A DNA stretch of 64,000 nt from a virus. Lineage: Duplodnaviria > Caudoviricetes. Location of the stretch: the IMG/VR virus record IMGVR_UViG_3300032030_000026, positions 51,074-115,073 of that record. One strand, given 5' to 3'. Every line of letters starts with the position of its first letter. Positions within the stretch are counted from its first letter, which is position 1. The notes under the pieces are model-generated. The model had not been told where the DNA came from, did no database searches, and worked only from the letters and a program-made list of their open reading frames with translations. Shown one piece after another: positions 1-64,000 of the stretch. The translations under genes and the position numbers were made by a program.

Positions 1-77
1 AAAAAATCCATCATATTTTCCTGGAATCTTTTTGAGAATCGGATTTGCTTATTTGTCAGTATAGAATTGATTAACAT
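1..77 (-). CDS. 5' end of a gene running off the left edge (MLINSILTNKQIRFSKRFQENMMDF...)
   Basis: ATG at 77 preceded by an AT-rich leader containing TTATTTTT; frame open to position 1. Confidence 0.45.
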   Translation of the reverse strand, partial: MLINSILTNKQIRFSKRFQENMMDF

Positions 78-224
78 ATCTCTTGATTTATGTTATAAAA
101 AATAAACCCGGATATGTGTGAGAATAAGATTATTCCTCCCGAATAAGATCTCTTAAACGAATGTCAATTTCTAAAGTGCCTACCGGAAAATCAACAATTT
201 CTTGAGGAGATGCTCCTTCTGTAA

Positions 225-557
225 TCATATATTCATTTCATTTATTGTCTCTATAAATTGATCCAATGAATCAACCATTATTGTTATACTTCTCAAGCCA
301 TCACCCTGATATACTCTTACATCCCACTCGGTAAGCTCTTTGAGTTCGGATCCATCCGAATTTGATATCCATCCATCCCCAGTGTATTCAATCTCTTTTT
401 TTATAGTCACCTGAGGAGTATCTACTCTTCTACCATTTACTATCATAGCATTTGGAGTAAACTTATCAATTTTTACGTGATATCCCGCCCAGCAATCATC
501 TATTATCTCTCTAGACCAGCCGGACGTTTCAAGCCATTTGTATATATCTTCTATCAT
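225..557 (-). CDS. hypothetical protein
   Basis: 110-aa ORF in a minus-strand gene run, AT-rich start context. Confidence 0.7.
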   Translation of the reverse strand: MIEDIYKWLETSGWSREIIDDCWAGYHVKIDKFTPNAMIVNGRRVDTPQVTIKKEIEYTGDGWISNSDGSELKELTEWDVRVYQGDGLRSITIMVDSLDQFIETINEMNI

Positions 558-654
558 AAATGTAGTTTGAACGTATTTAAATATACAAATAAAGTGATAA
601 ATTTACATGTTAAAAAATTAAAAACCTGTTTTATAAAAAAAAAGAGGTTCGGCT

Positions 655-864
655 TTATAAGAACTCGAACCTCAGATCATTAGTATTGCTACCCACCTTT
701 GATATCTTTCCGTTGTCTAGAGTGACATAAAATATAGTTTCACCATTATGCCATTCTATATCGGAGACGAACCCGGAGACATCTATTGGTATGATACAGT
801 CCGCCACAAATCGGATTTTTTTATTTAAAAATTCTTTTTTAATAAAATCTTTCCAGCTTACCAT
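655..864 (-). CDS. hypothetical protein
   Basis: 69-aa ORF overlapping the stop of the upstream gene. Confidence 0.65.
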   Translation of the reverse strand: MVSWKDFIKKEFLNKKIRFVADCIIPIDVSGFVSDIEWHNGETIFYVTLDNGKISKVGSNTNDLRFEFL

Positions 865-1805
865 CTCATCTTTTCATACAAATAAGTACTCCAATCCAAA
901 AACGCCGAAGATATAAAGTTCCGATTACCGGACACATTATCTTCTATTATATATCCCAGTGCCTGAGAAAGTCTTTTTAGGATGTTAGTCATAGTGACCT
1001 GCTCATTAACATCAATATTCACACAAGTGCAATCCGCAAAATTATTATATAGCGAGACTGATGCTAAAGGCAAGCCAACTTTAATAATATTATCAATATA
1101 TTTTTTCATCTCCTCACAGATTTCTACCTGACCCAGCCAATAAGTAATATCCGAAAATATCTCGATCATATACTTATACATATTATGGCGATATATCAGG
1201 AGAGGGTCGCATACGGAAAGGATATCGGCGGTATAATTAACGGAACCATTAGCACACCCGCATCCCGATTGTTTGGATATGCTGTTTATATCCACATAGC
1301 TGTTAAATTTCATAAGAGATTTTATTACCTGATCATACATCTCTTGTATGTAATATTGGAGCATATATCGGAGTTTATCGGGATCTTTAGACCAATCATC
1401 TATCCAGGTGTCGTTTGCGCACAACACTTCAGCCAGCCAGGTGCGGAATCTTTTCAGTTCTTCTAAGGTGATATCATCATCCGTGACAAATTCGTTGAGA
1501 TATAAGTATTTTTGGAGATTTTCAAAATCTTCCACATACGAAGCATAATCTTCAAATAACACATAATCAACGTTTCTAGTCAGCTGGAATGTTTCTTCGC
1601 CAATTTCAAAAATCAGCTTGCCGGTTGGCATTTCGCCGAGTTGTATGCGTTCTAATTCTATGATGTGCTGAACCGTATCCGTAAGGCCATGCACTCCTAG
1701 TGGAATCACATAAATATAGTTTACGGCCAATGCATACTTGCCTTTTAGATTGTCATTGAAAAACTCGGATTCTGTTATGTTGTCTTTAAATTTTACTATA
1801 TTCAT
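858..1805 (-). CDS. hypothetical protein (acidic, Cys clusters GCGC/CTC; possibly virion-associated)
   Basis: 315-aa ORF tightly packed with neighbours. Confidence 0.75.
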   Translation of the reverse strand: MNIVKFKDNITESEFFNDNLKGKYALAVNYIYVIPLGVHGLTDTVQHIIELERIQLGEMPTGKLIFEIGEETFQLTRNVDYVLFEDYASYVEDFENLQKYLYLNEFVTDDDITLEELKRFRTWLAEVLCANDTWIDDWSKDPDKLRYMLQYYIQEMYDQVIKSLMKFNSYVDINSISKQSGCGCANGSVNYTADILSVCDPLLIYRHNMYKYMIEIFSDITYWLGQVEICEEMKKYIDNIIKVGLPLASVSLYNNFADCTCVNIDVNEQVTMTNILKRLSQALGYIIEDNVSGNRNFISSAFLDWSTYLYEKMRW

Positions 1806-1807
1806 AT

Positions 1808-2005
1808 CTACAGTTGATTTAATAAATAATGCTTGAGACTCATGGATTCCTTTAAGACCATAAACTCTTTGATTTCCTGATCGGTCATATCTCCATCCGC
1901 TATATTCAATACTTCTTTAGATACTTTAGATCTTTCCAATTCTCCTTTTCGGACGGCCCAAGCCATACGGAAAAGTCTTTGTTGTGATTTTGATTTACTT
2001 GGCAT
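1808..2005 (-). CDS. DUF3008-like small protein
   Basis: MPSKSKSQQRLF..A..VRKGE....MT..EIKEF pattern typical of DUF3008. Confidence 0.6.
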   Translation of the reverse strand: MPSKSKSQQRLFRMAWAVRKGELERSKVSKEVLNIADGDMTDQEIKEFMVLKESMSLKHYLLNQL

Positions 2006-2024
2006 AATTCGCTATAATTTTTTT

Positions 2025-5000
2025 TTACACACCATGCACGGTTAAAGCAAATCCGCCGTTTGCCTTTCCGACACAATTACCTAATTTAGTTATTACGGTT
2101 TTTAATGCATTCATTTCGGCTTCTAATTTTTCTAATTTTTCCTTATTAGGATCTTTCTTAGGAACCTGTGGTTTTGATTTAGAAGATCCATCCGTAGGTT
2201 TTGCAAGACCTTCTCTGGATCCTCCTCCGCTACCTAAGCTGGAGAAGTCTTTATTATTCACATCATCTAAAGCGGCGGTAAGTTTTTCCAATGCTTCCAA
2301 CAATTTTTCATTAATTACATCAGCGAGTTTATCAAAATTACCTTGGATGCTATCGGAGAATAAATACAATTCATGCATAAGCTCCTTCAGAGAGGTGACC
2401 TTGGAGATATCTAATGTATTCACGGATTTGATGAGTTTGACGGAGTCGTCGGTGACCTGCTTCCAAGCGGAGGTGCATTGATTTAAGTTAGATCCGTTTA
2501 CATTTTGGAATATAGACTTAGCTATCAGTTCTATGGCATGGCCGGCCGGGGTATCTATCTTGTCTTTTAGGCTCGTGAATTTTATATTTTCATATTTACC
2601 GCAGGTCTCCAGATATTTATCATAAGGGAGGTTCATAAGCAAGCCTAGTGACATGACCTGATCCTTGCTAACATGTCCGGCATCGGAAATGTCCTTCAAG
2701 AACCGGCTTGCCATCCAGGTTATAGTCAGTGTATCTTCGGTTCCGTTATTGATCGTGTGAACGGTTATGTTCTTAGCTTTGATCTGGGTCTTGATCATTT
2801 GGTCGGTAGCCTTGCCCATAAGAATAGTAGACATGAGATAGTTTTTAGTATTATCCAATAATCTATTGACTACATCGGTCTTGAGTTTCTCGTCCATAAC
2901 GGTAACGGTCTTTTCTATCACATTTCCAAGAGCATCCATCTGATCATTAAAATTATCCGGTATTTTCCATTTAGATAACTTAACGGCTCTTTTAGCTATC
3001 TTATTCAAGATACGGAGTATGTTGCTGATAGTATTGACTTTTCGTTTCGTCTGGCGCAATTTTCTACGTTTGACTTTATTCAAAGCAAACACTATACCAC
3101 CTTCTCCATCCCGACCGACGATTGCGAATATCGGAGCGGTGAGCTTATCCGGATTTATCGGGGGCATAGCGGTTACCTGCATAGCTGCTGTGCAGATATC
3201 TTTTATCTTCAAAACAGTTTTAGATATAGAAGCTATCTTCAATGCGGACTTACCCATTTCTACCAGACCTAGCTGATTCAGATAATAGAGTACACTGCCC
3301 TCCTCGTATCCTTTCTTGATACCTAGGAATCCCTTAGCTTCCTTGCCACCATCCGGAGATAGCTGCAATGCACGGAGAGGTATAAGCATTTTCTCCGATA
3401 ACTTTCGGGCTACCTCGGTGGGATCTCCTGTAATACCGGCTGTATCCATAGCCATAGAAGCTTCCGCCAAGGCTTTCATAGCCTGGGCTGCTGTCTGAGC
3501 TATTTTAGAAATAGACCACATAGCAGCCTCCCCCAATAAGAACGCTGCTGCCTGAGGACCTAGAAGCAAGAACCCGGCAATCGCTGCCATGCCCCCAAGT
3601 TCGGCTATAACCAAAGCCATGATCTGAGAGGTTCCCAACAAGTCACCAGCATCGGTCATGGCAGCCACCTCTCCGAGAGATCTAAACGCCGGCATAGCCG
3701 CATTTAATATCAGAGTTATACCACCCAAAGCAGCCTCCCCAATAAGTAAATCTTGTTTAGGTATCTTAGACAGAATAAAAACCATTCCTCCTAATTCCGC
3801 CATAACTAAAGTCATAATTTGAGAGGTTCCCAGCAAATCACCGGCCTCCGTTTCTTTTGACACTTTCCCAATTATACCCATCACAAGTGCGGCCATCCCG
3901 GTTAGTATTATAATTAAAGCCATGGGAATCACCCCCTTTATAATCTCTTTTTCAAATTTTGCCAAACCCCATATCATCAAAGCCATAGCTCCTAATGTAG
4001 TTATCATAACCAACATAGTAAGAGCCACCTGTTTGAGATCTATAGTTTCGGCCAATAATGCCATCAGTGCTAAAGTGGCCACCATACCTAGAATAGCAAG
4101 GTCTATCAACAATAGTGCGGTAGCTCCTTTTTTCAAAAATGCCCCGGCTAAACTTAACAGAGCCATCAGACCTAACATAGTGGCTATAAATGTAAATGTT
4201 ATCCCTATCAAAACCATACCCAACACTATCATAGCTCCCGCGGTGATCATAGCCAGGATAATCAGAACAATTCCGCCTATAGCTCCAATCATGCTAGTGA
4301 TGACCCTATGTGATTTCCGGGACTGTGCCAATCTGGTAGATATTAAAGACATAACTAATATATATCCGCCTATAATTGCCATGATTATGGGCATGGTAGC
4401 CGCGGCCTTCATGGCTTTTTTGGGTTCCGGCATGTTGTTGATAACCTCACAGAAATCTTTCAATGTCTTAGACATATCTTTGAAGAACGTCTGTGCTTTA
4501 GAAGAATTTGCTTCTAAATTTATTTTCTCTATAAATTTCAAAAGAATCCAATACTCTAGTATAATTATCACAGTTATAGGTAAGATAATCATTAAATTTA
4601 ACATCCCTATAACAGACGGTGCATTATCCGAAGCTCTTTTTAATGACACCATAGCTACGCCCATGCCATTAAAGACTATTAAGGCATTGTTGACGTCTTG
4701 ATCCGCTAATTTAGCTTTATTAATCAACCATACCATTCCGGCAAATTCAAAAACGGCCACGGTGGCGGATATTAACACAAAATTCAGATTAATGGTATCC
4801 GCAAATTTTGGAGTATTATCAACTGCTTGTTTTAAAGATACCATAATCATACCCATGTCGTCAAAGACTTTTAGAACATTGTTAATGTCTTGATTAGCAA
4901 TTCCGGCTTTATTGATCAACCATACCATTCCGGCAAATTCGAACACCGCTATAGTAGCGGATACTAACACGAGATTTAAGTTAACGGCATCTTTGAATTT

Positions 5001-6800
5001 CGGTGTATTTGTTATGGCATCATTTAGGGTTTCAGTAAATACGGATATCATTCGCATGCTATTAATAGCAACAGACAGATTATCTTGGAATTCGTTGTTA
5101 CCAATAAGCTTTGTAATTTTTATGATCTTCCGAATAGAAGATTTGCTTAATGATACCACTTCAAGAAATTCCGTCATTTTTTCCACGCTTGCCATTCCTA
5201 AAATCATATTGTTCATCTCGGTAACTAAAATAGATATTGTTCTAGTTACTTCGATAGCGGCATTAATCTTATCGGGATTGTCTTTATCTGTAATAAATCT
5301 AGAGGTTCTCAAAATAGTATTGAAGTTGAATCTCATTATCTTTAATGCAATTAAAGACTTTAGAGCCTGTTTAGTATCTAAATTTAGTAAGGTTCGGAAT
5401 ATATTCACAATTGCATCCGCAATGTTCATAATACATTCAAAACCCTCATGAAATATCGGTTCATTGTCTTTGAAAGCTTGAATTATGGATAAAATAGAAA
5501 CCCGCTCACCCCCGTTTTTAGCATTTCTCCATTGCCCCCATTTAGCACCGGAAAACAATATAGCATATATATGTCCCAACCCTTTCTGGGCTGATTTGAA
5601 CCGCTTCCGTCCAAATAAACCGGTATACATATTTATACTCTTCAATACTATATTGATAGCTTTAAAGAACACTACTAAGGATATGGAAATCGCCGCGGCT
5701 TTCAAAGCATCTATCATAGATAGAGATTCCGTAACTCCCGCAATTATATCCATTGCCCCTTTTTTCTTAATAGTGGACTTATTGAATAAATTCCGTATAT
5801 TCCGGCGTACCCATCCATATTCTTCTCCAAATAAGAGCATCCAAGTTCGAGAAATATTTTCCTGAATCTTGGTTTTTTCTAACCACCCCATATTTTCATT
5901 GATAAAATGCAACGTTTCATTCAAGCTTTCAAATGTCTTAGAGATCATAAGCATATTTATTCGGGCTTTAACGGCGGTAGCCACATTCATATTCCCAATA
6001 TTCTCAATAAGACTCATTATAGAATGAGACCGGCGGAATATTCTATCATATATGCGCCCGAATAGTAATACATATATCTTAGATATGGTTCTTCGATACC
6101 GGAAAATTTGCTTGAAAGTGATCTTATTTTTCAGCACTTCGAAGATTGTCGGAATTAAATTAATAGTATCGGCTATAAATTTTATGCTTACCTTTGCTTT
6201 AGCAAACGGAGCCAATTTTCGATCTCCGATAAATTCTATTAGCCGAATGAGTTTCCGGAACAACATCTTATATTTTATAACAGTAAACCTATATTTTATA
6301 ACATCCCCCAAAGATATCTTTTTCAATGGAGAAGCCACAATCTCTAAGGACTCCATGATGGGTTCCATAGATTTTAAAGAGATTCTGGCTTTAATTATAG
6401 AAATTGGGTTATAATTCCCAAGTTTTTCTACAAACTTAAATAAAGACTTCATACTCTTTCTCAAGAGAATCATCCGAAACTTGTTGCCGATTAAATCTTT
6501 TAATGGAATCTTTCCAACAGTCCCCATTAAGATCTGATACTCATATATAGTATCCGTCATATTCTTCAAATCTTTAGCATTTATAGATACGGCGGAATAT
6601 GCACCGGAGATTCTTTCCAATCCATATAAAACCGCCTCCAGTGCATCCGTAGAACGCTCTATACATTTCTTCAAAGTATTGAAGAATTTCTTATCCATCT
6701 TGTTCTTAACGATAATTCTGTTTATATCATTGACAAGATTGAGTTGCTCTTTATATATTTCGAAAAGGTCTTCGCTATTAGGTATCTTGGTCTCGGCCAT
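2025..6800 (-). CDS. tape-measure-like protein with a central multi-TM region
   Basis: 1591 aa, helical, Ala/Ile/Met-rich, long hydrophobic stretch, internal 64-aa repeat (FEFAGMVWLINKA x2) and AGDLLGTSQIM x2. Confidence 0.55.
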   Translation of the reverse strand: MAETKIPNSEDLFEIYKEQLNLVNDINRIIVKNKMDKKFFNTLKKCIERSTDALEAVLYGLERISGAYSAVSINAKDLKNMTDTIYEYQILMGTVGKIPLKDLIGNKFRMILLRKSMKSLFKFVEKLGNYNPISIIKARISLKSMEPIMESLEIVASPLKKISLGDVIKYRFTVIKYKMLFRKLIRLIEFIGDRKLAPFAKAKVSIKFIADTINLIPTIFEVLKNKITFKQIFRYRRTISKIYVLLFGRIYDRIFRRSHSIMSLIENIGNMNVATAVKARINMLMISKTFESLNETLHFINENMGWLEKTKIQENISRTWMLLFGEEYGWVRRNIRNLFNKSTIKKKGAMDIIAGVTESLSMIDALKAAAISISLVVFFKAINIVLKSINMYTGLFGRKRFKSAQKGLGHIYAILFSGAKWGQWRNAKNGGERVSILSIIQAFKDNEPIFHEGFECIMNIADAIVNIFRTLLNLDTKQALKSLIALKIMRFNFNTILRTSRFITDKDNPDKINAAIEVTRTISILVTEMNNMILGMASVEKMTEFLEVVSLSKSSIRKIIKITKLIGNNEFQDNLSVAINSMRMISVFTETLNDAITNTPKFKDAVNLNLVLVSATIAVFEFAGMVWLINKAGIANQDINNVLKVFDDMGMIMVSLKQAVDNTPKFADTINLNFVLISATVAVFEFAGMVWLINKAKLADQDVNNALIVFNGMGVAMVSLKRASDNAPSVIGMLNLMIILPITVIIILEYWILLKFIEKINLEANSSKAQTFFKDMSKTLKDFCEVINNMPEPKKAMKAAATMPIIMAIIGGYILVMSLISTRLAQSRKSHRVITSMIGAIGGIVLIILAMITAGAMIVLGMVLIGITFTFIATMLGLMALLSLAGAFLKKGATALLLIDLAILGMVATLALMALLAETIDLKQVALTMLVMITTLGAMALMIWGLAKFEKEIIKGVIPMALIIILTGMAALVMGIIGKVSKETEAGDLLGTSQIMTLVMAELGGMVFILSKIPKQDLLIGEAALGGITLILNAAMPAFRSLGEVAAMTDAGDLLGTSQIMALVIAELGGMAAIAGFLLLGPQAAAFLLGEAAMWSISKIAQTAAQAMKALAEASMAMDTAGITGDPTEVARKLSEKMLIPLRALQLSPDGGKEAKGFLGIKKGYEEGSVLYYLNQLGLVEMGKSALKIASISKTVLKIKDICTAAMQVTAMPPINPDKLTAPIFAIVGRDGEGGIVFALNKVKRRKLRQTKRKVNTISNILRILNKIAKRAVKLSKWKIPDNFNDQMDALGNVIEKTVTVMDEKLKTDVVNRLLDNTKNYLMSTILMGKATDQMIKTQIKAKNITVHTINNGTEDTLTITWMASRFLKDISDAGHVSKDQVMSLGLLMNLPYDKYLETCGKYENIKFTSLKDKIDTPAGHAIELIAKSIFQNVNGSNLNQCTSAWKQVTDDSVKLIKSVNTLDISKVTSLKELMHELYLFSDSIQGNFDKLADVINEKLLEALEKLTAALDDVNNKDFSSLGSGGGSREGLAKPTDGSSKSKPQVPKKDPNKEKLEKLEAEMNALKTVITKLGNCVGKANGGFALTVHGV

Positions 6801-6893
6801 ACTGTTATAATTTCATTTTGTAATAAATGCCGGAATATATCATTATGTGGCATTTAGAATTATTATATAAATAATCAAATATCGGTTGAAACA

Positions 6894-7610
6894 ATGAAGA
6901 AGCTGACACAATTTCTTAAAAACATAGACGAAGCATTTCAAGATGAGCTAACTGAAATTACCGGATGGCTGGGTTCTTTGGAGAATCTTTCCGATGTCTT
7001 GGATAAACTCGAAAATTCTAAAATTCTAGGCGGACGGGGTAACGACAGATTTGGAAGGGGTGATGGTGAGAATATTGATGATCATACAAAGCGATATGTA
7101 GGGATGATCCTTAAAAAACTCATGATGGATCCCGAGATTATATCATGGTATGATTCTCCATATAACAACGAAATGGAACTTTATAGTTTGTTAGCTAAAA
7201 AACTTTCTCCTCGAGAAATGACTTATTTGGAGGAGATTACCCAGGTTTTAGCTTCCGTGGAAGATTCGGATAAAGATGCGGAGATAGTCAATAACGCTGT
7301 CGTTCGTCTCATAGATGATCCGGATTTAGAGAGATGGTTTAAGAAATATTCAAAACCTATTAAGAAAACAGATAGGTTTGGTAATGTCGAAACTACGGCA
7401 GCAACTCCTAATGAATTTGAACTCAGAAAGATCATCAACAGCAAGCTTTCAGGCACAGAAAGAAAATTTTCCGAGCCTATTGCACGGAAATTTATGCGAA
7501 TATATAATGGCGAATATGATACCGATGATTATTTCTCCAGAGAAGGCGGCAGCTCGGGAATGGGTAGGTCCATGGCCGGGAGACGGAACGATAGGCGTTT
7601 TAGAATTTAA
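6894..7610 (+). CDS. hypothetical protein, candidate head-internal protein
   Basis: 238-aa ORF starting MKKLTQFLKNIDE; TATAAATA just upstream. Confidence 0.7.
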   Translation: MKKLTQFLKNIDEAFQDELTEITGWLGSLENLSDVLDKLENSKILGGRGNDRFGRGDGENIDDHTKRYVGMILKKLMMDPEIISWYDSPYNNEMELYSLLAKKLSPREMTYLEEITQVLASVEDSDKDAEIVNNAVVRLIDDPDLERWFKKYSKPIKKTDRFGNVETTAATPNEFELRKIINSKLSGTERKFSEPIARKFMRIYNGEYDTDDYFSREGGSSGMGRSMAGRRNDRRFRI

Positions 7611-7639
7611 GATAAGAATTAAATAATCAATTAAGATAT

Positions 7640-10150
7640 ATGAAAAGGTTTCACGAATATACTGAGATGATCACGGAATCTCTAATGATGTTATTAGTGT
7701 ATTCCGCTATAGTGGCTACCATGGTCCAGGATGCCAAACAAGAACGTCTCAAGTTCAAGATAGAACAAAAGCGAATGGAAAAAGAGCTTAAAGAAATGGA
7801 AGATCGTGAGGATGATGAAGAAATCCAACGCAAATTGGAAAAAGAACGTCGTAAAAGAGAACTTGCTCAAGAAAGACACGAACGTCGGGAAGAGAAGTGG
7901 AAGCGGAATATAGCCAAGTTACAGATGCTCCAAGACAGAATGGCGGAATCTCGTGAGAAAAAATTAGAAACTCAACGTTTTGCATTGGCAGCTCATAATA
8001 TGATGAATGACAAGGAAACCGTCGAAGATCGGGGCCTTATCGAGAAACATGCTAAGAATAAAGAAAAATGCACCCCCGATCAGATTCGCCGGGCCACAGA
8101 AAAAGCTAATAAAATTTCTGATGAAGAAGCCGATAAATATGTAGCTAAGTATATGCCGAAGAAAGATCTTCCCAAGACGGAACCGGAATCTCAAAAAGAA
8201 ACTCGGAAGACGTCGGCCACCAGAGACTTCAAGATACCTAAAAAACCAGATTCTGTCGGAACCGGAAAAGAAGTAGATAAAAAACCGGAACCCAAAGAAG
8301 AAGAAGTAATCAATCCGGAAACCGGCAAGAAAGAAAAACATAAAGTATATACGGGCAAACGAGGGGGCAGATATTGGATGTCTAAAAACAACAATAAAGT
8401 ATATGTCAAAGAAGACAAAGAAGAACAAGAGGTAGCTTCTCGTTGGGATATTACTAATTCACGCTTAGCATACCTGCAATGGGCCATAGATAATACTAAA
8501 GATAAAGAAAAATCTAATAAGCTCCAGGAAATGTATAATGCCTTGTATAATATAACATATGATACAGGCGGCGATATCCGGAGTTTAGATGATACTATAT
8601 CTTATATTACCCAGACTATGCAGAATAATAAAGGTTTGATCCCGGGGCTTCCTTCTAATGATCAGATAGAAGAAATTGACAAGAAAGCTGCCAGCTTTGA
8701 AGAATTGTATCCCGAGGAATATGAAAGCTATATTAAAAGATTGGAAAGCTCTAATCTGGATAAATCCAAGAAAGACAAGGAAGATCAAGCGGATAGTGTG
8801 CTGAGTCCGGCGGACACTAAAGATGATAAAGATGCTCGTGACAAGTTGGCTACCCTTACTTCTATATTCGGATTTACTAATATTATAGGCCTGGAATCCA
8901 ATCGGAAACCATCCGCGGAAGATATGAAGAAAAAATCGGAGCTGAAAAAGGATCAGAAAGATAATGCATTGCTCCAGGACACCGAGGATGACGAAACCGC
9001 TCTTAAGAAACCGGAGACTTCTGGTGAAGAAAGTTCCGATGAGTCCAGTGAAGAGTCCGGTGAAGAAAGTTCCGATGAGTCCGGTGAAGAGTCCGGTGAA
9101 GAGTCCGGTGAAGAACTGTCGGATATTGAAGAAGATATGATTATGTATGTAGTCATGATGGCCGAAGAATATCTAGATCAGTTCGAAGAGGATGAATATA
9201 ACGAAGCGGATGTGGATAAATGGCTGGATGAACAGAACCTGGAATCTGATCTTGGACTGGAAACCGACGAAGAGAAAAAAGGCTTCCGGGATGCTATGAA
9301 GCAGGAAATCAAGAATGAATTGGAATCCGAGTCCGATGAGGATAGTAAAGAGTCCAGCGAGCAAACAACCGAATCGCTTTTAGAGTTTTCTCAAAACTTC
9401 ATATTTGAATTGTTCGGTCGGAATGACGCTTTCAAGGCGGCTAAGAAAAATGCCGAAATGTTCAATAAGTATGGAGATGGTGCTTATAAGCCGGAAATCG
9501 CAGCAAAAGAACTCCAAAAGGCACGTAAGAAAAATGCAAGTGCGGTTAAGTTCAACAAAGCGGTAAATCTGCTTACCGGACCGCTGGGTGCCGCTATCAT
9601 CAACAAAAAGCAAGATAATATGAAGAGGCGCATGGCCGGAATGAAGTCTATGATTGATAGCACACCGGATCCTGACGAAAAAGAAAAGCTTCAGAAGAAT
9701 TATGATATGATGATGAAAGCTTGTGTTACCAAGAAAGGAAGATTCCGCGCCCGCCCGAAACTCAAAAACCTTTCTCCGGAAGAAATAGCCGAGTTCAAAT
9801 CCAAATATAAGGAAATCAAACAATCCAAAACAATCCGCCAAGCCGGCAAGGATTATATGATCAAACATGAAGATTTTGCCGATCAGGTACTACAAGATAA
9901 AGTATCTAAGAAAAAAGAAGAAAAAGAAATCAAGAAAGGTAATGTTGAAAAGACTTCTATGGATGACGGATCTACTCTGGTAGCCCGGAAATCGGAGAGG
10001 GATGGCCATATGATTTATACTAGAGAAAAAGGTGGCAAGACCGTGGAATATATAGATAAGGACGAATATCACAAACGCCTGGCTAACAAGAAAGAATCGA
10101 TAGAACACCACTTTGGTTCTTTCAAAGTCTTGCTAGAATCTAGAATGTAA
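7640..10150 (+). CDS. large highly charged protein with PBCV-basic-adaptor-like motif; candidate processed head protein
   Basis: 836 aa, K/E-rich, VYTGKRGGRYW..NNNKVYV motif, SGEE repeat, several (I/L)xE(S) motifs. Confidence 0.75.
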   Translation: MKRFHEYTEMITESLMMLLVYSAIVATMVQDAKQERLKFKIEQKRMEKELKEMEDREDDEEIQRKLEKERRKRELAQERHERREEKWKRNIAKLQMLQDRMAESREKKLETQRFALAAHNMMNDKETVEDRGLIEKHAKNKEKCTPDQIRRATEKANKISDEEADKYVAKYMPKKDLPKTEPESQKETRKTSATRDFKIPKKPDSVGTGKEVDKKPEPKEEEVINPETGKKEKHKVYTGKRGGRYWMSKNNNKVYVKEDKEEQEVASRWDITNSRLAYLQWAIDNTKDKEKSNKLQEMYNALYNITYDTGGDIRSLDDTISYITQTMQNNKGLIPGLPSNDQIEEIDKKAASFEELYPEEYESYIKRLESSNLDKSKKDKEDQADSVLSPADTKDDKDARDKLATLTSIFGFTNIIGLESNRKPSAEDMKKKSELKKDQKDNALLQDTEDDETALKKPETSGEESSDESSEESGEESSDESGEESGEESGEELSDIEEDMIMYVVMMAEEYLDQFEEDEYNEADVDKWLDEQNLESDLGLETDEEKKGFRDAMKQEIKNELESESDEDSKESSEQTTESLLEFSQNFIFELFGRNDAFKAAKKNAEMFNKYGDGAYKPEIAAKELQKARKKNASAVKFNKAVNLLTGPLGAAIINKKQDNMKRRMAGMKSMIDSTPDPDEKEKLQKNYDMMMKACVTKKGRFRARPKLKNLSPEEIAEFKSKYKEIKQSKTIRQAGKDYMIKHEDFADQVLQDKVSKKKEEKEIKKGNVEKTSMDDGSTLVARKSERDGHMIYTREKGGKTVEYIDKDEYHKRLANKKESIEHHFGSFKVLLESRM
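9019..9115 (+). repeat. in-frame 12-bp-unit repeat (GAGTCCGGTGAA / AGTTCCGATGAG) encoding SGEESSDE...
   Basis: direct tandem copies visible in the sequence. Confidence 0.85.
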
Positions 10151-10388
10151 ATAAAAATATCATTAAAGCCAGCAAATCATCATCCGAATCCAAAGAACAT
10201 GTTGTAAAAGATAAAGATGGAAGCGAAATTCACGCCCACCGGAAAAAACGGGTATCGACATGACTTATGTCAGAATGAAAGATGGTAAGGAAATTGGATA
10301 TGCTACCAAAGATGAATTTCGGACTACAAAAAGTTCCAACGAATCTTATGTAGGATTGTCTGATTATATTCGAGAATCTGTTGAGTAA
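10151..10388 (+). pseudogene. start-less, frameshifted relic homologous to the C-terminal domain of 7640..10150
   Basis: KDGSEIHAHRKK/TGIDMTYVRMKDGKEIGYATKDEF aligns with DDGSTLVARKSERDGHMIYTREKGGKTVEYIDKDEY; frameshift at the A6 run ~10243-10248. Confidence 0.65.
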
Positions 10389-10424
10389 AATTCCGTTATA
10401 ATTATTTCATATCCTCTGTATAAT

Positions 10425-10474
10425 AAACGATCGTGCCTTAAGTGATTAATTGGTCATCTAAGATACGATCGTTT
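10425..10474. repeat. ~50-bp imperfect palindromic element, copy 1
   Basis: AAACGATCG...CGATCGTTT ends; reverse complement aligns with copy 2. Confidence 0.8.
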
Positions 10475-10498
10475 GATTTTGATATGATTTTGTAAGTT

Positions 10499-12649
10499 TT
10501 AGAGTATTTCTAAATCCGGAACTATACAGGGATATATATACTGCCACAAATCATACATAGACATATTATTATTGTTGCGAGCATTTAATATGGCATCATT
10601 ATATGCATATCCATATTTTCCCGTAAATTCAATCCAAATTTTTCTCATATTTTCATATACTTCGCGGGATGTAATGTATGTATTGTTTTTTATTCTCAAG
10701 CATTTATTTTCACACCCAATCTCGTTTAAAAATTCATCCACCAGCGGCTTATGGCCTCCACATGTGTCATCGCGTTCTATGGCACCGGACATAGTAATCA
10801 TCTTGTTTGGAGTCTCAATGATTTTTTCATACAATCCCCTATGGAATTCCGGGGTTGCAAAAAATGAATTAAGAGAATTATTAAGAATATCTAATTTTTC
10901 ATAATCATTACATTCTTTATTATACAGACTCACATCGTACCCCATATTAAACACAATCTGTGGTTGTCCATATGTTTCGCATTCACAAACATCCGGCATC
11001 CATGCAGAACAATAAGATGGATAATAAAATACATTACATAAAAAATTCATATTCCCGTATCTCGATTCACAAACATTAAGGTCCGGATCTCCGCAGATAG
11101 TCAGATCAACATCCGCTGACGGAAGTATATAACCCGAAATCATGTCTTTCTTTCTTTCGGCATACCAAGATATATCAAATGGCTCCCAATGGCATATCAA
11201 ACTAAGCTTCGGGCGGAAAGTCCAGTTTGGTTTCATGCCTTTACTTAATAAAAATTTTTGTTCTTCTACGGATAGTGGCCCTTGTATGTCCGTAAAATAA
11301 TTTATGTTCTGGTTCCAATTCCACCACGTATATCCATCCACACTAGACATATCTAACCCGGCATGACCCCTTTTATATTTATTGTAGTAATAATCCTTGA
11401 TATTCTTAATAATATAGTGATTTATCCATACGGTATCTAATTCACTATCTCTCCATCGGAATGTAATATGGCTCACATTGTTGCCTAAACAGTCCCTAAC
11501 GTTTAATTTCTTTCCGACAGCGGACCATATAGTATGTTCATTCATATCCAAAGCCAGTCCGGATCTGGAAATAGTTTTATACCAGCCATTCATATTTTCC
11601 GGGCGGCAATCTTTCCGGACGTTATTTGATATTGGTTCCGTGCAGTATTCGTATATCGGAACATCTATAGGAGTTACATCCGGATTGGCATGAAAACATC
11701 TCCACTGTAATATATAAGCATCGGTATCGGGAAATCTGCTTAAAAATTCTTTAATATTTATGTAATTTTCACTTTTTATGTTTATAAATTCATCAATATC
11801 TATGAATGCTACCCATTTATATATATTGTCATTGCAAAATGTCTTATATTGTGCAATTTGCTGAGCCTTTTCTCCTCTTGCATTGCGTATTTCAACACGA
11901 GCAAATTTCTTTTCTAGCCAATCATAAGTTTCCGGAGAATCCGCATCGTTGTTGTCATAAATGTAGATTCTATCAAATCCTAAGTTCAGATGCCATCTGC
12001 ACCAGTCTTCCAAATAGTTATTTTCTTGCTTAGCAATGGCGCATATTACAACTTCTTGCGATCTGTTTTCATAATCCTCTATAGACATAGTTAACCCCAG
12101 ATCTTTAGCCATATTATGCCAAGTATCTACGTTTACATCCCATTCCGGAATAGTTCTTTTTAAAAATTTATTGTGATCCGTTTTCCTGATAATAGTAGTA
12201 CCGTGGTCAAAATCATACAAAACATGTATTAGTAAATCATCATGTTCCCCAACTAATTTTAATAAAGCTTTATAGCAATCTCCATTCCACACTCCACCCG
12301 GTACCGGATCATGAGAAGCTACATAGTCGGATGCCGGCCACATATCATGACATAATATAGTCCCCCCAGCATTTAATGACTTTAGAGAATTTATAATATC
12401 TCTATAAACTTGTTCGTGTTGGTGAAGTCCATCTATGAATATTAGATCAAACTTCTGCCGATTTTTTAAAAAGAAATCGTCTGATGTGGTGATCATATTA
12501 GCCTTTGATTGTTCATTAGGGTCGACACCTATTTTAAATTCAGCAATAACATTATCAAAAACATCTCCACGATCAACACCTATCTCTAGATACGATTTGT
12601 AATTATGTTTTTCTATTAAAAAATTTATAAGATCTAATCTATTGTTCAT
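10499..12649 (-). CDS. class I SAM methyltransferase (Methyltransf_24-like) fused to a GT-A glycosyltransferase domain
   Basis: YLEIGV..G and FDLIFIDGLH..GGTILCHD, then ICAIAKQENNYLEDW..WHLNLGFDRIYIYDNN and AFIDIDEF (DxD). Confidence 0.8.
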   Translation of the reverse strand: MNNRLDLINFLIEKHNYKSYLEIGVDRGDVFDNVIAEFKIGVDPNEQSKANMITTSDDFFLKNRQKFDLIFIDGLHQHEQVYRDIINSLKSLNAGGTILCHDMWPASDYVASHDPVPGGVWNGDCYKALLKLVGEHDDLLIHVLYDFDHGTTIIRKTDHNKFLKRTIPEWDVNVDTWHNMAKDLGLTMSIEDYENRSQEVVICAIAKQENNYLEDWCRWHLNLGFDRIYIYDNNDADSPETYDWLEKKFARVEIRNARGEKAQQIAQYKTFCNDNIYKWVAFIDIDEFINIKSENYINIKEFLSRFPDTDAYILQWRCFHANPDVTPIDVPIYEYCTEPISNNVRKDCRPENMNGWYKTISRSGLALDMNEHTIWSAVGKKLNVRDCLGNNVSHITFRWRDSELDTVWINHYIIKNIKDYYYNKYKRGHAGLDMSSVDGYTWWNWNQNINYFTDIQGPLSVEEQKFLLSKGMKPNWTFRPKLSLICHWEPFDISWYAERKKDMISGYILPSADVDLTICGDPDLNVCESRYGNMNFLCNVFYYPSYCSAWMPDVCECETYGQPQIVFNMGYDVSLYNKECNDYEKLDILNNSLNSFFATPEFHRGLYEKIIETPNKMITMSGAIERDDTCGGHKPLVDEFLNEIGCENKCLRIKNNTYITSREVYENMRKIWIEFTGKYGYAYNDAILNARNNNNMSMYDLWQYIYPCIVPDLEIL

Positions 12650-12665
12650 ATTTTATTTTTAATTT

Positions 12666-13472
12666 CTAAATCTCGGGAATCCAAGCATAGGTCCATTTAT
12701 CCTGGAAAAAATACATCCAATTATCAATTTCCGCCCGGTTATCCGTCATATTTATAAACGGAGCAAACCCGTCCTTTTGAGAGATTTCCGAATTATGATA
12801 GCAATAATCAAACCATTTGCAAAATAAAAATCGATTATGCAATAGAATAAATCTAGGATCATGATATGCCATTTTGTATACGGCATATGTAAGAGTTGTT
12901 TGGTTGATGCGGTCAACCTGTCCGTTTTTACCCCATAGAAACATAGTAGTCCAGGTATGATCGTTTATAGCATGTGTGAGTTTAGTGTTCTTATATACAA
13001 TTATGGTACTCTGTAAAAGGCCTTCCGAGCGATATCCGGCATTATCCAAATATTGCTTAACCCTTATAGCATCCTCTTTAGAAAATCCATAATATCCAAA
13101 ATGAGCCCATCGATCTACTTCCGACCGGATATCGTTAACTATAGTGTTTTGCAATGTGCCGTACTCCCAATCTTCCTTTTCAAATTTCTCTAACATCTCG
13201 ATCGGGTCTTTTTTTATTTGTATGGACCCATCTATATATAAACATATATTGGTATTTACGAACTCAAATGGATGATATCGGACATATGCCCAGCGATCCG
13301 GACCTTCCGGATAATCTAAAAGCTGTGAATAATATAATATTTTCCAGGTATCCGATTTCAAATTCGGGTTATCCGTTACCATTATATATTCTATATCCGG
13401 ATTTGGCTCCGATACTTCGCGGACCATTTCATATCCGGCAAATATGCATGACAATATACTATATTTGGGCAT
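12666..13472 (-). CDS. DUF616-like glycosyltransferase
   Basis: SCIFAGYE..YIMVTDN..HPFEF..CLYIDGSI..RINQTTL pattern. Confidence 0.65.
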   Translation of the reverse strand: MPKYSILSCIFAGYEMVREVSEPNPDIEYIMVTDNPNLKSDTWKILYYSQLLDYPEGPDRWAYVRYHPFEFVNTNICLYIDGSIQIKKDPIEMLEKFEKEDWEYGTLQNTIVNDIRSEVDRWAHFGYYGFSKEDAIRVKQYLDNAGYRSEGLLQSTIIVYKNTKLTHAINDHTWTTMFLWGKNGQVDRINQTTLTYAVYKMAYHDPRFILLHNRFLFCKWFDYCYHNSEISQKDGFAPFINMTDNRAEIDNWMYFFQDKWTYAWIPEI

Positions 13473-13574
13473 ATATATTTATTGATTTATAATATAATAT
13501 TATATTCTCCTCCGAAATTTCTAAAACTTGCATGTGTTCAATATTTATTTTTTTATCAAGGAATTTATATTGAT

Positions 13575-15623
13575 ATGAGTAATAAGATATATGATCATAA
13601 TATAGACGCACAGCCATTTAAGAGTATATTGCCGTATGACCGGGTTGATATTGATAACGATGTTGTCAATAACATGAATTATTATCGGCATTGGGGCGTA
13701 TTTGGTCTTAAAGACGAACCCTCCCTGATGGTTTGGACGCGCATGAAAGGCGGTCAGGTAGAGTATTATATTCCTGCTCATAAAGATTTGAATGATAAAG
13801 AGGTATCCGAAGTAGGCAATATTCCGGAAGAAGAAGTATATTATACGGATAAAAGAAATCCGCGTGTTGGTACCAAATCTCTTTTCAATAATGTTAATGC
13901 GGTGGCGTTCCAGCCGGAATACGCTGTACACTCTAATGCCCCTTTGATTGATTCAAGAGAGGTCCGCAAGAGAATGAGAGATCTTGGAGATTGTTCTATT
14001 AAGGCGCTGGTTAATGCATCTCAAGAAGGGCGCATGGGGCGTGCGGTGTATGATTATAATGATTTTATGTTTTGTAAATATCTGGGTCAGGTATCTAATA
14101 ATTATCTAATAACCCTAAGAAGATTTCCTTTTCCGTCCGGAGATAATATTAATCTAGTATTGCATGGCGAGGATGAAAACGAGAATCAGACTCAAAATCA
14201 TATGCCGGATATAGGAAGACTGGTGACATGGATGGGAACTCCCGGCAATGATATGGAGAATATTTTGAAATATAAAGTTTTGATGCCATATAAAGAACTC
14301 ACGTCTTCCATAGAGCAGACTAGTGGCGGTGGTGAAGGTGGCGGCATTATGGGAACGATTTTAAATCTGACCAGTCCGGCATATGCTCACAGTGTATATC
14401 GCGGACGAGCCGGATCCGGATCTATTGCTCACCTTAAAGCATTAACTCAAACCAGATTAGGCGGTATGATGGGTATGGGAAGAATGGGAAATTTATTACA
14501 AGGTCCTAGAGATGAGGGGGCTTCCGGACATATGGATAGGACTAAAAATTATGGTCCCGTAGATGTCATATCTAAAACTCATATTAGACAGGGTGGTGAA
14601 GATGGTGGTCTGACATTTGAGCAAGAAATCAACTTGACATTTGATTATGAGTTGCGCTCATATGACAATATCAATACCCGCGCGGCATTTTTGGATCTGC
14701 TTGGGAATATATTGACTGTGACATATGTGGATGGCCGGTTCTGGGGCGGCGCATATATGGGGACCGGTGTGTCTCAGAATAAATTATTTTCTAACCTCCC
14801 GATATATAATTTACAACAGCCATTTAATTTTGGTGACTTGTATAACGCCGGAGTAGCTTCTTTAAAGATGATTGGACAAGAATTGAATGGGGGTAAACCT
14901 GTAACCGGTGTTAAGGATATTGTAAATGCGGCTGTTCAATTAGGTAAAAACATGCTCACCGTACTGGCTGGTGGCTTATTAAATGGACTTGGACGCCCGC
15001 AGCGCCAGGCTGTCAACTCTCTATTAACTAATGCACCGGTCGGCCTCTGGCATCTCACCATTGGAAATCCCAAGCATCCTATCATGTCTATGGGAAATAT
15101 GATTCTTGATGATGTTAGTATCCAGCATTATGGCAGATTGGGATTAGATGATTTTCCGGTTGGACTGCGGGTTAATATCTCTTTGAAACACGGTATGCCG
15201 CGTGATGCAAAAGGCATAGAACATATGTATATGATGGGGGATTCTAGAATATATCAGCATATGGACGAAGATCTGCTTTATATGTATGAAGCAGCCCAGC
15301 CTTTAGACGCTAAATCTAAGATGAAAGGTAAAAAAGCCAAGGGCTCGGGTAAAAAAGACTCCGTGAAAAATATAATAGATGAAATGAATAAAATAAATAA
15401 AAAAATAGGAACAATCTCAGGAAGAATAGCTAGAATGACAACCGATATATTAAATGGTGACCCGAATGCCGATGTAGACGCCATAACAAAAACTATAACA
15501 AATAGACTGAATCAGGTTGCTGGTGTGGGAAGAATAGTAGGGCAGTTCGGTACTAATTCTATTAAACAGATTGTTATATCCTCTAAGGAAAGTTATAAGG
15601 GTAATGATAAGATTACAAAATAA
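13575..15623 (+). CDS. putative baseplate/tail-tube junction structural protein
   Basis: probable start ATG 13575; C-terminal WHLTIGNP..MILDDVSI..DDFP..VNISL resembles tube-fold baseplate proteins. Confidence 0.45.
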   Translation: MSNKIYDHNIDAQPFKSILPYDRVDIDNDVVNNMNYYRHWGVFGLKDEPSLMVWTRMKGGQVEYYIPAHKDLNDKEVSEVGNIPEEEVYYTDKRNPRVGTKSLFNNVNAVAFQPEYAVHSNAPLIDSREVRKRMRDLGDCSIKALVNASQEGRMGRAVYDYNDFMFCKYLGQVSNNYLITLRRFPFPSGDNINLVLHGEDENENQTQNHMPDIGRLVTWMGTPGNDMENILKYKVLMPYKELTSSIEQTSGGGEGGGIMGTILNLTSPAYAHSVYRGRAGSGSIAHLKALTQTRLGGMMGMGRMGNLLQGPRDEGASGHMDRTKNYGPVDVISKTHIRQGGEDGGLTFEQEINLTFDYELRSYDNINTRAAFLDLLGNILTVTYVDGRFWGGAYMGTGVSQNKLFSNLPIYNLQQPFNFGDLYNAGVASLKMIGQELNGGKPVTGVKDIVNAAVQLGKNMLTVLAGGLLNGLGRPQRQAVNSLLTNAPVGLWHLTIGNPKHPIMSMGNMILDDVSIQHYGRLGLDDFPVGLRVNISLKHGMPRDAKGIEHMYMMGDSRIYQHMDEDLLYMYEAAQPLDAKSKMKGKKAKGSGKKDSVKNIIDEMNKINKKIGTISGRIARMTTDILNGDPNADVDAITKTITNRLNQVAGVGRIVGQFGTNSIKQIVISSKESYKGNDKITK

Positions 15624-15689
15624 TCATGTCTTACCATAAGAAACTCAATAAAAATAAGTATAATATATTAAAAATATCATAATTATATC

Positions 15690-18600
15690 ATGAATTCGTT
15701 TACGGAATGTTTAAAACAGATAACCTCTCTGACTAAGAAGAATCTTCAGTTATTGAAGATGATTAATGATTCTTTTTATACTAAAAAAAATCACTTAGTT
15801 TCTATAGTTGATGGAGAACAATATGTGATACCATCATTTCTGTCATTGGAGAGCAAAATAGATAATATAGAAGCTAATTTACAAAATATCCTGGATGCAC
15901 CAAAAACCGGAGAAGCATTTACATATTATGACGGCACGACACAAAAAATAGAGCTATCCGGCTATTCGAACACTCCGCCAAAAACGGATATTGTGGCTCC
16001 GGATACATTCTCGGCCTCGGTTAATCATATTTTCAAAGATTTTATGACCCCACAACCTACCGTACGATTTGATATTGGTGGGATTGCTAATAATATCAAA
16101 CACGTATTAGTTAAAAAAGTAGCTATTCATAATCCTATCTTGCTAGGTTTGATATCAGATAATGTTACAACTAGCAGCGAAGATATTACCGAGGAAGGAG
16201 ATAAGAAAAGAGGTGCTATAGAATACGGTGATCTTGTTAAAACATTGTTTAATTACAGCAATGGTGTAGATTATGAAGAATATGATACTATACGCCGATT
16301 GCCATTGAGAATGGATAATCCGTCCGGCGAATATGATATTTTAGAGATTATCGATACCTGGCAGGACGAGAATTTCGAAGAGCACTATACTATTCGTCTG
16401 GATAAAGATTTAGTATATTACGTAAGAAATGGCACCATTCAAAAAAATATCATGATCGGCGACTACCTGGTTAGCCATAACGACAAGGTCGAAATGATTG
16501 TAGAAGACACTAATCCTGTTAATAGATCGCTGACTGTTAAGATATTGCATGGTGCGTATGCCGAATTATATGATGTGACCTCCGGTAATATCGGAATGTA
16601 TCGACTTAAATATCATAAAGTTAATGATGAGATGTTCTCATCTTCTAAATATATAGAAGTGCCGCTAGAGGAAGATGAGCATATATGCATATTTATTGCT
16701 CCTATTAATGATACTACCAACACACAGGCCGCTTTTGGTACCGGAGCATATTTATATACAAACTATCTAATTATGTCTACTCCGAATGGAGAAGAAAGCT
16801 TTGCTGATTATTATCGTGATAATGTTAATAATATTGGGGATGCATTGTTTGCTATTACCAATATGATGAATGACGATGATCAAGTAGAAAAACTTACCGG
16901 GTCCGAATTTTTAGCTCTTTCTACAACTAAGCCATCTTTAAGTACGGAAGATCTTACTATATATCAGATCAACAAACATTTAAACGACTCCGAAAGTGTC
17001 AAAAAAATACGCAATCTGTATAGTCAGAAAGTCCATTATAAAAACGAATTATCCGATATTGAGAAAAAGATAGATGACATTAATAATATATTAGCGGATT
17101 CCTCATTTGACGATACGGATGAAACCCGTGAGTCCTATAAGGCGCAACTTCGGGAGTTAAATGCTCATCGCAGGGAGCTTACTCAGAATATTGTATCTAT
17201 CGTGCAAGAAATATCGGAGAACGCCAATTCATCGGACACACCCATAGAAAACGCAAAGTATCATATTCGCGGATTTGTTGATGTTAATGTACCCGGGAGA
17301 GCTAATGTGATTGGCATAGATGTTGAATATAGATATAAAAACAAAAATAAATTCACGGGCAATGCCGAAACTATAGGAGAATCTTATATATATTCGGATT
17401 GGAATAAGATGGATTCTTTTATAAATGCTAAGTTGCCAAAATACGACACAATTACCGGCAAATACTCATATGAATGGGAATCTGGCAATGAGTCCGTTAA
17501 TGAACCTTCTTTTAATCAAATCGATATACCCATCTCTCAAGGAGAAAATGTAGATATCCGGGTTAGATTTATATATAATCTGGGATGGCCGCTTATTACG
17601 TTCCGTTCCGACTGGTCCGATATTTTAAATATGGAGTTCCCCGAGGAGTTTATTAAAGATATTGAAATCTTAGATATCATATCGGAAAATAATGATGATA
17701 TCAAACAACATCAATTTACCGGAATCTTAGAAAAAGAAGGAATTTTGGACCATGTATATGATAAAATCCGCGACATGGACCTTACATATTTCCATCAACC
17801 GGAACACATAGCTAGTGGATTTTACACTCCGGAACGCCGAGTCATTCCTCTTTCCGAGCAACTCATGTCCATGGCTAGGACTTTGTCTGACTTGCAGACG
17901 GAAGTCAATGGCGCCACAGCTCAACTGGTGTTGACCGTATCCGATGGAATTCAAGAAACTACACTTCTGCCGGGAATAATGAATAGCTTCAGAGTCAGAT
18001 CTTATATTGACTCGGTTAATGAAGGAAGTTATCAGATGATGAAATTCGATAGAGATCCGGATCTGCCAACCGGCGCTCAGAATAATGAACTTGTTGAAGC
18101 TCCGTTAGCCGTATCTAATATGGTCGTTAATATATACAATCCAACGGAATATACTATTAAATTACATTCCATATTCCCCGGCGATAATACCGTAGATTTG
18201 GATGAAACATTGGCTTCTAATAGATTTGGATATATGAATTATATCGGAGGCGGATATTGCTTGACGGAAGGTACGGAGCCAAAATCATCTAATATTGGTG
18301 GCCACAGTTATGACCCCGGATTTGGTGTGTGGATGATGATATCTGATGATGGTTCTTCCGGCCAATATCGGACTCTTCAAAAGCAGAATCAATTTATATA
18401 TTTCCGCACCAATGTAGATGGAAAAACATTGTATTCCGCCGGAATATATGATGGAAGTGTGTTTAATAATACAAAACAATCCGTATCCGATGATAACTTC
18501 AACGGAAAGTTCCCGGAGAATCTAATATCCGCCGGAAATAACAGCATACTCGAATTAGAAGACTACTTATATTATATGTATTCCAGTTCAGACAGTTCTG

Positions 18601-19010
18601 GTGTCTTATATAAAGGTATGGCTAGTTTATATCCGAATCTTGGAAATATAGAAGAGATATGTGCACCGGCGGGTTCCGGTTTTTACGAATTAAAACCCGG
18701 CGAATCCGTACAGGTTCCTTTAAATTTTGCATATTGGATTTCAAACAATCAAAGTACGTCTACTCAGGCTGCCGGAGATCTTAATTCAAACACATCCGCG
18801 GTGATGCGCCCTTATGACAATAAAGTGACCCGTGCTATTGCATTTGATATCAGAACTTCACTTTTTGCCGATCCGGTAACATATAAATTGGCGGTCGAAG
18901 CCCATTATCAGGATTTGCAGACATTTAAGACGGCTAAGGTTAATAAAAAATCCGTGAGAAAACAATATTCTCCAACAACCGTTGTAAATCAAGGTAAAAA
19001 ACGCAGATAA
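15690..19010 (+). CDS. large putative virion structural protein with central coiled coil
   Basis: 1106-aa ORF at the head of a run containing gp15- and gp5-like genes. Confidence 0.6.
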   Translation: MNSFTECLKQITSLTKKNLQLLKMINDSFYTKKNHLVSIVDGEQYVIPSFLSLESKIDNIEANLQNILDAPKTGEAFTYYDGTTQKIELSGYSNTPPKTDIVAPDTFSASVNHIFKDFMTPQPTVRFDIGGIANNIKHVLVKKVAIHNPILLGLISDNVTTSSEDITEEGDKKRGAIEYGDLVKTLFNYSNGVDYEEYDTIRRLPLRMDNPSGEYDILEIIDTWQDENFEEHYTIRLDKDLVYYVRNGTIQKNIMIGDYLVSHNDKVEMIVEDTNPVNRSLTVKILHGAYAELYDVTSGNIGMYRLKYHKVNDEMFSSSKYIEVPLEEDEHICIFIAPINDTTNTQAAFGTGAYLYTNYLIMSTPNGEESFADYYRDNVNNIGDALFAITNMMNDDDQVEKLTGSEFLALSTTKPSLSTEDLTIYQINKHLNDSESVKKIRNLYSQKVHYKNELSDIEKKIDDINNILADSSFDDTDETRESYKAQLRELNAHRRELTQNIVSIVQEISENANSSDTPIENAKYHIRGFVDVNVPGRANVIGIDVEYRYKNKNKFTGNAETIGESYIYSDWNKMDSFINAKLPKYDTITGKYSYEWESGNESVNEPSFNQIDIPISQGENVDIRVRFIYNLGWPLITFRSDWSDILNMEFPEEFIKDIEILDIISENNDDIKQHQFTGILEKEGILDHVYDKIRDMDLTYFHQPEHIASGFYTPERRVIPLSEQLMSMARTLSDLQTEVNGATAQLVLTVSDGIQETTLLPGIMNSFRVRSYIDSVNEGSYQMMKFDRDPDLPTGAQNNELVEAPLAVSNMVVNIYNPTEYTIKLHSIFPGDNTVDLDETLASNRFGYMNYIGGGYCLTEGTEPKSSNIGGHSYDPGFGVWMMISDDGSSGQYRTLQKQNQFIYFRTNVDGKTLYSAGIYDGSVFNNTKQSVSDDNFNGKFPENLISAGNNSILELEDYLYYMYSSSDSSGVLYKGMASLYPNLGNIEEICAPAGSGFYELKPGESVQVPLNFAYWISNNQSTSTQAAGDLNSNTSAVMRPYDNKVTRAIAFDIRTSLFADPVTYKLAVEAHYQDLQTFKTAKVNKKSVRKQYSPTTVVNQGKKRR

Positions 19011-19012
19011 TC

Positions 19013-20041
19013 ATGATGACACCGGAAGAAAAAAATATCATATATAAAATCCGGAAAGGAGATATAGATGTGAATAATCAGCAGATATTTCTATCTCTGC
19101 TTATAAAGGGCCTAGTATGGAATCTTAATCAGAAGATAAAAATTCGCGGTATCCCCGTACCACACTTTATCATCAATACCGGTGACGATATTATGTATTT
19201 GGAGGTCAAAGGACAAGATCACTCCATAGAACCATTAGAAGTTTCTAATGAGAATTTTGTTTATAATTCCGTTCCCAGATGCCTAGTCACCCCGGAAGGT
19301 ATAACTATTCCAACCGATGATTTGTCATCTCCATATGCTAACGGCATGTTCCAATACGAAAGTGAGGACAATATATATAGTTATACGGCGGAATTCCGGA
19401 GACTGCCAATGGAGTTATCCGTATCATTAAAATATTATTTTGACTCATATACGGATTCGCTAGAAGGAATCCAACGTCTTCTGACCCATTGTGCTTTTGT
19501 GAATATTTTTGATATTCAGTATTTAGGTCAAACTATTCGCTCGAGTTACCAGATATCCGATCAATATGAAGCTCAATATCAGGTCGAATTTGATGGATTG
19601 AGTCAGGATAACAAATGCCGCGTGGTAGAAATGGATATTACTATAGACACTAACATGCCAATTATATATCCAAAAACCGCTATACTGGGTGATTTATTCA
19701 TCAAAGAAGGAGCACATCTGCTTAGTATACCCGGAGATAATATACAGGCTAGACAGTTCGCCTGCTATTCTTGCAATAATTATAAGAGAACCGGAGAGAG
19801 CGGATCTTATTTATGTCCGGCGTATTTGGTATATCGGAGACTTAAAGTACAAAACAATGAAATTACTCAAAAACAATCCGACTGGGCTCAAGAAAATAAT
19901 GCCGAAGTAGATTTTATAAAAAACAAACCGGATATTCCCACTTCTAAAGATGTTATTGATGATCTGAATCTAGCTAATAATCCCAATATTGATGATTTAT
20001 TTGAAGATGGTTGCCCGGAATACAGTCCAATCGGAGGATAA
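19013..20041 (+). CDS. T4 gp15-like tail terminator with a C-terminal fibre-type extension
   Basis: VPR..(gap)..LPMELSVSLKYYFDSYTDSLEGIQRLL resembles the gp15 core; tail has QSDW..FIKNKP and NIDDLF. Confidence 0.55.
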   Translation: MMTPEEKNIIYKIRKGDIDVNNQQIFLSLLIKGLVWNLNQKIKIRGIPVPHFIINTGDDIMYLEVKGQDHSIEPLEVSNENFVYNSVPRCLVTPEGITIPTDDLSSPYANGMFQYESEDNIYSYTAEFRRLPMELSVSLKYYFDSYTDSLEGIQRLLTHCAFVNIFDIQYLGQTIRSSYQISDQYEAQYQVEFDGLSQDNKCRVVEMDITIDTNMPIIYPKTAILGDLFIKEGAHLLSIPGDNIQARQFACYSCNNYKRTGESGSYLCPAYLVYRRLKVQNNEITQKQSDWAQENNAEVDFIKNKPDIPTSKDVIDDLNLANNPNIDDLFEDGCPEYSPIGG

Positions 20042-20057
20042 ATGAATTCACACCGAC

Positions 20058-20384
20058 ATGCCTATTACATTTTTACAAAAGATAGTAGGATTATCTAATC
20101 CAAATGGGACTCCCGTTATAAGGAGAGGTTCCGAAATTATATTACAGGGTCAAGAAGACATGACTATAAGACGGGGGCTGGAAATTACCGATACCGACAC
20201 CCCTATTATAACTTCCATGATTCAATCCGGCTATTTTAAACAAGAACAAGCCGACTGGAATCAAGAAGATAATGTTAAAGTTGATTATATTAAGAACAAA
20301 CCGGATATTTTAACACCGGATGAACTTATAGATCAATTAGAAAAAGCGTCCGATATTGATATTGATAATTTATTTGGATTTTAA
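20058..20384 (+). CDS. small fibre-module protein
   Basis: QADWNQEDNVKVDYIKNKP repeat and C-terminal ASDIDIDNLF. Confidence 0.65.
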   Translation: MPITFLQKIVGLSNPNGTPVIRRGSEIILQGQEDMTIRRGLEITDTDTPIITSMIQSGYFKQEQADWNQEDNVKVDYIKNKPDILTPDELIDQLEKASDIDIDNLFGF

Positions 20385-20411
20385 TGAAAAAATTATTAAA
20401 CGAACATTGTT

Positions 20412-21104
20412 ATGAAATTAAGATTTGGAGAATTAAGGCCCGGAAAGGTGCTGCGCGTAGAAGATTCCTACGGTACCATCAAAGGAAGCTGTCTCGGAAT
20501 ATTTGCGGAAACCGAAGATCCGGATAAACTCCCTCCAATGTTTCCTAATCCATTAGGACAGACTTCTTCCACATCATTTTGCCAGCCTCATGAGGGTGAT
20601 CTTATCTGGGTAATGTCCTTTTCCGACAATCCTTGGACATTATATTATACATTTCAAAACAGCGCCGGATATCATAATAAAGAAATTCTGGATAATAATT
20701 ATAAGGATGCCGAAATCTTAATGCGACGGAAAAACGAATCCGGAGAAGATGCTATGATGGAATATAATAGCAAAGACGGATCGGTTATTCGAAACGGTAA
20801 AGCTATATATCAAGCGGATCAAGATGGCAATCTTCATATGGAAAGAGAAGGAGAACACAGGACCGTTGAAGTTAATGAAGCCGGTATTTCATTAGGGAGT
20901 TCGGGTAAGTCCGACCAACCGGCGGTCTTAGGAGATAAATGCGAAGATTCTTTTAAATCCATATATAAATGTCTTATGCAAATAGCAACAGTATGCAAGG
21001 ATAATCCATACACAGCCGCTATTGCACCGGCTATTGAAAATGTGCTTCCTGAGATCAGAAGCAATATAGAACAAATAAAATCGGAATACGTAACTCTTGA
21101 TTAA
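20412..21104 (+). CDS. baseplate central spike protein (gp5/gpV-like OB fold)
   Basis: GKVLRVED..G.IK, P.EGDLIWV.F..NP, beta-repeat middle, QPAVLGD. Confidence 0.6.
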   Translation: MKLRFGELRPGKVLRVEDSYGTIKGSCLGIFAETEDPDKLPPMFPNPLGQTSSTSFCQPHEGDLIWVMSFSDNPWTLYYTFQNSAGYHNKEILDNNYKDAEILMRRKNESGEDAMMEYNSKDGSVIRNGKAIYQADQDGNLHMEREGEHRTVEVNEAGISLGSSGKSDQPAVLGDKCEDSFKSIYKCLMQIATVCKDNPYTAAIAPAIENVLPEIRSNIEQIKSEYVTLD

Positions 21105-21106
21105 TT

Positions 21107-21931
21107 ATGGATGTAAAAAATGCTATGGAAAGTATTGAAAATATAGGTAACGATAGTGTAAATACCGCCGCAAATGTATTAAATAATGTTACCAATCGCG
21201 CCTCCGATATATTGCGTGCTATGGAAAATACTCCCGAGTTTAAAAATTATAAGCCGGAAGATCCATTTAAAAAAGAAGATAAAGAATTGGGTATAGTTCC
21301 AAAAGAATTATCGGAATCGTCGGAAAATCCGGCTAAACCGATATCTAAAACACAACAACTCAAAGAAAAATTCCAACAAGGCGTAAAAAACATTATTCCC
21401 GGATTGAATATTGATAATATTCTTGAAAATCTCGCCGGCAAATGTAAACCGCTGCAAGATGCTATGGGGCCTATTAAAGACTCTATTTATAATATAAATG
21501 AGAATAAAAGATTAACTCCCGAAGAAAAAGTCATCCGAATCGAGGCTTTGAAAAAACAACGACAAAAGCAAATAGATGCCTGGAAAGAATCACAAAAAGA
21601 TTATGTTATGCATGTTATAAATGATATTAAGGCGGATTTTGGAGAAATCAAGTTTGGGGTAGAATCTTTGACTACTATGATCCCTATAGTAATATCTCAA
21701 ATCAACCTACCTACTTTCATAGGCACGGGAGCTCCTAATCCGGCTAGAATAGCGGCGGACTTTCTTTCATACAAAAGATTATTACAAGCTATAGCACACC
21801 CCATCCAAACAGCCGCATGCAAAATGCTAGATAATTGCGATAGGATCGGTTTTGATCTACCTGACCCTGTCCTTAAAGTAGTAGAGACCGTGGTCACATT
21901 AGGAGAAACAATAGATAAGATTCCCGGATAA
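21107..21931 (+). CDS. hypothetical protein
   Basis: 274-aa ORF closing the plus-strand structural run. Confidence 0.7.
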   Translation: MDVKNAMESIENIGNDSVNTAANVLNNVTNRASDILRAMENTPEFKNYKPEDPFKKEDKELGIVPKELSESSENPAKPISKTQQLKEKFQQGVKNIIPGLNIDNILENLAGKCKPLQDAMGPIKDSIYNINENKRLTPEEKVIRIEALKKQRQKQIDAWKESQKDYVMHVINDIKADFGEIKFGVESLTTMIPIVISQINLPTFIGTGAPNPARIAADFLSYKRLLQAIAHPIQTAACKMLDNCDRIGFDLPDPVLKVVETVVTLGETIDKIPG

Positions 21932-21963
21932 TATAATTATTTCGCGCATAAACATAGTAAATT

Positions 21964-22016
21964 CAAGCGATCGCGTCTTAGATGATTAGTTATATCACTT
22001 AAGGTACGATCGCTTG
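21964..22016. repeat. ~51-bp imperfect palindromic element, copy 2
   Basis: CAAGCGATCG...CGATCGCTTG between convergent genes. Confidence 0.8.
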
Positions 22017-22038
22017 TTATATCGCAGATATGAGAGTT

Positions 22039-22302
22039 TTAAGATTGTTGTTCTCTAATCTCCTTCATCTCCTTCCACCATTTCTCGCTATATTGATAGT
22101 CGTAGCTATATAATCCTACACTAATAAGTGTAATGGTGGGAATAAGAATGGCCAATACTATCCAGAATAGCGGAGTACAATAAGAGTATAATTGAATCAT
22201 TCCGCAAATCAAGCATATTCCGAGTATGGTGAGCAAAATTGCTGTCCAAATATTCGCTAATATCTCAACGATTCTTTCTATTCTTGTCATAATTTTATTC
22301 AA
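22039..22302 (-). CDS. small two-TM membrane protein
   Basis: two hydrophobic segments in 87 aa. Confidence 0.7.
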   Translation of the reverse strand: MNKIMTRIERIVEILANIWTAILLTILGICLICGMIQLYSYCTPLFWIVLAILIPTITLISVGLYSYDYQYSEKWWKEMKEIREQQS

Positions 22303-22304
22303 TT

Positions 22305-22889
22305 TTATTCTTCCGGAAGCTTATTTTGCGGCAACGCTTTATTGATCTCCGTTCTCTTAACGGCCAATCCCATCCTTGCGGCAATATCTATAGTTTCATC
22401 ATCCATATCGGATTTGGGGTTATCCGGGTTATATGGGGCCAATAGATTATTAGTGTCTAAGAAGCCATAAAACAATCCTTCTACGTGCATGTCAAACGAC
22501 TTTTGAAACATCTCATAAGCATATTTGAGCTCCAAATATTTAGCGGCGGTACATAGAACGACCATATTAGATCCTTTTGGGCGAAATTGACCGGATAGTT
22601 TTCGTACGCGTTTGGCATATTTGTCGTGAGCATCATTGCCAAAGTAAGTCATTTTGCTTACATGACAATATATAATGGCCACCTGTTGAAAAAGATCTTT
22701 ACATTTATAACCGGAAATCTTAAAGAAGTATGTTTGTTCTTTTTCATTAATAAGATCTTCTTCGGTGATTCCGTATTTTTGCATTAAAGAATTCAACAAG
22801 GATTCCGCCGAGATTTTTTCACCGGCTTCACCCTGTTCGGCAAGAGCCCTGATTTTATTAATTTTATTAATGATATCGTCTTTTGTCAT
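22305..22889 (-). CDS. DUF2786-domain protein
   Basis: probable start ATG 22889; KINKIRALAEQG..GE..A..L..LMQKYGI motif. Confidence 0.7.
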   Translation of the reverse strand: MTKDDIINKINKIRALAEQGEAGEKISAESLLNSLMQKYGITEEDLINEKEQTYFFKISGYKCKDLFQQVAIIYCHVSKMTYFGNDAHDKYAKRVRKLSGQFRPKGSNMVVLCTAAKYLELKYAYEMFQKSFDMHVEGLFYGFLDTNNLLAPYNPDNPKSDMDDETIDIAARMGLAVKRTEINKALPQNKLPEE

Positions 22890-22916
22890 TATTTTTCGAT
22901 CTTTTGATTTTGTGAT

Positions 22917-22946
22917 ATTATATAATCGGTTTTCAAAAAGGTTAAG
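22917..22946 (-). promoter_or_regulatory. phage early-type promoter CTTAA-N13-CGATTATATAAT
   Basis: one of four copies with identical spacing upstream of minus-strand genes. Confidence 0.7.
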
Positions 22947-22961
22947 AGGAAAAACTAACAA

Positions 22962-23156
22962 TTAGTCGGTAAACCCGCAGGAATTAAGATCTTTTCGATT
23001 TTGATATTCCTCCACCATAGCATCAGCTATATTAAAAGCCTCATTAGCTAGTTTTTTAGGAAGGAGCATGGCGGATATTTCGGCAAATTTTATACCGCTC
23101 TCTAAAATGCCTTGCATAGCGGCTATAGCGCAATTTTGATAAAATTCCTCATTCAT
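22962..23156 (-). CDS. hypothetical phage protein (AIAAMQGIL family)
   Basis: AxAAMQG..A..A..IADAM motif common in small phage proteins. Confidence 0.7.
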   Translation of the reverse strand: MNEEFYQNCAIAAMQGILESGIKFAEISAMLLPKKLANEAFNIADAMVEEYQNRKDLNSCGFTD

Positions 23157-23524
23157 AATCTTTCCTTCGATCCGATATCCGGGTTATCATGGGTGTGCCA
23201 CCAACATTCCTCTTTTTCTAAAAATGATTCTTTTTGACCCATGCCATCTAAAAACTCGGAATATTCTTTGTCAAGTTCGTCGGCCATCATCATAGCGGCC
23301 ACGCATAGTCCCTCTCTAAAGCCTTCTTGAAGATAATATAATTGCTCATCGGATATATCATCGGACTTGATAGTTTGTTTTCTCATATCTCGAACCCGGT
23401 TGATGACCTGTTTGAGTAACATGATTTTAATTGCCGCTCGTGTGGACAGTTCCTTTGAATATGATTTTCTCCGGTGAGGTGCATCGTCCGGAGCATCATG
23501 GGGTGGTATAGCATTTATAGGCAT
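23153..23524 (-). CDS. hypothetical protein
   Basis: 123-aa ORF, ATGA coupling with the next gene. Confidence 0.7.
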   Translation of the reverse strand: MPINAIPPHDAPDDAPHRRKSYSKELSTRAAIKIMLLKQVINRVRDMRKQTIKSDDISDEQLYYLQEGFREGLCVAAMMMADELDKEYSEFLDGMGQKESFLEKEECWWHTHDNPDIGSKERL

Positions 23525-23535
23525 GTGCTTAAGTT

Positions 23536-23793
23536 TTAATTATAAATGGAAATCACTTTAATACCCATAATCACATATCCTTCCTTGCAGTATTCTGGAT
23601 CATCCAATATATAGGTAACTTCCGCGATAATTTCTCTCCCGGAATATTCGCCGCCGAAAAATTCTTTTAGTTCGAGAATATCCTGTACATGAAAGTCTCT
23701 GTCATTTTTCCGGACTTCAAAAGTCTTATTTCCACTTTCTATCGCCCGATAATATTTCGGCATGATTTTTAATGTATGATGTTGTCTGCTCAT
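23536..23793 (-). CDS. ASCH/DUF3850 (PUA-like) domain protein
   Basis: HTLKI.P.YY.AI.SG.KTFEVRKNDRDF...D.L.L.E motif. Confidence 0.85.
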   Translation of the reverse strand: MSRQHHTLKIMPKYYRAIESGNKTFEVRKNDRDFHVQDILELKEFFGGEYSGREIIAEVTYILDDPEYCKEGYVIMGIKVISIYN

Positions 23794-23820
23794 AATTGAT
23801 GATTTTTTATTTCGAATAAC

Positions 23821-24060
23821 TTATACTAAATTTAATCTTATACCTATATACACTCGAATTGCATCATAATGTTCTCGGATGTAATTGGGATTGTTCGGAA
23901 TGGCCTCTATAGTATTGATAAATTCGTTCACTACCGTATCCGGATATTGAAGCAATGGAGTTAAATCTTTCGCGCCAATGTTTTTAACACCTTTTTCGAT
24001 AAGGTTGACAAATGTGTCTATTAAATTATCTACGTCTTTTAAGGAAAACTTCGGCTCCAT
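23821..24060 (-). CDS. hypothetical protein
   Basis: 79-aa ORF directly downstream of a promoter motif. Confidence 0.65.
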   Translation of the reverse strand: MEPKFSLKDVDNLIDTFVNLIEKGVKNIGAKDLTPLLQYPDTVVNEFINTIEAIPNNPNYIREHYDAIRVYIGIRLNLV

Positions 24061-24081
24061 AATTTTTTTTTAATTACTAAT

Positions 24082-24111
24082 TATATATAATCGAGTTCTT
24101 AATCTATTAAG
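24082..24111 (-). promoter_or_regulatory. phage early-type promoter CTTAA-N13-CGATTATATA
   Basis: same motif and spacing as the 22917, 25164 and 27032 copies. Confidence 0.65.
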
Positions 24112-24382
24112 ATATTTCTTTGCCGCATATAGGGCAATACTTAATAGGAATCCAAATATTGGCCACTTTTCTTTTATCGTCGGCAAAATACACATTTAGA
24201 TTAGATACTAATCCGTCTATATTGTGTCTTTTTCTAGAAATGGGTGTCGGAGGTATGATTGCCGCCATGACTTCGTAGTCCGGATAATCTTTAGTGTCAA
24301 CGGAAACCGGCAATAAATCTCTATATTTATGTTTATAAGCATCCATTTTATCGGATGTCAATGCTTCACAATATTTGCACAT
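24107..24382 (-). CDS. small zinc-ribbon protein
   Basis: MCKYCE...YCPICG. Confidence 0.7.
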   Translation of the reverse strand: MCKYCEALTSDKMDAYKHKYRDLLPVSVDTKDYPDYEVMAAIIPPTPISRKRHNIDGLVSNLNVYFADDKRKVANIWIPIKYCPICGKEIS

Positions 24383-24401
24383 ATCTTAATAGGTTATGAT
24401 C

Positions 24402-24800
24402 TTAATAGGTTATGCTATTAGACAAATACGCTTCAAAAAACTTTAGTTTTTCTTGTGCTATCTCTTCGGATTCGCAGTTGATATACATCTTATCGCCATC
24501 TAGAAAATGTACCACCACTTTAGCATCTTCCCAGATATATCCTTCTTCATCAAACCGGCGCTCTTCAATGTCCCTGTACTTTATAGCTTCTTCTTTTGTA
24601 TAAAATTCTTCCCGAAACAGACTGCCGCAGTCCCCATACATATCTTCTTCATAGACTTTTTTGGTGATTTTTTCACCGCCAAACCATGTGAGTTTTACTA
24701 TGGGTTCTCCTTTCTTATGAAGAAGCTGGAAACTTTTCCATTTTCTTTTGGGAATGTACTCCACATGGCTTAATTTTTCGAATATGATCTTTCTTTCCAT
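24402..24800 (-). CDS. hypothetical protein
   Basis: 132-aa ORF in the small-gene block. Confidence 0.7.
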   Translation of the reverse strand: MERKIIFEKLSHVEYIPKRKWKSFQLLHKKGEPIVKLTWFGGEKITKKVYEEDMYGDCGSLFREEFYTKEEAIKYRDIEERRFDEEGYIWEDAKVVVHFLDGDKMYINCESEEIAQEKLKFFEAYLSNSITY

Positions 24801-24807
24801 AGCGAAC

Positions 24808-25140
24808 TTATTTTAAATATTCTTTTTCAAATTCGTCTGTTTTGAGAGGAAAATATCGTTGTCCTGGTAACTGCTTTAAATCATATCCATTACAATATTC
24901 TAACAATATTGGATATTTCTTAAAAATTGGATCTGTATAATGAAAATCAAACCAAGTATACATGTCACGATCTTCCGGATTGTTGGAGGACTTATATTTA
25001 TCTCCATATATAGAAAGATAGTTTCTATCTGTAGTGTAAATCTTACCAGGTTTCTCCCTAAGAGTTATTCCGCAAGTTCCCTTATACAAATAGAGTCCTG
25101 TGATTTTATGTTTTAATACATATGGTTTTTGTCTATTCAT
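24808..25140 (-). CDS. hypothetical protein
   Basis: 110-aa ORF (Y.LKHK.TGLY start) downstream of a promoter motif. Confidence 0.7.
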   Translation of the reverse strand: MNRQKPYVLKHKITGLYLYKGTCGITLREKPGKIYTTDRNYLSIYGDKYKSSNNPEDRDMYTWFDFHYTDPIFKKYPILLEYCNGYDLKQLPGQRYFPLKTDEFEKEYLK

Positions 25141-25163
25141 TATTATAAGAATTTCTTTATGAT

Positions 25164-25193
25164 ATTATATAACCGGAATTTAAAAAGGTTAAG
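25164..25193 (-). promoter_or_regulatory. phage early-type promoter CTTAA-N13-CGGTTATATAAT
   Basis: same motif and spacing as the other three copies. Confidence 0.7.
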
Positions 25194-25401
25194 TTGTTTT
25201 TCTCCAAGCACAATCCTTTTTAAAACATTTCATGTCGTTGGAAACATACCAAAGAGCTTTGAATTGTTCGTTAATCTCCCGATATTCGGACTTCCAGTGT
25301 CTATATTTATTCTTATATACTCTATAAAGATTATAAAAATACACACAAAGAACCAATAAGATTACGGATACAAAAATTAAAATCACTGATAATAATGTCA
25401 T
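25189..25401 (-). CDS. small membrane-anchored protein
   Basis: N-terminal TM helix, ATGA coupling with the upstream gene. Confidence 0.6.
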   Translation of the reverse strand: MTLLSVILIFVSVILLVLCVYFYNLYRVYKNKYRHWKSEYREINEQFKALWYVSNDMKCFKKDCAWRKTT

Positions 25402-25670
25402 AGGTTTGATTTTTGTTGAAAATTTTCACATTTATCACAATCGTGCACAAACATCCGGGATTCGCCGGATTCGTCGGCGAGATTGCATCTTCCCCGATCC
25501 TCAATAAGGTCATCCAGAACTATATTGATACTTTTGTAATGCACACAATTCCTACAAATGTTAGATTCATTAGTTTCTTTATACTTCATCCATTTATGAA
25601 CCACCACGCATAGTATAATGAGACTTGTGATGAAGAAAATTACAAAAAATGCACAAATTGATTTTATCAT
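25398..25670 (-). CDS. membrane-anchored Cys-rich protein
   Basis: N-terminal TM helix then C..C.HY...G.C...C..F. Confidence 0.65.
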   Translation of the reverse strand: MIKSICAFFVIFFITSLIILCVVVHKWMKYKETNESNICRNCVHYKSINIVLDDLIEDRGRCNLADESGESRMFVHDCDKCENFQQKSNL

Positions 25671-25681
25671 AATGTTATAAA

Positions 25682-27013
25682 TTAAAATTCAAAAATCTTT
25701 CTAAATTGATCATCATCCCAGTCTCTCCAGTTATCTGCTGTGATCATTATATGTTTGTCACCAATGCCTTCATTATAAATTCCGCGTGGATAGAACTTCT
25801 CTGTATACTCGGCCAGACGATCTCTCTGTCTCGAGGTAAACGGAAGATCTCTCATAGCCGATCCGGTGTCAATCAGAGAGTAACCGGAATAGCGAACACT
25901 TCCCTCATGGAACCGTACCCAGCCCATCTTATCAAGATACCAATCCCTGTTGAAATTATCGCAGGGAAGTTCTTTCATACTCGACCAGTTCTCAAACACC
26001 GCATCCGCGATGTCAAGGTGGGCAAGCCGAGATTCCTCACCGTCCATAGCCAGCACATTACCGTCTCGGTCGATGAATCCTGCGGTCCAGTTGTGATCGA
26101 ATTTCACCGGCTCGGAGATGTCTCTTCTCTCAGGCTCTTTTCTTGCGGCCACGAATCTGTCTAGTTCATCAAAGACTGTTGCTCCGGCGATATTGTCGCA
26201 TTGTCTAGACACAGCATAGTCGGATGTATGTTCTTCTAGATATTGGTGAGTAGCATTCCATTCTTTCAGTCCGTCTTCGTCAAGCTCTTTCATCACGCTG
26301 AGCAGTTTGGCAAGATCGGAAACAATCGCCATATATTCTGTGAAGCCCTCGCATTCTCCGGAGCAAGCAAGATTTTCCATCATCCATTCACGGACTCGGA
26401 TCAGTTTCAATCCTTCGTTCACGTATTTTCTGAGCCCCTCCAAGTCATTGAAGATGTCGCTCACTCGCTGAGAAAAACACCTAGTGAGCTCGCCAGACTC
26501 GATGATCTGCTGCATCTGGTAGTCGTTGGTCATCCAGATTCTAGCGAGATCCATCGGAGTGAATCGTGCGCCGACTGACCAGTGCCAGCCTTTTGGCAGA
26601 TCAAAGATCGCTTCAGCATGGTCGATGTCAAGATCGTACAGCAGCACGTTAGAGAAGAATTGATAGAGATGTTTTTGCAAATACTCGCCCTGCTCGACAA
26701 GGTCAAATCCCTCTTTGTGGATGGTGTGATAAAGAAAATGAGGATCGAATTTGTGATACTCTTCGTAGTCGCCTTCGGGTAGCTCGTCTTTAGAGCAGAT
26801 ACCCATCGTTCCTCCGTCTATGACATAGAGGAATAGCTGGGAACGCAGGATCGGCGCCACATACTGCTCGGGACAGCCGGACAGCACTAGAGCGTCCCAA
26901 GCCTTTTGCGGTTCCATCTCGCAGAACAGATGCTCATGAGCGATGTTCTGGAGCATGATGCCGGCGTTAGCGCCGAGCGAGAAGTGAAGGGTATGTTTTT
27001 CAGTGTTTGCCAT
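25682..27013 (-). CDS. hypothetical protein, GC-rich insertion
   Basis: 443 aa; about 50% GC in a sampled line versus AT-rich flanks; C-terminal GFIDRDG..H..IA..GWVRF motif. Confidence 0.8.
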   Translation of the reverse strand: MANTEKHTLHFSLGANAGIMLQNIAHEHLFCEMEPQKAWDALVLSGCPEQYVAPILRSQLFLYVIDGGTMGICSKDELPEGDYEEYHKFDPHFLYHTIHKEGFDLVEQGEYLQKHLYQFFSNVLLYDLDIDHAEAIFDLPKGWHWSVGARFTPMDLARIWMTNDYQMQQIIESGELTRCFSQRVSDIFNDLEGLRKYVNEGLKLIRVREWMMENLACSGECEGFTEYMAIVSDLAKLLSVMKELDEDGLKEWNATHQYLEEHTSDYAVSRQCDNIAGATVFDELDRFVAARKEPERRDISEPVKFDHNWTAGFIDRDGNVLAMDGEESRLAHLDIADAVFENWSSMKELPCDNFNRDWYLDKMGWVRFHEGSVRYSGYSLIDTGSAMRDLPFTSRQRDRLAEYTEKFYPRGIYNEGIGDKHIMITADNWRDWDDDQFRKIFEF

Positions 27014-27031
27014 ATTATCAAAATTTACAAT

Positions 27032-27061
27032 ATTATATAATCGCCTTTGTAAACAATTAAG
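27032..27061 (-). promoter_or_regulatory. phage early-type promoter CTTAA-N13-CGATTATATAAT
   Basis: fourth copy, immediately downstream of a terminator. Confidence 0.7.
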
Positions 27062-27063
27062 AT

Positions 27064-27088
27064 AAAAAAAAAGACCCTAGGGGTCTTT
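27064..27088 (-). terminator. intrinsic terminator
   Basis: AAAGACCC-tag-GGGTCTTT hairpin with a T-tract on the minus strand. Confidence 0.75.
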
Positions 27089-27091
27089 ATA

Positions 27092-27754
27092 TTATAATTC
27101 CGTACTTATTTTTTCTAATTCATCCGGTTCCGGAGGTGTATCTTGAAAATTATCATCGAATGCTTTTGAAAATTGTTCTACAAGAGATTCTCGAATATCT
27201 TCACCGTTTAAATTATTACACATATAGTTTTTAATATCTTTTATATCCACCCCCATAACCTGTGCGGATGTTTTTAGTTTATCCATATAATCCTGGGTGA
27301 TATCAATTTTAATATTAAAATCTATTTTCGGGTATCCGAGGTTATCCATCATCCGTTTGATAATAATATCATTTGCGGACTCTGGTGATATTGGTTTGGA
27401 CTCCGATGATGCGGGTTTGCCGGTTTCTATAGGTTTTTGATTTTGTTTTGAGTCTAAATTAGATCCCACACTCGGTGTATTAATAAACACGTCTCCAAGT
27501 TCATCCGAAGACAATCCCTGCATAAGGGCAGCTCTATTGATTTTTGGTGCGGTAGGTGTTTTTGGTTTGCTAATTGGTTCTTCCGATTGGATATAGTCAC
27601 GAAGTACATCGCCGCTAATCATCCTACCGTCGTACGTTTGTATGCTCATACCAGTTCCATCAAAAAATACGCTGCGTACTTTGAAATGATCCGACCCGTC
27701 TTGTTTCCACCAGGTGGTGTTCTCGATATCAAAATTTACTCCTTGACTGTACAT
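27092..27754 (-). CDS. hypothetical protein
   Basis: 220-aa ORF, last gene of the hub run. Confidence 0.7.
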   Translation of the reverse strand: MYSQGVNFDIENTTWWKQDGSDHFKVRSVFFDGTGMSIQTYDGRMISGDVLRDYIQSEEPISKPKTPTAPKINRAALMQGLSSDELGDVFINTPSVGSNLDSKQNQKPIETGKPASSESKPISPESANDIIIKRMMDNLGYPKIDFNIKIDITQDYMDKLKTSAQVMGVDIKDIKNYMCNNLNGEDIRESLVEQFSKAFDDNFQDTPPEPDELEKISTEL

Positions 27755-28329
27755 TAATCAAAATTTTTTATATAAATATCCAAAAGGTCTGGGTGTTTTA
27801 CTATAGAATATAATATTGTAGCAACCCGCCTAGGATCCTCATTGAAGAAATAAATATGTTGTTTATCGTATACTCTGTCTATAAACCCTTGTATATTAAA
27901 ACTTTCATTATCTTCTTGTATTTGAAAATCATGTGTATATTTATTTTCAGCCATATAGTTGAATCTAAAATCGGAAGTATTGTCTAGCCATATGATAGTA
28001 ACATCCATTTTATCCCATGTTTTTTGAGGAATCTTGACTATATGATCTATGCCCATATATATTACATCATTTCTATCATATTCATAAAAAGAGAGCCCTT
28101 CCAGAAATTTTTCTCTCTGGAAGCACTCTTGGATGAATATATATGAATTGGTTTCTTCAATATTCTCAATATCCGAATAATCATATATAATTTTGGATAA
28201 TGTATAAGATCGCGGGTCTATTTCGGAGATGCTGCGAAAAATATGGCCTATGGATAATCCCAATCGTCCGGCTTCTTCAACAACCTCGGGGAGTCCGCAT
28301 CCTTGTCTGCCTATAATCAGATATTTCAT
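27754..28329 (-). CDS. guanylate-kinase-like P-loop protein with a degenerate Walker A
   Basis: YLIIGRQGCGLP (Lys missing), IIWLD....RF pattern. Confidence 0.45.
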   Translation of the reverse strand: MKYLIIGRQGCGLPEVVEEAGRLGLSIGHIFRSISEIDPRSYTLSKIIYDYSDIENIEETNSYIFIQECFQREKFLEGLSFYEYDRNDVIYMGIDHIVKIPQKTWDKMDVTIIWLDNTSDFRFNYMAENKYTHDFQIQEDNESFNIQGFIDRVYDKQHIYFFNEDPRRVATILYSIVKHPDLLDIYIKNFD

Positions 28330-28637
28330 AGTCTTGGTATTTTATTAAAACTCGGCATTCGTGGAGCACTTGGCATTTTAGGTATCGACCTTTGAGCCTG
28401 CCGTTGATAAGAATTTGGGTTATACTGGCGTGAGGATTTTCCCTTCTCCGCCTCCTCCTGTCTCTTATTTTCCTCTTCTATGATATCCTGCATGGATTTC
28501 AGATATTCTTCATATTCCCAATATGGCATTCTATCAATTTCGGAAGGCTGTGTACGGCACGAATATGCTAATCTGGCTTTATTTTGAACCAAATTTGCTA
28601 TGTTTACCTTGAACAGAGAATAAATACTTGATTCCAT
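28326..28637 (-). CDS. T4 gp51-like baseplate hub assembly protein / tail chaperone C-terminal part
   Basis: SEIDRMPYWEYEEYL..I.EEN motif directly after the gp26-like gene; probable start 28637. Confidence 0.55.
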   Translation of the reverse strand: MESSIYSLFKVNIANLVQNKARLAYSCRTQPSEIDRMPYWEYEEYLKSMQDIIEEENKRQEEAEKGKSSRQYNPNSYQRQAQRSIPKMPSAPRMPSFNKIPRL

Positions 28638-29625
28638 TGGGAAACCGCACGGTGCTGCGCACCTCCTCACCGCAGTTTGGACATTTCATGGATAATTTCT
28701 CCGATGGATTGATCAGAATATTCCGGCGGACTTCATCCAAGAATAAGAACATATCTTGATTCCAAGATTTATATTCTCTTTGACAATCTTTAATCATTCT
28801 ATCCAGCAGAGTGGGATCTTTAGGGGCTTTTTCTAACATGAACGGCAAGAATTTGATGAACGTCTCATCTATATTCTTTCCGGTTTCCGATTGTGCATAT
28901 AGCCATTGGATGATAGCATTGTCTTTTTGCAATGTCGGAATATAGAATTTAATAGTTTTGCCCGGCAGATTATAATCATTAGGATCAATAACCCATGTTC
29001 TGGATTCGGAATCCAGGTGTTTTTCTATGACTTCTTCGTCCGGAAGCTCATAATAAAGATCATCGGCGCGAAGCACGAAATGCAGATTTTCACCACAATT
29101 GTCACATTCTTCATCAAACTCCAGTGCCTGCTCGCCTTTTTGGAATGTATATTCACGGACTTTGAGAATAAACCAGAATCTATCCCAGGAATTGATCTTA
29201 TCCCACCCCAGCTTGCCGGTAGGTGTAGATATGGATACACAAGATTTGATAATCTCATTCATCACGTTATTAACCACCGCAATATTCTCTTCATCAATAC
29301 TAGACCAGTTCTTGATAGCGTCAACGGTAGCGGGTTTCACTCTGAACTGCCAATCCGCGGGATAAAATCTGGATCTCTCTCCCATAGAAGCCCTATCAAT
29401 AGGAATCCAACCTCCGGTGATATCATAATATCTGTCATCTTCCCTAGATGGTCTTTCTTTATGAGTGGCTTTATTAAAGGCTTCAAATGCTGCTTGTTCG
29501 TCTGTTGAAAGAGCATCTTGCTGACCCGGGATGTGTTTCATCTTGCCCAAATCATGTATTTCTTCTTGAGGCTCTCCCCCAAAATTGCCAATTTCGTTTT
29601 CTAAAATTTTATTTACATCAGACAT
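28579..29625 (-). CDS. T4 gp26-like baseplate hub subunit / tail assembly chaperone
   Basis: VKP.T....WDRFWFILKVRE.T, CDNCG and CPNCG zinc pairs. Confidence 0.6.
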   Translation of the reverse strand: MSDVNKILENEIGNFGGEPQEEIHDLGKMKHIPGQQDALSTDEQAAFEAFNKATHKERPSREDDRYYDITGGWIPIDRASMGERSRFYPADWQFRVKPATVDAIKNWSSIDEENIAVVNNVMNEIIKSCVSISTPTGKLGWDKINSWDRFWFILKVREYTFQKGEQALEFDEECDNCGENLHFVLRADDLYYELPDEEVIEKHLDSESRTWVIDPNDYNLPGKTIKFYIPTLQKDNAIIQWLYAQSETGKNIDETFIKFLPFMLEKAPKDPTLLDRMIKDCQREYKSWNQDMFLFLDEVRRNILINPSEKLSMKCPNCGEEVRSTVRFPNGIKYLFSVQGKHSKFGSK

Positions 29626-29689
29626 ATTATGTCATTTAATTTATTGTAAAGTATAATAATGTGAAAACGGTTTTTAAGTTTTTAAAGAT

Positions 29690-29714
29690 AAAAAAAGACC
29701 TGAAAGGGTCTTTT
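29690..29714 (-). terminator. intrinsic terminator
   Basis: AAAAGACC-tgaaag-GGTCTTTT with T-tract. Confidence 0.7.
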
Positions 29715-29738
29715 ATAATAAATATTTCCGATATTAAT

Positions 29739-30779
29739 TCACTTTGATTTCCAATAACTATATATTCCTTTATCTAGTTCAAATGCATTCCATTGATACC
29801 AATCTCCTATGGGATTTTTCTCTTGAACCCATTTCCACATGTTCTCGATACCTTCATAAACGGAAATATTATCTTTATAGTCTAATAATTGAATAGACTT
29901 AGTTGGGTTGACATCGCAGAACTTGATTTCATTCCGCGGTTCCAAATATACTTTTTCGGTAGTTCCGGTAATCTCCAGTACCATATTCGCTAAATCATTA
30001 AGAGAATACTTTTTGATACCTCCTAGATTGATGATTTGGTTATCGGTGCTTCTATCCTCCATGCATCTATACAAAGGTTCTAGAATATTAGTGACCTCAG
30101 TAAAGCAACGGGTCTGCTCTCCATCACCATAAATAGTGATCGGATCTCCATCATAGATATGGTGCATCCAGATTCCCAAAACATTCCGATAAGTATCATT
30201 CATATTCTGGTTTCTTCCGAATACATTATGGGGTCTTATAATAGTCCATTTTAACCCGAAATACTCTCCGGAGACTTCAATATCTTTTTCACAAGCCGCT
30301 TTAGATATAGCATATGGGTCTTTTGGGGATGGTCTTTGTGATTCCAAATATGGAGGTATGCAATCACCATATATGGACATGGAAGATGTATATATGAGTT
30401 TTTTCACACCATATTTGACACACATATTGAAGATGTTAGATGTGGCTACCATATTGTTCTTATAATTGAAGGATCTCATAAAATAAGAAAGAATCTCGGC
30501 GGCATAAGCGGCAAAGTGATAAACGTATTTTATATGGTATTGAGAAAATATCTTATCCAGTTCTTCCGGAGCATTGTCGGATGCTAGATCTATCTTAAAA
30601 TTACGTACATTAGAAATCGAAAAATGATTTCCCCAGTCCGCTTCTAAATCAATACCTATAATTCCCGGATAGAATCCGGATTCATCTAATTGAAGATGGT
30701 TGCGATTTATAATATGCTCTATAAATCTAGATCCTATGAGACCCGAGGATCCTGTCACTAATATATATTCGTTATCCAT
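29739..30779 (-). CDS. NAD-dependent nucleotide-sugar epimerase/dehydratase
   Basis: LVTGSSGLIG, HFAA, TSS, PYAISK (YxxxK), RPHNVFG, IYGDGEQTRCF; start ATG 30779 just after the terminase stop. Confidence 0.9.
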   Translation of the reverse strand: MDNEYILVTGSSGLIGSRFIEHIINRNHLQLDESGFYPGIIGIDLEADWGNHFSISNVRNFKIDLASDNAPEELDKIFSQYHIKYVYHFAAYAAEILSYFMRSFNYKNNMVATSNIFNMCVKYGVKKLIYTSSMSIYGDCIPPYLESQRPSPKDPYAISKAACEKDIEVSGEYFGLKWTIIRPHNVFGRNQNMNDTYRNVLGIWMHHIYDGDPITIYGDGEQTRCFTEVTNILEPLYRCMEDRSTDNQIINLGGIKKYSLNDLANMVLEITGTTEKVYLEPRNEIKFCDVNPTKSIQLLDYKDNISVYEGIENMWKWVQEKNPIGDWYQWNAFELDKGIYSYWKSK

Positions 30780-30783
30780 ATCA

Positions 30784-32586
30784 CTAATATAATAATTCGC
30801 CACTATTCATAAAATTTCCCATTCTCAAATATTCGGACGCTTGTCTTATCAATCTCGGATCACTTGAATTAGAAATATTCGGGCCCATAGTAGCATAATA
30901 GTTTACATATTTTTCGTTAGTAACGCCTTCCCGGTCTTCAAACTCTTCTCGCAGATATTTGAATTGCAGAGATTCTTCCGCCAAGACTAGCTGAGCTTGA
31001 GACATGACCATATCATCGTGTCCGAAGCTGGCTTCATAGGAAGATCCGGATTGTGCGAAATTTTTCAGCTCTAATAAGAATTTGACATCGTTGTTTTGAA
31101 TGTATCCTTTTTCGAATGCGGTCTTGAAGAGCTTGCACATCTTATTCTTGCTAGATTTAGTAATCCGGACCCCTAATTTGAACTTGTCATAATTATCATC
31201 ATTATAGAATTTGATAATATTGCTATACCAATGCTCTTTAAGCTTGTCTATCCATAATTCCCCATATAAGTTATATTCTATGGAAATCAGGAATCTTTCC
31301 GGATGTAGATAGTTTTTATAGAACTCCGATAATCTAGAACAACATTCTTTATCATCCAAAGTGTTGGATCGAAAATATCCTATAGTTTTAGTAATAGGAT
31401 CATTATTGTCGGATACCCCTATAATCTGATTGAAAGTTTGCACCGTATAATCTCCGCCTATGCCCTCGGAAATATCTGTAGTAAGTACTAAGTATTGATT
31501 TTTAAGATCATAAATATCCACCTCCGGATCCCAATAAAAATCATCATTGAAGCAGCCCGGCATATCCTTTACTATAAATTCTATAGTGGATTTAGCACAG
31601 TCATTAAGTTTCTTTTTAGAAATCAGAGCATTATTGGCGGAGCTGAATTCCGTTCCAAATTGTTCATTGAACGCTTCTTCACTGCCCAAGTTTCCGATTT
31701 GCATTTTCTTCCAAGCCTCATCCCGCTTATACCATATCTTTCTATCGGGATCCCATTCCGGAACCTGATCCCAGTCGACCTTAAATGCCGCATATTCATT
31801 TTCTCCTTTCACGGCGGCTGTATAGATCTTAGAAAATAACTCTAATCCATTTTGAGTAGAGGTGATCATCAGGCGGGCGCGTCCGGCGGAGATGGTAGGG
31901 AATATATTTTTATAGAATGGTTCTTGGATATTAGGAGCAATGTGAGCAAACTCGTCTAGCAATACACAGTGCAAGGTATAGCCGATACCGGAGCGTTGGG
32001 TGGTAGCTTCGGCGATGATCATGCAGCCGTTATCCAGAGAGATCTTGCCTTCATTCCAGACTCGGATTCCGGGCTTTAGAAAATATGGAAGTTCATAAAA
32101 GATATCTTTGGTTTTTTTCAGAATTTCTACGGCGGTATCTCTTTTGTTTCCTAATACCATAGCATTCTTGTCCGCATTAAATATTACATACCACAACATA
32201 AAGATGGCGGAGGTAGTGGTTTTACCGGACTGACGAGCCGAAAGCATGATACTCAAACGATTAGCTTGTAAATGTCTTAGGTAATCTTCTTGATAATCTC
32301 TTAATGTAATGCTTTGGATTCCATCCGGGGTCATCAGTTTGCAATAGGTATTAGCAAAGTATATGATGTCATTAGCACATCTTTTCCATTCTTGAATTTC
32401 TTCCGGTGTTCTTTTATATAGCAGATCCGGTTTTAATAGCTTCGTATTTTTTTCATAAAACGGATTGACCGCTAGAGGTAATCCTTTATCAATGCCGTCT
32501 AGAGCCTGCTTTATAATCTTGCTAGTCCACTGGACAGCCTCCGCTTTTTTACCACCGACTGTTTCTTTTATAGGGTTAAAAGCCAT
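30784..32586 (-). CDS. terL: terminase large subunit (T4 gp17-like)
   Basis: LRDYQ, ARQSGKTT (Walker A), LLDEFAH (Walker B), ITSTQNG, DISEGIGGDY, GHDDMVM nuclease motifs. Confidence 0.95.
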   Translation of the reverse strand: MAFNPIKETVGGKKAEAVQWTSKIIKQALDGIDKGLPLAVNPFYEKNTKLLKPDLLYKRTPEEIQEWKRCANDIIYFANTYCKLMTPDGIQSITLRDYQEDYLRHLQANRLSIMLSARQSGKTTTSAIFMLWYVIFNADKNAMVLGNKRDTAVEILKKTKDIFYELPYFLKPGIRVWNEGKISLDNGCMIIAEATTQRSGIGYTLHCVLLDEFAHIAPNIQEPFYKNIFPTISAGRARLMITSTQNGLELFSKIYTAAVKGENEYAAFKVDWDQVPEWDPDRKIWYKRDEAWKKMQIGNLGSEEAFNEQFGTEFSSANNALISKKKLNDCAKSTIEFIVKDMPGCFNDDFYWDPEVDIYDLKNQYLVLTTDISEGIGGDYTVQTFNQIIGVSDNNDPITKTIGYFRSNTLDDKECCSRLSEFYKNYLHPERFLISIEYNLYGELWIDKLKEHWYSNIIKFYNDDNYDKFKLGVRITKSSKNKMCKLFKTAFEKGYIQNNDVKFLLELKNFAQSGSSYEASFGHDDMVMSQAQLVLAEESLQFKYLREEFEDREGVTNEKYVNYYATMGPNISNSSDPRLIRQASEYLRMGNFMNSGELLY

Positions 32587-32653
32587 GCAATTAATTATTT
32601 TCACAAAATAATACGGATCCCGAACTATTTTTTTATAAAAACAAAGTCATAAC

Positions 32654-34981
32654 ATGGCTCGTTATCAGTTATTTCGTACATCCCCAAGCCTTACCGGACA
32701 AGTAAGATTGGATATAATTGTAAATAAAAATGAAGAATCTCAGCTAATTGCCGGTGATGAGATACACATAGTTCCTATTAATGATAATATAGATTTCAAT
32801 GAGTCTAATAAAAGAAACACATTAAAGTATTCTCATAGAGAGAATATTAAAAATCTGTATCGAGAGATAAGCGAAGATTTTTATAGCACCGAAGGGGAAT
32901 ATGTCGGAAATTCTTGGCTATATGATAGTGTCACTAGAAAAGACCCGCATTCTCATACGTATATGGCCGGTCCCAAACGAATGAGATATACCCGATATGG
33001 AAAACAGATGTCATATATGATACCTATATGGATCTCCGAATATACGGATTTTAATAAGATGAGATTTGTGTGTCATATCGGGTCCGGCGATCGTGATGCT
33101 ATTATAAGCTCTTTCAGGCTTTCACCGGACATTATCGGATATTTGCAAGAATATATGGACATGTCCGCCACCGGAGAATGCGTGTCCGATAATTTGTTGA
33201 ATGTTGATTTAGAGAATATGGACTCATATATTCAAGGTGTGCAAGCCGACACCGGACAATATATGACGCGAGATACTTCTTATATAATGAATTTTCTTCT
33301 TAAGAGAGAACGACCGATGCTGGAATTAGATTCATCTTTATTAGATCTATTCCGCCAGAACAATATGATCGCCCAGCAGATATTGAATCTGAATTTTGTT
33401 TTTAATATTCAGGATATTTCCGGTGCTTGGCCCGAATACTATTTATATAATAAGCAAATACGTCTATGGATAGATGTCCAATATGAGAATAAATCCTTGG
33501 AATATAAGGATTTATATACCAATTATCAATTTATTCCTAAATATAATCTACAGTCCGGTGAATATACTCATGATAATGTGTTAGATTTTATGGAAGATTA
33601 TAATTGCATTGATCTTGTGGGTGTGAATAAATTCACCCAGCCGGTGTTCCACTGGGCATTAGTTAACAATCCTAATTATATCTTTAATTTATATTCCGGA
33701 TGCTCTCCTTATTTGGAAGGAGGACTGGTTTTAGACGGAGGGACTTTTAATTGGGTGGATATTTCATTAGATGAAGCGGATCCATGGAAACAAAATTGGA
33801 AATGGGCTAAATTTGCTAATAAAACGGGTATAACAAATTGGAGAAGCGATTATGATGATGACATGTCCGCCGGGCATCCGGAGCATAGATTTTCTAAAAT
33901 TATAGTTAACTCCGGTAGCTTAGCAATAGAAAGCAATATGTTTAGAAAGTTCTTTGATGATGAAGATATGTCCGCGTGGTCCGATGTGTGGGATAACTTA
34001 AAATCTAAAAATATATGGATAACTACGGTTTTAAATTCGGATCAAATTGAAAAATATAGTTTTAATTTTAGTACCCCTGGAGATAATATATGCATTTTTA
34101 TAAAATGCAATAGTTTCGATAATCTGGTATTGTATAAAATGTGTCATGATTCCGATCTTCCCGGTATTATAAATGACATTCCGGATGGTTATGATGGTGT
34201 GAGTCCCGAAGATATGATTCTAATCAAGAGTTTATTAAGATATATTATAGGAGACAGTCCTGTGTCGGATAAGAATTTGTGGGATAGATGGATAAAACCC
34301 AATCTTATTGAATTTGACAATATCATGGATATTTACAAGGAGAATAAGACCTTTGTAGGTCAGCAAACTAAAGAATTTAAATATATAGAACCGGAAAATA
34401 TAAAATATGATTATATGTATAGATATTCCGGAAACCTATGTCCGATTTTTATCGATCCCGAAGATCCGGTGTTCTATAATCAATACTATAGATATTATCA
34501 ATGGGATAATAAACGGAGTGATGTAATGAGGGAATGTTCTATATTAAAAAACAAGAGAATACCAATGTCTTATCCATCTATTAAACTAGGTGAAGACCAT
34601 GAAGGCAATATAAATTATTTCCCGTGGATTGAAGGCGGAAACTCCGGATCATCTCCTTTTTATTCCGATTGGAATACCGATATGATTTGGGGCAGGAATA
34701 ATTTATTATGGAATCTGCCACCCACGGTAATATTCCGAAAAGAAATTCCGAGGAATCTATCGCCGGAGGAAATAGATAATGAAATATGGCTGGGCTTTAT
34801 TAATGCCCTTAGAGATATGAGTTCCTCACAAGATTGTCCATTGGTGGATATTATAGAAGCTCACATGGATGAATTTTATGAATTTATAAATAAAAATTAT
34901 ACAATAATTCAAAATTTTGAATATAAGAGTCTTACCGACATTGACAATATTATTTATACAATAACTTATAAATTAAGATAG
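32654..34981 (+). CDS. putative virion (baseplate-type) structural protein
   Basis: 775-aa aromatic/acidic ORF. Confidence 0.55.
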   Translation: MARYQLFRTSPSLTGQVRLDIIVNKNEESQLIAGDEIHIVPINDNIDFNESNKRNTLKYSHRENIKNLYREISEDFYSTEGEYVGNSWLYDSVTRKDPHSHTYMAGPKRMRYTRYGKQMSYMIPIWISEYTDFNKMRFVCHIGSGDRDAIISSFRLSPDIIGYLQEYMDMSATGECVSDNLLNVDLENMDSYIQGVQADTGQYMTRDTSYIMNFLLKRERPMLELDSSLLDLFRQNNMIAQQILNLNFVFNIQDISGAWPEYYLYNKQIRLWIDVQYENKSLEYKDLYTNYQFIPKYNLQSGEYTHDNVLDFMEDYNCIDLVGVNKFTQPVFHWALVNNPNYIFNLYSGCSPYLEGGLVLDGGTFNWVDISLDEADPWKQNWKWAKFANKTGITNWRSDYDDDMSAGHPEHRFSKIIVNSGSLAIESNMFRKFFDDEDMSAWSDVWDNLKSKNIWITTVLNSDQIEKYSFNFSTPGDNICIFIKCNSFDNLVLYKMCHDSDLPGIINDIPDGYDGVSPEDMILIKSLLRYIIGDSPVSDKNLWDRWIKPNLIEFDNIMDIYKENKTFVGQQTKEFKYIEPENIKYDYMYRYSGNLCPIFIDPEDPVFYNQYYRYYQWDNKRSDVMRECSILKNKRIPMSYPSIKLGEDHEGNINYFPWIEGGNSGSSPFYSDWNTDMIWGRNNLLWNLPPTVIFRKEIPRNLSPEEIDNEIWLGFINALRDMSSSQDCPLVDIIEAHMDEFYEFINKNYTIIQNFEYKSLTDIDNIIYTITYKLR

Positions 34982-34988
34982 TCCAATT

Positions 34989-37900
34989 ATGGCCGAAATT
35001 AGAGATTTTTTAGCCGATATGACGGTCCCAACCCTATCTTCGCAGAATTTTGCGACAGATTTCGAAGAATTTTGTAAAGCGGTAAGGGATAACATAAATA
35101 AAATAGTAAGTGCTCCGTTTCTCAAAGGAGATCGAGGTAGTCGAGTAAGAATTAAAAATGAATATTTAAAACTTCAAGTAGACGCGGATGGAGCCCCCGT
35201 ACCGCCCGGAGAAATCGGAGATCATGAAGAGTGGTCCGATTTTGCCAAAAGCTTGATTTGTGCTATATACGGCACTCATCCCGGAACTATAAATCCGGAT
35301 CTGCCATTGCCATTAGTAGATATAGATTCAAATCATCCAAATGGCCTTATAACTCCGGATGATTCCGACTGGGAGAATATGATTATGATAGATGGCGGAT
35401 ATGTAACTCCGGCGGGGCTTGGATATGAATTTGAATCTTTCGGAGATTCGGCCGGAACTATGCCGTATGGGAATGGTAAAGTAAAGATAATTTCAGCCAC
35501 TGACACCAGTACGACCGTGCGTGTTGTTGAAAATAGTGAACCCGGCTGGGTTGGGAGAGAGTTTGTAATCAGCGCTACCGAAGATAATTTTGATCGGAGC
35601 GAGTATTATCAAATTATGGAAAATGGCATGGCGGTCGATGTGTGGGTAAAAATTGGAGATAAGATATATTTGCCGAATGATGGTGAAGACGATCCGGAAC
35701 TGTTCTTCTCTTATGATATATTTAATGATTTAGAATATATCCCGGTATGCTATGATGAAGATTCCGGTAAGAAGTTCTTATGTGTACCGTTTTATTTCTT
35801 CGATGGCAGGCTTAATTATGTCGGATATATGGATTGGACCCTTTCTCTATTTCGGGATATGTCCGTTACCGTATTTGGAGAGGCTGATTTTATGGGCGAC
35901 CCAACTAGAGAAGATATTGAAAATCCAAATTGCTGGAATTGGATTATGAATACTACCAATGCTCTGCCTAAACTATATTATAATACGGAACTTGATCAAT
36001 TTTGTTGGGAAATTGCCGGGGAACAAACCAATATCATCGCACAAGGGTTAAAAGGCGACAAAGGAGATTCCGCTAATATTTGGTTATGCGGAGGAGAAGT
36101 TACCGGCGGCGTTGCCGAAGAGATTATTACAATTAACAGGATATTAGCACCCTACGATGGCATGCCGATTTCTAATATACAAACCGGGGATTTAATTATA
36201 GCGGTATATGACGACAGCACCGGACATGAAGAGCCCGGAGAAAATCCTCCATACCGCCGCGTTCAATTCGGTATTGCTCACGTTTCAGGCCCGCAATGCT
36301 ATATTGATTATAAATATGATTGCGAAATTATACACAAACTTCGAAATTATAGCTTGCATGATTATCTAAGAAGTATCGGTGTAGAGCCGAATGGCGATAA
36401 TGCTAGCGGAGGATTAATCACCGCATTATATTCATTAGAAAGAGGAATGCGAACCAATGCTATGGCTATGTGGGCTAGCCAATGGAATCCGAACCTCGGC
36501 GATAATGGTGGATGGAATGATAATCAGCATTTCATAGCGCCTATATCATTAGCGAAAACGTCCGGCGATCTGATGAATACCGATAAGAACACTTTGCCTA
36601 ACAAAATATTAAATATTCTATATGATACAGTTGTTTTCAAAAAAACAATACAGGCTGATAATATTGTCACTAACAACGGCATAACTACTAATGCTGTCAG
36701 CACTTTGCAAACACCGATTACCGGAAACTATCTGAAAGAATATCGATTGGGTGTATTATGTAATATTTTATCAGCCCGAAAGTCCGATAATCCGATTACT
36801 GGCAGGATGGGAGAGGGTAATATTATTAGTACTGATGATCTTGATACGCTTTCCGGTACCGGCTCGACAGTAAGATCAACGGGGGAATTTCTATATATAG
36901 AAAGTGAATTGGTTGTGGGCTGGATACCATCCCTTATTGCGGATATATTCCATGAGAACTTAAGCGATAATCGAAACAACCCGACGCTGGACATATATCG
37001 TGCCCAAAAATATCATCTTTATGTTAGAGTGCCGGTGTTAGGTAGTATTGGTAAGGCTAGAATTTCATTAGACGGCCGTTCTTGGAGCCAGACTATATAT
37101 TTGAATACGACATCCGGCACATCCGCTAATGCCGCATCTTCATTATCACATAAGGGCTCGGGAAGAAATATGACTATATCTATTGATGAGAATATGAAGT
37201 TCGAGGAATTTACAAAGTGGCAAAATAAATCAACCATTGATTCTTGGTTTGCAAGTCATGACATATATTCGCAAATCCGCCTTACCGGATATAAATATAC
37301 ACACAATAATCAAACCTCCCTTGAGTTTTTCTACGAATTTGCAACACCCAAAGGATTTTTGCGTAAAGATAAAATCAAATATAAGGCGGATAGTGGAGAA
37401 AACCGATACTATTTCTATCTAAATCAATTTAGATTATTAGATGGAAGTTTGAAGATGTCCGCTAGTGGGGGCTTTAATATAGATAACTTATTCTGGTTTG
37501 GATCACGCAATATAACAACCGTGTTTGCCGATAGACAAGACACTACTCCGGAATCCTTGAAGTGGCCGCTTACGGATGATGGATATTCGTTCTTGAATTA
37601 TTTTAAATCAGGACAGAATAATTATATTCGTACAACAAACGATGAAGGTAATTATATGTGGCAAGGCCGCATTTTAAGTGCTAATCCTAAAGGTAATACG
37701 ACTTCCGGTAAAAAACAAGATCTTTATTATATCAACACATCGTTTTATGAAACTCTTTACCCATCCGACTTCTTTACATTCATTGTTAAAAATCCGGATA
37801 ATGATACCTATAATGATTCTATAAGACATATTTCTAAAGTACCCATAAATTCAGCAATACATATTTATCCGGAAGGAATATGCGGTTTAGCATACGATCG

Positions 37901-38009
37901 CGTTATAACTAATAGCAATAATTCCGCATGGAATCCGGATGTCGTGGATCCTGCGGCAGCTACAATCGGAGCATATGTACCGGCGGAGTATCAAAGTCTC
38001 CAATTATAA
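34989..38009 (+). CDS. putative virion structural/fibre-associated protein
   Basis: 1006 aa; KGDRG/KGDKGD hinges; contains an ~80-aa domain shared with 59692..61332. Confidence 0.55.
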   Translation: MAEIRDFLADMTVPTLSSQNFATDFEEFCKAVRDNINKIVSAPFLKGDRGSRVRIKNEYLKLQVDADGAPVPPGEIGDHEEWSDFAKSLICAIYGTHPGTINPDLPLPLVDIDSNHPNGLITPDDSDWENMIMIDGGYVTPAGLGYEFESFGDSAGTMPYGNGKVKIISATDTSTTVRVVENSEPGWVGREFVISATEDNFDRSEYYQIMENGMAVDVWVKIGDKIYLPNDGEDDPELFFSYDIFNDLEYIPVCYDEDSGKKFLCVPFYFFDGRLNYVGYMDWTLSLFRDMSVTVFGEADFMGDPTREDIENPNCWNWIMNTTNALPKLYYNTELDQFCWEIAGEQTNIIAQGLKGDKGDSANIWLCGGEVTGGVAEEIITINRILAPYDGMPISNIQTGDLIIAVYDDSTGHEEPGENPPYRRVQFGIAHVSGPQCYIDYKYDCEIIHKLRNYSLHDYLRSIGVEPNGDNASGGLITALYSLERGMRTNAMAMWASQWNPNLGDNGGWNDNQHFIAPISLAKTSGDLMNTDKNTLPNKILNILYDTVVFKKTIQADNIVTNNGITTNAVSTLQTPITGNYLKEYRLGVLCNILSARKSDNPITGRMGEGNIISTDDLDTLSGTGSTVRSTGEFLYIESELVVGWIPSLIADIFHENLSDNRNNPTLDIYRAQKYHLYVRVPVLGSIGKARISLDGRSWSQTIYLNTTSGTSANAASSLSHKGSGRNMTISIDENMKFEEFTKWQNKSTIDSWFASHDIYSQIRLTGYKYTHNNQTSLEFFYEFATPKGFLRKDKIKYKADSGENRYYFYLNQFRLLDGSLKMSASGGFNIDNLFWFGSRNITTVFADRQDTTPESLKWPLTDDGYSFLNYFKSGQNNYIRTTNDEGNYMWQGRILSANPKGNTTSGKKQDLYYINTSFYETLYPSDFFTFIVKNPDNDTYNDSIRHISKVPINSAIHIYPEGICGLAYDRVITNSNNSAWNPDVVDPAAATIGAYVPAEYQSLQL

Positions 38010-38057
38010 ATATATGATGAATTAATTATTATTGAAATACCAAATAAAGGATAAGAA

Positions 38058-39314
38058 ATGAATAGTATTTACAAGACATTGGTGAAGCTCGATTTTCCTA
38101 CAATTCTTTTCGAAGCTTCCGCTCAGACTACTACGGGTCAAGATTTAATCAGCAAGTATAAAAAAGCATGCATGGCCGGAGAGACCACATGCGCAATGGT
38201 TAACAATTTTATTAGAGAAGCAAAGGATTATACTTATGACTCTGGAGTAGCAGAGGCGCTTGGTAGAGTATCCGATGTTTTGAATGCTAACAAATATTCT
38301 TGGGCTATCTCAAGTGCTTGTGAGAACATTCAAGCTAATAAGTCTACTTATAATTATTTAGCTCGCAATGCGGCTGAAAAAGTCATGCCTATTTTGGAAA
38401 TGGAAGAAGACGAAGTCGTCCAATACATCAAAAGCGGTGCTTTCAAAAGTGTAATGCATGTAGAACAATTCCGCAATATTGCTAAATCTATTTATAAAGA
38501 CCAACCTATTGTAGAATACATCAATAACTTCAAAGCCACTAGACCTATTTCTATAGTAGAAGATAATGATGGTGCAATATTCTTCGAGGTACTTGGTAAT
38601 ATATATAAGATTCAGGACAAGCTTTTATATGAAGCAAAATCTAATGAAGTTAGTGACACATTTATCACTATTTCTCAGCTCCTGGAAAGCAATATGGTTT
38701 CTTTAGATACCGTTAATGAAACTGTGACTTTGAATTTCGGTAACAAAAAATACGAAGTTTCTAAACAGGATGAAGTTACTTTAATTTCCGGCGACAACAA
38801 GAAAGTTATGACGACATCCCAGTTGCGCGAAAATAACAATTTATATATTTCCGCTCTTCCTAATACGGCATCTAAATATAACCAAGCTGCCGTATTGGAA
38901 GCTTTAGCTAAATTAGTGGAGAATTTCGATAAAGTTCATGTTATGGATAATGTGTATGTAATTGAGTCGCAGTTTGATAAATTCTTCATTATTGAAAATG
39001 ATGGTAAAGCTGCTGTTAAAAGCATATTGTCCGGTCACAATGTGAGATTAAATGAATTTGGAGATATTACGGAGGTACTTAATACCGTTAAAAAGCAAAC
39101 CAAAGTGGACCTCACCGAGAAGTTTTCCGAAGCAATTGGTAAGAATATCCGGGATGCGGAAGCACAAGAGGCTCAGCAAATCCAAGAATCTCTTGAAAGT
39201 TCCGAAAATGACCAGAGACGCCGGAAGATTGCCGAGCTCACCCAAAGATATAAGAATGATCCTGCCAAGCTGGCCGTGCTTTCTAAGATAGCATCAGAAT
39301 TGAATTCACTTTAA
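38058..39314 (+). CDS. hypothetical protein, possibly head scaffold/core
   Basis: 418 aa, followed by its own terminator, multiple (L/I)xE motifs, C-terminal coiled coil. Confidence 0.6.
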   Translation: MNSIYKTLVKLDFPTILFEASAQTTTGQDLISKYKKACMAGETTCAMVNNFIREAKDYTYDSGVAEALGRVSDVLNANKYSWAISSACENIQANKSTYNYLARNAAEKVMPILEMEEDEVVQYIKSGAFKSVMHVEQFRNIAKSIYKDQPIVEYINNFKATRPISIVEDNDGAIFFEVLGNIYKIQDKLLYEAKSNEVSDTFITISQLLESNMVSLDTVNETVTLNFGNKKYEVSKQDEVTLISGDNKKVMTTSQLRENNNLYISALPNTASKYNQAAVLEALAKLVENFDKVHVMDNVYVIESQFDKFFIIENDGKAAVKSILSGHNVRLNEFGDITEVLNTVKKQTKVDLTEKFSEAIGKNIRDAEAQEAQQIQESLESSENDQRRRKIAELTQRYKNDPAKLAVLSKIASELNSL

Positions 39315-39335
39315 TCAGATTGTGAATATAATAAG

Positions 39336-39363
39336 AAAAGGACCTCACGAGGTCCTTTTTTTT
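39336..39363. terminator. bidirectional intrinsic terminator
   Basis: AAAAGGACCTC-ac-GAGGTCCTTTT between convergent genes. Confidence 0.8.
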
Positions 39364-39847
39364 ATTTTGGGAATCTTACTATTTTATGATATTTTCCCCA
39401 AGCATTTGGTGTTGGATTATATTTTTCCGATTTTTCAAATCCAAACTTCTCATATAATTTATACAGCACATCTAATGATATTTTAAACATATCATCCGGA
39501 TCTCCAACAAGAACGATATTATTATCATCCGCCCACAAAGATAATTCACTTAAAACGTACGAAGCTATTCCCCGATTACGGAGAGCCGGTTTTACTTGTA
39601 TGGATACAAGTTCTATTACCATGCTGTCAGTATGAAATAATTTTTTCTGGGAGTCATCTCGTTTAAGTATAAGTTCACTTAAGCCATATTCTTCGGATAA
39701 TTCCGGATGAAGATTATCTTCCGAATCCATGCTAATTATAAATGTTTCTAGATTTCTCGAAAAAGACTTTTCAAGTGATTTGTATAAATTTCCGGGTTTT
39801 ATTTTCACACCAGTTTTTCCTATAATAGATTCAATAATGTGCTTCAT
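39362..39847 (-). CDS. GNAT-family acetyltransferase with an MKHIIESIIG leader
   Basis: IQVKPALRNRGIASYVL (acetyl-CoA motif A) and LYKLYEKFGF. Confidence 0.8.
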   Translation of the reverse strand: MKHIIESIIGKTGVKIKPGNLYKSLEKSFSRNLETFIISMDSEDNLHPELSEEYGLSELILKRDDSQKKLFHTDSMVIELVSIQVKPALRNRGIASYVLSELSLWADDNNIVLVGDPDDMFKISLDVLYKLYEKFGFEKSEKYNPTPNAWGKYHKIVRFPK

Positions 39848-39892
39848 AATTAAATAATACTGGGTTCTTCCAAAGGATCTTTCGACTCTTTT

Positions 39893-40354
39893 TTAAAATT
39901 CATTGGCGTTGTCTAATAGATATTTAAGAGAATAATCCATATTTTGTATGATAATAGCCGGGTACTCATATTTGAGATCGTTCATAAATTCATCCCAATG
40001 ATCTTTGACGGCTTCATATGCCGCCAATGTTTCTCTATCCGGATCGTTTTTATATCTGTCATAACACTTTTGAATCCACTCTTCTTTAAGAGATGGGTCC
40101 GGGAAAACCACTATATATTCTTGATTTTTAGATTTTAAATATCTTCTTATTGCCTCATGCGACGGTACTAACACATTATATCCTTGATTCGCTAAGTCTA
40201 TAGCTACATTACAAAAAGATTCATACCATCCAATCGGCCGGATTTTCATATTATCTTCACCAACCCAAAAGCAATCGCTTCTTAAATCAATCCAACCTAT
40301 TTCTTTTAAAGAACTTTTCCCTATACAAGGAAAACCAACAACAATTTTACCCAT
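39893..40354 (-). CDS. P-loop nucleotide-kinase-like protein
   Basis: IVVGFPCIGKS Walker A. Confidence 0.7.
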   Translation of the reverse strand: MGKIVVGFPCIGKSSLKEIGWIDLRSDCFWVGEDNMKIRPIGWYESFCNVAIDLANQGYNVLVPSHEAIRRYLKSKNQEYIVVFPDPSLKEEWIQKCYDRYKNDPDRETLAAYEAVKDHWDEFMNDLKYEYPAIIIQNMDYSLKYLLDNANEF

Positions 40355-40363
40355 TTTATATAT

Positions 40364-41245
40364 TTATTTTTTAGGATCAAAAAATATAAATTTTCTTCTA
40401 TAATCGAGTCCTAATAAATTGTCAAATACATCTTTAAGTTCATTATATACAACTCCGGCCATATCATTTCCCTCGGCATTCTCCATAATGCGTGATGTAT
40501 TTATATATTCATTATTGTCCCGGTATGTCACATCCATTATAAGAGGGCTTTCAATCCATGCACCCCTTAAAAGATATCCTACCATGGTCATTTGAACTAG
40601 ATCTTCGTGTGTTAGATCTACTATGCCGGGTGCAAACGCCGGATTTTTTATAAACCTACTTCTTAATACCCTAGGATGCATCGGTGGAATAGCACCGGCC
40701 GGCATGGAATTGTATCTCACAGCACACTCGATCGGAAACGATAGAGTCCAATTTCCCACACACAATGGATCCGAATTTACCAGCTTATAATCAAGAGAAT
40801 CCGAATACCAGCAACTATAAAACATATCCGTGTTTATATCATAAGTAGAAGAAAACCTGTCGGCGGACATATAATCTATTTCGGATCCGCAAAATTTATC
40901 ACACTTATCAATATATTCTAAAGCATTCGAAAATAATATATCGTCGTGATCTAATTGTATAGTCCATTCATCGGGCTTGCATGAGATATGAGTTATAGCC
41001 TCTCTCTTTACTTCCCCTATAGAATACCCTATCATATTTTTTTCAAAGATTTTTACTTTATGGGAATCTTTTTCATATATGGGGTGGGTTTTTATAAATT
41101 CATTAAATGTTTTTTTGAAAAATGGCACTTCCGCCGCATCCAGGACTATCCATTCCCAATCCGTATACGTTTGATTCATAACAGATTCTATAACCATTTC
41201 GATGAGTGGCATTCTCTTATGTGTTGGTGTGATAATGCTTATCAT
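40364..41245 (-). CDS. GT2-family glycosyltransferase
   Basis: ISIITPTH..ESVMNQTYTDWEWIVLD..QLDHDDIL; probable start ATG 41245. Confidence 0.85.
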   Translation of the reverse strand: MISIITPTHKRMPLIEMVIESVMNQTYTDWEWIVLDAAEVPFFKKTFNEFIKTHPIYEKDSHKVKIFEKNMIGYSIGEVKREAITHISCKPDEWTIQLDHDDILFSNALEYIDKCDKFCGSEIDYMSADRFSSTYDINTDMFYSCWYSDSLDYKLVNSDPLCVGNWTLSFPIECAVRYNSMPAGAIPPMHPRVLRSRFIKNPAFAPGIVDLTHEDLVQMTMVGYLLRGAWIESPLIMDVTYRDNNEYINTSRIMENAEGNDMAGVVYNELKDVFDNLLGLDYRRKFIFFDPKK

Positions 41246-41253
41246 AAAAATTC

Positions 41254-42061
41254 TTAAAATTGTAAAAATCTTGGATTCCAATTTAATGATATACCTAAAC
41301 CAATATAAGGAGACATTTTTACGGATTTGTCCGGAAATGATACGCCATACCCGACTTGTAATCCTAAACCTAACCCAAATTGCTTCCTATTTTTATATTC
41401 ATTTTTAGGATTTGAAATGGCTATAGCCGTACCGTTATGGAAATATATCGGATAATCCGACTTAAGATCCATCCAGGTATATCCTTTTTTGTCTTTATAT
41501 ATATAACTATCAATCCAGACATCCTGATTTAAATCTATTATAGCATCACCCTCCGTCTGTAATTTGCCAGTCTCACAATTCACACCATATGGTATGGATA
41601 CATTTAAATAACGCGAAGATTTTCCAAATACGGTAGTATCGGATATTGTAAGTATTCCGGAATCGGACCATATTTCTTCTATGTACATAGTATCGTGCAC
41701 AACCTTAACGGATGCCCAGATGGTATCATGCATGCCGGCAACATATTGTAAGATAGTGATGGGTTCTTTGCCTTTTTCCAATTTCAGGCTATCCGCAAGC
41801 TCATTCATTCTTAGCTGCAAGGCCCTCATGGTGGCGGCATTTAGCCCATTTTTATCTTTGTAATTTTTCAAAGTATCGTTCATGGCTAGTATATTGTTTT
41901 CTAACCGGAACGTCTCTTTTTTATATTTTGATGCATTATCACATTGCTTGAATAACAATATGCTCAATACCAAACACATTGTAAGCAATATCCATTTAAT
42001 ATTTTTCTTAAAAAAAAAAATTTGATTTTTTTAAAAATTCTTTAATCTTCTTTGAATTCAT
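41254..42061 (-). CDS. Bacteroidota-phage-type lysis/spanin-like protein; 5' end frameshifted at an A11 tract
   Basis: N-terminal TM helix, coiled coil, C-terminal KQFGLGLGLQVGYG..PYIGLGISLN hairpin; ATG 42061 joins the frame if the tract is A10. Confidence 0.55.
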
Positions 42062-43428
42062 ATTATCAACATTTCAAAATTATACATTTTAATATATTTG
42101 TTCCGTATTTTAGACCTCCAATCTTTAGGGAGTTTATCTAACATGTCATAAAATTCTTTATATCCTTGATGAGTTCTCCGGTGATTAAAGATTTTAAGTA
42201 CTAGCGCATCTACGGAATCATCGTCTTCTAAGAAATCCAATTTATTGGGAAGAAGATATCTGTCTAAATAATGCAATAGTATAGCATAATGGCTATATAA
42301 AGAATCTCTGTTGTTGTTTTGAATCCAGCTTTTCCAATAATATTGGGCGGCGTCAGCCGGATTTGTTTTCACTAGCATGTCCGCCGTGAATTCCGGATCC
42401 GTATGAATTGGACCATAATCGGAGTTTTTTAATATACAAGAAATCAGGGTCTCCTGTGTGGTTATCAACAAGTTTGTGGTACCATCTGTTGTAGAATATG
42501 GTATATATAAATTTTCATTATCATCCATACACCATCCGGTAGTGAATTCTATACCGGGTTGCTCGAATTTAAACCCTTCGCTGGCCGTAAACGACGTAAA
42601 ATCATCATTAATAAACCCGATATGGTGCGTATATTGCAATTTTCCATCTATTCTTTCCGAATTGTGTACTATACACATATATCCGTCATTGTGTTTTATA
42701 AGCGGCGTAGATCCTCTGAAAAAAGTAGTCCCTATAGGTACGGAGCCCTCAAATCTGGATAATTTTGTATCTAGATCGCTATATTTTACCGGGACAATAT
42801 TGAAATTCCCTAAATCATTTGAAAATACACCCGTCTCTTTATATTCAGCGGAGACCATATATACAAAATCCATATCTTTCCCCGGAATAGCCATCCAGTT
42901 CTTTTCCGTACACAGGCTCCCGTAATAGTGAGTCATTCCCGGAAGGAACCCATATTTGATATAATCATCCATGTTATCATTCGGAATATAATACACCATC
43001 GCTTCCGCACAAGGATATTCATTAGTGAATTGGGTGCCGTAAATATATAAGGTATTATCCCATACGGATAGTCTAGGGTCTTCTAATCCTAGAAATATTC
43101 CTTTATCTTTATTTGGTACGGTATTGAATTTTTTTGTTTCAATATATATTGGTGTATCCGGGTCCGATATTTTAAATATTTTTGGATCTATTTTTCCTAT
43201 ACGGCATATGGAGTTATTTAAATATGATGTCATATGGTTTTCTACAAAACCCCAATCATAATGGGGATATCCTCCTATCGGAATATTAGTGGACTGTCTG
43301 ATAGATAAAACCAGCTTGCCGTTATAAAAAGCAATTCCGGCGGAACCTCCGACATATCGAGGAGTGGAATCCGTATATAAATGATAGATTTTTGCTTTTT
43401 CGCCTAATATATTTTTCAGAATTTTCAT
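42058..43428 (-). CDS. GH130/GT91-like five-bladed beta-propeller sugar enzyme with a helical C-terminus
   Basis: GLEDPRL, EKNWM, FRGSTP, Y.H, IEFTTG motifs. Confidence 0.6.
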   Translation of the reverse strand: MKILKNILGEKAKIYHLYTDSTPRYVGGSAGIAFYNGKLVLSIRQSTNIPIGGYPHYDWGFVENHMTSYLNNSICRIGKIDPKIFKISDPDTPIYIETKKFNTVPNKDKGIFLGLEDPRLSVWDNTLYIYGTQFTNEYPCAEAMVYYIPNDNMDDYIKYGFLPGMTHYYGSLCTEKNWMAIPGKDMDFVYMVSAEYKETGVFSNDLGNFNIVPVKYSDLDTKLSRFEGSVPIGTTFFRGSTPLIKHNDGYMCIVHNSERIDGKLQYTHHIGFINDDFTSFTASEGFKFEQPGIEFTTGWCMDDNENLYIPYSTTDGTTNLLITTQETLISCILKNSDYGPIHTDPEFTADMLVKTNPADAAQYYWKSWIQNNNRDSLYSHYAILLHYLDRYLLPNKLDFLEDDDSVDALVLKIFNHRRTHQGYKEFYDMLDKLPKDWRSKIRNKYIKMYNFEMLII

Positions 43429-43434
43429 AAGCTT

Positions 43435-44985
43435 TTATAAGATGCGCTCCACCTCGCTCATATTATTTACGTCGGCGGTTTCAAGCCGATCATTATCTAT
43501 ATTGTATTTTATATTATAAAAATCAACCTCCGACATATATTGGAAATTATAATCCTTATCCACATTCCGGATAGACCTCATCAGATATGATCGTGCTAAT
43601 CCCATCGCTCCTTTTTTGCAAAAATAATCAGCCGCATGCATTAATATCTCGGGATTGTCAGGGCATATTGATTCTAGTATAGAAATAACATTATATGCTT
43701 CCAGATCTCGAACCCCCCATCCTATCGATCGCAGGATGTTTAATAGATATGTGATTCTTTTTTCTATAGAAATCGGAAATTCCGAACTTCTTTCATACAT
43801 CCTCCAGTATCTGCAATATGCTTCCGCCGGATATCCATTTTCTATGCAAAATTTTGCTTCTTTTTCGGCCTTTTCAAATCCATCATAGTTGTTATAATAA
43901 ATGGATGCATTTGGTAAAAATTCCATATTTTCACCAAGATCTAATTTTCCATCTATTAGTTTGTCTATATTAGTATCCGATGTTTCTATCATATATGAAA
44001 AATTGTCTTGCAATGCGAACGGAATATAAAACCTTCCATTATTATATGCCAATCCATTAGTAAATTCTATATGGTGGTCATTAAACGAAAATGACGGAGA
44101 TATTTTAATGATATTCCAGTCTTTATCCCATATTATGAAATGATGTATATATTTAGCGACTTTTCGCTTCATTTCATTTAAATATAATTCGCAAGTATGT
44201 ACAATGGCTATGTGCGTATTGTCTTTATATGGGATGACCTGCGATGAACCGCGGAATAAAGTACCCTCTTGCCATGGTGCATTATATATGCCATCTACCC
44301 CGGATATATCATACCATTCTTTTTCCAGCACTATTTCGGCTAGCATTTTTCCACCTAGATCTTTGGGGTCTACTTTCACTATGCATACCGGGTTTGAAGT
44401 CCTCATGAAATGCCAAGGCATATCGATAATGGGCACCCAATTTTTTTCACAATAACTCTCCCAGGGTATTTCTATTTTGGTTCTAGATAATTCATCACCA
44501 TCTTCCGTAATTTCCATTATCTCCATCCTCCCCATCCCGGTAGGATTGTCATCTCGCCGGACTCCTATAGCCAGTAGTTTTTCATCCCACCTTACCAACC
44601 TAGCATCTTCCAATCCGACAAAATCCCATTGTTCCGGCTTATCGTTTTTTGTTGTATTTATGATGTTGTATTTTATATTATTCTCCGTATATTCACACAA
44701 CCAATTCCGGGTTCTGAGATGTGAATGATCATATTCCGGTATCAAATAATGAACCGGTCCCCAGGAAGACCAGAATCTGTATGGGTTTATGGAATTGTGA
44801 AGGATATAATTAACATTTCTAAGAATTAACCGGATTTTATCACCGTCCGCAAATACGGATGGGTTACAGATGCCGGGCCAGTCTAAACCGGTTATCGGAA
44901 TCCTTAATGGAGCTAAATAAGTGGTTTCCGATGATCCTAGTATATTGACTAAATTTCTATATTTCGGATAATGCAGGCTAATCAT
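43435..44985 (-). CDS. GH130/GT91-like beta-propeller sugar enzyme with TPR-like C-terminus (paralogue of the adjacent gene)
   Basis: CNPSVF, GLEDARL, CEKNWVP, FRGSSQ, IEFTNGL; probable start ATG 44985. Confidence 0.65.
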   Translation of the reverse strand: MISLHYPKYRNLVNILGSSETTYLAPLRIPITGLDWPGICNPSVFADGDKIRLILRNVNYILHNSINPYRFWSSWGPVHYLIPEYDHSHLRTRNWLCEYTENNIKYNIINTTKNDKPEQWDFVGLEDARLVRWDEKLLAIGVRRDDNPTGMGRMEIMEITEDGDELSRTKIEIPWESYCEKNWVPIIDMPWHFMRTSNPVCIVKVDPKDLGGKMLAEIVLEKEWYDISGVDGIYNAPWQEGTLFRGSSQVIPYKDNTHIAIVHTCELYLNEMKRKVAKYIHHFIIWDKDWNIIKISPSFSFNDHHIEFTNGLAYNNGRFYIPFALQDNFSYMIETSDTNIDKLIDGKLDLGENMEFLPNASIYYNNYDGFEKAEKEAKFCIENGYPAEAYCRYWRMYERSSEFPISIEKRITYLLNILRSIGWGVRDLEAYNVISILESICPDNPEILMHAADYFCKKGAMGLARSYLMRSIRNVDKDYNFQYMSEVDFYNIKYNIDNDRLETADVNNMSEVERIL

Positions 44986-45093
44986 AATACATGTGTATTT
45001 AATGAAAAATAGTTTTATCATGTACGAAATTTAGATCTCTTATACTAACTTACATTATATTATGATTATTTTTTAATCATTAAAACATATTAT

Positions 45094-46929
45094 ATGGAAA
45101 CTTATAATCCTTACGAATATAATATATTGCAAGAAAATTTACAGGAAGCCGGAGTAATTTCGGAAGCTCGTGTGCAAGATATTCCCGGAATGAATACAAC
45201 TACTAAATTCAAGCCCAAATATTCTTCTAAAGACATAGAATTTGCGGAAAAGAAGTCTAAAAAGACTATTGCTCGGTTCTTTTCTAATCTTTCTCGACTG
45301 GGAATGAATTATGATGAACAGGTTATTAAAAACATGCGGGCTATCCCGGCCGATAAAAACCTGTTGCCCGATGAAAGACAGATTACATATCAGAATCTCT
45401 TCCAACAACTTCAATCCGCCTGGAAACAAAAGGCTAATGCGGATCAGAGTTTTTATGAAAAAGATATTTCTAGCAAGCGAGAAAACCTCCGGACATTAGC
45501 TATGCAGCCGGAATTAGAAGATATATTAGATACATTTTCTAATGAAGCCATTGTATATGATTCCAACTTTGTTTATTTTGCGGAACCTTTTATTGATGAC
45601 AAAGACCTTGTGGATTATAATAAAAGTGTCCGATCAAAGATTAATGATTGTGTGTCCGCCGGATTCAAACGTTTTTATAAGATGCTTAAATGGCGAACCA
45701 AGGCGTGGGATGATTTCAAAAGATTTCTAGTAGAAGGTTGCCTGGCTTGGGAAATAGTATATGATTCTTTAGAGAAACCTACAAAAATCATAGGACTCGT
45801 GCCATTAGATCCGGCAACACTTACTAAGAAATTCGAGAATGATAAATGGTATTGGGTACAATATAAAGATGTCAAGGCTAAGGAAAGAAAATTATTGGAT
45901 TCTCAAGTAATATATATAGTATTCCAAGAAACGGAGGCTATATCGAGAACCAGTTATCTAGAGCGGTTAGTACGGCCATTTAATATTTATAGAATCATCG
46001 AACAAGCTCAGATTATATTTTGTGTCACTAATGCTCAGTACAAGATGAAATTCACGATTCCGGTGAAAGGCATGAACCGGGCATTAGGATCTCAGACATT
46101 GAATTCGGCTATGCAGAGATATCGGGAAGATATCAAATTTATATCGGAGAGCGGTGAACTGACTATTAATGGCCAGCCACAAATGCCTTTCAATAAGGAA
46201 TATTGGATGGCGGAATCGGAGAGCGGAACACCGGACATCGAGACCCTTGCCGGAGATTCCGGTCCCGATCTTTTAGATTCCGATTATCTGAAATTCTTTA
46301 GGAACCAGCTTTATAAAGTATCTAAAATCCCGTTGAATAGATTTGATGTAGATAGCGGAGAAGGCTGGTTTGGTACCGATGCCGAGTCTTATGCCCGAAA
46401 CGAAATAGACTTTGGAAGATACGTCACTAGAATGAGAAATATATTCTCACAGATTATCTTAAAGCCTATCTGGATCCAGCTATGCCTGGATATGCCCGAA
46501 ATGATGGATTCTCCGGAATTCCAAGATTGTATCCAGCTCCACTATCATTCCTATAATCTATTTGAAGAGATGATGGAAATCCAGCTCATGGATCGCCGTA
46601 TTGAATCTATCAACAATATGAAAGAACTTCAAGATATGGATATGGAAGGTAATGAAGTAACCTTCTTTGCTTCTAAGTTCTTAGTTCAGAAATACTTACA
46701 TCTTTCCGACGCAGATCTCAAACTCAATGAGAAATATAAACAAGAAGAAGTAGAGAAATTCAACTTAGCTGGCGGTGAAAGACCACAGCAACCCGGACAA
46801 TCCAGCCGTTATGGCAGTACTCCCGGTAGTTGGGAAAGCATGCTGGCTAAGATGAGCGATATGGAGCGGAGGATAGATGAAAAGCTTAAAAAGTATAAGG
46901 ACCTTATCAGTGAATCTGAAGAGTTATAG
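45094..46929 (+). CDS. portal protein (T4 gp20-like)
   Basis: PELEDILD..NEAIV, SYLERL.RPFN, EYWM, IETLAG, YLKFFRNQLYKVSKIPLNRF, RNEIDFGRYV.RMR. Confidence 0.9.
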   Translation: METYNPYEYNILQENLQEAGVISEARVQDIPGMNTTTKFKPKYSSKDIEFAEKKSKKTIARFFSNLSRLGMNYDEQVIKNMRAIPADKNLLPDERQITYQNLFQQLQSAWKQKANADQSFYEKDISSKRENLRTLAMQPELEDILDTFSNEAIVYDSNFVYFAEPFIDDKDLVDYNKSVRSKINDCVSAGFKRFYKMLKWRTKAWDDFKRFLVEGCLAWEIVYDSLEKPTKIIGLVPLDPATLTKKFENDKWYWVQYKDVKAKERKLLDSQVIYIVFQETEAISRTSYLERLVRPFNIYRIIEQAQIIFCVTNAQYKMKFTIPVKGMNRALGSQTLNSAMQRYREDIKFISESGELTINGQPQMPFNKEYWMAESESGTPDIETLAGDSGPDLLDSDYLKFFRNQLYKVSKIPLNRFDVDSGEGWFGTDAESYARNEIDFGRYVTRMRNIFSQIILKPIWIQLCLDMPEMMDSPEFQDCIQLHYHSYNLFEEMMEIQLMDRRIESINNMKELQDMDMEGNEVTFFASKFLVQKYLHLSDADLKLNEKYKQEEVEKFNLAGGERPQQPGQSSRYGSTPGSWESMLAKMSDMERRIDEKLKKYKDLISESEEL

Positions 46930-46954
46930 TATTTTAAAAAAAAAAAACTAATAT

Positions 46955-47347
46955 ATGAAAAGTTTAACGGAATCTATTAAGAATGTCAAAGAAAGAAGAA
47001 CTCCATATCAAATTGATCAAAATGATCTAAAAAAGGTGGAAAAAGTCTTGAATGATAAAAAAACCTGGAAAGAATTATCTAAATTATGCAACCTATCGGA
47101 AGAAATCACCAAGCTATATTGCACTAGCCGATTGGAAATGCTTTCAGATCCGGAGTGGTATGAAAATTTCGAAGGAGTGCGTGATCTTAATATGACTTAT
47201 GCTATTTCCGAATTAGCCGATACTGATGATGAAGACTTCCAAATAGAATTAGATGATGAAAATATTTCCGGATGGGAATGGCAAGATATTAGTAATTTGG
47301 TCACCGATGTTATGAACAGATGCCTCAAGGCTTTAAGATACTCTTAA
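46955..47347 (+). CDS. hypothetical acidic protein with an MKSLTESI leader
   Basis: 130-aa ORF between the portal gene and a terminator. Confidence 0.7.
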   Translation: MKSLTESIKNVKERRTPYQIDQNDLKKVEKVLNDKKTWKELSKLCNLSEEITKLYCTSRLEMLSDPEWYENFEGVRDLNMTYAISELADTDDEDFQIELDDENISGWEWQDISNLVTDVMNRCLKALRYS

Positions 47348-47378
47348 TAGATAGAATTCAATGTGAAAATCAACATAC

Positions 47379-47408
47379 AAAGGTCTCGCAAGAGACCTTT
47401 TATTTTTT
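47379..47408 (+). terminator. intrinsic terminator
   Basis: AAAGGTCTC-GCAA-GAGACCTTT plus T-tract. Confidence 0.75.
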
Positions 47409-47427
47409 ATATAATTATAGTGAAAAT

Positions 47428-48240
47428 ATGGAAGAAAAAATTACATTATCCCCTTATACCCCGGAATGGGAAGATGCTATAGATATGCAGTTTATGCAGT
47501 CGGTGATTGAAGAAGTCACCCAGTCCTGCTTACTTCCTAACCCTATACCACTCGCCCGTATTCCGAGAATCATCGAACAGGTAGCCAAGTGGTTCTGGCA
47601 AAATGATGACCAATCAGTAGAGCAGAGATTTTATTTGATTAAGAACACCGAGTTCTGTAAAGGAAATATGATGAACAAGATAGTGCAGCTTCCCCCTCAG
47701 ATCATGGCGGTCCAAGGCTGTTATAAAACCAATAATCTCAAATACGGCGCTATGGGAGATTTCTCGGTAGAGAGAATGATGTTAAGCACGTATTCTATGT
47801 ATGGTGGAATAGGTGCTATTGGTGGGGGTATGGGAGCTAGTGCAATCGGATATAATTTAAAGGATTATGTAGTATCTATGTATGAAGTGGATACATTTCA
47901 GCAGACTCTTCAACCCACTCTTTCTTATAACTATAATATGTTCTCTAAAAAACTTATTGTATATGGTGATCTTGGATTAAGTGATGTATTGATTGATTCT
48001 TGGAAGCGGATCCGCCTGCAAGATTTATATCAAAACTATTACTTCTTCCGTTACTGTGTATGTATGGTCAAAATGTCATTAACACAGATCTTCGGAACAT
48101 TCACTTTTAAGTATCCGGGTGGTGTGGAAATCAACTATTCCGATTTTAAAAGCGACGCTCAGGAGGAAATTGAAAAAATTGAAGAAGAAATCCGGAACCT
48201 ACATGCTAATGATTACTTCTTCCAACCAAACACATTATAA
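47428..48240 (+). CDS. neck/head-completion protein (T4 gp13-like)
   Basis: LPPQIMAV, YNYN..SKKL, F.FKYPGGVEINY....DAQEEIEKIEEEI; probable start ATG 47428. Confidence 0.7.
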   Translation: MEEKITLSPYTPEWEDAIDMQFMQSVIEEVTQSCLLPNPIPLARIPRIIEQVAKWFWQNDDQSVEQRFYLIKNTEFCKGNMMNKIVQLPPQIMAVQGCYKTNNLKYGAMGDFSVERMMLSTYSMYGGIGAIGGGMGASAIGYNLKDYVVSMYEVDTFQQTLQPTLSYNYNMFSKKLIVYGDLGLSDVLIDSWKRIRLQDLYQNYYFFRYCVCMVKMSLTQIFGTFTFKYPGGVEINYSDFKSDAQEEIEKIEEEIRNLHANDYFFQPNTL

Positions 48241-48242
48241 TC

Positions 48243-48611
48243 ATGAAACATATTTATGAATCTATAATAGGTCGGAGAGGGACATCAAATAATCCAATTA
48301 TCGAGTTGCAAGATGGAGATGTTGTAGTCCTAAGAAATAATCGTTATATGGTAGTCTATGGAGATATGATTCATGGTAAAAATACATCCACTGGCCCGGA
48401 TGAAGGTATAGCTATAAATAGTTATAATCATAATTTGATATATAAACACAAGAATAGAGGGATGGATATTATGGCTATATATAGATTTACGGACCCAGGC
48501 CCCATAGATCCGGAAGAACAATATGTCAGTTCCTATCTTAAGTCATTTGTGGCCCTCAATTTGAAAGGAAATATCCATTATGGTATGAATACTATATTTG
48601 AAAGAAAGTGA
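48243..48611 (+). CDS. ESIIGRKG-leader paralogue 1
   Basis: MKHIYESIIGRRG; GDVVVLRN..YN.NL..DIMAIYR..IFER core. Confidence 0.75.
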   Translation: MKHIYESIIGRRGTSNNPIIELQDGDVVVLRNNRYMVVYGDMIHGKNTSTGPDEGIAINSYNHNLIYKHKNRGMDIMAIYRFTDPGPIDPEEQYVSSYLKSFVALNLKGNIHYGMNTIFERK

Positions 48612-48615
48612 AACT

Positions 48616-49119
48616 ATGGCCGATCTGAAAAAATCATTATCCAAAACCTTAGGATGGGAAGGTGGTTATGCCAACGATCCTAAAGATTCCGGCGGACCTA
48701 CATGGCGAGGGGTTACCTTAAACACCTATAAGGCATACTGCCGGAAGAAAGGCAAGCCCGCACCCACCATAGAAGATCTCAAGAAGCTCACGGAAGTCGA
48801 TATCTTGGATATCGCTCGAACATTGTTCTGGAACAAGATCAAAGGAGATAATATAAAGAACCAGTCTATTGCCGATCTGGTCTTCGACTGTGTCTGGATG
48901 TCCGGACTCGGATATGTCCGGATGATACAGAAATCCTTGGGTGTATCTATGGATGGAGTATTCGGATCTCAGACACTTTCGGTATTAAATTCACAATCTT
49001 CCCCGGAGTTATTCGACAAGCTAGTACGACAAAGAAGAGCATATCTAGCCAACTGCAATGGAGCAAAATTTTATCTCAAAGGATGGCTGCGAAGATTAGA
49101 ATCTTTCCAATATAAATAA
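48616..49119 (+). CDS. endolysin, glycoside hydrolase family 108 with a peptidoglycan-binding C-terminus
   Basis: WEGGYANDPKDSGGPT..GVT, DGVFG.QTL, FYLKGWLRR. Confidence 0.9.
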   Translation: MADLKKSLSKTLGWEGGYANDPKDSGGPTWRGVTLNTYKAYCRKKGKPAPTIEDLKKLTEVDILDIARTLFWNKIKGDNIKNQSIADLVFDCVWMSGLGYVRMIQKSLGVSMDGVFGSQTLSVLNSQSSPELFDKLVRQRRAYLANCNGAKFYLKGWLRRLESFQYK

Positions 49120-49144
49120 AAAAAAGGACCACCGGTCCTTTTTT
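49118..49144. terminator. bidirectional intrinsic terminator
   Basis: AAAAAAGGACC-acc-GGTCCTTTTTT between convergent genes. Confidence 0.8.
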
Positions 49145-49535
49145 AGTCTCTCTTCCAGATCTGCTCCATATTATATTTCGGAATCATATGTTTTAGATCG
49201 CGTAAAAATTTTAATATATAACTAGTATCCCATGCGGACTGTTTAGATACTTCATTATACTTACGAGGCAATTTTCCGGTTCGATCTCTCCATACTTCCA
49301 TGATATCATAAGACTCACTCATATTATAGCACATATTTCTGTCATAAAAAGAAAGACTAAATACTTGAGTAGTATCACTATCCCAATAACTGATTATTCG
49401 TTCTTTTGAGTCATTTATAATCCCAACCCGCCAATTCCTAAGTATTAATATATCCCCCGATTCGAGATTGGATATTGAGAAGTTCGGTGTTGTCATTCCT
49501 TTCCTTCCTATTATAGATTCATGTATGTGCTTCAT
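49143..49535 (-). CDS. ESIIGRKG-leader paralogue 2
   Basis: start ATG 49535, MKHIHESIIGRKG; GDILILRN..YD.N..YDIMEVWR..IWKR. Confidence 0.75.
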   Translation of the reverse strand: MKHIHESIIGRKGMTTPNFSISNLESGDILILRNWRVGIINDSKERIISYWDSDTTQVFSLSFYDRNMCYNMSESYDIMEVWRDRTGKLPRKYNEVSKQSAWDTSYILKFLRDLKHMIPKYNMEQIWKRD

Positions 49536-49567
49536 ATTTCTAAAAAACTTCATATTTGCGATATAAC

Positions 49568-49618
49568 AAGCGATCTTATTTTAGATGTGCAGTTATGTTA
49601 GTTATATCCCGATCGCTT
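49568..49618. repeat. ~51-bp imperfect palindromic element, copy 3
   Basis: AAGCGATC...GATCGCTT; left flank is the reverse complement of the copy-2 right flank. Confidence 0.75.
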
Positions 49619-49655
49619 AAAATAAGCGCGTTTCCGGCGCAATATGCGCATGTTT

Positions 49656-50009
49656 TTATTTAGATTTCCATATAGGAGAATTATGGTTGATAAAATTTTC
49701 AATTTTTTTATAATTAGGATTACGGATGCTATTGCCGGAGCGATATATACTTACAATATCAATATCACAATCATTATATTCACCACATCTGATATCTCTA
49801 AGCATATTGTCATATGAACTTAAAAAATCATCAATATATACGTTCATAATATTGATCGAGGCTACCGCGTAATATGTAAGCATCATATCGTCTTGTAGAT
49901 ACCAACACATCCCATTCCTCATTACTAATATGTCTCCTATCCGAATATCGTCTTTTGGTGAAAATTGACTCCCTTTCCGGCCTATTATAGATTCGATAAT
50001 ATGCTTCAT
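49656..50009 (-). CDS. ESIIGRKG-leader paralogue 3
   Basis: MKHIIESIIGRKG; GDILVMRNG..YDNML..DIVSIYR..PIWK. Confidence 0.75.
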   Translation of the reverse strand: MKHIIESIIGRKGSQFSPKDDIRIGDILVMRNGMCWYLQDDMMLTYYAVASINIMNVYIDDFLSSYDNMLRDIRCGEYNDCDIDIVSIYRSGNSIRNPNYKKIENFINHNSPIWKSK

Positions 50010-50068
50010 AATATCTATTTTCTTAAAATAATTTTGAAAAATTCACCATAGAGAAAAATGTACTCGGC

Positions 50069-50197
50069 TCAATAGCCCATTTGATTTTTTTCCCTTACGG
50101 CTTTATTGCTTCTCAAATATCCGGTAGTAATTGATGCCATCATACTGGGGTTCATTTCTATAGACTCATTAATATATTTATCTAGTTTTTTCATCAT
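50069..50197 (-). CDS. 42-aa peptide with an MKKLDKYINES leader (below the ORF-track cutoff)
   Basis: ATGA-coupled to the stop of 50194..50592. Confidence 0.4.
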   Translation of the reverse strand: MMKKLDKYINESIEMNPSMMASITTGYLRSNKAVREKNQMGY

Positions 50198-50592
50198 ATT
50201 TTCATTTTATTTTTCAGATCATCCCAGAGATCTCGGAATCTTTCATAATTTGCAGTATTTAATACTCCTCTATACACTTCTACTATATCATCCTCCGGAC
50301 AATCGGGAATCCGAAGATCCATATCGTATTCTTGATGCAATCCCAAACACCAAATAGTCCCGGGCTGGCCACCTTCCGGCATAGTGTAGGCTTCAAGGTT
50401 GACTCGTTTGATTATCTGATGCTGGACTCCGGGGGAACATTGTTTATAATCCAGACATATATAGTACCAGCCGTTTCTTGTCTTTAAGACATCTAAATGT
50501 CTTAAATCTGTTATTTTGGGATTAGATAAACGTTTTCCCCTAAAATATTGCGAGCCTTTCCGGCCTATTATAGATTCTTGTAATGTTTTCAT
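50194..50592 (-). CDS. ESIIGRKG-leader paralogue 4
   Basis: MKTLQESIIGRKG; LSNPK..DL.HLDVLKTRNG..YD.DLR..DIVEVYRG. Confidence 0.75.
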   Translation of the reverse strand: MKTLQESIIGRKGSQYFRGKRLSNPKITDLRHLDVLKTRNGWYYICLDYKQCSPGVQHQIIKRVNLEAYTMPEGGQPGTIWCLGLHQEYDMDLRIPDCPEDDIVEVYRGVLNTANYERFRDLWDDLKNKMKI

Positions 50593-50594
50593 AA

Positions 50595-50942
50595 TTACTC
50601 CTTAGATTTATTTTGATTCCGAATAATCTCTCTCATCATAACCTTATCATCATTCAAAGCTTTTTCTCTATCTATAGCCTGTTTATATCCGGATTGGCAT
50701 AATTTTAATGAATCTTCCAGAACAATGATTTTTACACTTAATGAATCTATAATTGTCTTTTGAGAATATATTGTGGAATCTTTAGAAGCAATGGCCTCCG
50801 TATATTGTGCATCCTTCCACCGATCCTTAGTCTTATGAGAACAATGAGAGCATGTCTGTAAAAATATGATACACAATAGAATAATTATAACTACCTTGGA
50901 GTTATCTAATATTTTTTTAAAAAAGTTCTTAAGTTTTTCCAT
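50595..50942 (-). CDS. membrane-anchored coiled-coil protein (spanin/lipoprotein-like)
   Basis: basic N-terminus, hydrophobic helix with Cys, then coiled coil. Confidence 0.5.
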   Translation of the reverse strand: MEKLKNFFKKILDNSKVVIIILLCIIFLQTCSHCSHKTKDRWKDAQYTEAIASKDSTIYSQKTIIDSLSVKIIVLEDSLKLCQSGYKQAIDREKALNDDKVMMREIIRNQNKSKE

Positions 50943-50946
50943 AAAA

Positions 50947-51321
50947 TTAAACTATTTCTTTCATCCGTTCTTGTAAAATATTCCAAATTGTTTGAAAATC
51001 CGGATAATCTTTATTAACGAATATACCTCTATATACGGCTACTATATTATATTCTTTACCACCGGTCTTACAACGAAGATCTTGATAATAGTGGTTTAAA
51101 CCTAACCGTAATACAAGACCACCAATAATTCTATAAACATCAAATTCATTAATTCTAGCTACTCGATCCTGAAACCTATCCGGATCTATACATATATAGA
51201 TATTGCCATTTGCACACTTTACCACATCTAGGTGGTGCAAATCTTCTAGTTTAGGATTAGATAACTTATATATTGATTTAGATCCTTTCCGTCCTATTAT
51301 AGATTCTTGTATAGACTTCAT
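50947..51321 (-). CDS. ESIIGRKG-leader paralogue 5
   Basis: MKSIQESIIGRKG; LSNPK..DL.HLDVVKCANG..Y.QDLR..NIVAVYRG. Confidence 0.75.
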   Translation of the reverse strand: MKSIQESIIGRKGSKSIYKLSNPKLEDLHHLDVVKCANGNIYICIDPDRFQDRVARINEFDVYRIIGGLVLRLGLNHYYQDLRCKTGGKEYNIVAVYRGIFVNKDYPDFQTIWNILQERMKEIV

Positions 51322-51323
51322 AT

Positions 51324-52712
51324 TTATAGTATTTCTAAATCTTTAAGATGTTCATTGACACTTAAGAGTTTTTCTATAATTCCGGTATCAGAACAACCCG
51401 ATTGTGTCGGATACATCATAGAGCAAAATAGATTTATCGGCTCTTTATGATCATCATAGACATTATCGATAAATTCTATATCTCCGGAAATTATGCACTT
51501 CTCAATCAGTATAGCTTCTTCTTCCGGAAGATTATCTAAACAGTCCCCAATCCGATTGATATTATATTCCGGAGAAGCATATTTCCACCCTTCTACTAAA
51601 CATTCGAACATATCATCCCCGACTAAAGTTTCTTCGAGATTCCGATAATTGCTAGATATTAAGCTTTCACTATATATATCCAAGAGTTCTTGTAAAAGCG
51701 GGCGAGTTTTTTTATCACTCTGCAGCCATGTAATTACGGATTTAACTCTCTGTGATACGGCCGCTCCGGTAATACCATATTGTTTTGCTAGTTCTACTCC
51801 GGTCATCTTTTTATATCCGTGTAATCCAAAGTATGAATAGAATATAGAAGTGGTCTTATCCGGGAACTTCTTATCTATCATATCATAGATTTTTTCCATT
51901 TGTCCGGTATCTTGAATCTTTCCGGCGGACGGGTCTACGGTCATTCCCGGGAGTTTATCCGCCAAGTTCCCATTTTCATTATCACTATTAGTAATATCTA
52001 TACGAACAGTAGAGAAAGAACGTCCTTCTTTTTCGGCTTTTTCAAATCCATGCTGAGTGACCCGGACCGTTCTGGAATAATTGTTAATATCATTAAGGAT
52101 CTGTTGTTTGATGCGCCATCCGGCATATTGCTTGAAACTAAGTTTCTTCATTTTATCATCCTCAACATTAGAATGAGTATTTCTTTTGTAATCGTTCATG
52201 GCTTTAACCAACCCCATATTGGCCGCACTTACCAATGAATTCCAATCTAACCCACACTTGCCTCTATATTTAGCGGCAATAGATACCGCCAGTTTAGAAT
52301 ATTGCTTCACAATACGAGCTCTTCCTCTCTCGGAAGTAAGATCAAGTGTAATATCCTCTATATTTTTATCGCCGGATATTAAAGATTTTCTATCTTCATC
52401 ATTTACAAGAAGAGGAAGTATTCCTATATTAGCATCTCCAATATTATTTAGATCATTTTTCAGACTTTCAATATTACTCTGGGATATGCCGGTGTCTCGT
52501 GCTACTACTTTCAGATCGGTAGCGCTGCCATGTATAATTCTGTTTAATATACTTTCATCGGTTATATTATAATGAATTAAGAGGTTTATAACTTTCCGAA
52601 CATCATCCGGGATGTTCTTACCCAGTTTGTTTACATATTCTTCCATATCCTTGCCGGATACAACGTTAAACCTTCTATTGTTTTCTAAGATTTGTTCGGT
52701 GAATGATTTCAT
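51324..52712 (-). CDS. sigma-70-family RNA polymerase sigma factor with N- and C-terminal extensions
   Basis: region 2 (LAVSIAAKY..L.....GLVKA..FKQYAGWRIKQQI..SRTVRV) and region 4 HTH (YFGL..MT..ELAKQYGITGAAVSQ). Confidence 0.85.
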   Translation of the reverse strand: MKSFTEQILENNRRFNVVSGKDMEEYVNKLGKNIPDDVRKVINLLIHYNITDESILNRIIHGSATDLKVVARDTGISQSNIESLKNDLNNIGDANIGILPLLVNDEDRKSLISGDKNIEDITLDLTSERGRARIVKQYSKLAVSIAAKYRGKCGLDWNSLVSAANMGLVKAMNDYKRNTHSNVEDDKMKKLSFKQYAGWRIKQQILNDINNYSRTVRVTQHGFEKAEKEGRSFSTVRIDITNSDNENGNLADKLPGMTVDPSAGKIQDTGQMEKIYDMIDKKFPDKTTSIFYSYFGLHGYKKMTGVELAKQYGITGAAVSQRVKSVITWLQSDKKTRPLLQELLDIYSESLISSNYRNLEETLVGDDMFECLVEGWKYASPEYNINRIGDCLDNLPEEEAILIEKCIISGDIEFIDNVYDDHKEPINLFCSMMYPTQSGCSDTGIIEKLLSVNEHLKDLEIL

Positions 52713-52857
52713 TGTTTTATACTATTTAATGATTAAAGAATAACCTAAAAAACAGCATATATGCATGGGGGTTTACAAAAAACATATAATTTTTAAAGTT
52801 TTTGTAAAAAACACCCTCTATATATTATATTTTTATTATAATAAATAATGGTTTATT

Positions 52858-53295
52858 GTGATATCAATATTCAACTTCATAAAATACAACATATATATTC
52901 GGCGGATTCTTAAAAACGAGAAGATTTTAGATAAGCTAAAATATCTATTTGGCGGACGAGAATTCAAGACCGATTGGATAAGCCGGATATATACCGTAGT
53001 AAATCCAAATATAGATAATATCTCCGCCGATGGTAACTTATTAATATATGATGATGGCCGCCCGGTGGTCGAGAAATGGATCATGGATAATTTGAATTTG
53101 ATGTCTAAATTTGTAACATCAAACAATTTATTTGACATCCTGACGTATAAAATAGAAAGATTGGATGATGATGATAACTATTTGATAGTATTCCAAAATA
53201 TATTTTATGACAGTGCAAAAAAATCATTAAAATGGATACTTGCCGGATTATCCGTGATATTAGTCGCAATTATTATATTAATTATAATATTTTAA
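52858..53295 (+). CDS. hypothetical protein with a C-terminal TM anchor
   Basis: 145 aa ending in a hydrophobic helix. Confidence 0.65.
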   Translation: MISIFNFIKYNIYIRRILKNEKILDKLKYLFGGREFKTDWISRIYTVVNPNIDNISADGNLLIYDDGRPVVEKWIMDNLNLMSKFVTSNNLFDILTYKIERLDDDDNYLIVFQNIFYDSAKKSLKWILAGLSVILVAIIILIIIF

Positions 53296-53313
53296 TAAAT
53301 AAACAGAATAAAC

Positions 53314-53934
53314 ATGGGAAAAGTTAAAAGACCCGACATTGAATTTGCAAAACTAGAAGATGTTGCTAAAACCGCGGAATTGTGCGAAAAACAATTGGAA
53401 CAATACAAGACCTGGGTGGATACTCTGAATGTCGACCAACTGAAAGAAGAAGAGAAGAAAATTATTGAGATTATTGACGAATACGAAAAAATTCTCAAGG
53501 AAAAAAATTATTCTCTGGGCAAGAAAGTAGTCTTTGATAATAAGACTTATATGAAAGAGAAAGTCTTCAAATTTATCCAAGATATTATTAATAAGCGCGA
53601 AGTGGGATATTCCGAAACTCTTGGTTTATATCAATTATACCAATACTGGGGATCCGCCGGAGATACCGTTTCTTATCCAATCCTGGATAGTACATTGCGG
53701 ACACTGGAAAGCACACCAAAATTCAAGGGCATGGCCGATTGGGAGAAGATCTTGGTTATTAACGAATATTTTAAAACCAACAATACGGAAATGACTATGG
53801 ATTACCTCCAGCAGATTTATTATGCACATCTCCACAATGCTATTATTGATATGCTTCAGCTTAAAGATCCAGATGCCACTAAAAAGGCGAGTACGGGAAC
53901 CGAAGCCAAGGAAGGACCCATTCAGATGGATTAA
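53314..53934 (+). CDS. hypothetical protein
   Basis: 206-aa ORF followed by a terminator. Confidence 0.75.
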   Translation: MGKVKRPDIEFAKLEDVAKTAELCEKQLEQYKTWVDTLNVDQLKEEEKKIIEIIDEYEKILKEKNYSLGKKVVFDNKTYMKEKVFKFIQDIINKREVGYSETLGLYQLYQYWGSAGDTVSYPILDSTLRTLESTPKFKGMADWEKILVINEYFKTNNTEMTMDYLQQIYYAHLHNAIIDMLQLKDPDATKKASTGTEAKEGPIQMD

Positions 53935-53956
53935 CATATCCGGAACAAATAATTTC

Positions 53957-53981
53957 GAGGGCTCTCCGGAGCCCTCTTTTT
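53957..53981 (+). terminator. intrinsic terminator
   Basis: GAGGGCTC-tccg-GAGCCCTC-TTTTT. Confidence 0.75.
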
Positions 53982-53988
53982 ATAATAT

Positions 53989-54612
53989 ATGGTCACTATA
54001 GGAATAGACCCATCCATCAATTCCACCGGAGTGTGCGTCCGAACACCGGACACTTATAAATATTATATTATATGTTCTAAGATGTCCGGTAAGATGAAAT
54101 CCTTTGTACACAATAGGATACACCTTATAAATTACAATAAAATTCCGGTCACCGGACTAGAATATCCCGATAAGGAATATGTAAAATCGGAGAATATTTA
54201 TAAAATCATCGGAGCTGTTGGAGAAATAATTGACTATTACTTACAGGATATTCATTTAAAATCCAATAAGTTATACACCGGAATCTCCGATGAGTCCGAT
54301 AAAAGTTCCGATAAAAGTTCCGATAAAATTATAGTAAATATGGAAGGCATTAGTTATGGTAGTGTGGGAAGTGCGGCATTGGCGGACTTAGCCGGTTTAA
54401 ATTTTGCTATTCGGATGCTTTTATTAAGTAAAGGTGTGAAATTTCAAATAATATCACCAATATCACTTAAAGTATTTGCCACCAGCAATGCCGGAGCCTC
54501 TAAAGAAGAAATGTCCTGGGCTTGGAAGTTATTAGATCCGGAAATGAAAGATATAGATAAAATAAAAATAGACGACCTTGCGGACGCCTATTTTCTATCT
54601 CGTTATGAATAG
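53989..54612 (+). CDS. ruvC: RuvC-like Holliday junction resolvase
   Basis: IGIDPSINSTG, MEG.SYG, P.SLK.FAT..G.ASKEEM, DDLADAY. Confidence 0.85.
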   Translation: MVTIGIDPSINSTGVCVRTPDTYKYYIICSKMSGKMKSFVHNRIHLINYNKIPVTGLEYPDKEYVKSENIYKIIGAVGEIIDYYLQDIHLKSNKLYTGISDESDKSSDKSSDKIIVNMEGISYGSVGSAALADLAGLNFAIRMLLLSKGVKFQIISPISLKVFATSNAGASKEEMSWAWKLLDPEMKDIDKIKIDDLADAYFLSRYE

Positions 54613-54615
54613 ATG

Positions 54616-55206
54616 TTATATAATAAAGTCTGTATAAGCAATCCCTTTGATGATTTTATTCTCTTCGGGCACGTCTTCTAATGCATTATGTATGTCATTC
54701 CACATCTTCACAATCCATGATCTGGTATCGAGGAATGGATCAATCTCCGGGGCTTTTTTGCTTTCTAAAATTTCCTTAATTTCAGGCAGCGATTCCGATA
54801 CTTTCTCGTAAAGAGAAATTATATCGTTTGGAGTTCTAATGTTATCCAAATCACAGGCACGAATAGGGGTTTTATCCATTACTTTCAGGCCGGAATGCAA
54901 GTTATAAACAACGCCTGAACATTCGGTTAGCGAGTTTTTAATACATCCGATCATATAGGACCTGTTATCAATCAGCAATTTTTGTCCAATTTTAATATTT
55001 TTTACCGCTTCTTTCAGATCATCAAACTCACTTGACATTTCGAAGTATCCGGTTCTAATAGTATCATTTTTGATATTTTCGGATTTTCCTTCCAGACATG
55101 CAAATTTTATATCATATGATTCTATCATATGATTTATATTTTTCTTTATATGATCTAATGCGAATTGAGAATCTCTTGTTCTTTGTATGTTGGATATTTG
55201 CTGCAT
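54616..55206 (-). CDS. hypothetical protein
   Basis: 196-aa ORF. Confidence 0.7.
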   Translation of the reverse strand: MQQISNIQRTRDSQFALDHIKKNINHMIESYDIKFACLEGKSENIKNDTIRTGYFEMSSEFDDLKEAVKNIKIGQKLLIDNRSYMIGCIKNSLTECSGVVYNLHSGLKVMDKTPIRACDLDNIRTPNDIISLYEKVSESLPEIKEILESKKAPEIDPFLDTRSWIVKMWNDIHNALEDVPEENKIIKGIAYTDFII

Positions 55207-55222
55207 TGTTATCTTGAAATTA

Positions 55223-55915
55223 TTAAATTGTTCCGTTAAATATATCTTCTACTTCGTGCATATTATTAATTAATGTTCTGATATTTAATTCACGATATGA
55301 TAATATTAATATCGCACCCATCAATTTTCCTTGATAATACAGGTTATATGTATATACCCATTTTACATCGTGATTTTGAGAAGCCATCCTATGAAGTTTG
55401 GGATCTACCTTTTCAAAGTCTGCAAATGAGCAATACATAAATTGTTGTTTCGTAAACTCCGGATTATCAAAAATATCATATTTAAATATGTGTTCGTCTT
55501 TCAACGGATTGATATCAATATACGGAACACCATCTTGATATACATCCATAGTCACATCAAATTTATAAAAAGGAAACGCGGATACCGCATTTTCCGAACC
55601 ATTATGATATTCTATAAGATATATATATTGACATCCGGTTTCACGGAGCATGGATCTCAGCTTCTGTTTAACCATCACGTATGTTTCCTGGCTAGCGATG
55701 AGCTTAGCTTCGTGATCTATATTTTCTTGTTCCATAGTCTGCTCAATAGACTCCGGCACTACTTGGCGGATCTTATTATCTACAACATATACGGTTGTCA
55801 AAATGGCGGCGGTTACAAGTAATACTATTATAACAGCCTTTTTCCCATGTTCTTTTATCAATTCTAATGCCCAGGTGCCATATTCTTTCAACCATCCTAA
55901 TATTGTCGTCCACAT
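55223..55915 (-). CDS. putative holin (single TM plus GAF-like soluble domain, T4 gpT-like topology)
   Basis: one TM helix, then IYLIEYHNG..F..F.....GV segment. Confidence 0.4.
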   Translation of the reverse strand: MWTTILGWLKEYGTWALELIKEHGKKAVIIVLLVTAAILTTVYVVDNKIRQVVPESIEQTMEQENIDHEAKLIASQETYVMVKQKLRSMLRETGCQYIYLIEYHNGSENAVSAFPFYKFDVTMDVYQDGVPYIDINPLKDEHIFKYDIFDNPEFTKQQFMYCSFADFEKVDPKLHRMASQNHDVKWVYTYNLYYQGKLMGAILILSYRELNIRTLINNMHEVEDIFNGTI

Positions 55916-56050
55916 ATTATAAACATTGCTATTTTCATAAAAAATAAAACAAAAACCCGGTTTATAGGTTAGAGAATTTAATCCATACTTTAGTGTATGT
56001 GCATAATACGGCAGATAAACTATCTTGTATATTAATTTGTTTTGACACCC

Positions 56051-57901
56051 CTAATCTCTTAATATATAAACTTTTCCATCTGTGAATAAACTAGTAGGGT
56101 CACCGGATGCTTGCCATGAACCGCTAATTTTTTGATAAACTCTTGTTGCTTCTACATACACACCATTCACTTTCACATATACTTTTCTTTGAGATAATTC
56201 TTTTATGACAATTATATGAGATTCCGTGACATTAGAAAGAGTGTATGTGTATGGTGAATTGCTCCCAGACAATTGCGATTTGACGCTTGTCCCGTTGTCT
56301 GTCACATCTACAGCTGACAGATCGCTGATACTCAAGCTGAAAGACTGGTCGTGCCCCTCCCAAACAGAGACCGATGCCGGAGAGATCGTGTCTCCGCTTG
56401 ATTGAGAAGATGCTGTCACTTGATATTGCGGACGAGTCTCAAATCTCACAGTCTTTGTCTTGTCAGCTACAGCAGTGTACGCATAGTATACGTCGCTCTT
56501 GTACTCGTACTCAATGATCAAATCCGCGCCATAGAAATAGACCATTCTGTTAGCCGCTCCAGCTCTTCCTGTTATCTTCAGTCTTGCTGAGCTGAGCTCT
56601 TCTCTAGTGAATCCGTCAATATTTGCCAGATCATATACCGCAGCGCTAGTTTTGTCGTACCAGTCTCTGTTCCTGTCACTTTTTGATGTTGTACCCGAGT
56701 AAAGCTGGATTCCAGTGTCGGCAGTAGAGAAAGTGTTGCTTACGCATATCTTTGCTCTGCAGCTTACTGACAGTATCACAGCATCTTGCGGAACAGATGA
56801 GACATCGAAGTTATAGTATATAGATTGTGTAGAATTACGAGTGCCAACTTGAAGCGTCACTTTTGTGGTGCTGCTAGTGTCAGTGTATCCATTTGAGAAA
56901 TTCCCTGTTCCAGAACCATTGTACGTGTTGTCAGAGTATGACCCAGGAACAAGTGTGGACGTAGTCTCATCTATCTTTTCTTTTAGCTCCCAAGCATTGT
57001 TCTTCACATCATCATCAAAGATGTTGATGTGGTCTATCTCATTCGTGTTTATCCTGATCTCGACATCTTGACCAAGACCAGCTTTGACTGTTGTCCCGCT
57101 TGAAGGAACAGTTGAGCTTATAAGCGAAGAATTGTTAGTGACAGTGATATATACAGCTGGAACATCTTTCACCACGACAGTGTGGTCTGCACTGATGTCA
57201 TCTATCACATAAAGATACGTGGTCCCAGAATCATGGACAAGACGATTTGTCACATTGTCCCCGTTGTCTTCTACAGCTATCTCTGACACATTCGTGATAT
57301 TAAGGAATCTCACTGTTGCAGATTCTCCTTTAGAAGCTTCTTGTGTGCTGGGGCTCACAGTGACACTTTCGGATTGAGAAGATGCATTGACCGTGTATAT
57401 GTATTCATCATAAGAGTAATTGACAGTTAGATCAGATCCATAGAAATATACATTTCTATTACTACTTCTTCTTGCGTAGATCCTGAGTTGAAGGTCTTCT
57501 ATCTCTTCTCTTGTCCAACTACCAGTGTCAGAGAATGTTCGTACATCAATATCAGTGTTGTTCGTGAAATCTATTGCACTTCCTTTAGCAGAGTCTCCAT
57601 AGTACAACTGGATAGTGCTAGAAGTCATACCATTAGAATTTGTGCATCGTATCTTTACATCGCACTTAATAGAATCTATGACAGCCTCATCTGGTATCTC
57701 ATTGAATCCACCAAATCCGAATACAGGTCCACCTATTCCGCTTGAAGCAGGATTGTAATTGCAATACGTGGAAGAATTGGCTGAGGTGAATGCGTTCTCA
57801 GCTGGATAGGAAGTTGATATAGAACCAACAGTTCCAATAAATCTTATGAATTCTGACGGAATTCTTTGAACTTTAAGTCCAGTGTGATGTACTACTCTCA
57901 T
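56051..57901 (-). CDS. fibre tip/adhesin with a duplicated beta-sandwich and Ig-like repeats
   Basis: two copies of P.DAVI.S..C....IQLY.G....TREE..L.I..VYFYG.DL; Ser/Thr-rich; C-terminal VYVKVNG....VY.K.SG.W. Confidence 0.7.
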   Translation of the reverse strand: MRVVHHTGLKVQRIPSEFIRFIGTVGSISTSYPAENAFTSANSSTYCNYNPASSGIGGPVFGFGGFNEIPDEAVIDSIKCDVKIRCTNSNGMTSSTIQLYYGDSAKGSAIDFTNNTDIDVRTFSDTGSWTREEIEDLQLRIYARRSSNRNVYFYGSDLTVNYSYDEYIYTVNASSQSESVTVSPSTQEASKGESATVRFLNITNVSEIAVEDNGDNVTNRLVHDSGTTYLYVIDDISADHTVVVKDVPAVYITVTNNSSLISSTVPSSGTTVKAGLGQDVEIRINTNEIDHINIFDDDVKNNAWELKEKIDETTSTLVPGSYSDNTYNGSGTGNFSNGYTDTSSTTKVTLQVGTRNSTQSIYYNFDVSSVPQDAVILSVSCRAKICVSNTFSTADTGIQLYSGTTSKSDRNRDWYDKTSAAVYDLANIDGFTREELSSARLKITGRAGAANRMVYFYGADLIIEYEYKSDVYYAYTAVADKTKTVRFETRPQYQVTASSQSSGDTISPASVSVWEGHDQSFSLSISDLSAVDVTDNGTSVKSQLSGSNSPYTYTLSNVTESHIIVIKELSQRKVYVKVNGVYVEATRVYQKISGSWQASGDPTSLFTDGKVYILRD

Positions 57902-57903
57902 GA

Positions 57904-58302
57904 CTATTGTTGTATGTATATGTCTCCATCGATTCCTTGAGAGTTATTAGGAGCACTATTTCCTATATAGATAGATACCGGTGTGACTAATGTCCAAGTG
58001 CCATTCACGACTTGAAGGATTTTGTTATTATCAGACGAGGAAACCGTAGGCAATTCCTGTACCACGATATTCGCCGTGGCATTCTGCGATGCATTGGCGG
58101 TAAATGTAGCCACATTTGACCCATTTTTCTGAATTGTGAGCGTGGCATTGTTTATCGTGGGAATAGTCGGCTTATCATCCAGGTCGTTATAAGAGCCGGA
58201 TGTGGCGACCGGAGCCAGTGCTTCTTGAAGGGCTTCGAACGCCACATTTATCCAATCTCTAAATCTGGTCAGATTTTCTAAAGATATAAATTTAGACTTC
58301 AT
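57904..58302 (-). CDS. fibre adaptor module
   Basis: KFISLENLTRF N-terminus, SGSYNDL.DKP, NATLTIQKNG..TFTAN, C-terminal GNSAP...G.DGDIYIQ. Confidence 0.7.
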   Translation of the reverse strand: MKSKFISLENLTRFRDWINVAFEALQEALAPVATSGSYNDLDDKPTIPTINNATLTIQKNGSNVATFTANASQNATANIVVQELPTVSSSDNNKILQVVNGTWTLVTPVSIYIGNSAPNNSQGIDGDIYIQQ

Positions 58303-58335
58303 AGACCAAATAAATAAGATTTATTTGCGGCTTTT

Positions 58336-59646
58336 TTAGCTACCGGACTGGGTAGTGAACAGAGCATCGATGTCTGTTTGAGATGCTACAATTAGTTGTG
58401 CTTTTTGGCTAACTATAGCAGCATCTATTGAAGAATCCGTATTTCCGGTTACAACGGAAATGCCGACCATAGATTCTTCAATGTTTATTGTAGTGTTTGA
58501 ACTCTGGTTAGCTGTGAACGTTCCGACTTGTGCGCCGTTTTTCTGAACAGTTAAAGTACCATCATTGGCGGACACGGTATTAGCATTTTTCCAAACGCGG
58601 TTAGTGGCATCCCACATTAAGACCTGGCCATCGGCTACATTGGTTATGGTGACATTATTAAGACCCTCCAAAGGAATGGTCAGAGTAATATCACCATTAG
58701 CATCGGCGGAAGCTTTAGTACCGCCATTGACAGTTACACCAATACCGGCAAGTTTGGTTTTTTCAGCCGTAGTGTAATTATTGTCGGTGTGTACATAGTT
58801 AGTATCTTGCACGAGGTTTTGTGGCTTATTAGCGATATAAGCATCGGATGTATTATCAGCTTCATTCCAGTCGGCTTGTACGTTCACCTCGGCTCCAGCT
58901 TCGATGTTAAATAATTTTGTTTTCTCGTCAGCTGTAATAAATTTGTTTGCAGAATTGGTATCATCTACCAAATCGGCATCCAGCTTATGGTCTTCATCAA
59001 TTTCGGACTGCAGACCGGAAACCAGAGCAGCAACACTAAATCTAACTGTACTACCATTTTTTAAAGTCAGGACAACTTCCTTTGTGGTAGAATCATAAGC
59101 ACCATTAACAACCACACTCTCTAATGGGAGGTCAATAGTTTGTGCCGTTCCTAAATTATTCCCATCCTGGTCTTTCAACTGCAAGGTAACTACGTAGTCC
59201 GCCGATGTTCCCTGATCATTGATCGACAATGACACACCCGCACCATATTTTGTGGTATCCGGAAGAGCATTAACTTCCGAAGCAGTAGTAGGCACGGAAA
59301 TGTCGACCTCAACATCATCGTCAGCATTAGCGGTAAATGTACCTACGGAAGTACTATTTCTCTTAATAGTCAAGGTAGCATTGTTTACCGTAGGAATCTC
59401 GGGCTTATTTAATATCATAGCATCGCCGGAAGTGGCATTCCAGTCGGCCTGTACGTTCACTTCGGCACCCTCTGCAATACCGGCTAATTTTTCTTTTTCC
59501 GCGGTAGTATAGTCATTAGTAGAAAGATCCTTTCCGGTTACTTTTTTGACATACGTCGCCTCGGCGTGTTGCATTTTTTCATATAGCTCATCTAATTTAT
59601 CTTTAAATCTAGAAAGATTACTAAGGGTTATGAATTTATCGATCAT
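58336..59646 (-). CDS. fibre shaft protein (head/collar-fibre type repeats)
   Basis: LSTNDYTTAEK.KL.GI, AEVNVQADWN, TLT..NG..GTFTAN repeats; N-terminal KFITLSNLSRF, C-terminal ASQTDIDALF. Confidence 0.75.
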   Translation of the reverse strand: MIDKFITLSNLSRFKDKLDELYEKMQHAEATYVKKVTGKDLSTNDYTTAEKEKLAGIAEGAEVNVQADWNATSGDAMILNKPEIPTVNNATLTIKRNSTSVGTFTANADDDVEVDISVPTTASEVNALPDTTKYGAGVSLSINDQGTSADYVVTLQLKDQDGNNLGTAQTIDLPLESVVVNGAYDSTTKEVVLTLKNGSTVRFSVAALVSGLQSEIDEDHKLDADLVDDTNSANKFITADEKTKLFNIEAGAEVNVQADWNEADNTSDAYIANKPQNLVQDTNYVHTDNNYTTAEKTKLAGIGVTVNGGTKASADANGDITLTIPLEGLNNVTITNVADGQVLMWDATNRVWKNANTVSANDGTLTVQKNGAQVGTFTANQSSNTTINIEESMVGISVVTGNTDSSIDAAIVSQKAQLIVASQTDIDALFTTQSGS

Positions 59647-59691
59647 AATAAAAATTTTTATTAAATAATATTGATTAAATTCAAAATCTGG

Positions 59692-61332
59692 TTATATATG
59701 TAATTGAGTCATTTTAACAAACAATCCGGTTTCCGAATCATTCACATTTAACAGAGAAATAAGGCTCGGAGTTATATCACTAACCGGACTGCTTACTTTA
59801 AAATATTCGCCGGTATGACTATTATCCGAGCTATCGGATATAACTTTAATTATAGTATATATATTAGTATCATCCACAACTTCCATTACTCCGGATCCGT
59901 ATTGTTCGGTTTCATCTTGATTCCAGGATGTGAATTCATATAATATATAATCTGGCTTGTATACTCTCTGTCCGGTATTCCGACCGTTTACAAACCAAAA
60001 CTCCACCGGTCCTTCATTAGGCATAACTATGCTCCGGACATAAGGTATATTAGTTCTATAATTTTTAAACATCGCCAGATGATCCTTCATAAGCTGATAA
60101 TTTTCGGATTGCAATCTCATATCAGTCCGAATATCTGCAATGGCATCGGCAATCCGACCCATGGCTCCGGCTACGGTTTCATAATCGTCTCCGCCGTCTA
60201 CCACCATAGCATATGTTGATGAATTTGGGGTGGCCACAACTCGTGTCATCAGTCTCACGGACCAACCGGTACCTTGTCCGAAAATATCTTCGTTAGATAC
60301 ATATTTGGTGACTTGATTACGAAACGGTATAGACCCGGAGGTATCTTGATTCCCGGTATCAAAATATTCCATATTAATAGGTCCGGTAAAATATATGCCA
60401 AGCGGTCTGTTATAATGCAAACATATCGGACCATCCTCTAGGTCTAAATCATTATATATATCATAGAATACAATTACGCAATTAAAAGAAAATTCTTTAT
60501 TTTCACCTATAACTTCTCCATTTTTCCGAGATTCCACAATATGAGAAGCGGAAGAATTATTCATAATAGGATATTTTTTTCCGGATAAATTATAAAATCC
60601 GTTTTCGGAACGAGGTTTTTCGTCAATTCCGCCATTATTAATAGGGTACGCCGCTTTTGTCCACCCCATTATTACTTGGCTATAATCATAATGATCCGGA
60701 TCTCCGGGATTTCCATGACTTAATGCAAAACTACTTATAGACCCATCTTTTCCTATAAAACCACTTATATCTGCCAATTCATAAGCCATTTCATTATCGG
60801 ACGGAGATATATAACAATATATATCATTATAATTCATACCATCGGCTTGCCGATTTGAATGAATATTGATATCACCAATGAATTTAAGCTCCTTAAATGT
60901 ATCATAAGATCCATCTAGTGTAGTCACGGATGTCCTGCCAATCAATCCCCAATCTTCTAATGACTTCCATAACAGCTGGGTGGCATATCCATCATTAAGA
61001 TTATCTTCATCCCAATACATCTCTTTATTGGTTACGTCATAACCCAAGATTTCCTTAGCCAAGCATACGGAATTTTCATAATAGGATTGAAGGTATTGAG
61101 AGAGATATCTATTTAAGTTTTGGTCTTGATAAGGATCTTCTTCCGAACCTTCATGCTCGGACATATATGTTTTAAAATTATCAATATTTAATTCTAACAC
61201 GGCAAATCTGGACGGCACTACACGATAAGATCCTTTTGCAGCATCTTCTTTAGTCAGATCATCCGTATATTGGGAGAACATGAAAAATTCTCCAGTATCA
61301 TTAGATAAAGGCTTAAAAATGTTACATCTCAT
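59692..61332 (-). CDS. putative virion (baseplate-type) structural protein
   Basis: probable start ATG 61332; C-terminal ~80-aa domain shared with 34989..38009. Confidence 0.55.
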
Positions 61333-61437
61333 AATATTGACTATAATATATTTCAAATAATACTTTTTCGACATAAGATAAATTCATATAATCTTGATTT
61401 TATCTCCTATTATTTCATTAGTATAAATTTATACATA

Positions 61438-64000
<2,563 letters not shown>

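Follow-up and report, generated by a model that had tools for sequence, protein, structure and literature searches.

A 13-residue N-terminal tag on about one-sixth of the genes of an uncultured giant T4-type phage probably marks a much enlarged version of the T4 head-loading system

The internal (Ip) proteins of T-even phages have only a leader in common and are injected as inhibitors of GmrSD nucleases (PMC12373910, PMC3012670). In T4, ipII and ipIII begin with MKTYQEFIAE, the capsid-targeting sequence (CTS), and ipI begins with MKTFKEF; gp67, whose gene adjoins the portal gene, begins with MEGLIEAIKS (T4 record; PMC8442874). Paralogous head proteins of the giant phages SPN3US and phiKZ carry an identical propeptide that is cleaved after Glu (PMC5694885).

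Here, we analysed a window of 64,000 nucleotides (the whole stretch of DNA under study) within a 115,073-bp contig, G000, of an uncultured giant T4-type phage. About one-sixth of the genes of this phage have a 13-residue N-terminal peptide in common, hereafter the tag. The original prediction was that six ORFs of the window share it. All six were found where they had been placed, starting at 39847 (−), 48243 (+), 49535 (−), 50009 (−), 50592 (−) and 51321 (−), and their N-termini read M-K-[H/T/S]-[I/L]-x-E-S-I-I-G-[R/K]. The ORF at 49535 has an alternative upstream ATG at 49553; the tag itself starts at 49535. The tagged genes and their surroundings are as follows.

39362–39847, minus strand: GNAT gene, 161 aa; MKHIIESIIGKTG followed by a GNAT-like acetyltransferase
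45094–46929, plus strand: T4 gp20-type portal protein, matched by 1325 phage records
46955–47347, plus strand: 130-aa protein just 3' of the portal gene; starts with MKSLTESIKN, a single-copy leader variant
47320–48240, plus strand: head-tail adaptor-like protein (phrog_211, 2e-13)
48243–48611, plus strand: tagged gene A, 122 aa; tag and a small beta-barrel 'GDIV..RNG..DIVxVYR' domain
48258–48271, plus strand: frozen 14-nt block GAATCTATAATAGG, tag codons 6–10
39819–39832, 49507–49520, 49981–49994, 50564–50577 and 51293–51306, minus strand: further copies of the 14-nt block
48616–49119, plus strand: GH108 endolysin, with tagged genes on both sides
49143–49535, minus strand: tagged gene B, 130 aa; domain superfamily as in gene A
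49656–50009, minus strand: tagged gene C, 117 aa; domain superfamily as in gene A
50069–50197, minus strand: 42-aa remnant ORF, MMKKLDKYINESIE...; the counterpart on the related contig G001 has 158 aa, MKNLGSYINESIEIG...
50194–50592, minus strand: tagged gene D, 132 aa; MKTLQESIIGRKG, the variant nearest the T4 CTS
50947–51321, minus strand: tagged gene E, 124 aa; modelled with AlphaFold
51324–52712, minus strand: sigma-70-like protein; starts with MKSFTEQIL, a leader variant that lacks the frozen codons

Scanned in all six frames, the 115,073-bp contig gave 24 matches to ES[IVL][IVL]G. Because 21 of them sit five residues past an ATG heading an ORF of 106–161 aa, a chance origin of the tag is excluded, and the contig holds 21 tagged genes, more than had been reported. 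Related contigs yielded 160 unique tagged genes. Position 6 of the tag was Glu in every one; position 4 was Ile or Leu in 159, and the same number (159/160) had the protease motif I/L-x-E at residues 4–6. Megablast of the tagged region against GenBank phages gave no match. The portal protein was most similar to those of Sphingomonas phage PAU (36%) and the Lak megaphages.

The analogy to the T4 CTS in the original prediction was supported at the sequence level: the variant MKTLQESIIG and MKTYQEFIAE share 6 of 10 residues, and 20 of their first 24 nucleotides. The pattern M-x-x-[LIYF]-x-E-[SAF]-I is common to the tag, the T4 CTS, ipI and gp67. The 130-aa protein encoded behind the portal gene resembles gp67, a T4 prohead core protein, in position and in an L-x-E-[S/A]-I-K motif (MKSLTESIKN versus MEGLIEAIKS), although past the N-terminus it has no detectable similarity to gp67 (80 aa). 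As in the T4 system, a short N-terminal leader precedes otherwise unrelated small proteins, starts with MKT-hydrophobic-x-E and contains the I/L-x-E protease motif; the head module, judged by the portal and terminase here and by the sister contigs, would be T4-type; the cargo is hypervariable, and tagged genes adjoin the endolysin gene, as ipIII adjoins gene e in T4. The two systems differ in scale: this fragment alone has 21 copies, and a presumed genome probably 50–60, versus 1–4 leader copies per T-even genome. They also differ in the leader itself. The tag has 13 residues and a putative cut after residue 6, whereas T4 cuts after residue 10; after cleavage at Glu6 only six residues would be lost and the conserved SIIGRKG would stay on the mature protein; and the codons of the tag core are frozen. 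The ejection paralogues of giant phages (SPN3US gp53/gp54, phiKZ inner-body proteins) are likewise united by a shared N-terminal propeptide with a protease motif. Those proteins, however, are few and large; their motif is A/S-x-E, their protease belongs to the S80 family, and mass spectrometry has shown them to be present in virions.

The tag is separable from what follows it. As predicted, five of the six window proteins share a divergent domain, with the pattern GD[IV][VL]..RNG ... Y[DN].[ND]L ... DI[VIM].[VI][YW]R. The sixth had been assigned a GNAT domain. Its Pfam score was 24.2 bits for Acetyltransf_7, under the 27-bit cut-off; its orthologues P0171 and P0174 contain PF13508 and PF00583. 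The AlphaFold model (pLDDT 83.4) matched exclusively GNAT enzymes in Foldseek (probability 0.99–1.0, TM 0.4–0.5), with Naa50, SpeG-like and NatD proteins at the top, and the acetyl-CoA motif R-x-x-G-x-A is present as RNRGIA; model, matches and motif all support the assignment. Some orthologues of this gene have the tag in full, whereas others have it shortened (MKHIIESI-GK) or start with MKSIYSYIYEN. In the GNAT model, the tag forms a short helix at residues 4–9 (pLDDT ~62). Gene E, chosen for structure prediction of the paralogue core, gave a model with pLDDT 82.8 in which residues 1–3 and 6–14 scored below 50; the fold of this main cargo domain had no significant match in the PDB or BFVD. 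A profile of the domain matched 426 representative proteins. The domain also occurs without the tag, starting at residues 2–6 (P0152, P0153, P0109), or behind another leader of ~25 aa that contains I-S-E (P0107, P0136, P0163) and has no relative in IMG/VR. The 160 unique tagged proteins fall into 39–46 cargo groups without BLAST relation, among them the main domain superfamily, the GNAT, the WPNPY and IPG families and a DUF6445 protein. Pfam gave almost no match on 83 tagged proteins, and none on larger proteins holding the main cargo domain. The modularity originally proposed thus holds: the models place the tag outside the fold, either disordered or as a short helix, it precedes at least 39 unrelated cargo groups, and the main domain also exists tagless.

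The head genes found on the G000 fragment were portal and terminase only; genes for a gp21-type protease and a gp23-type capsid protein were not found on G000 or G001, both of which are fragments. Two sister contigs with an identical tag, G002 and G003, encode a Peptidase_S77 protein (44–45 bits; phrog_207, 8.8e-45) and a gp23-type capsid protein (Gp23, 73 bits). On G002, the protease gene is immediately preceded by a tagged gene and a leader-variant gene, and the protease C-terminus carries five KWIVEEYSPEIE repeats with an I-V-E site in each. The protease and sheath genes are each preceded, at a distance of 13–14 nt, by the T4 late-promoter motif TATAAATA. G000 and G002 have almost no genes in common, which would fit two complementary halves of a single genome type, and we infer that the head genes of G002 and G003 are linked to the phage of G000. 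An alternative genetic code in late genes was considered and rejected, as under table 11 the head and tail genes are open throughout.

On balance, these comparisons favour, with modest confidence, the reading in which the tag acts as a T4-type head-loading leader on fast-evolving injected proteins, and the tagged set probably represents a greatly expanded form of the T4 head-loading system. Tag residues 1–9 would form a short amphipathic element that docks onto the scaffolding core of a T4-like prohead, and a gp21-type prohead protease would then cut behind Glu6 (I/L-x-E|S). The small cargo, with at least one enzyme among it, would be retained inside the head and injected along with the DNA as a fast-evolving arsenal, probably of anti-defence or takeover proteins. 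Several observations count against head loading. The presumed number of tagged genes per genome far exceeds that of T-even phages, a cut at Glu6 would leave SIIGRKG in place, unlike in T4, the protease and capsid genes are absent from G000, and a purely peptide-level signal does not predict the frozen codons described below. Several tagged arrays have non-structural neighbours, as in the operon for the preQ0 (7-deazaguanine) pathway that the phage encodes; canonical late promoters are found upstream of only some arrays; and the cargo (~134 aa) has a mixed pI, with a median of 7.6, and is not uniformly basic. A radical-SAM/SPASM-linked (RiPP-like) role of the tag was rejected: the sole radical-SAM gene nearby encodes a 158-aa QueE-like protein and belongs to a QueD-QueC-FolE2 set.

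The tag could instead be the conserved N-terminal module of a fast-diversifying paralogue family with a cytoplasmic role, such as a partner-binding peptide, a timing degron or the site of a modifying enzyme, unrelated to the capsid. Most tagged proteins are indeed uniform in size and members of a single divergent domain superfamily, their arrays resemble tandem-duplicated blocks of accessory genes, and packaging of ~50 different proteins in one head would be without precedent. We nevertheless regard a purely cytoplasmic module as rather unlikely, as the tag also precedes unrelated GNAT, WPNPY, IPG and DUF6445 cargo, resembles the T4 CTS and the gp67 N-terminus, carries the I/L-x-E motif, and has leader variants adjoining the portal and protease genes.

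Codons 6–9 of the tag were frozen as GAA TCT ATA ATA, whereas neighbouring conserved residues vary synonymously. When one tag per cargo group was considered (n = 39), Ser was encoded by TCT in 37 (P ~7e-19 against a genome usage of 27.5%), the two Ile codons were ATA in 38 and 37, and Glu was encoded by GAA in 38. The synonymous sites of Gly10, Arg/Lys11 and Gly13 vary freely. The freeze is limited to the multi-copy tag class and is absent from the single-copy ESI leaders. Gene-start codon bias was rejected as its cause, since codons 2–15 of untagged genes showed ATA at 51%, TCT at 21% and GAA at 77%. A peptide-level model alone leaves the freeze of codons 6–9 unaccounted for, a point that the original prediction missed.

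The freeze across 39 cargo groups, its restriction to the multi-copy class, the free synonymous sites beside it, the failure of N-terminal codon bias to account for the pattern and a TATAAT inside the block would all fit a nucleic-acid signal, in which GAATCTATAATAGG acts in cis at the RNA or DNA level (for example as an internal promoter or as the target of a nuclease or translational regulator) and the peptide is largely a by-product. The flanking residues, however, are kept through non-identical codons (eight for Ile/Leu at position 4, seven for Arg/Lys at position 11), indicating selection at the peptide level, and in every case the reading frame stays open for over 100 further codons. The 14-mer and its complement were found in tags only, on either strand, so that a free-standing DNA or RNA element and an antisense-RNA target were both rejected. 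Nor does the block serve as a late promoter, a role taken in this lineage by TATAAATA, and no −35 element lies at a usable spacing. We therefore consider a signal of this kind improbable as the main function.

Comparison of G000 with G001 showed that tagged orthologues are 48–73% identical and untagged neighbours 83–97%. The segment from gene A to gene C, which is bounded by two inverted tags and contains the GH108 endolysin gene, is inverted between the two contigs. Gene A, within this segment, is 73% identical to its G001 orthologue, gene B 48% and gene C 71%. The tag subtype of gene C is MKHII here and MKTLS on G001, and nucleotide homology between the two begins exactly at the frozen block. 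The 3' end of the adaptor-like gene and the next tag form a conserved 'slot' in which the cargo differs between G000 and G001. More generally, the breakpoints of rearrangements between relatives fall at tags, adjacent genes with unrelated cargo have a common tag subtype, and tag subtype tracks genomic position as much as cargo. Because the codons are frozen, rearrangements break at tags and tag subtype follows position, the data suggest that the frozen block is either the crossover point of cassette exchange or an additional RNA or DNA signal. In the promoter/stem-loop (PeSL) cassettes of T4-type phages, short conserved nucleotide motifs at gene boundaries also mark the breakpoints of cassette swaps among closely related phages (PMC2839356, PMC4122927); PeSLs are intergenic elements, whereas the conserved block described here is itself part of the sequence that encodes the tag.

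Head loading and cassette exchange could be combined. We tentatively propose, as a possibility, that the tag is a dual-purpose cassette junction: a capsid-address peptide that also provides a 14-nt crossover point at which cargo may be swapped, inverted and amplified behind fixed slots. A site-specific system such as Mu Gin or the R64 shufflon, with tags as crossover sites that reassort cargo behind a constant N-terminus, would fit the inverted gene A–gene C segment bounded by inverted tags and a short palindrome (CTAT-A-ATAG) inside the block, but is highly improbable, given that none of the four fragments (G000–G003) contains a serine or tyrosine recombinase (PF00239, PF00589), that each cassette comes with a full tag and a start codon of its own, which makes inversion unnecessary for expression, and that the arms of the palindrome are just 4 bp long.

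If the tag loads the head, no other known set of virion-delivered proteins would come near the tagged one in size. The tag would then provide a simple sequence rule for recognizing injected effectors in uncultured giant phages and would point to hundreds of candidate anti-defence proteins whose fold is unassigned; it would also be a natural short tag for putting foreign proteins into the capsids of non-coli phages. The frozen block and the behaviour of the slots raise the question of accessory-gene diversification through recombination at coding-sequence motifs. Were the dual-purpose junction to prove true, the virus head would deliver a collection of over 50 effectors that renews itself, a repertoire like those that bacteria deploy through their secretion systems.

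The window forms the right-hand 64 kb of a 115,073-bp viral contig (G000; G+C 38%, CheckV completeness 57%). The original prediction had named six window ORFs with a common N-terminal tag, and we recovered all six:
39362..39847, minus strand, GNAT-like gene
48243..48611, plus strand, gene A
49143..49535, minus strand, gene B
49656..50009, minus strand, gene C
50194..50592, minus strand, gene D
50947..51321, minus strand, gene E
Each starts with M-K-[H/T/S]-[I/L]-x-E-S-I-I-G-[R/K]. A six-frame scan of the whole contig detected 21 tag-initial ORFs (106-161 aa), about one protein gene in six. Besides the window's six, tagged ORFs lay at 9.5-13.1 kb (nine), 16.6 kb (one) and 28.3-30.8 kb (six). 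The tag pentapeptide was almost absent from the rest of G000 in six frames, which excluded a chance origin; the tag is both real and striking. When IMG/VR and JGI metagenomes were scanned for the pattern, it turned up only in a small set of contigs, which together yielded 160 unique tagged proteins (median 134 aa).

The tag had been proposed to be modular, and this was borne out: its cargo fell into 39-46 groups without BLAST similarity between groups. Five of the six window genes do share one domain, a single divergent superfamily, and the suggested structure prediction of the paralogue core gave a small beta-barrel followed by a C-terminal helix (AlphaFold pLDDT 82.8), for which neither PDB nor BFVD gave a significant fold match. 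In the model, residues 1-3 and 6-14 scored below 50, indicating that the tag lies outside the cargo fold. An integral leader had been named as evidence against the prediction; the leader was found not to be integral. When 1.84 billion proteins were searched with a profile of the superfamily, 426 representative proteins were identified. Many are tagged; others lack the tag and begin the domain at residue 2-6, sometimes in tandem copies; a third class has a different leader of ~25 residues (MKILNxxNYISERxKI...), again containing an I-x-E motif. The sixth window gene is GNAT-like, as predicted (pLDDT 83.4; top fold matches all GNAT enzymes; acetyl-CoA motif RNRGIA), and its orthologues start with the tag in full, with a version that lacks seven residues (MKHIIESI-GK) or with MKSIYSYIYEN.

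The tag was also conserved at the nucleotide level. Among 160 tags, codons 6-9 were GAA (156), TCT (147), ATA (156) and ATA (151). When each cargo group was represented by a single tag, TCT occurred in 37/39 (P ~7e-19 against 27.5% genome usage) and the ATA codons in 38/39 and 37/39. Neighbouring conserved residues were free in codon choice: I/L4 used eight codons, Gly10 all four and R/K11 seven. Gene-start codon bias failed to account for the pattern. The freeze was absent from leader variants present as single copies, namely the gp67-like protein, the sigma factor and the genes beside the protease, with Ser encoded by TCT, TCC or AGT and Ile by ATT, ATC or ATA. The 14-mer GAATCTATAATAGG was confined to tags. 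A nucleotide-level constraint accompanies the tag, one that a purely peptide-level signal would not predict.

Residues 3-4 defined three discrete subtypes, HI (67), TL (51) and SI (31); among the 160 tags HL was absent and TI occurred four times. Adjacent tagged genes with unrelated cargo had the same subtype in 47/78 pairs versus 31% expected (permutation p <0.0005), and orthologous cargo pairs (at least 60% identity) in only 30/48. Neighbours could also have come to share a subtype through tandem duplication, with the cargo diverging rapidly afterwards. We compared G000 with the syntenic 110-kb contig G001 (~77% nucleotide identity; portals 97% identical). The segment from the gene A tag to the gene C tag was inverted, extra tagged genes were inserted in G001, the slot behind the adaptor gene held different cargo, and nucleotide homology began or ended inside the tag. 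The subtype patterns and these rearrangements suggest that cassettes are exchanged by crossover at the frozen block (the 14 nt at codons 6-10), or that the block holds a further signal acting as RNA or DNA. No site-specific recombinase was encoded in the four records G000-G003. Just after the portal, G001 93601-94789 (L002 ~7250-8440) contains two features missing in G000: an additional tagged gene (MKSLTESIIGRRS...) and a second, partial copy of the adaptor-like gene. A membrane-like protein of 158 aa, intact in G001 (L005:1543-2019), survives in G000 as a truncated 42-aa ORF at window 50069-50197 on the minus strand (MMKKLDKYINESIE...).

A preQ0 pathway set (QueD/PTPS, QueC, a QueE-like radical-SAM protein and FolE2) lies at genome 25903-33298 (L151), with one array of six tagged genes inserted mid-way. 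Its presence implies that the phage DNA would carry a 7-deazaguanine modification. A reading of the tag as linked to a radical-SAM enzyme was excluded, the only such gene nearby being the QueE-like one. An IF-1 homologue (translation initiation factor, PF01176, 4.9e-26) is encoded upstream of the window at genome 31361-31588 (L151:5862-6089), with the tagged array on one side and the genes for the QueE-like protein and FolE2 on the other. ARAGORN called 38 tRNA genes at genome 34996-44351, also upstream, including tRNA-Ile(UAU), two tRNA-Glu(UUC) and tRNA-Arg(CCG); no tRNA-Ser was found among these calls. At the contig end (window ~62000-64000), long collagen-like Gly-X-Gln triplet repeats (G-I-Q-G-L-Q-G-V-Q...) are split into spurious small ORFs by simple ORF calling.

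The gp20-type portal and the large terminase, also T4-type, are encoded on G000, where neither a protease nor a capsid gene was found. Two further contigs, G002 (130 kb) and G003 (55 kb), have almost no genes in common with G000 and carry many copies of the same tag. Both encode a gp21-type prohead protease (Peptidase_S77 44-45 bits, cut-off 27; phrog_207 8.8e-45) and a gp23-type major capsid protein (73 bits). Most simply, G000/G001 and G002/G003 would be complementary parts of a ~240-kb genome. Directly upstream of the G002 protease gene are one tagged gene and one variant (MKTITESILD). The protease itself (L007:2279-3694) has a long fused C-terminal region with five tandem KWIVEEYSPEIE repeats, each containing an I-V-E site, which may be a built-in scaffold or docking region.

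Promoter-like motifs were located as follows:
window 48413-48420, plus strand, TATAAATA late-promoter octamer inside gene A, 196 nt upstream of the endolysin gene
window 51321-51328, minus strand, TATAAATA octamer overlapping the start codon of gene E
window ~22890-22960, 24061-24106, 25141-25188 and 27014-27091, minus strand, motif CGATTATATAATATCA
genome 44640-45786, motif CGATTATATAATATCA
The T4 late-promoter octamer TATAAATA also precedes the protease and sheath genes, at a distance of 13-14 nt. Motif CGATTATATAATATCA, recurrent upstream of small-gene clusters, looks like a phage promoter class separate from the TATAAATA octamer.

The T4 capsid-targeting sequence cited in the original prediction, MKTYQEFIAE, was verified in the T4 record, where it starts ipII and ipIII (ipI starts MKTFKEF), and in the literature (PMC8442874). 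The common variant MKTLQESIIG matches it at 6/10 residues and 20/24 first nucleotides. In T4, portal gene 20 is immediately followed by the gene for the core protein gp67, which starts MEGLIEAIKS; the 130-aa gene right after the portal here starts MKSLTESIKN. T4-type cleavage occurs after Glu in a hydrophobic-x-Glu motif (PMC5694885), and the tag contains this motif, since position 4 is I or L in 159/160 and position 6 is Glu in 160/160. In T-even phages, the leader is the sole common part of the internal proteins, which are injected and inhibit nucleases of the GmrSD type directed against modified DNA (PMC12373910, PMC3012670). Tagged orthologues of G000 and G001 were 48-73% identical versus 83-97% for untagged neighbours, a faster divergence that would fit arms-race cargo. 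However, T-even genomes have 1-4 leader copies each, far fewer than the tagged genes of this lineage; the mature protein would keep the conserved SIIGRKG if the cut falls after Glu6; the cargo is mixed in pI; and only some of the tagged arrays have evident canonical late promoters upstream. On balance we lean slightly towards a predicted capsid-targeting leader. We would class the tag as a much enlarged form of the T4 capsid-targeting system, and the proposed mechanism is plausible.

Follow-up and report, generated by a model that had tools for sequence, protein, structure and literature searches.

A sigma-70-family factor with a T4-like capsid-targeting tag in an uncultured giant phage, possibly packaged and injected

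The phage contig studied here encodes a genuine sigma-70-family factor that opens with a decapeptide resembling the capsid-targeting sequence (CTS) of phage T4. We tentatively propose, at slightly less than an even chance, that this sigma factor is packaged in the virion, injected with the DNA, and reprograms the host core RNA polymerase (RNAP) at time zero. The proposal ties together the tag, a T4-type prohead protease, an upstream box of the structural-gene class, non-host promoters and a missing polymerase, and no description of a virion-packaged or injected sigma factor was found in the literature. Known phages solve the problem of their first genes either with host-type early promoters or with a whole RNA polymerase in the particle. 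If the proposal is true, delivery of the specificity subunit alone would be a third, much cheaper solution, and it would account for the ability of large phages without a polymerase to infect Bacteroidota, in which the promoter code is unlike the TATAAT type that these phages use. Even if packaging is wrong, the family has many members and a sigma architecture not described before, for which a candidate promoter can be defined.

The analysed window covers the final 64 kb of an IMG/VR virus contig of 115,073 bp, which is estimated to be 57% complete; the full genome would therefore be ~200 kb. Genes found there include those for a large terminase, a T4-type portal (Table 1), a gp13-like neck protein, a GH108 lysin and a collagen-like fibre. 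Prohead protease and capsid genes gave no match in this 57%-complete contig, which counts against packaging, and orthologues of genes that neighbour the protease are present there. Two relatives that are 97–100% complete, G001 (240 kb) and G002 (159 kb), both carry this sigma family, with three sigma-family genes each, and in both genomes a gp21-type prohead protease (Peptidase_S77) and a gp23-type capsid protein (Gp23) score above the Pfam cut-offs. A multisubunit RNAP was sought with PF00623 in G000, G001 and G002 and gave no match, while positive controls matched in 14/14 genomes; a PF00940 search was likewise without a match, as was its own control. The 'group 2' jumbo phages, which have a gp23-type capsid and no RNAP, carry minimal and RpoD-like sigmas (PMC7824862, Iyer et al. 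2021). Because G001 and G002 combine a gp23-type capsid and three sigma genes with no RNAP, the clade is placed among this group. The closest portals from isolates are those of Sphingomonas phage PAU, the Prevotella Lak phages and Tenacibaculum phage PTm1, at 31–41% identity. The phage is an uncultured T4-like giant phage, probably of a Bacteroidota host, and its clade is one of deep-branching gut and rumen jumbo phages.

Table 1 Features of the sigma locus and related elements (positions in the 64-kb window).
Feature	Position	Strand	Support or remarks
Candidate sigma targets: four exact CTTAA-N13-CGRTTATATA promoters	27034-27061, 25166-25193, 24084-24111, 22919-22946	-	
161-aa tagged gene MKHIIESIIGKTG, GNAT-like body	39362..39847	-	24.2 bits, under cut-off 27
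Box TATTTTTTAATCATTAAA, 10 nt before portal ATG, matching the sigma box	45067..45084	+	
T4-type portal	45094..46929	+	Portal_T4, 229.7 bits
130-aa gene directly 3' of portal, degenerate tag MKSLTESIKN	46955..47347	+	
Fifth ESIIGRRG gene in the window	48243..48611	+	
Bidirectional terminator, ends sigma-led unit and convergent lysin gene	49120..49144	.	
ESIIGRKG gene 4, likely start MKHIHESIIGRKG	49143..49535	-	
ESIIGRKG gene 3	49656..50009	-	
ESIIGRKG gene 2	50194..50592	-	
115-aa untagged gene, N-terminal hydrophobic segment, coiled-coil-like	50595..50942	-	
ESIIGRKG gene 1 (MKSIQESIIGRKG)	50947..51321	-	begins 2 nt after sigma stop codon
Sigma-70-family gene, 462 aa, starts MKSFTEQILE	51324..52712	-	TIGR02937, phrog_351, fold
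C-domain, residues 338-462, conserved six-helix bundle, includes IYSES	51327..51701	-	confident AlphaFold2 fold
Sigma4, about residues 270-337	51702..51905	-	
Disordered linker, residues 230-269, at sigma3 position	51906..52025	-	pLDDT <50
Sigma2, about residues 124-229	52026..52343	-	-10 melting determinants kept (FKQYAGWRIKQ; RTVRVTQH)
N-domain, helical, acidic, residues 20-121	52350..52655	-	residues 52-120 align with region 1.2 / non-conserved region of Thermus sigmaA
CTS-like N-terminal tag, codons 1-10, MKSFTEQILE (FTE-6, ILE-10)	52683..52712	-	conserved; pLDDT <50
Upstream box TATTCTTTAATCATTAAA, 13 nt before sigma ATG	52725..52742	-	common to portal gene

An earlier, sequence-only reading of this DNA had described the gene product as a sigma-70-type region 2 to region 4 core between two extensions, and the core was confirmed on several grounds. 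The ORF scores 60.3 bits against TIGR02937, the sigma-70 superfamily model (cut-off 42.9), and matches the PHROG sigma factor family phrog_351 at 2e-21. Pfam places region 2 at residues 135–211 and region 4 at residues 284–325, both slightly under threshold (for region 4, 20.1 bits against a cut-off of 24.1). An AlphaFold2 model built with 28 homologues as input (mean pLDDT 79) matches the sigma chains of RNAP holoenzymes, with a sigma2 fold at residues 124–216 (Z 9.8, rmsd 2.8, 79 residues aligned) and a sigma4 fold at residues 265–341 (Z 9.4, rmsd 2.0, 68 residues aligned to SigA region 4). The F/Y/W melting residues of sigma2 line up with those of Thermus sigmaA, and in a phmmer comparison residues 52–146 align with the stretch from region 1.2 to the non-conserved region of the same protein (E 2.4e-8 for the whole match). 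No sigma3 domain could be aligned between regions 2 and 4, where all that remains is the beginning of the 3.0 helix (RTVRVTQH). The protein thus has a primary-sigma-like core in which a flexible linker replaces sigma3, and a C-domain specific to the clade. Extensions of ~130 aa at the N-terminus and ~110 aa at the C-terminus had been claimed; both exist, the first at ~123 aa, and the second measured ~125 aa, longer than stated. The C-domain is strongly acidic (pI 4.05, net charge −20). When folded alone it gave no informative fold match (best Z 6.2, to helical hairpins), and a protein atlas search with the N-domain and the C-domain returned nothing usable.

About 87 homologues, nearly all 460–490 aa and 29–97% identical, occur on contigs of up to 259 kb. 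They span the full length of the protein, and both extensions are therefore integral to it. The contigs that encode these full-length homologues are jumbo ones, on which a T4-type portal, capsid protein and prohead protease accompany the sigma and an RNA polymerase is missing; no close homologue of the sigma was found among 50,697 deposited phage records. Synteny is stable, running from a divergent 145-aa gene through the sigma gene and one to five small genes to a convergent lysin, gp13 and the portal.

In T4, the CTS MKTYQEFIAE is cut once, after its final Glu, and is enough to load any fused foreign protein into the head (PMC8442874). The internal proteins of T4 are diverse, with the CTS as their only common part (PMC3012670), and the 76-kDa ejected enzyme Alt is cut at ITE-6 and LTE-619 (PMC5694885). 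The sigma was said to begin MKSFTEQILE and to be comparable to the T4 sequence; that start is seen, and the T4 peptide is as published (PMC8442874). With FTE-6 like Alt ITE-6 and ILE-10 like CTS IAE-10, the sigma tag fits both T4 positions. The pattern M-x-x-F-[TS]-x-x-[IVL]-x-E opens every sigma homologue (for example MKSFTEQILE here, and MKLFTEIIAE, MRKFSERIME and MHNFTQYITE elsewhere) and persists as a peptide in homologues with as little as 25% identity. Its codons vary synonymously, so selection acts on the peptide. In the AlphaFold2 model, residues 1–12 form an unanchored helix with pLDDT <50 beside confidently folded domains, and the decapeptide is predicted to be an unpacked appendage.

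A peptide of this kind might also hold the factor inactive until the phage protease cuts it, coupling a transcription switch to head assembly with no packaging at all. The Glu-ended motif does fit the protease family of the clade, and weak sequence and fold matches were obtained to SigK/SigE and to the SpoIVFB:pro-sigmaK complex (Z 8.4). However, these matches reflect generic sigma2 similarity, and dozens of unrelated proteins bear the same tag. Bacillus pro-sigmaE and pro-sigmaK are likewise sigmas with a short N-terminal peptide that a protease may remove, but their pro-sequences are 20–27 residues long, specific to sigmas and cut by a membrane protease, whereas the peptide here is common to many unrelated proteins. 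The assembled prohead core is where the T4-type protease does its cutting (PMC5694885), so cleavage would already imply encapsidation. We consider such a pro-sigma unlikely.

T4-type cleavage is expected at [LI]xE, and the distribution of this motif was followed along the protein. The motif IYSES lies, as had been noted, right after region 4 (residues 346–350, nine residues past sigma4), inside a conserved helix in which E349 and S350 are kept in at least 90% of the family. As a protease site it was rejected: the helix motif is conserved, but Y-S-E breaks the [LI]xE rule. LQE-342 fits the rule better than IYSES, yet this position is E or D across the family. Residues 11–340 contain no [IL]xE site and the C-domain contains six, the first being LQE-342. 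Family-wide, the core holds 61 sites versus 96.5 expected and the C-domain 132 versus 77, counts that come from related sequences and from a model that does not include helical periodicity. This depletion in the core and enrichment in the C-domain is suggestive but weak as a sign of packaging.

In these phages 7–13% of the genes begin with a tag of this class. The bodies behind it are unrelated (DUF285, DUF7678, GNAT-like, AAA-like, ligase-like), and some of the tagged proteins resemble cytoplasmic enzymes. This contig has 22 tagged genes; 19 genes start MK[HTS][IL]xESIIG[RK][KR]G, and degenerate versions also occur, one of them immediately 3' of the portal gene and one on the GNAT-like protein. 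G001 has ~40/311 and G003 has 19/200, and leaders of G003 such as MKTLQEHISE and MKTLFEYIIE match the T4 CTS at up to 7/10 positions. A CTS-like regular expression, scanned over two genomes, matched 4/144 and 16/311 true N-termini, the sigma among them in both genomes, versus 0/839 and 1/1387 internal Met decapeptides. The tag is a portable peptide that is restricted to N-termini, and in design it is like the CTS of T4. Directly after the portal, at the gp67/gp68 position, a tagged gene is found in this phage, in L006 and in G001; none was found there in L002, L007, L008 or L011, and the head region of Tenacibaculum phage PTm1 has no such tags.

T4 internal proteins are small and highly basic. 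No such basicity was seen among the tagged proteins, with a median pI of 5.8 versus 5.8 in this contig and of 7.0 versus 5.6 in G001 (p=0.14), and the sigma itself has a net charge of −11; this counts against packaging. So do the large share of genes that are tagged, enzyme-like bodies included, the ligase-like orthologue on this contig that has no tag, and the commonest tag variants, ESIIGRKG and ESLFDxDL, which have no Glu at position 10. If the tag does direct packaging, the capsid-targeting principle of T4 would extend to a gut and rumen jumbo-phage clade in which the tag marks up to an eighth of the genes, and a rule based on sequence could then predict injected proteins, with candidate anti-defence and takeover factors among them, directly from metagenomes.

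A packaged sigma would be expected to be made together with the structural genes, and its upstream DNA is consistent with this. An 18-nt box, TATT(T/C)TTTAATCATTAAA, occurs in only two copies in 115 kb, at the sigma and portal genes. The sister phage L006 retains it at both genes despite diverged surrounding DNA; it was not found in distant relatives, a point against packaging. G001 has another box, TTATTATTT, in front of 32 genes. Portal, sheath (302 bits) and sigma genes are among them, together with several tagged genes and genes for homing endonucleases and large tail-type proteins, and the box often lies exactly 4 nt before the ATG. Packaging is also made less secure by the possibility of autoregulation, in which a sigma that reads the box of the structural genes would have it in front of its own gene.

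A second promoter class offers candidate targets for the sigma. The promoters CTTAA-N13-CGRTTATATA had been called early-type; they are present, with exactly four in the window and about ten in the 115-kb contig (cCTTAAg-N13-CGATTATATAAT), and the label 'early-type' is interpretation rather than observation. G003 contains 22 copies of tGTTAA-N16-TTTATATAT versus 1.4 expected by chance. These two-element promoters (TTAA, ~16 nt, TTATATA) follow terminators and precede small genes; the sigma gene and the structural genes never have one in front of them. The promoters are conserved across lineages whose sigmas are 39% identical, which fits recognition by this sigma2 plus sigma4 factor, and the sigma most likely reads them. 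The two further sigma genes of the relatives could also read them, which counts against packaging.

Whether the host could read these promoters by itself depends on what the host is. Shine-Dalgarno motifs are depleted (7–8% of genes versus 11–14% of random 16-mers), and positions −15 to −11 are A-rich. Few Shine-Dalgarno motifs and A-rich upstream positions are the Bacteroidota style of translation initiation, and we infer a host in this phylum. Upstream of the phage genes TATAAT is enriched and the Bacteroidota −7 box TAnnTTTG is not; if the host belongs to the Bacteroidota, its holoenzyme is therefore not expected to read most phage promoters. A genome-assembly search for the host gave two weak matches and, besides these, only a phage-like scaffold of 410 kb that had been binned as 'Firmicutes'. 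Other candidate signals were discarded: the T4-late-type TATAAATA is not enriched in intergenic DNA (5/35 sites), and generic sigma-70 promoter-like sites near the sigma gene are at chance level (31 versus 25.9). Gibbs sampling of upstream regions yielded only low-information AT-rich motifs.

On the packaging reading, the tag would draw the newly made sigma, probably a late product, into the prohead core, where the T4-type prohead protease would clip it after Glu. The clipped sigma would then be ejected with the DNA and, because the phage has no polymerase of its own, would bind the host core polymerase. It would direct this polymerase to the two-element promoters before the small genes, to which the host's own sigma is probably blind, so that phage transcription could start at once; dozens of other tagged proteins may form a co-injected toolkit. 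The sequence-only reading is partly supported. Of the predictions of packaging that could be checked by computation, those on the head machinery, the conservation and portability of the tag, the box of the portal and sheath class, and the lack of a phage RNAP, of Shine-Dalgarno usage and of enriched Bacteroidota-type promoters spoke for it; basicity of the tagged proteins and IYSES as a cleavage site did not.

The main rival to packaging is an ordinary intracellular sigma, one of a cascade of three, that is made after infection and never packaged. Its tag would serve partner binding, stability or translation, and the box shared with the portal would reflect late-sigma autoregulation or a generic expression signal. 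To our knowledge, all characterised phage sigmas act intracellularly and are made after infection. The three sigma genes of G001 and G002 agree with a cascade, as do the minimal and RpoD-like sigmas of group 2 jumbo phages (PMC7824862), and an intracellular role would sit easily with a tag that is spread over so many genes, enzyme-like ones too, and on proteins that are not basic. The placement of the G001 box so close to the ATG could also make it a translation or leaderless-start signal. However, a cascade leaves unexplained why a clade with a T4-type protease should conserve the peptide sequence of an unpacked decapeptide that fits the rules of the T4 CTS and Alt, and it needs host-type promoters, for which no enrichment was seen. 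For the single A/T-rich box of the structural genes, moreover, a minimal gp55-like sigma is a better match than a sigma2 plus sigma4 factor such as this one, to which the two-element class is suited. We regard the intracellular cascade as plausible though on balance doubtful.

Several known systems resemble parts of the packaging reading. T4 IPI–III and Alt share with it a ~10-residue N-terminal tag, M-K-[ST]-hydrophobic-x-E-x-I-x-E, that ends in [LI]xE and is borne by otherwise unrelated, fast-evolving proteins, and the clade has the T4-type portal, capsid protein and prohead protease; Alt is in addition a precedent for delivering a large protein that acts on host RNA polymerase. In T4, however, only a handful of genes are tagged, and the tagged proteins here are not basic. 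The cargo here would be a sigma factor, and we know of none as CTS cargo in T4. The group 2 phages with RpoD-like sigmas are also T4-like jumbo phages without a polymerase, in which a fuller sigma-70-like factor and smaller sigmas redirect host core RNAP, but the family here has no sigma3 and has an extra acidic C-domain and a CTS-like tag. The virion RNAPs of N4, phiKZ-like and crAss-like phages are particle-borne transcription components that read non-host early promoters at time zero; there a whole polymerase is delivered, whereas here only the specificity subunit would be, from a phage with no polymerase gene. T4 gp55 and SPO1 gp28 and gp33-34 are phage sigmas that move host RNAP from one temporal class of promoters to another, as the three sigma genes of the relatives might, but each of them is newly synthesised after infection and none is known to bear a capsid-targeting-like tag.

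Downstream, the sigma gene heads a six-gene minus-strand unit with five small genes. The run of four ESIIGRKG genes that had been described behind it was recovered in full, and a bidirectional terminator closes the unit. In this phage only, codons 6–9 of the ESIIGRKG leader (GAATCTATAATAGG) are near-invariant in nucleotides (TCT in 19/19, ATA in 18/19 twice); the flanking conserved residues of the leader vary synonymously, and the sigma gene is without that nucleotide core.

The common N-terminus could be a by-product of the way new genes arise, with a mobile promoter-leader cassette (PeSL-like) as the site of recombination, or of constraints on the start region in a host without Shine-Dalgarno usage, with no role for the peptide. 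Near-invariant leader codons within synonymously varying flanks are what such a cassette might leave, and the count of small genes 3' of the sigma differs between relatives. Against this, the sigma leader lacks the core and varies synonymously, and the leaders of G001 use all six Leu codons, which makes a by-product of either kind very improbable. Identical peptides moreover occur with unrelated upstream DNA. In G001 the sigma (MHNFTQYITE) and an unrelated 219-aa protein (MNNFTQYITE) have 9/10 of their first residues in common, and the two genes differ at five synonymous sites and are preceded by unrelated DNA.

The leader ESIIGRKG, the commonest tag variant in the contig, is conserved beyond its protein sequence. 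Across its 19 leaders a 14-nt core, GAATCTATAATAGG, is almost fixed at the nucleotide level, with copies both in the window and, for 14 of them, upstream of it. Serine is encoded by TCT in 19/19 cores (the TCT share among serine codons is 27%) and ATA is used at two positions in 18/19, and conserved residues adjoining the core show synonymous variation. Within the core lie TATAAT and CTAT-A-ATAG, the latter an interrupted palindrome. Comparable nucleotide-level constraint was not seen in the leader of G001, a near-complete 240-kb relative.

A second palindrome, TTTAAT-C-ATTAAA, is located only upstream of the sigma and portal start codons. It may serve as an operator, form a weak RNA hairpin or belong to a late promoter. 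Throughout the contig and G001, Shine-Dalgarno sequences precede 7-8% of genes, which is fewer than random, and the -15 to -11 regions are A-rich. Since the G001 box TTATTATTT frequently ends exactly 4 nt upstream of the ATG, very short or leaderless mRNAs are suggested.

Features located in the window, the contig and relatives (window coordinates unless stated)
Feature	Coordinates	Strand	Remark
Giant ORF, 1591 aa	2025-6800	-	
Tagged 161-aa protein, GNAT acetyltransferase-like body	39362-39847	-	24.2 bits; under the cut-off (27)
Upstream box with palindromic core, before portal and sigma start codons	45067-45084; 52725-52742		
ESIIGRKG-leader copies holding the core	48258-48280; 49498-49520; 49972-49994; 50555-50577; 51284-51306		
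Collagen-like tail-fibre gene	61438-63999	+	Open at window end
RNA-ligase-like protein	-36654..-34801 relative to window		In contig, outside window
Additional sigma-family genes, ~400 aa and ~225 aa	G001 137303-138499; 221143-221814		Equivalents in G002, G003

The interval between the sigma and lysin genes (window 49143-51321) holds one to five small genes, the number differing among relatives, and in one relative includes a GIY-YIG/T5orf172 gene. It is a hyperplastic region, resembling the T-even IP loci.

The tagged GNAT-like protein would be a candidate injected acetyltransferase, provided that the tag does direct proteins into the head. The RNA-ligase-like protein is tagged in G001; its contig version is without the tag and is fused N-terminally to a nucleotidyltransferase-like segment with a GRFQP motif. 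For the giant ORF no PHROG match was found, and its 1126-aa G001 counterpart carries the structural-class upstream box. The collagen-like fibre gene stretch is GC-rich (51% vs ~36% elsewhere).

Neither additional sigma-family gene of the relatives was found in the contig, which is incomplete. The smaller protein begins MCKIYSNITE, which at positions 4 and 8-10 loosely matches the tag. A distant member of the sigma family is encoded on ONIZ01000001.1, a 410-kb scaffold of a rumen genome deposited as 'uncultured Firmicutes bacterium' and also present in IMG/VR. The scaffold probably belongs to a megaphage and was wrongly filed as a bacterial bin.

Follow-up and report, generated by a model that had tools for sequence, protein, structure and literature searches.

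A putative accessory phage fibre with a candidate split adaptor-tip junction and possible attachment to the tail terminator

Detachable adhesins and fibres made of several proteins are already known, and their joining partners are usually found only by cryo-EM. In the window (the whole 64,000-nucleotide stretch of phage DNA that was analysed, from a 115-kb contig) a group of neighbouring fibre genes and a separate tail terminator locus encode proteins with recurring terminal motifs. From these motifs a sequence-only reading had proposed a chain of anchor, self-extending shaft, adaptor and interchangeable tip. The features concerned are:

19013..20041, plus strand: tail terminator, 342 aa; the gp15-like core comprises residues 1-245
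20058..20384, plus strand: p108; small N-terminal domain followed by a module like the terminator insertion, EQADWNQEDNVKVDYIKNKPDILTPDELIDQLEKASDIDIDNLFGF
56051..57901, minus strand: tip, 616 aa; putative docking module and adhesin arm for glycan binding
57904..58302, minus strand: adaptor, 132 aa; N-terminus MKSKFISLENLTRF, C-terminal dock module ..KILQVVNGTWTLVTPVSIYIGNSAPNNSQGIDGDIYIQQ-COOH
58336..59646, minus strand: shaft, 436 aa; N-terminus MIDKFITLSNLSRF, C-terminus ..SSIDAAIVSQKAQLIVASQTDIDALFTTQSGS
59692..59952, minus strand: 87-aa C-terminal extension (KPDYILYEF...MTQLHI), the 3' part of the gene for a 560-aa protein (59692-61374)

The fibre cassette and the terminator locus

Missing together from G001, a collinear relative with 60-96% amino acid identity that is 49% complete, were tip, adaptor and shaft, together with the 87-aa extension, p108 and a 50-aa insertion in the terminator. 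The G001 homologue of the 560-aa protein ends at ...GQRVYPI, and DNA homology to G001 is broken between window positions 55916 and 59927. This interval appears to be an accessory fibre cassette of about 4 kb, with the predicted minus-strand transcription order 560-aa 3' extension, shaft, adaptor and tip. The joint absence links the terminator locus to the fibre locus, as had been claimed. The part of that claim which relied on Q(A/S)DW..NKP repeats had to be given up. Four copies of Q[AS]DW..NKP were found (two in the shaft, one each in the terminator and p108), and QxDW..NKP occurs across hundreds of fibre proteins with up to 18 copies per protein; it is a generic fibre repeat and therefore by itself does not connect the two loci.

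The 342-aa protein had been called gp15-like. In its AF2 model most of residues 1-245 have a pLDDT above 90 and the C-terminal tail is of low confidence; the top Foldseek matches were 9mkb (T4 portal-neck-tail complex), 8jan (phage P1) and 4huh/4hud (T4 gp15) at probability 1.0 and E-values of 4e-7 to 3e-4. This predicted fold identifies it as a tail terminator of the T4 gp15 type, in agreement with the earlier assignment. A terminator of this type would form a hexameric ring that caps tube and sheath below the neck; a T4-type portal is encoded in the same genome (PF07230, E 7e-68). The C-terminal tail contains the insertion of about 50 aa, ITQKQSDWAQENNAEVDFIKNKPDIPTSKDVIDDLNLANNPNIDDLF, with QSDW..NKP..IDDLF. 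A single-protein query yielded no IMG/VR relatives of the terminator; relatives were retrieved with an alignment of its close homologues, and the insertion is missing in the 80%-identical L048/G001 terminator and in 13 other relatives. Over about 46 residues the module of p108 can be aligned with the insertion, with an identity, judged by eye, of roughly 50%. None of 14 related loci has a p108 gene in the interval from the terminator to the 230-aa gene, and no p108 homologue was found in G001. IMG/VR and JGI metagenomes gave no full-length homologue; the matches there were to generic QxDW..NKP repeats, none with IDxLF or KFI. Pfam and PHROGs returned nothing useful for the terminator, p108, tip, adaptor, shaft or 560-aa protein. 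The common occurrence of the fibre genes and the matching terminator insertion suggests attachment of the fibre to the neck.

The junction between adaptor and tip

The tip gene starts 2 nt past the adaptor stop codon. The adaptor contains the fibre repeats SGSYNDLDDKP and TLTIQKNG, has the C-terminal end GNSAPNNSQGIDGDIYIQQ and finishes in ..SAPNNSQGIDGDIYIQQ, which places the motif P....G.DGD.Y within about 5 residues of the C-terminus. The tip bears the C-terminal motif KVYVKVNGVYVEATRVYQKISGSWQ, followed by 21 further residues, and two beta-hairpins at residues 575-598, VYVKVNGVYVEA and RVYQKISGSWQA. Adaptor and tip had been read as carrying two halves of one fibre junction.

Fibres with at least 8 unrelated N-termini carry the dock module at their extreme C-terminus, where it is 67-88% identical. 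The gene directly upstream of a tip homologue ends in G..GDIY[IL].. at L035, L036, L037/38, L039, L040, L041, L043 and L044, the sole exception being L042, where the tip has no fibre gene upstream. At the loci retrieved through the adaptor a hairpin-bearing protein follows each dock-ended ORF (L019, L031, L032). In the metagenome loci that were retrieved, 16 non-self ORFs contain the half-motif, and every one of them ends within 3-8 residues of it. An unbiased scan of IMG/VR for DGDIYIQ gave about 43 of 80 matches with the P....G context and a stop at most 5 residues away; of 31 cases that could be evaluated, 21-24 had tandem xYxKxNGxW hairpins in the next ORF. With a strict regular expression the hairpins were found in 13 of 32 next ORFs versus 8 of 519 other ORFs (p 9e-13).

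The hairpin module is C-terminal in the tip family, N-terminal right after the dock stop codon in other cases (L040 3676-, L036 12229-, L156, L168) and internal in L039 and L159, as would be expected if the docking element is portable. Absence of the module from tips with a different C-terminus, ..ITEFTIS, was considered and rejected, as their hairpins are internal. Two co-varying subfamilies were recognized: docks with an IQQ, IQTS or IQE end pair with hairpins ending W[VQ]EQxD, and TGGxDGDIYIQ[YI] docks with hairpins ending WK[KR]G. Unsplit forms occur in L153, as a single chain, and in a minor tail protein of Streptomyces phage phiScoe25, where APSASQGIDGDWYF and TIYQKVAGAWTVVG are 20 aa apart. 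On the grounds of conserved adjacency and terminal position in unrelated phages, the co-varying subfamilies and the unsplit forms, the adaptor and tip C-termini most likely represent the two halves of a single junction. This is the best-supported part of the chain model. No close relative of the dock module or of an L137 partner protein was found by tblastn against 50,697 isolated-phage records, and a full-text literature search for the motif strings or for strand complementation in fibres had no relevant result.

Fragment complementation would hold the tip on the fibre. An extended P....G.DGDIYIQQ-COOH would come from the adaptor, as the first half of a motif that other phage fibres carry uninterrupted, and the tip C-terminus would supply the second half, tandem beta-hairpins with xYxKxNGxW twice. 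Complementation on a trimeric fibre end would allow up to three, exchangeable arms.

An improbable alternative is that the motifs are simply due to the mosaic exchange of generic segments among fibres, that the tip hairpins are the tip's own folding or trimerization element and that the adjacency is due to operon organization. QxDW..NKP, SGSYNDL.NKP, EKxKL and TLTIQKNG are indeed generic in hundreds of fibres, about a quarter of the dock-ended ORFs have no recognizable hairpin partner, and hairpins of the foldon type are trimerization elements, as in T4 fibritin. However, mosaic exchange does not fit a dock half that is nearly always at most 5 residues from the stop while the hairpin half lies in the next gene, at either end; nor does it fit subfamilies that co-vary, single chains that unite both halves, or a tip model that looks like a monomeric chain of Ig and jelly-roll domains and not a trimeric fibre fold. 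Dock and hairpin presumably share with the foldon segment ..APRDGQAYVRKDGEWV.. no more than a pattern. The foldon, a single uninterrupted chain, forms a homotrimer. Fibritin was not among the matches of the adaptor in a phmmer search of PDB sequences; the same search gave no meaningful match for adaptor, tip, shaft, 560-aa protein or the phiScoe25 segment.

The AF2 model of the tip (pLDDT 92.9) has the order jelly-roll, two Ig-like domains, second jelly-roll, Ig-like domain and the two C-terminal beta-hairpins. Foldseek matched it to tandem CBM51 modules, Bacteroides SGBP-B, MAM-type ectodomains and other bead-on-string adhesins with E-values of 1e-5 to 3e-4; the TM-scores of 0.1-0.24 are low on account of the many domains in the model. 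The predicted structure is that of a probably monomeric bead-on-string arm whose two jelly-roll domains may be CBM-like. A single-protein query found no IMG/VR relatives of the tip. Among 111 homologues the C-terminal tandem hairpins are kept in most, and W596 and K577/K591 are invariant or nearly so. The tip is 86% identical between phages with different fibre N-termini and gene context, and some loci have two tip paralogues; both observations speak for the interchangeability that had been proposed. Chaperone genes typically follow fibre genes and chaperones bind fibre C-termini, as is known for Tfa of Mu and P2 and, in some phages, gp38 of T4. The 616-aa protein might on this basis be an assembly chaperone on the adaptor or fibre tip and no stable virion component. 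This is highly improbable in view of its 616 residues, its six confident beta-domains with possibly CBM-like folds and its tandem paralogues of 222-930 aa, an adhesin-type architecture unlike the small Tfa chaperones.

Terminal motifs, the shaft-adaptor series and the anchor

The adaptor would join the tip to a shaft with two QADW..NKP and EKxKL repeats. Residues 1-81 of the adaptor are homologous to the shaft N-terminus (shaft 1-119). Shaft residues 117-318 are 49% identical to single-chain fibres of L041 and L044, and the L044 fibre (493 aa, one chain) corresponds to shaft 117-318 plus adaptor 33-132. Since relatives encode both as one polypeptide, shaft and adaptor are most likely a split version of one fibre acting in series, which agrees with the shaft-to-adaptor order of the earlier reading.

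All motifs of the earlier reading were confirmed at the positions given, among them the C-terminal IDxLF and N-terminal KFI motifs. NIDDLF lies 17 residues before the C-terminus of the terminator, DIDNLF 2 residues before that of p108 and DIDALF 6 residues before that of the shaft. All six-frame ORFs of the 115-kb contig contain only one further ID.LF, an internal copy in 34989-38009, and KF[IVL][TS]L.NL is restricted in them to the shaft and adaptor N-termini. Three proteins had ID.LF in the last 20 residues versus about 0.035 expected (Poisson 7e-6; 0 of 2000 shuffles reached three) and KFI[TS]LxNL was seen twice versus about 4e-4 expected in the proteome, values that are optimistic because both motifs were defined after inspection of the sequence. 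The terminal motifs ID.LF and KFI are real and non-random. Two DNA-pattern scans of IMG/VR gave no match to the KFI N-terminus; the motif is therefore lineage-restricted, and the co-occurrence of IDxLF and KFI rests on one presence/absence comparison, G000 against G001, and on the short contigs L045 and L046. A loose C-terminal pattern, [ST]..[DE][IV]D.[LM]F, is also present in unrelated proteins. In L014 ..SDTDVDAMFIQGETL-stop is followed by a fibre with the N-terminus MSEFRKFVGLRIS; this is suggestive, and was considered too weak as evidence for the pairing. DDINSLF in the terminator homologue P0138 was discarded as a relative of IDxLF, as it aligns at a different place.

We infer that a KFIxLxNLxRF N-terminal helix would dock on the helical C-terminal cap ..ID.L..A..DIDxLF that is found on the shaft, p108 and the terminator-tail insertion. 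The same docking would serve at the shaft-adaptor joint and in attaching the shaft to the virion, giving a neck fibre on a stub of terminator tails and p108. Such a linear chain pairs every terminal motif and leaves none over. The direct IDxLF-KFI contact, the neck anchoring and the self-extending shaft are all suppositions from sequence, the single hint of shaft self-association being that the shaft has both motifs. Binding of KFI to any IDxLF cap would imply shaft polymerization without length control and adaptors that skip the shaft, which counts against the proposal. In the shaft relatives P0113-P0115 both termini are kept, and in P0113 and P0114 DIDAL(F) continues into GTQ triplets or a coiled coil, which is as compatible with a domain-end cap as with a socket.

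IDxLF might instead be a trimer cap only, with the anchor in the 87-aa extension of the 560-aa protein or at another baseplate or head site, and with the terminator insertion and p108 forming a separate whisker stub. Shaft and adaptor-tip would then bind the anchor through their shared KFI N-terminus, side by side or serially. The segments that follow DIDAL(F) in P0113 and P0114 favour a mere cap, and proteins with a common N-terminal module, as seen in adaptor 1-81 and shaft 1-119, usually share an attachment site. The extension belongs to the same indel of 4 kb, with the shaft gene directly downstream, and comes first in a gene order that in fibre operons usually runs from proximal to distal; in L045 and L046, too, the 560-aa protein with its extension is followed by shaft and adaptor. 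The 560-aa protein itself had no Pfam, PHROG or PDB match and no usable ESM Atlas match. This alternative is possible and somewhat doubtful, as it leaves unexplained why ID.L..A..DIDxLF is present on terminator, p108 and shaft only in the cassette-bearing phage and why the split shaft and adaptor match the single-chain fibre of relatives.

The best overall explanation, with about an even chance of being correct, is an accessory fibre with a split dock/hairpin tip joint, shaft and adaptor in series and neck attachment via IDxLF and KFI. The fuller proposition that the terminator ring with its IDxLF insertion and p108 forms the socket, that the fibre is built by IDxLF/KFI and split foldon-like joints and that dock/hairpin is widespread is tentative, and rather unlikely to hold in all its parts.

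Comparison with known fibres and significance

The design of the putative accessory fibre resembles that of two known fibres, the A-1(L) neck fibre of an Anabaena myophage and the long tail fibre of T4. The A-1(L) fibre consists of a gp82 anchor, about 14 head-to-tail gp81 trimers and a distal gp80 (PMC10966104), a published precedent for the design of anchor, self-extending shaft and tip. Its multi-protein make-up, serial non-covalent end-to-end units, distinct distal unit and single operon (PMC10966104) would be shared by the present fibre, for which the neck position is a proposal. The A-1(L) fibre is, however, anchored on the neck protein gp5 (a pentadecamer) and not on the tail terminator, and its units, which are globular trimers, are connected through N-terminal beta-hairpins (PMC10966104). 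No relationship is claimed. As in gp34-gp35-gp36-gp37 of T4, consecutive genes would encode consecutive end-to-end segments, and as in gp38 of the T2/S16 type a separate monomeric modular adhesin, which sets host range and is exchanged between phages, would sit on the C-terminal tip of the fibre (PMC3004832, PMC12032242). The T4 long tail fibre differs in its attachment to the baseplate (gp9) and has no detectable sequence similarity to the present fibre. Whereas gp38 binds via its N-terminal domain, the tip probably binds via C-terminal (in relatives sometimes N-terminal) tandem hairpins that complete the motif of the fibre. The whiskers of T4 fibritin (wac) are neck-associated, as is proposed here. 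Fibritin binds gp13/gp14 and not gp15. In Bas63 the neck fibres or whiskers sit on a collar that is mounted on adaptor and head-completion proteins. Actinophage minor tail proteins (phiScoe25, OQ672746.1) have the half-motifs in the same order, AP....G.DGD.Y...Y.K..G.W, about 20 residues apart and after collagen-like triplets, but unsplit and near the N-terminus of a long protein.

A rule that marks fibre-tip pairs emerges: a fibre ends in P....G.DGDIYIQ-stop, and the gene after it encodes tandem xYxKxNGxW hairpins. This sequence-readable pairing was seen in many uncultivated phages of differing gene organization and GC content. If the proposal is correct, the pairing of fibres and receptor-binding proteins would be predictable from sequence alone, which would improve the annotation of the latter in metagenomic phages, and the movement of tips between lineages, as in the tip that is 86% identical on different fibre backbones, would be explained. 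The joint would offer a natural split-protein system for the study of phage host recognition, and a socket in the C-terminal tail of the terminator would give neck fibres a new site of attachment, as compared with gp5 in A-1(L) and the collar in Bas63. Dock and hairpin would then represent a widespread, so far undescribed standard for swapping receptor-binding arms among several types of uncultivated phages.

The probable dock-hairpin junction between adaptor and tip

The genes at issue are, in window coordinates:
56051-57901, minus strand: tip (616 aa)
57904-58302, minus strand: adaptor (132 aa)
58336-59646, minus strand: shaft (436 aa), with ID.LF near the C-terminus
19013-20041, plus strand: tail terminator (342 aa), with ID.LF near the C-terminus
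20058-20384, plus strand: small protein p108, with ID.LF near the C-terminus
61438-63999, plus strand: collagen-like protein (>854 aa), running off the contig end, divergent from the gene for a 560-aa protein (59692-61374)

The sequence-only reading had taken the C-termini of adaptor and tip for two halves of one junction, and this was supported by conserved adjacency, scan enrichment, subfamily co-variation and unsplit forms. Most of the 111 tip homologues have two tandem xYxKxNGxW hairpins at their C-terminal end. The gene directly upstream of tip homologues ends in P....G..GDIY[IL]Q shortly before the stop codon (the dock) in L035, L036, L037/38, L039, L040, L041, L043 and L044, on fibres of 306-1383 aa with unrelated N-termini; L042 is the sole tip-homologue locus that has no upstream fibre. 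Where dock-ended ORFs were reached via the adaptor (L019, L031 and L032), a hairpin-bearing protein came next in 3/3. An unbiased IMG/VR scan with the heptapeptide DGDIYIQ yielded 87 stretches, 80 of which were read. The P....G context with a stop at most five residues downstream was present in about 43 of these 80, and tandem hairpins were recognized by eye in the next ORF in 21-24 of the 31 evaluable cases. A strict hairpin regular expression matched 13/32 partners versus 8/519 other ORFs (Fisher p 9e-13).

The two halves also co-vary: docks ending in IQQ, IQTS or IQE pair with hairpins ending in W[VQ]EQxD, and docks of the form TGGxDGDIYIQ[YI] with hairpins ending in WK[KR]G. Judged by its placement among homologues the hairpin module is portable, being C-terminal in the tip family, internal where tips carry an extra C-terminal domain, and N-terminal, right behind the dock stop codon, in L040 (3676-4947) and L036 (from 12229). 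Unsplit forms occur in a minor tail protein of Streptomyces phage phiScoe25 (APSASQGIDGDWYF, 20 residues, TIYQKVAGAWTVVG) and in L153 (GSDGDIYIQDGATLAFWKKTSGSWV). Together, adjacency, terminal position, portability, co-variation and the unsplit forms argue for a single beta-structure that would have been split into two polypeptides, which would then reassemble. This dock-hairpin junction, the strongest result of the analysis, is very probably real. No description of such a split joint was found in the literature searched, the coverage of which is incomplete.

Shaft, adaptor and the terminal motifs

The closest relatives of the tip (85-86% identity; L041, L043 and L044) are accompanied by a single fibre of 442-493 aa, the middle of which resembles shaft residues 117-318 (49% identity) and the end adaptor residues 33-132 (56% identity). 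This suggests that shaft and adaptor represent one fibre divided between two proteins, with the two expected to lie in series, which we consider probable from the alignments. The split form is kept in L045 and L046, where the 560-aa protein, shaft and adaptor follow one another and both terminal motifs are present; adaptor residues 1-81 are homologous to the shaft N-terminus. The shaft-adaptor intergenic AAATAAATCTTATTTATTTGGTCTATG (window 58303-58335; L046 2906-2938) is conserved despite diverged coding sequence, possibly as a promoter or as an element of translation initiation. That the shaft extends itself, the sole hint of which is its possession of both motifs, is very improbable; length control would be absent.

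All motifs of the sequence-only reading were found as described. ID.LF occurs four times in the six-frame ORFs of the contig, three of them at most 20 residues from a C-terminus, and KF[IVL][TS]L.NL is restricted to the N-termini of shaft and adaptor. From composition about 0.035 proteins with a C-terminal ID.LF were expected, three were seen, and 0/2000 shuffles reached three, statistics that are generous because the motif definitions came after inspection of the sequence. As far as such counts can tell, the pattern of terminal motifs is not chance. Pattern scans revealed no KFI(T/S)LxNLxRF (KFI motif) elsewhere in IMG/VR, and a full-length homologue of p108 was found neither in IMG/VR nor in JGI metagenomes, so that a single genome pair is the basis for co-occurrence. 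The putative direct contact between IDxLF and KFI motifs is possible but rather doubtful. A role of DIDAL(F) as a domain-end cap instead of a socket fits as well, since two shaft variants run on beyond it, into GTQ triplets or a coiled coil. The first (P0113, from L046) ends in GTQ triplets like those of the collagen-like protein. The second (P0114, 429 aa, from an ENA contig) departs exactly after DIDAL into the coiled coil (NGQINGLRNQLNGLQGDL..), has one more C-terminal segment beyond it, and is either a natural module swap or an assembly chimera. In L014, an unrelated high-GC siphophage-like tail locus, a 204-aa protein (5177-5791) ends in ..MSDTDVDAMFIQGETL, and the overlapping next gene (5788-6330) encodes a fibre starting MSEFRKFVGLRIS and ending dock-like in ..GQDGDIWLQHWS. 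This pair echoes the IDxLF/KFI pairing and could be chance.

Linkage of the two loci and the candidate anchor

The two loci, 38 kb apart, had been connected through Q[AS]DW..NKP repeats. These turned out to be a generic fibre repeat common to hundreds of long fibre proteins, which terminator residues 284-330 alone match in up to 18 stretches each (HMMER, 1.84 billion representatives), and do not by themselves connect the loci. Compared with G001 (IMGVR_UViG_3300032030_000028, 110 kb), a collinear genome of 60-96% amino-acid identity, the terminator tail has an insertion of about 50 aa (ITQKQSDW..NKPDIP..VIDDLNLANNPNIDDLF) directly ahead of the conserved end DGCPEY, and p108, absent in 14/14 related loci, is an extra gene bearing the same module. 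At the other locus, tip, adaptor and shaft lie in a 4.0-kb insertion (55916-59927), together with the sequence that extends the 560-aa protein by 87 aa at its C-terminus. Across the span that the two genomes share, differences affect only 14 of about 104 ORFs. That sequence-related modules so far apart are present or absent together supports, in this one genome pair, the view that the loci are functionally linked and thereby the notion of a fibre associated with the terminator.

In the AF2 model of the terminator (49 homologues) confidence is high for the core (residues 1-245) and low for the C-terminal tail, and such tails are hypervariable across the family. In Foldseek the core falls with the portal-neck-tail complex of T4, the terminator of phage P1 and T4 gp15. 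The label 'gp15-like' was correct. Anchoring of the fibre at the neck or terminator is quite possible, if a little short of probable. The extension of the 560-aa protein is a serious rival as anchor, because it shares the same indel and stands first in gene order. A terminator-borne socket was not found described in the literature searched, again with incomplete coverage. Whiskers of Bas63 are seated on a collar, itself mounted on adaptor and head-completion proteins (PMC12609058).

The phage and its putative glycan-binding arms

The window is the final 64 kb of a 115-kb IMG/VR contig, estimated 57% complete. Its T4-type portal (PF07230, E 7e-68) and a 1106-aa structural protein with distant relatives in Lak megaphages, Sphingomonas phage PAU and Tenacibaculum/Chryseobacterium phages identify it as part of the genome of a large myophage that probably infects Bacteroidota. 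Distant kinship makes a gut or rumen bacterium of this group the probable host. A 1591-aa protein (2025-6800, minus strand) shares just 42% identity with the corresponding G001 protein, against 78-92% for its neighbours. This large structural protein is hypervariable and may be what chiefly determines host range. The collagen-like protein has hundreds of G-X-Y triplets (GTQGTQG, GEKGEKG) after an N-terminal domain of about 100 aa, which is 82% identical in G001. The protein at 53989-54612 (plus strand), RuvC-like by eye, contains an internal SDKSSDKSSDK repeat, and its homologues flank fibre genes in the window, G001 and L041. Two genes adjoin the tail module:
10499-12649, minus strand: methyltransferase and glycosyltransferase (GT2/GT92) fusion protein
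12666-13472, minus strand: second, weak glycosyltransferase-like gene

The AF2 model of the tip (pLDDT 92.9) comprises a jelly-roll, two Ig-like domains, a second jelly-roll, one Ig-like domain and the two hairpins (residues 575-598; lower confidence, 72-83). Its Foldseek matches include tandem CBM51 modules and surface glycan-binding proteins of Bacteroides. From this domain string and these matches the tip looks like a monomeric glycan-binding arm, not a trimeric fibre. In design the proposed fibre corresponds to the neck fibre of A-1(L), composed of gp82, about 14 head-to-tail gp81 trimers and gp80 (PMC10966104), and to the T4 long tail fibre with the gp38 adhesin (PMC3004832, PMC12032242). 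Overall, the earlier observation was confirmed and its interpretation partly supported. In four loci two tip paralogues (222-930 aa), each ending in tandem hairpins, lie behind one dock-ended fibre:
L035, 5001-9662: paired tip paralogues
L036, 4306-7793: paired tip paralogues
L043, 1037-5292: paired tip paralogues
L044, 2576-6822: paired tip paralogues
This suggests that a fibre end carries several different arms.
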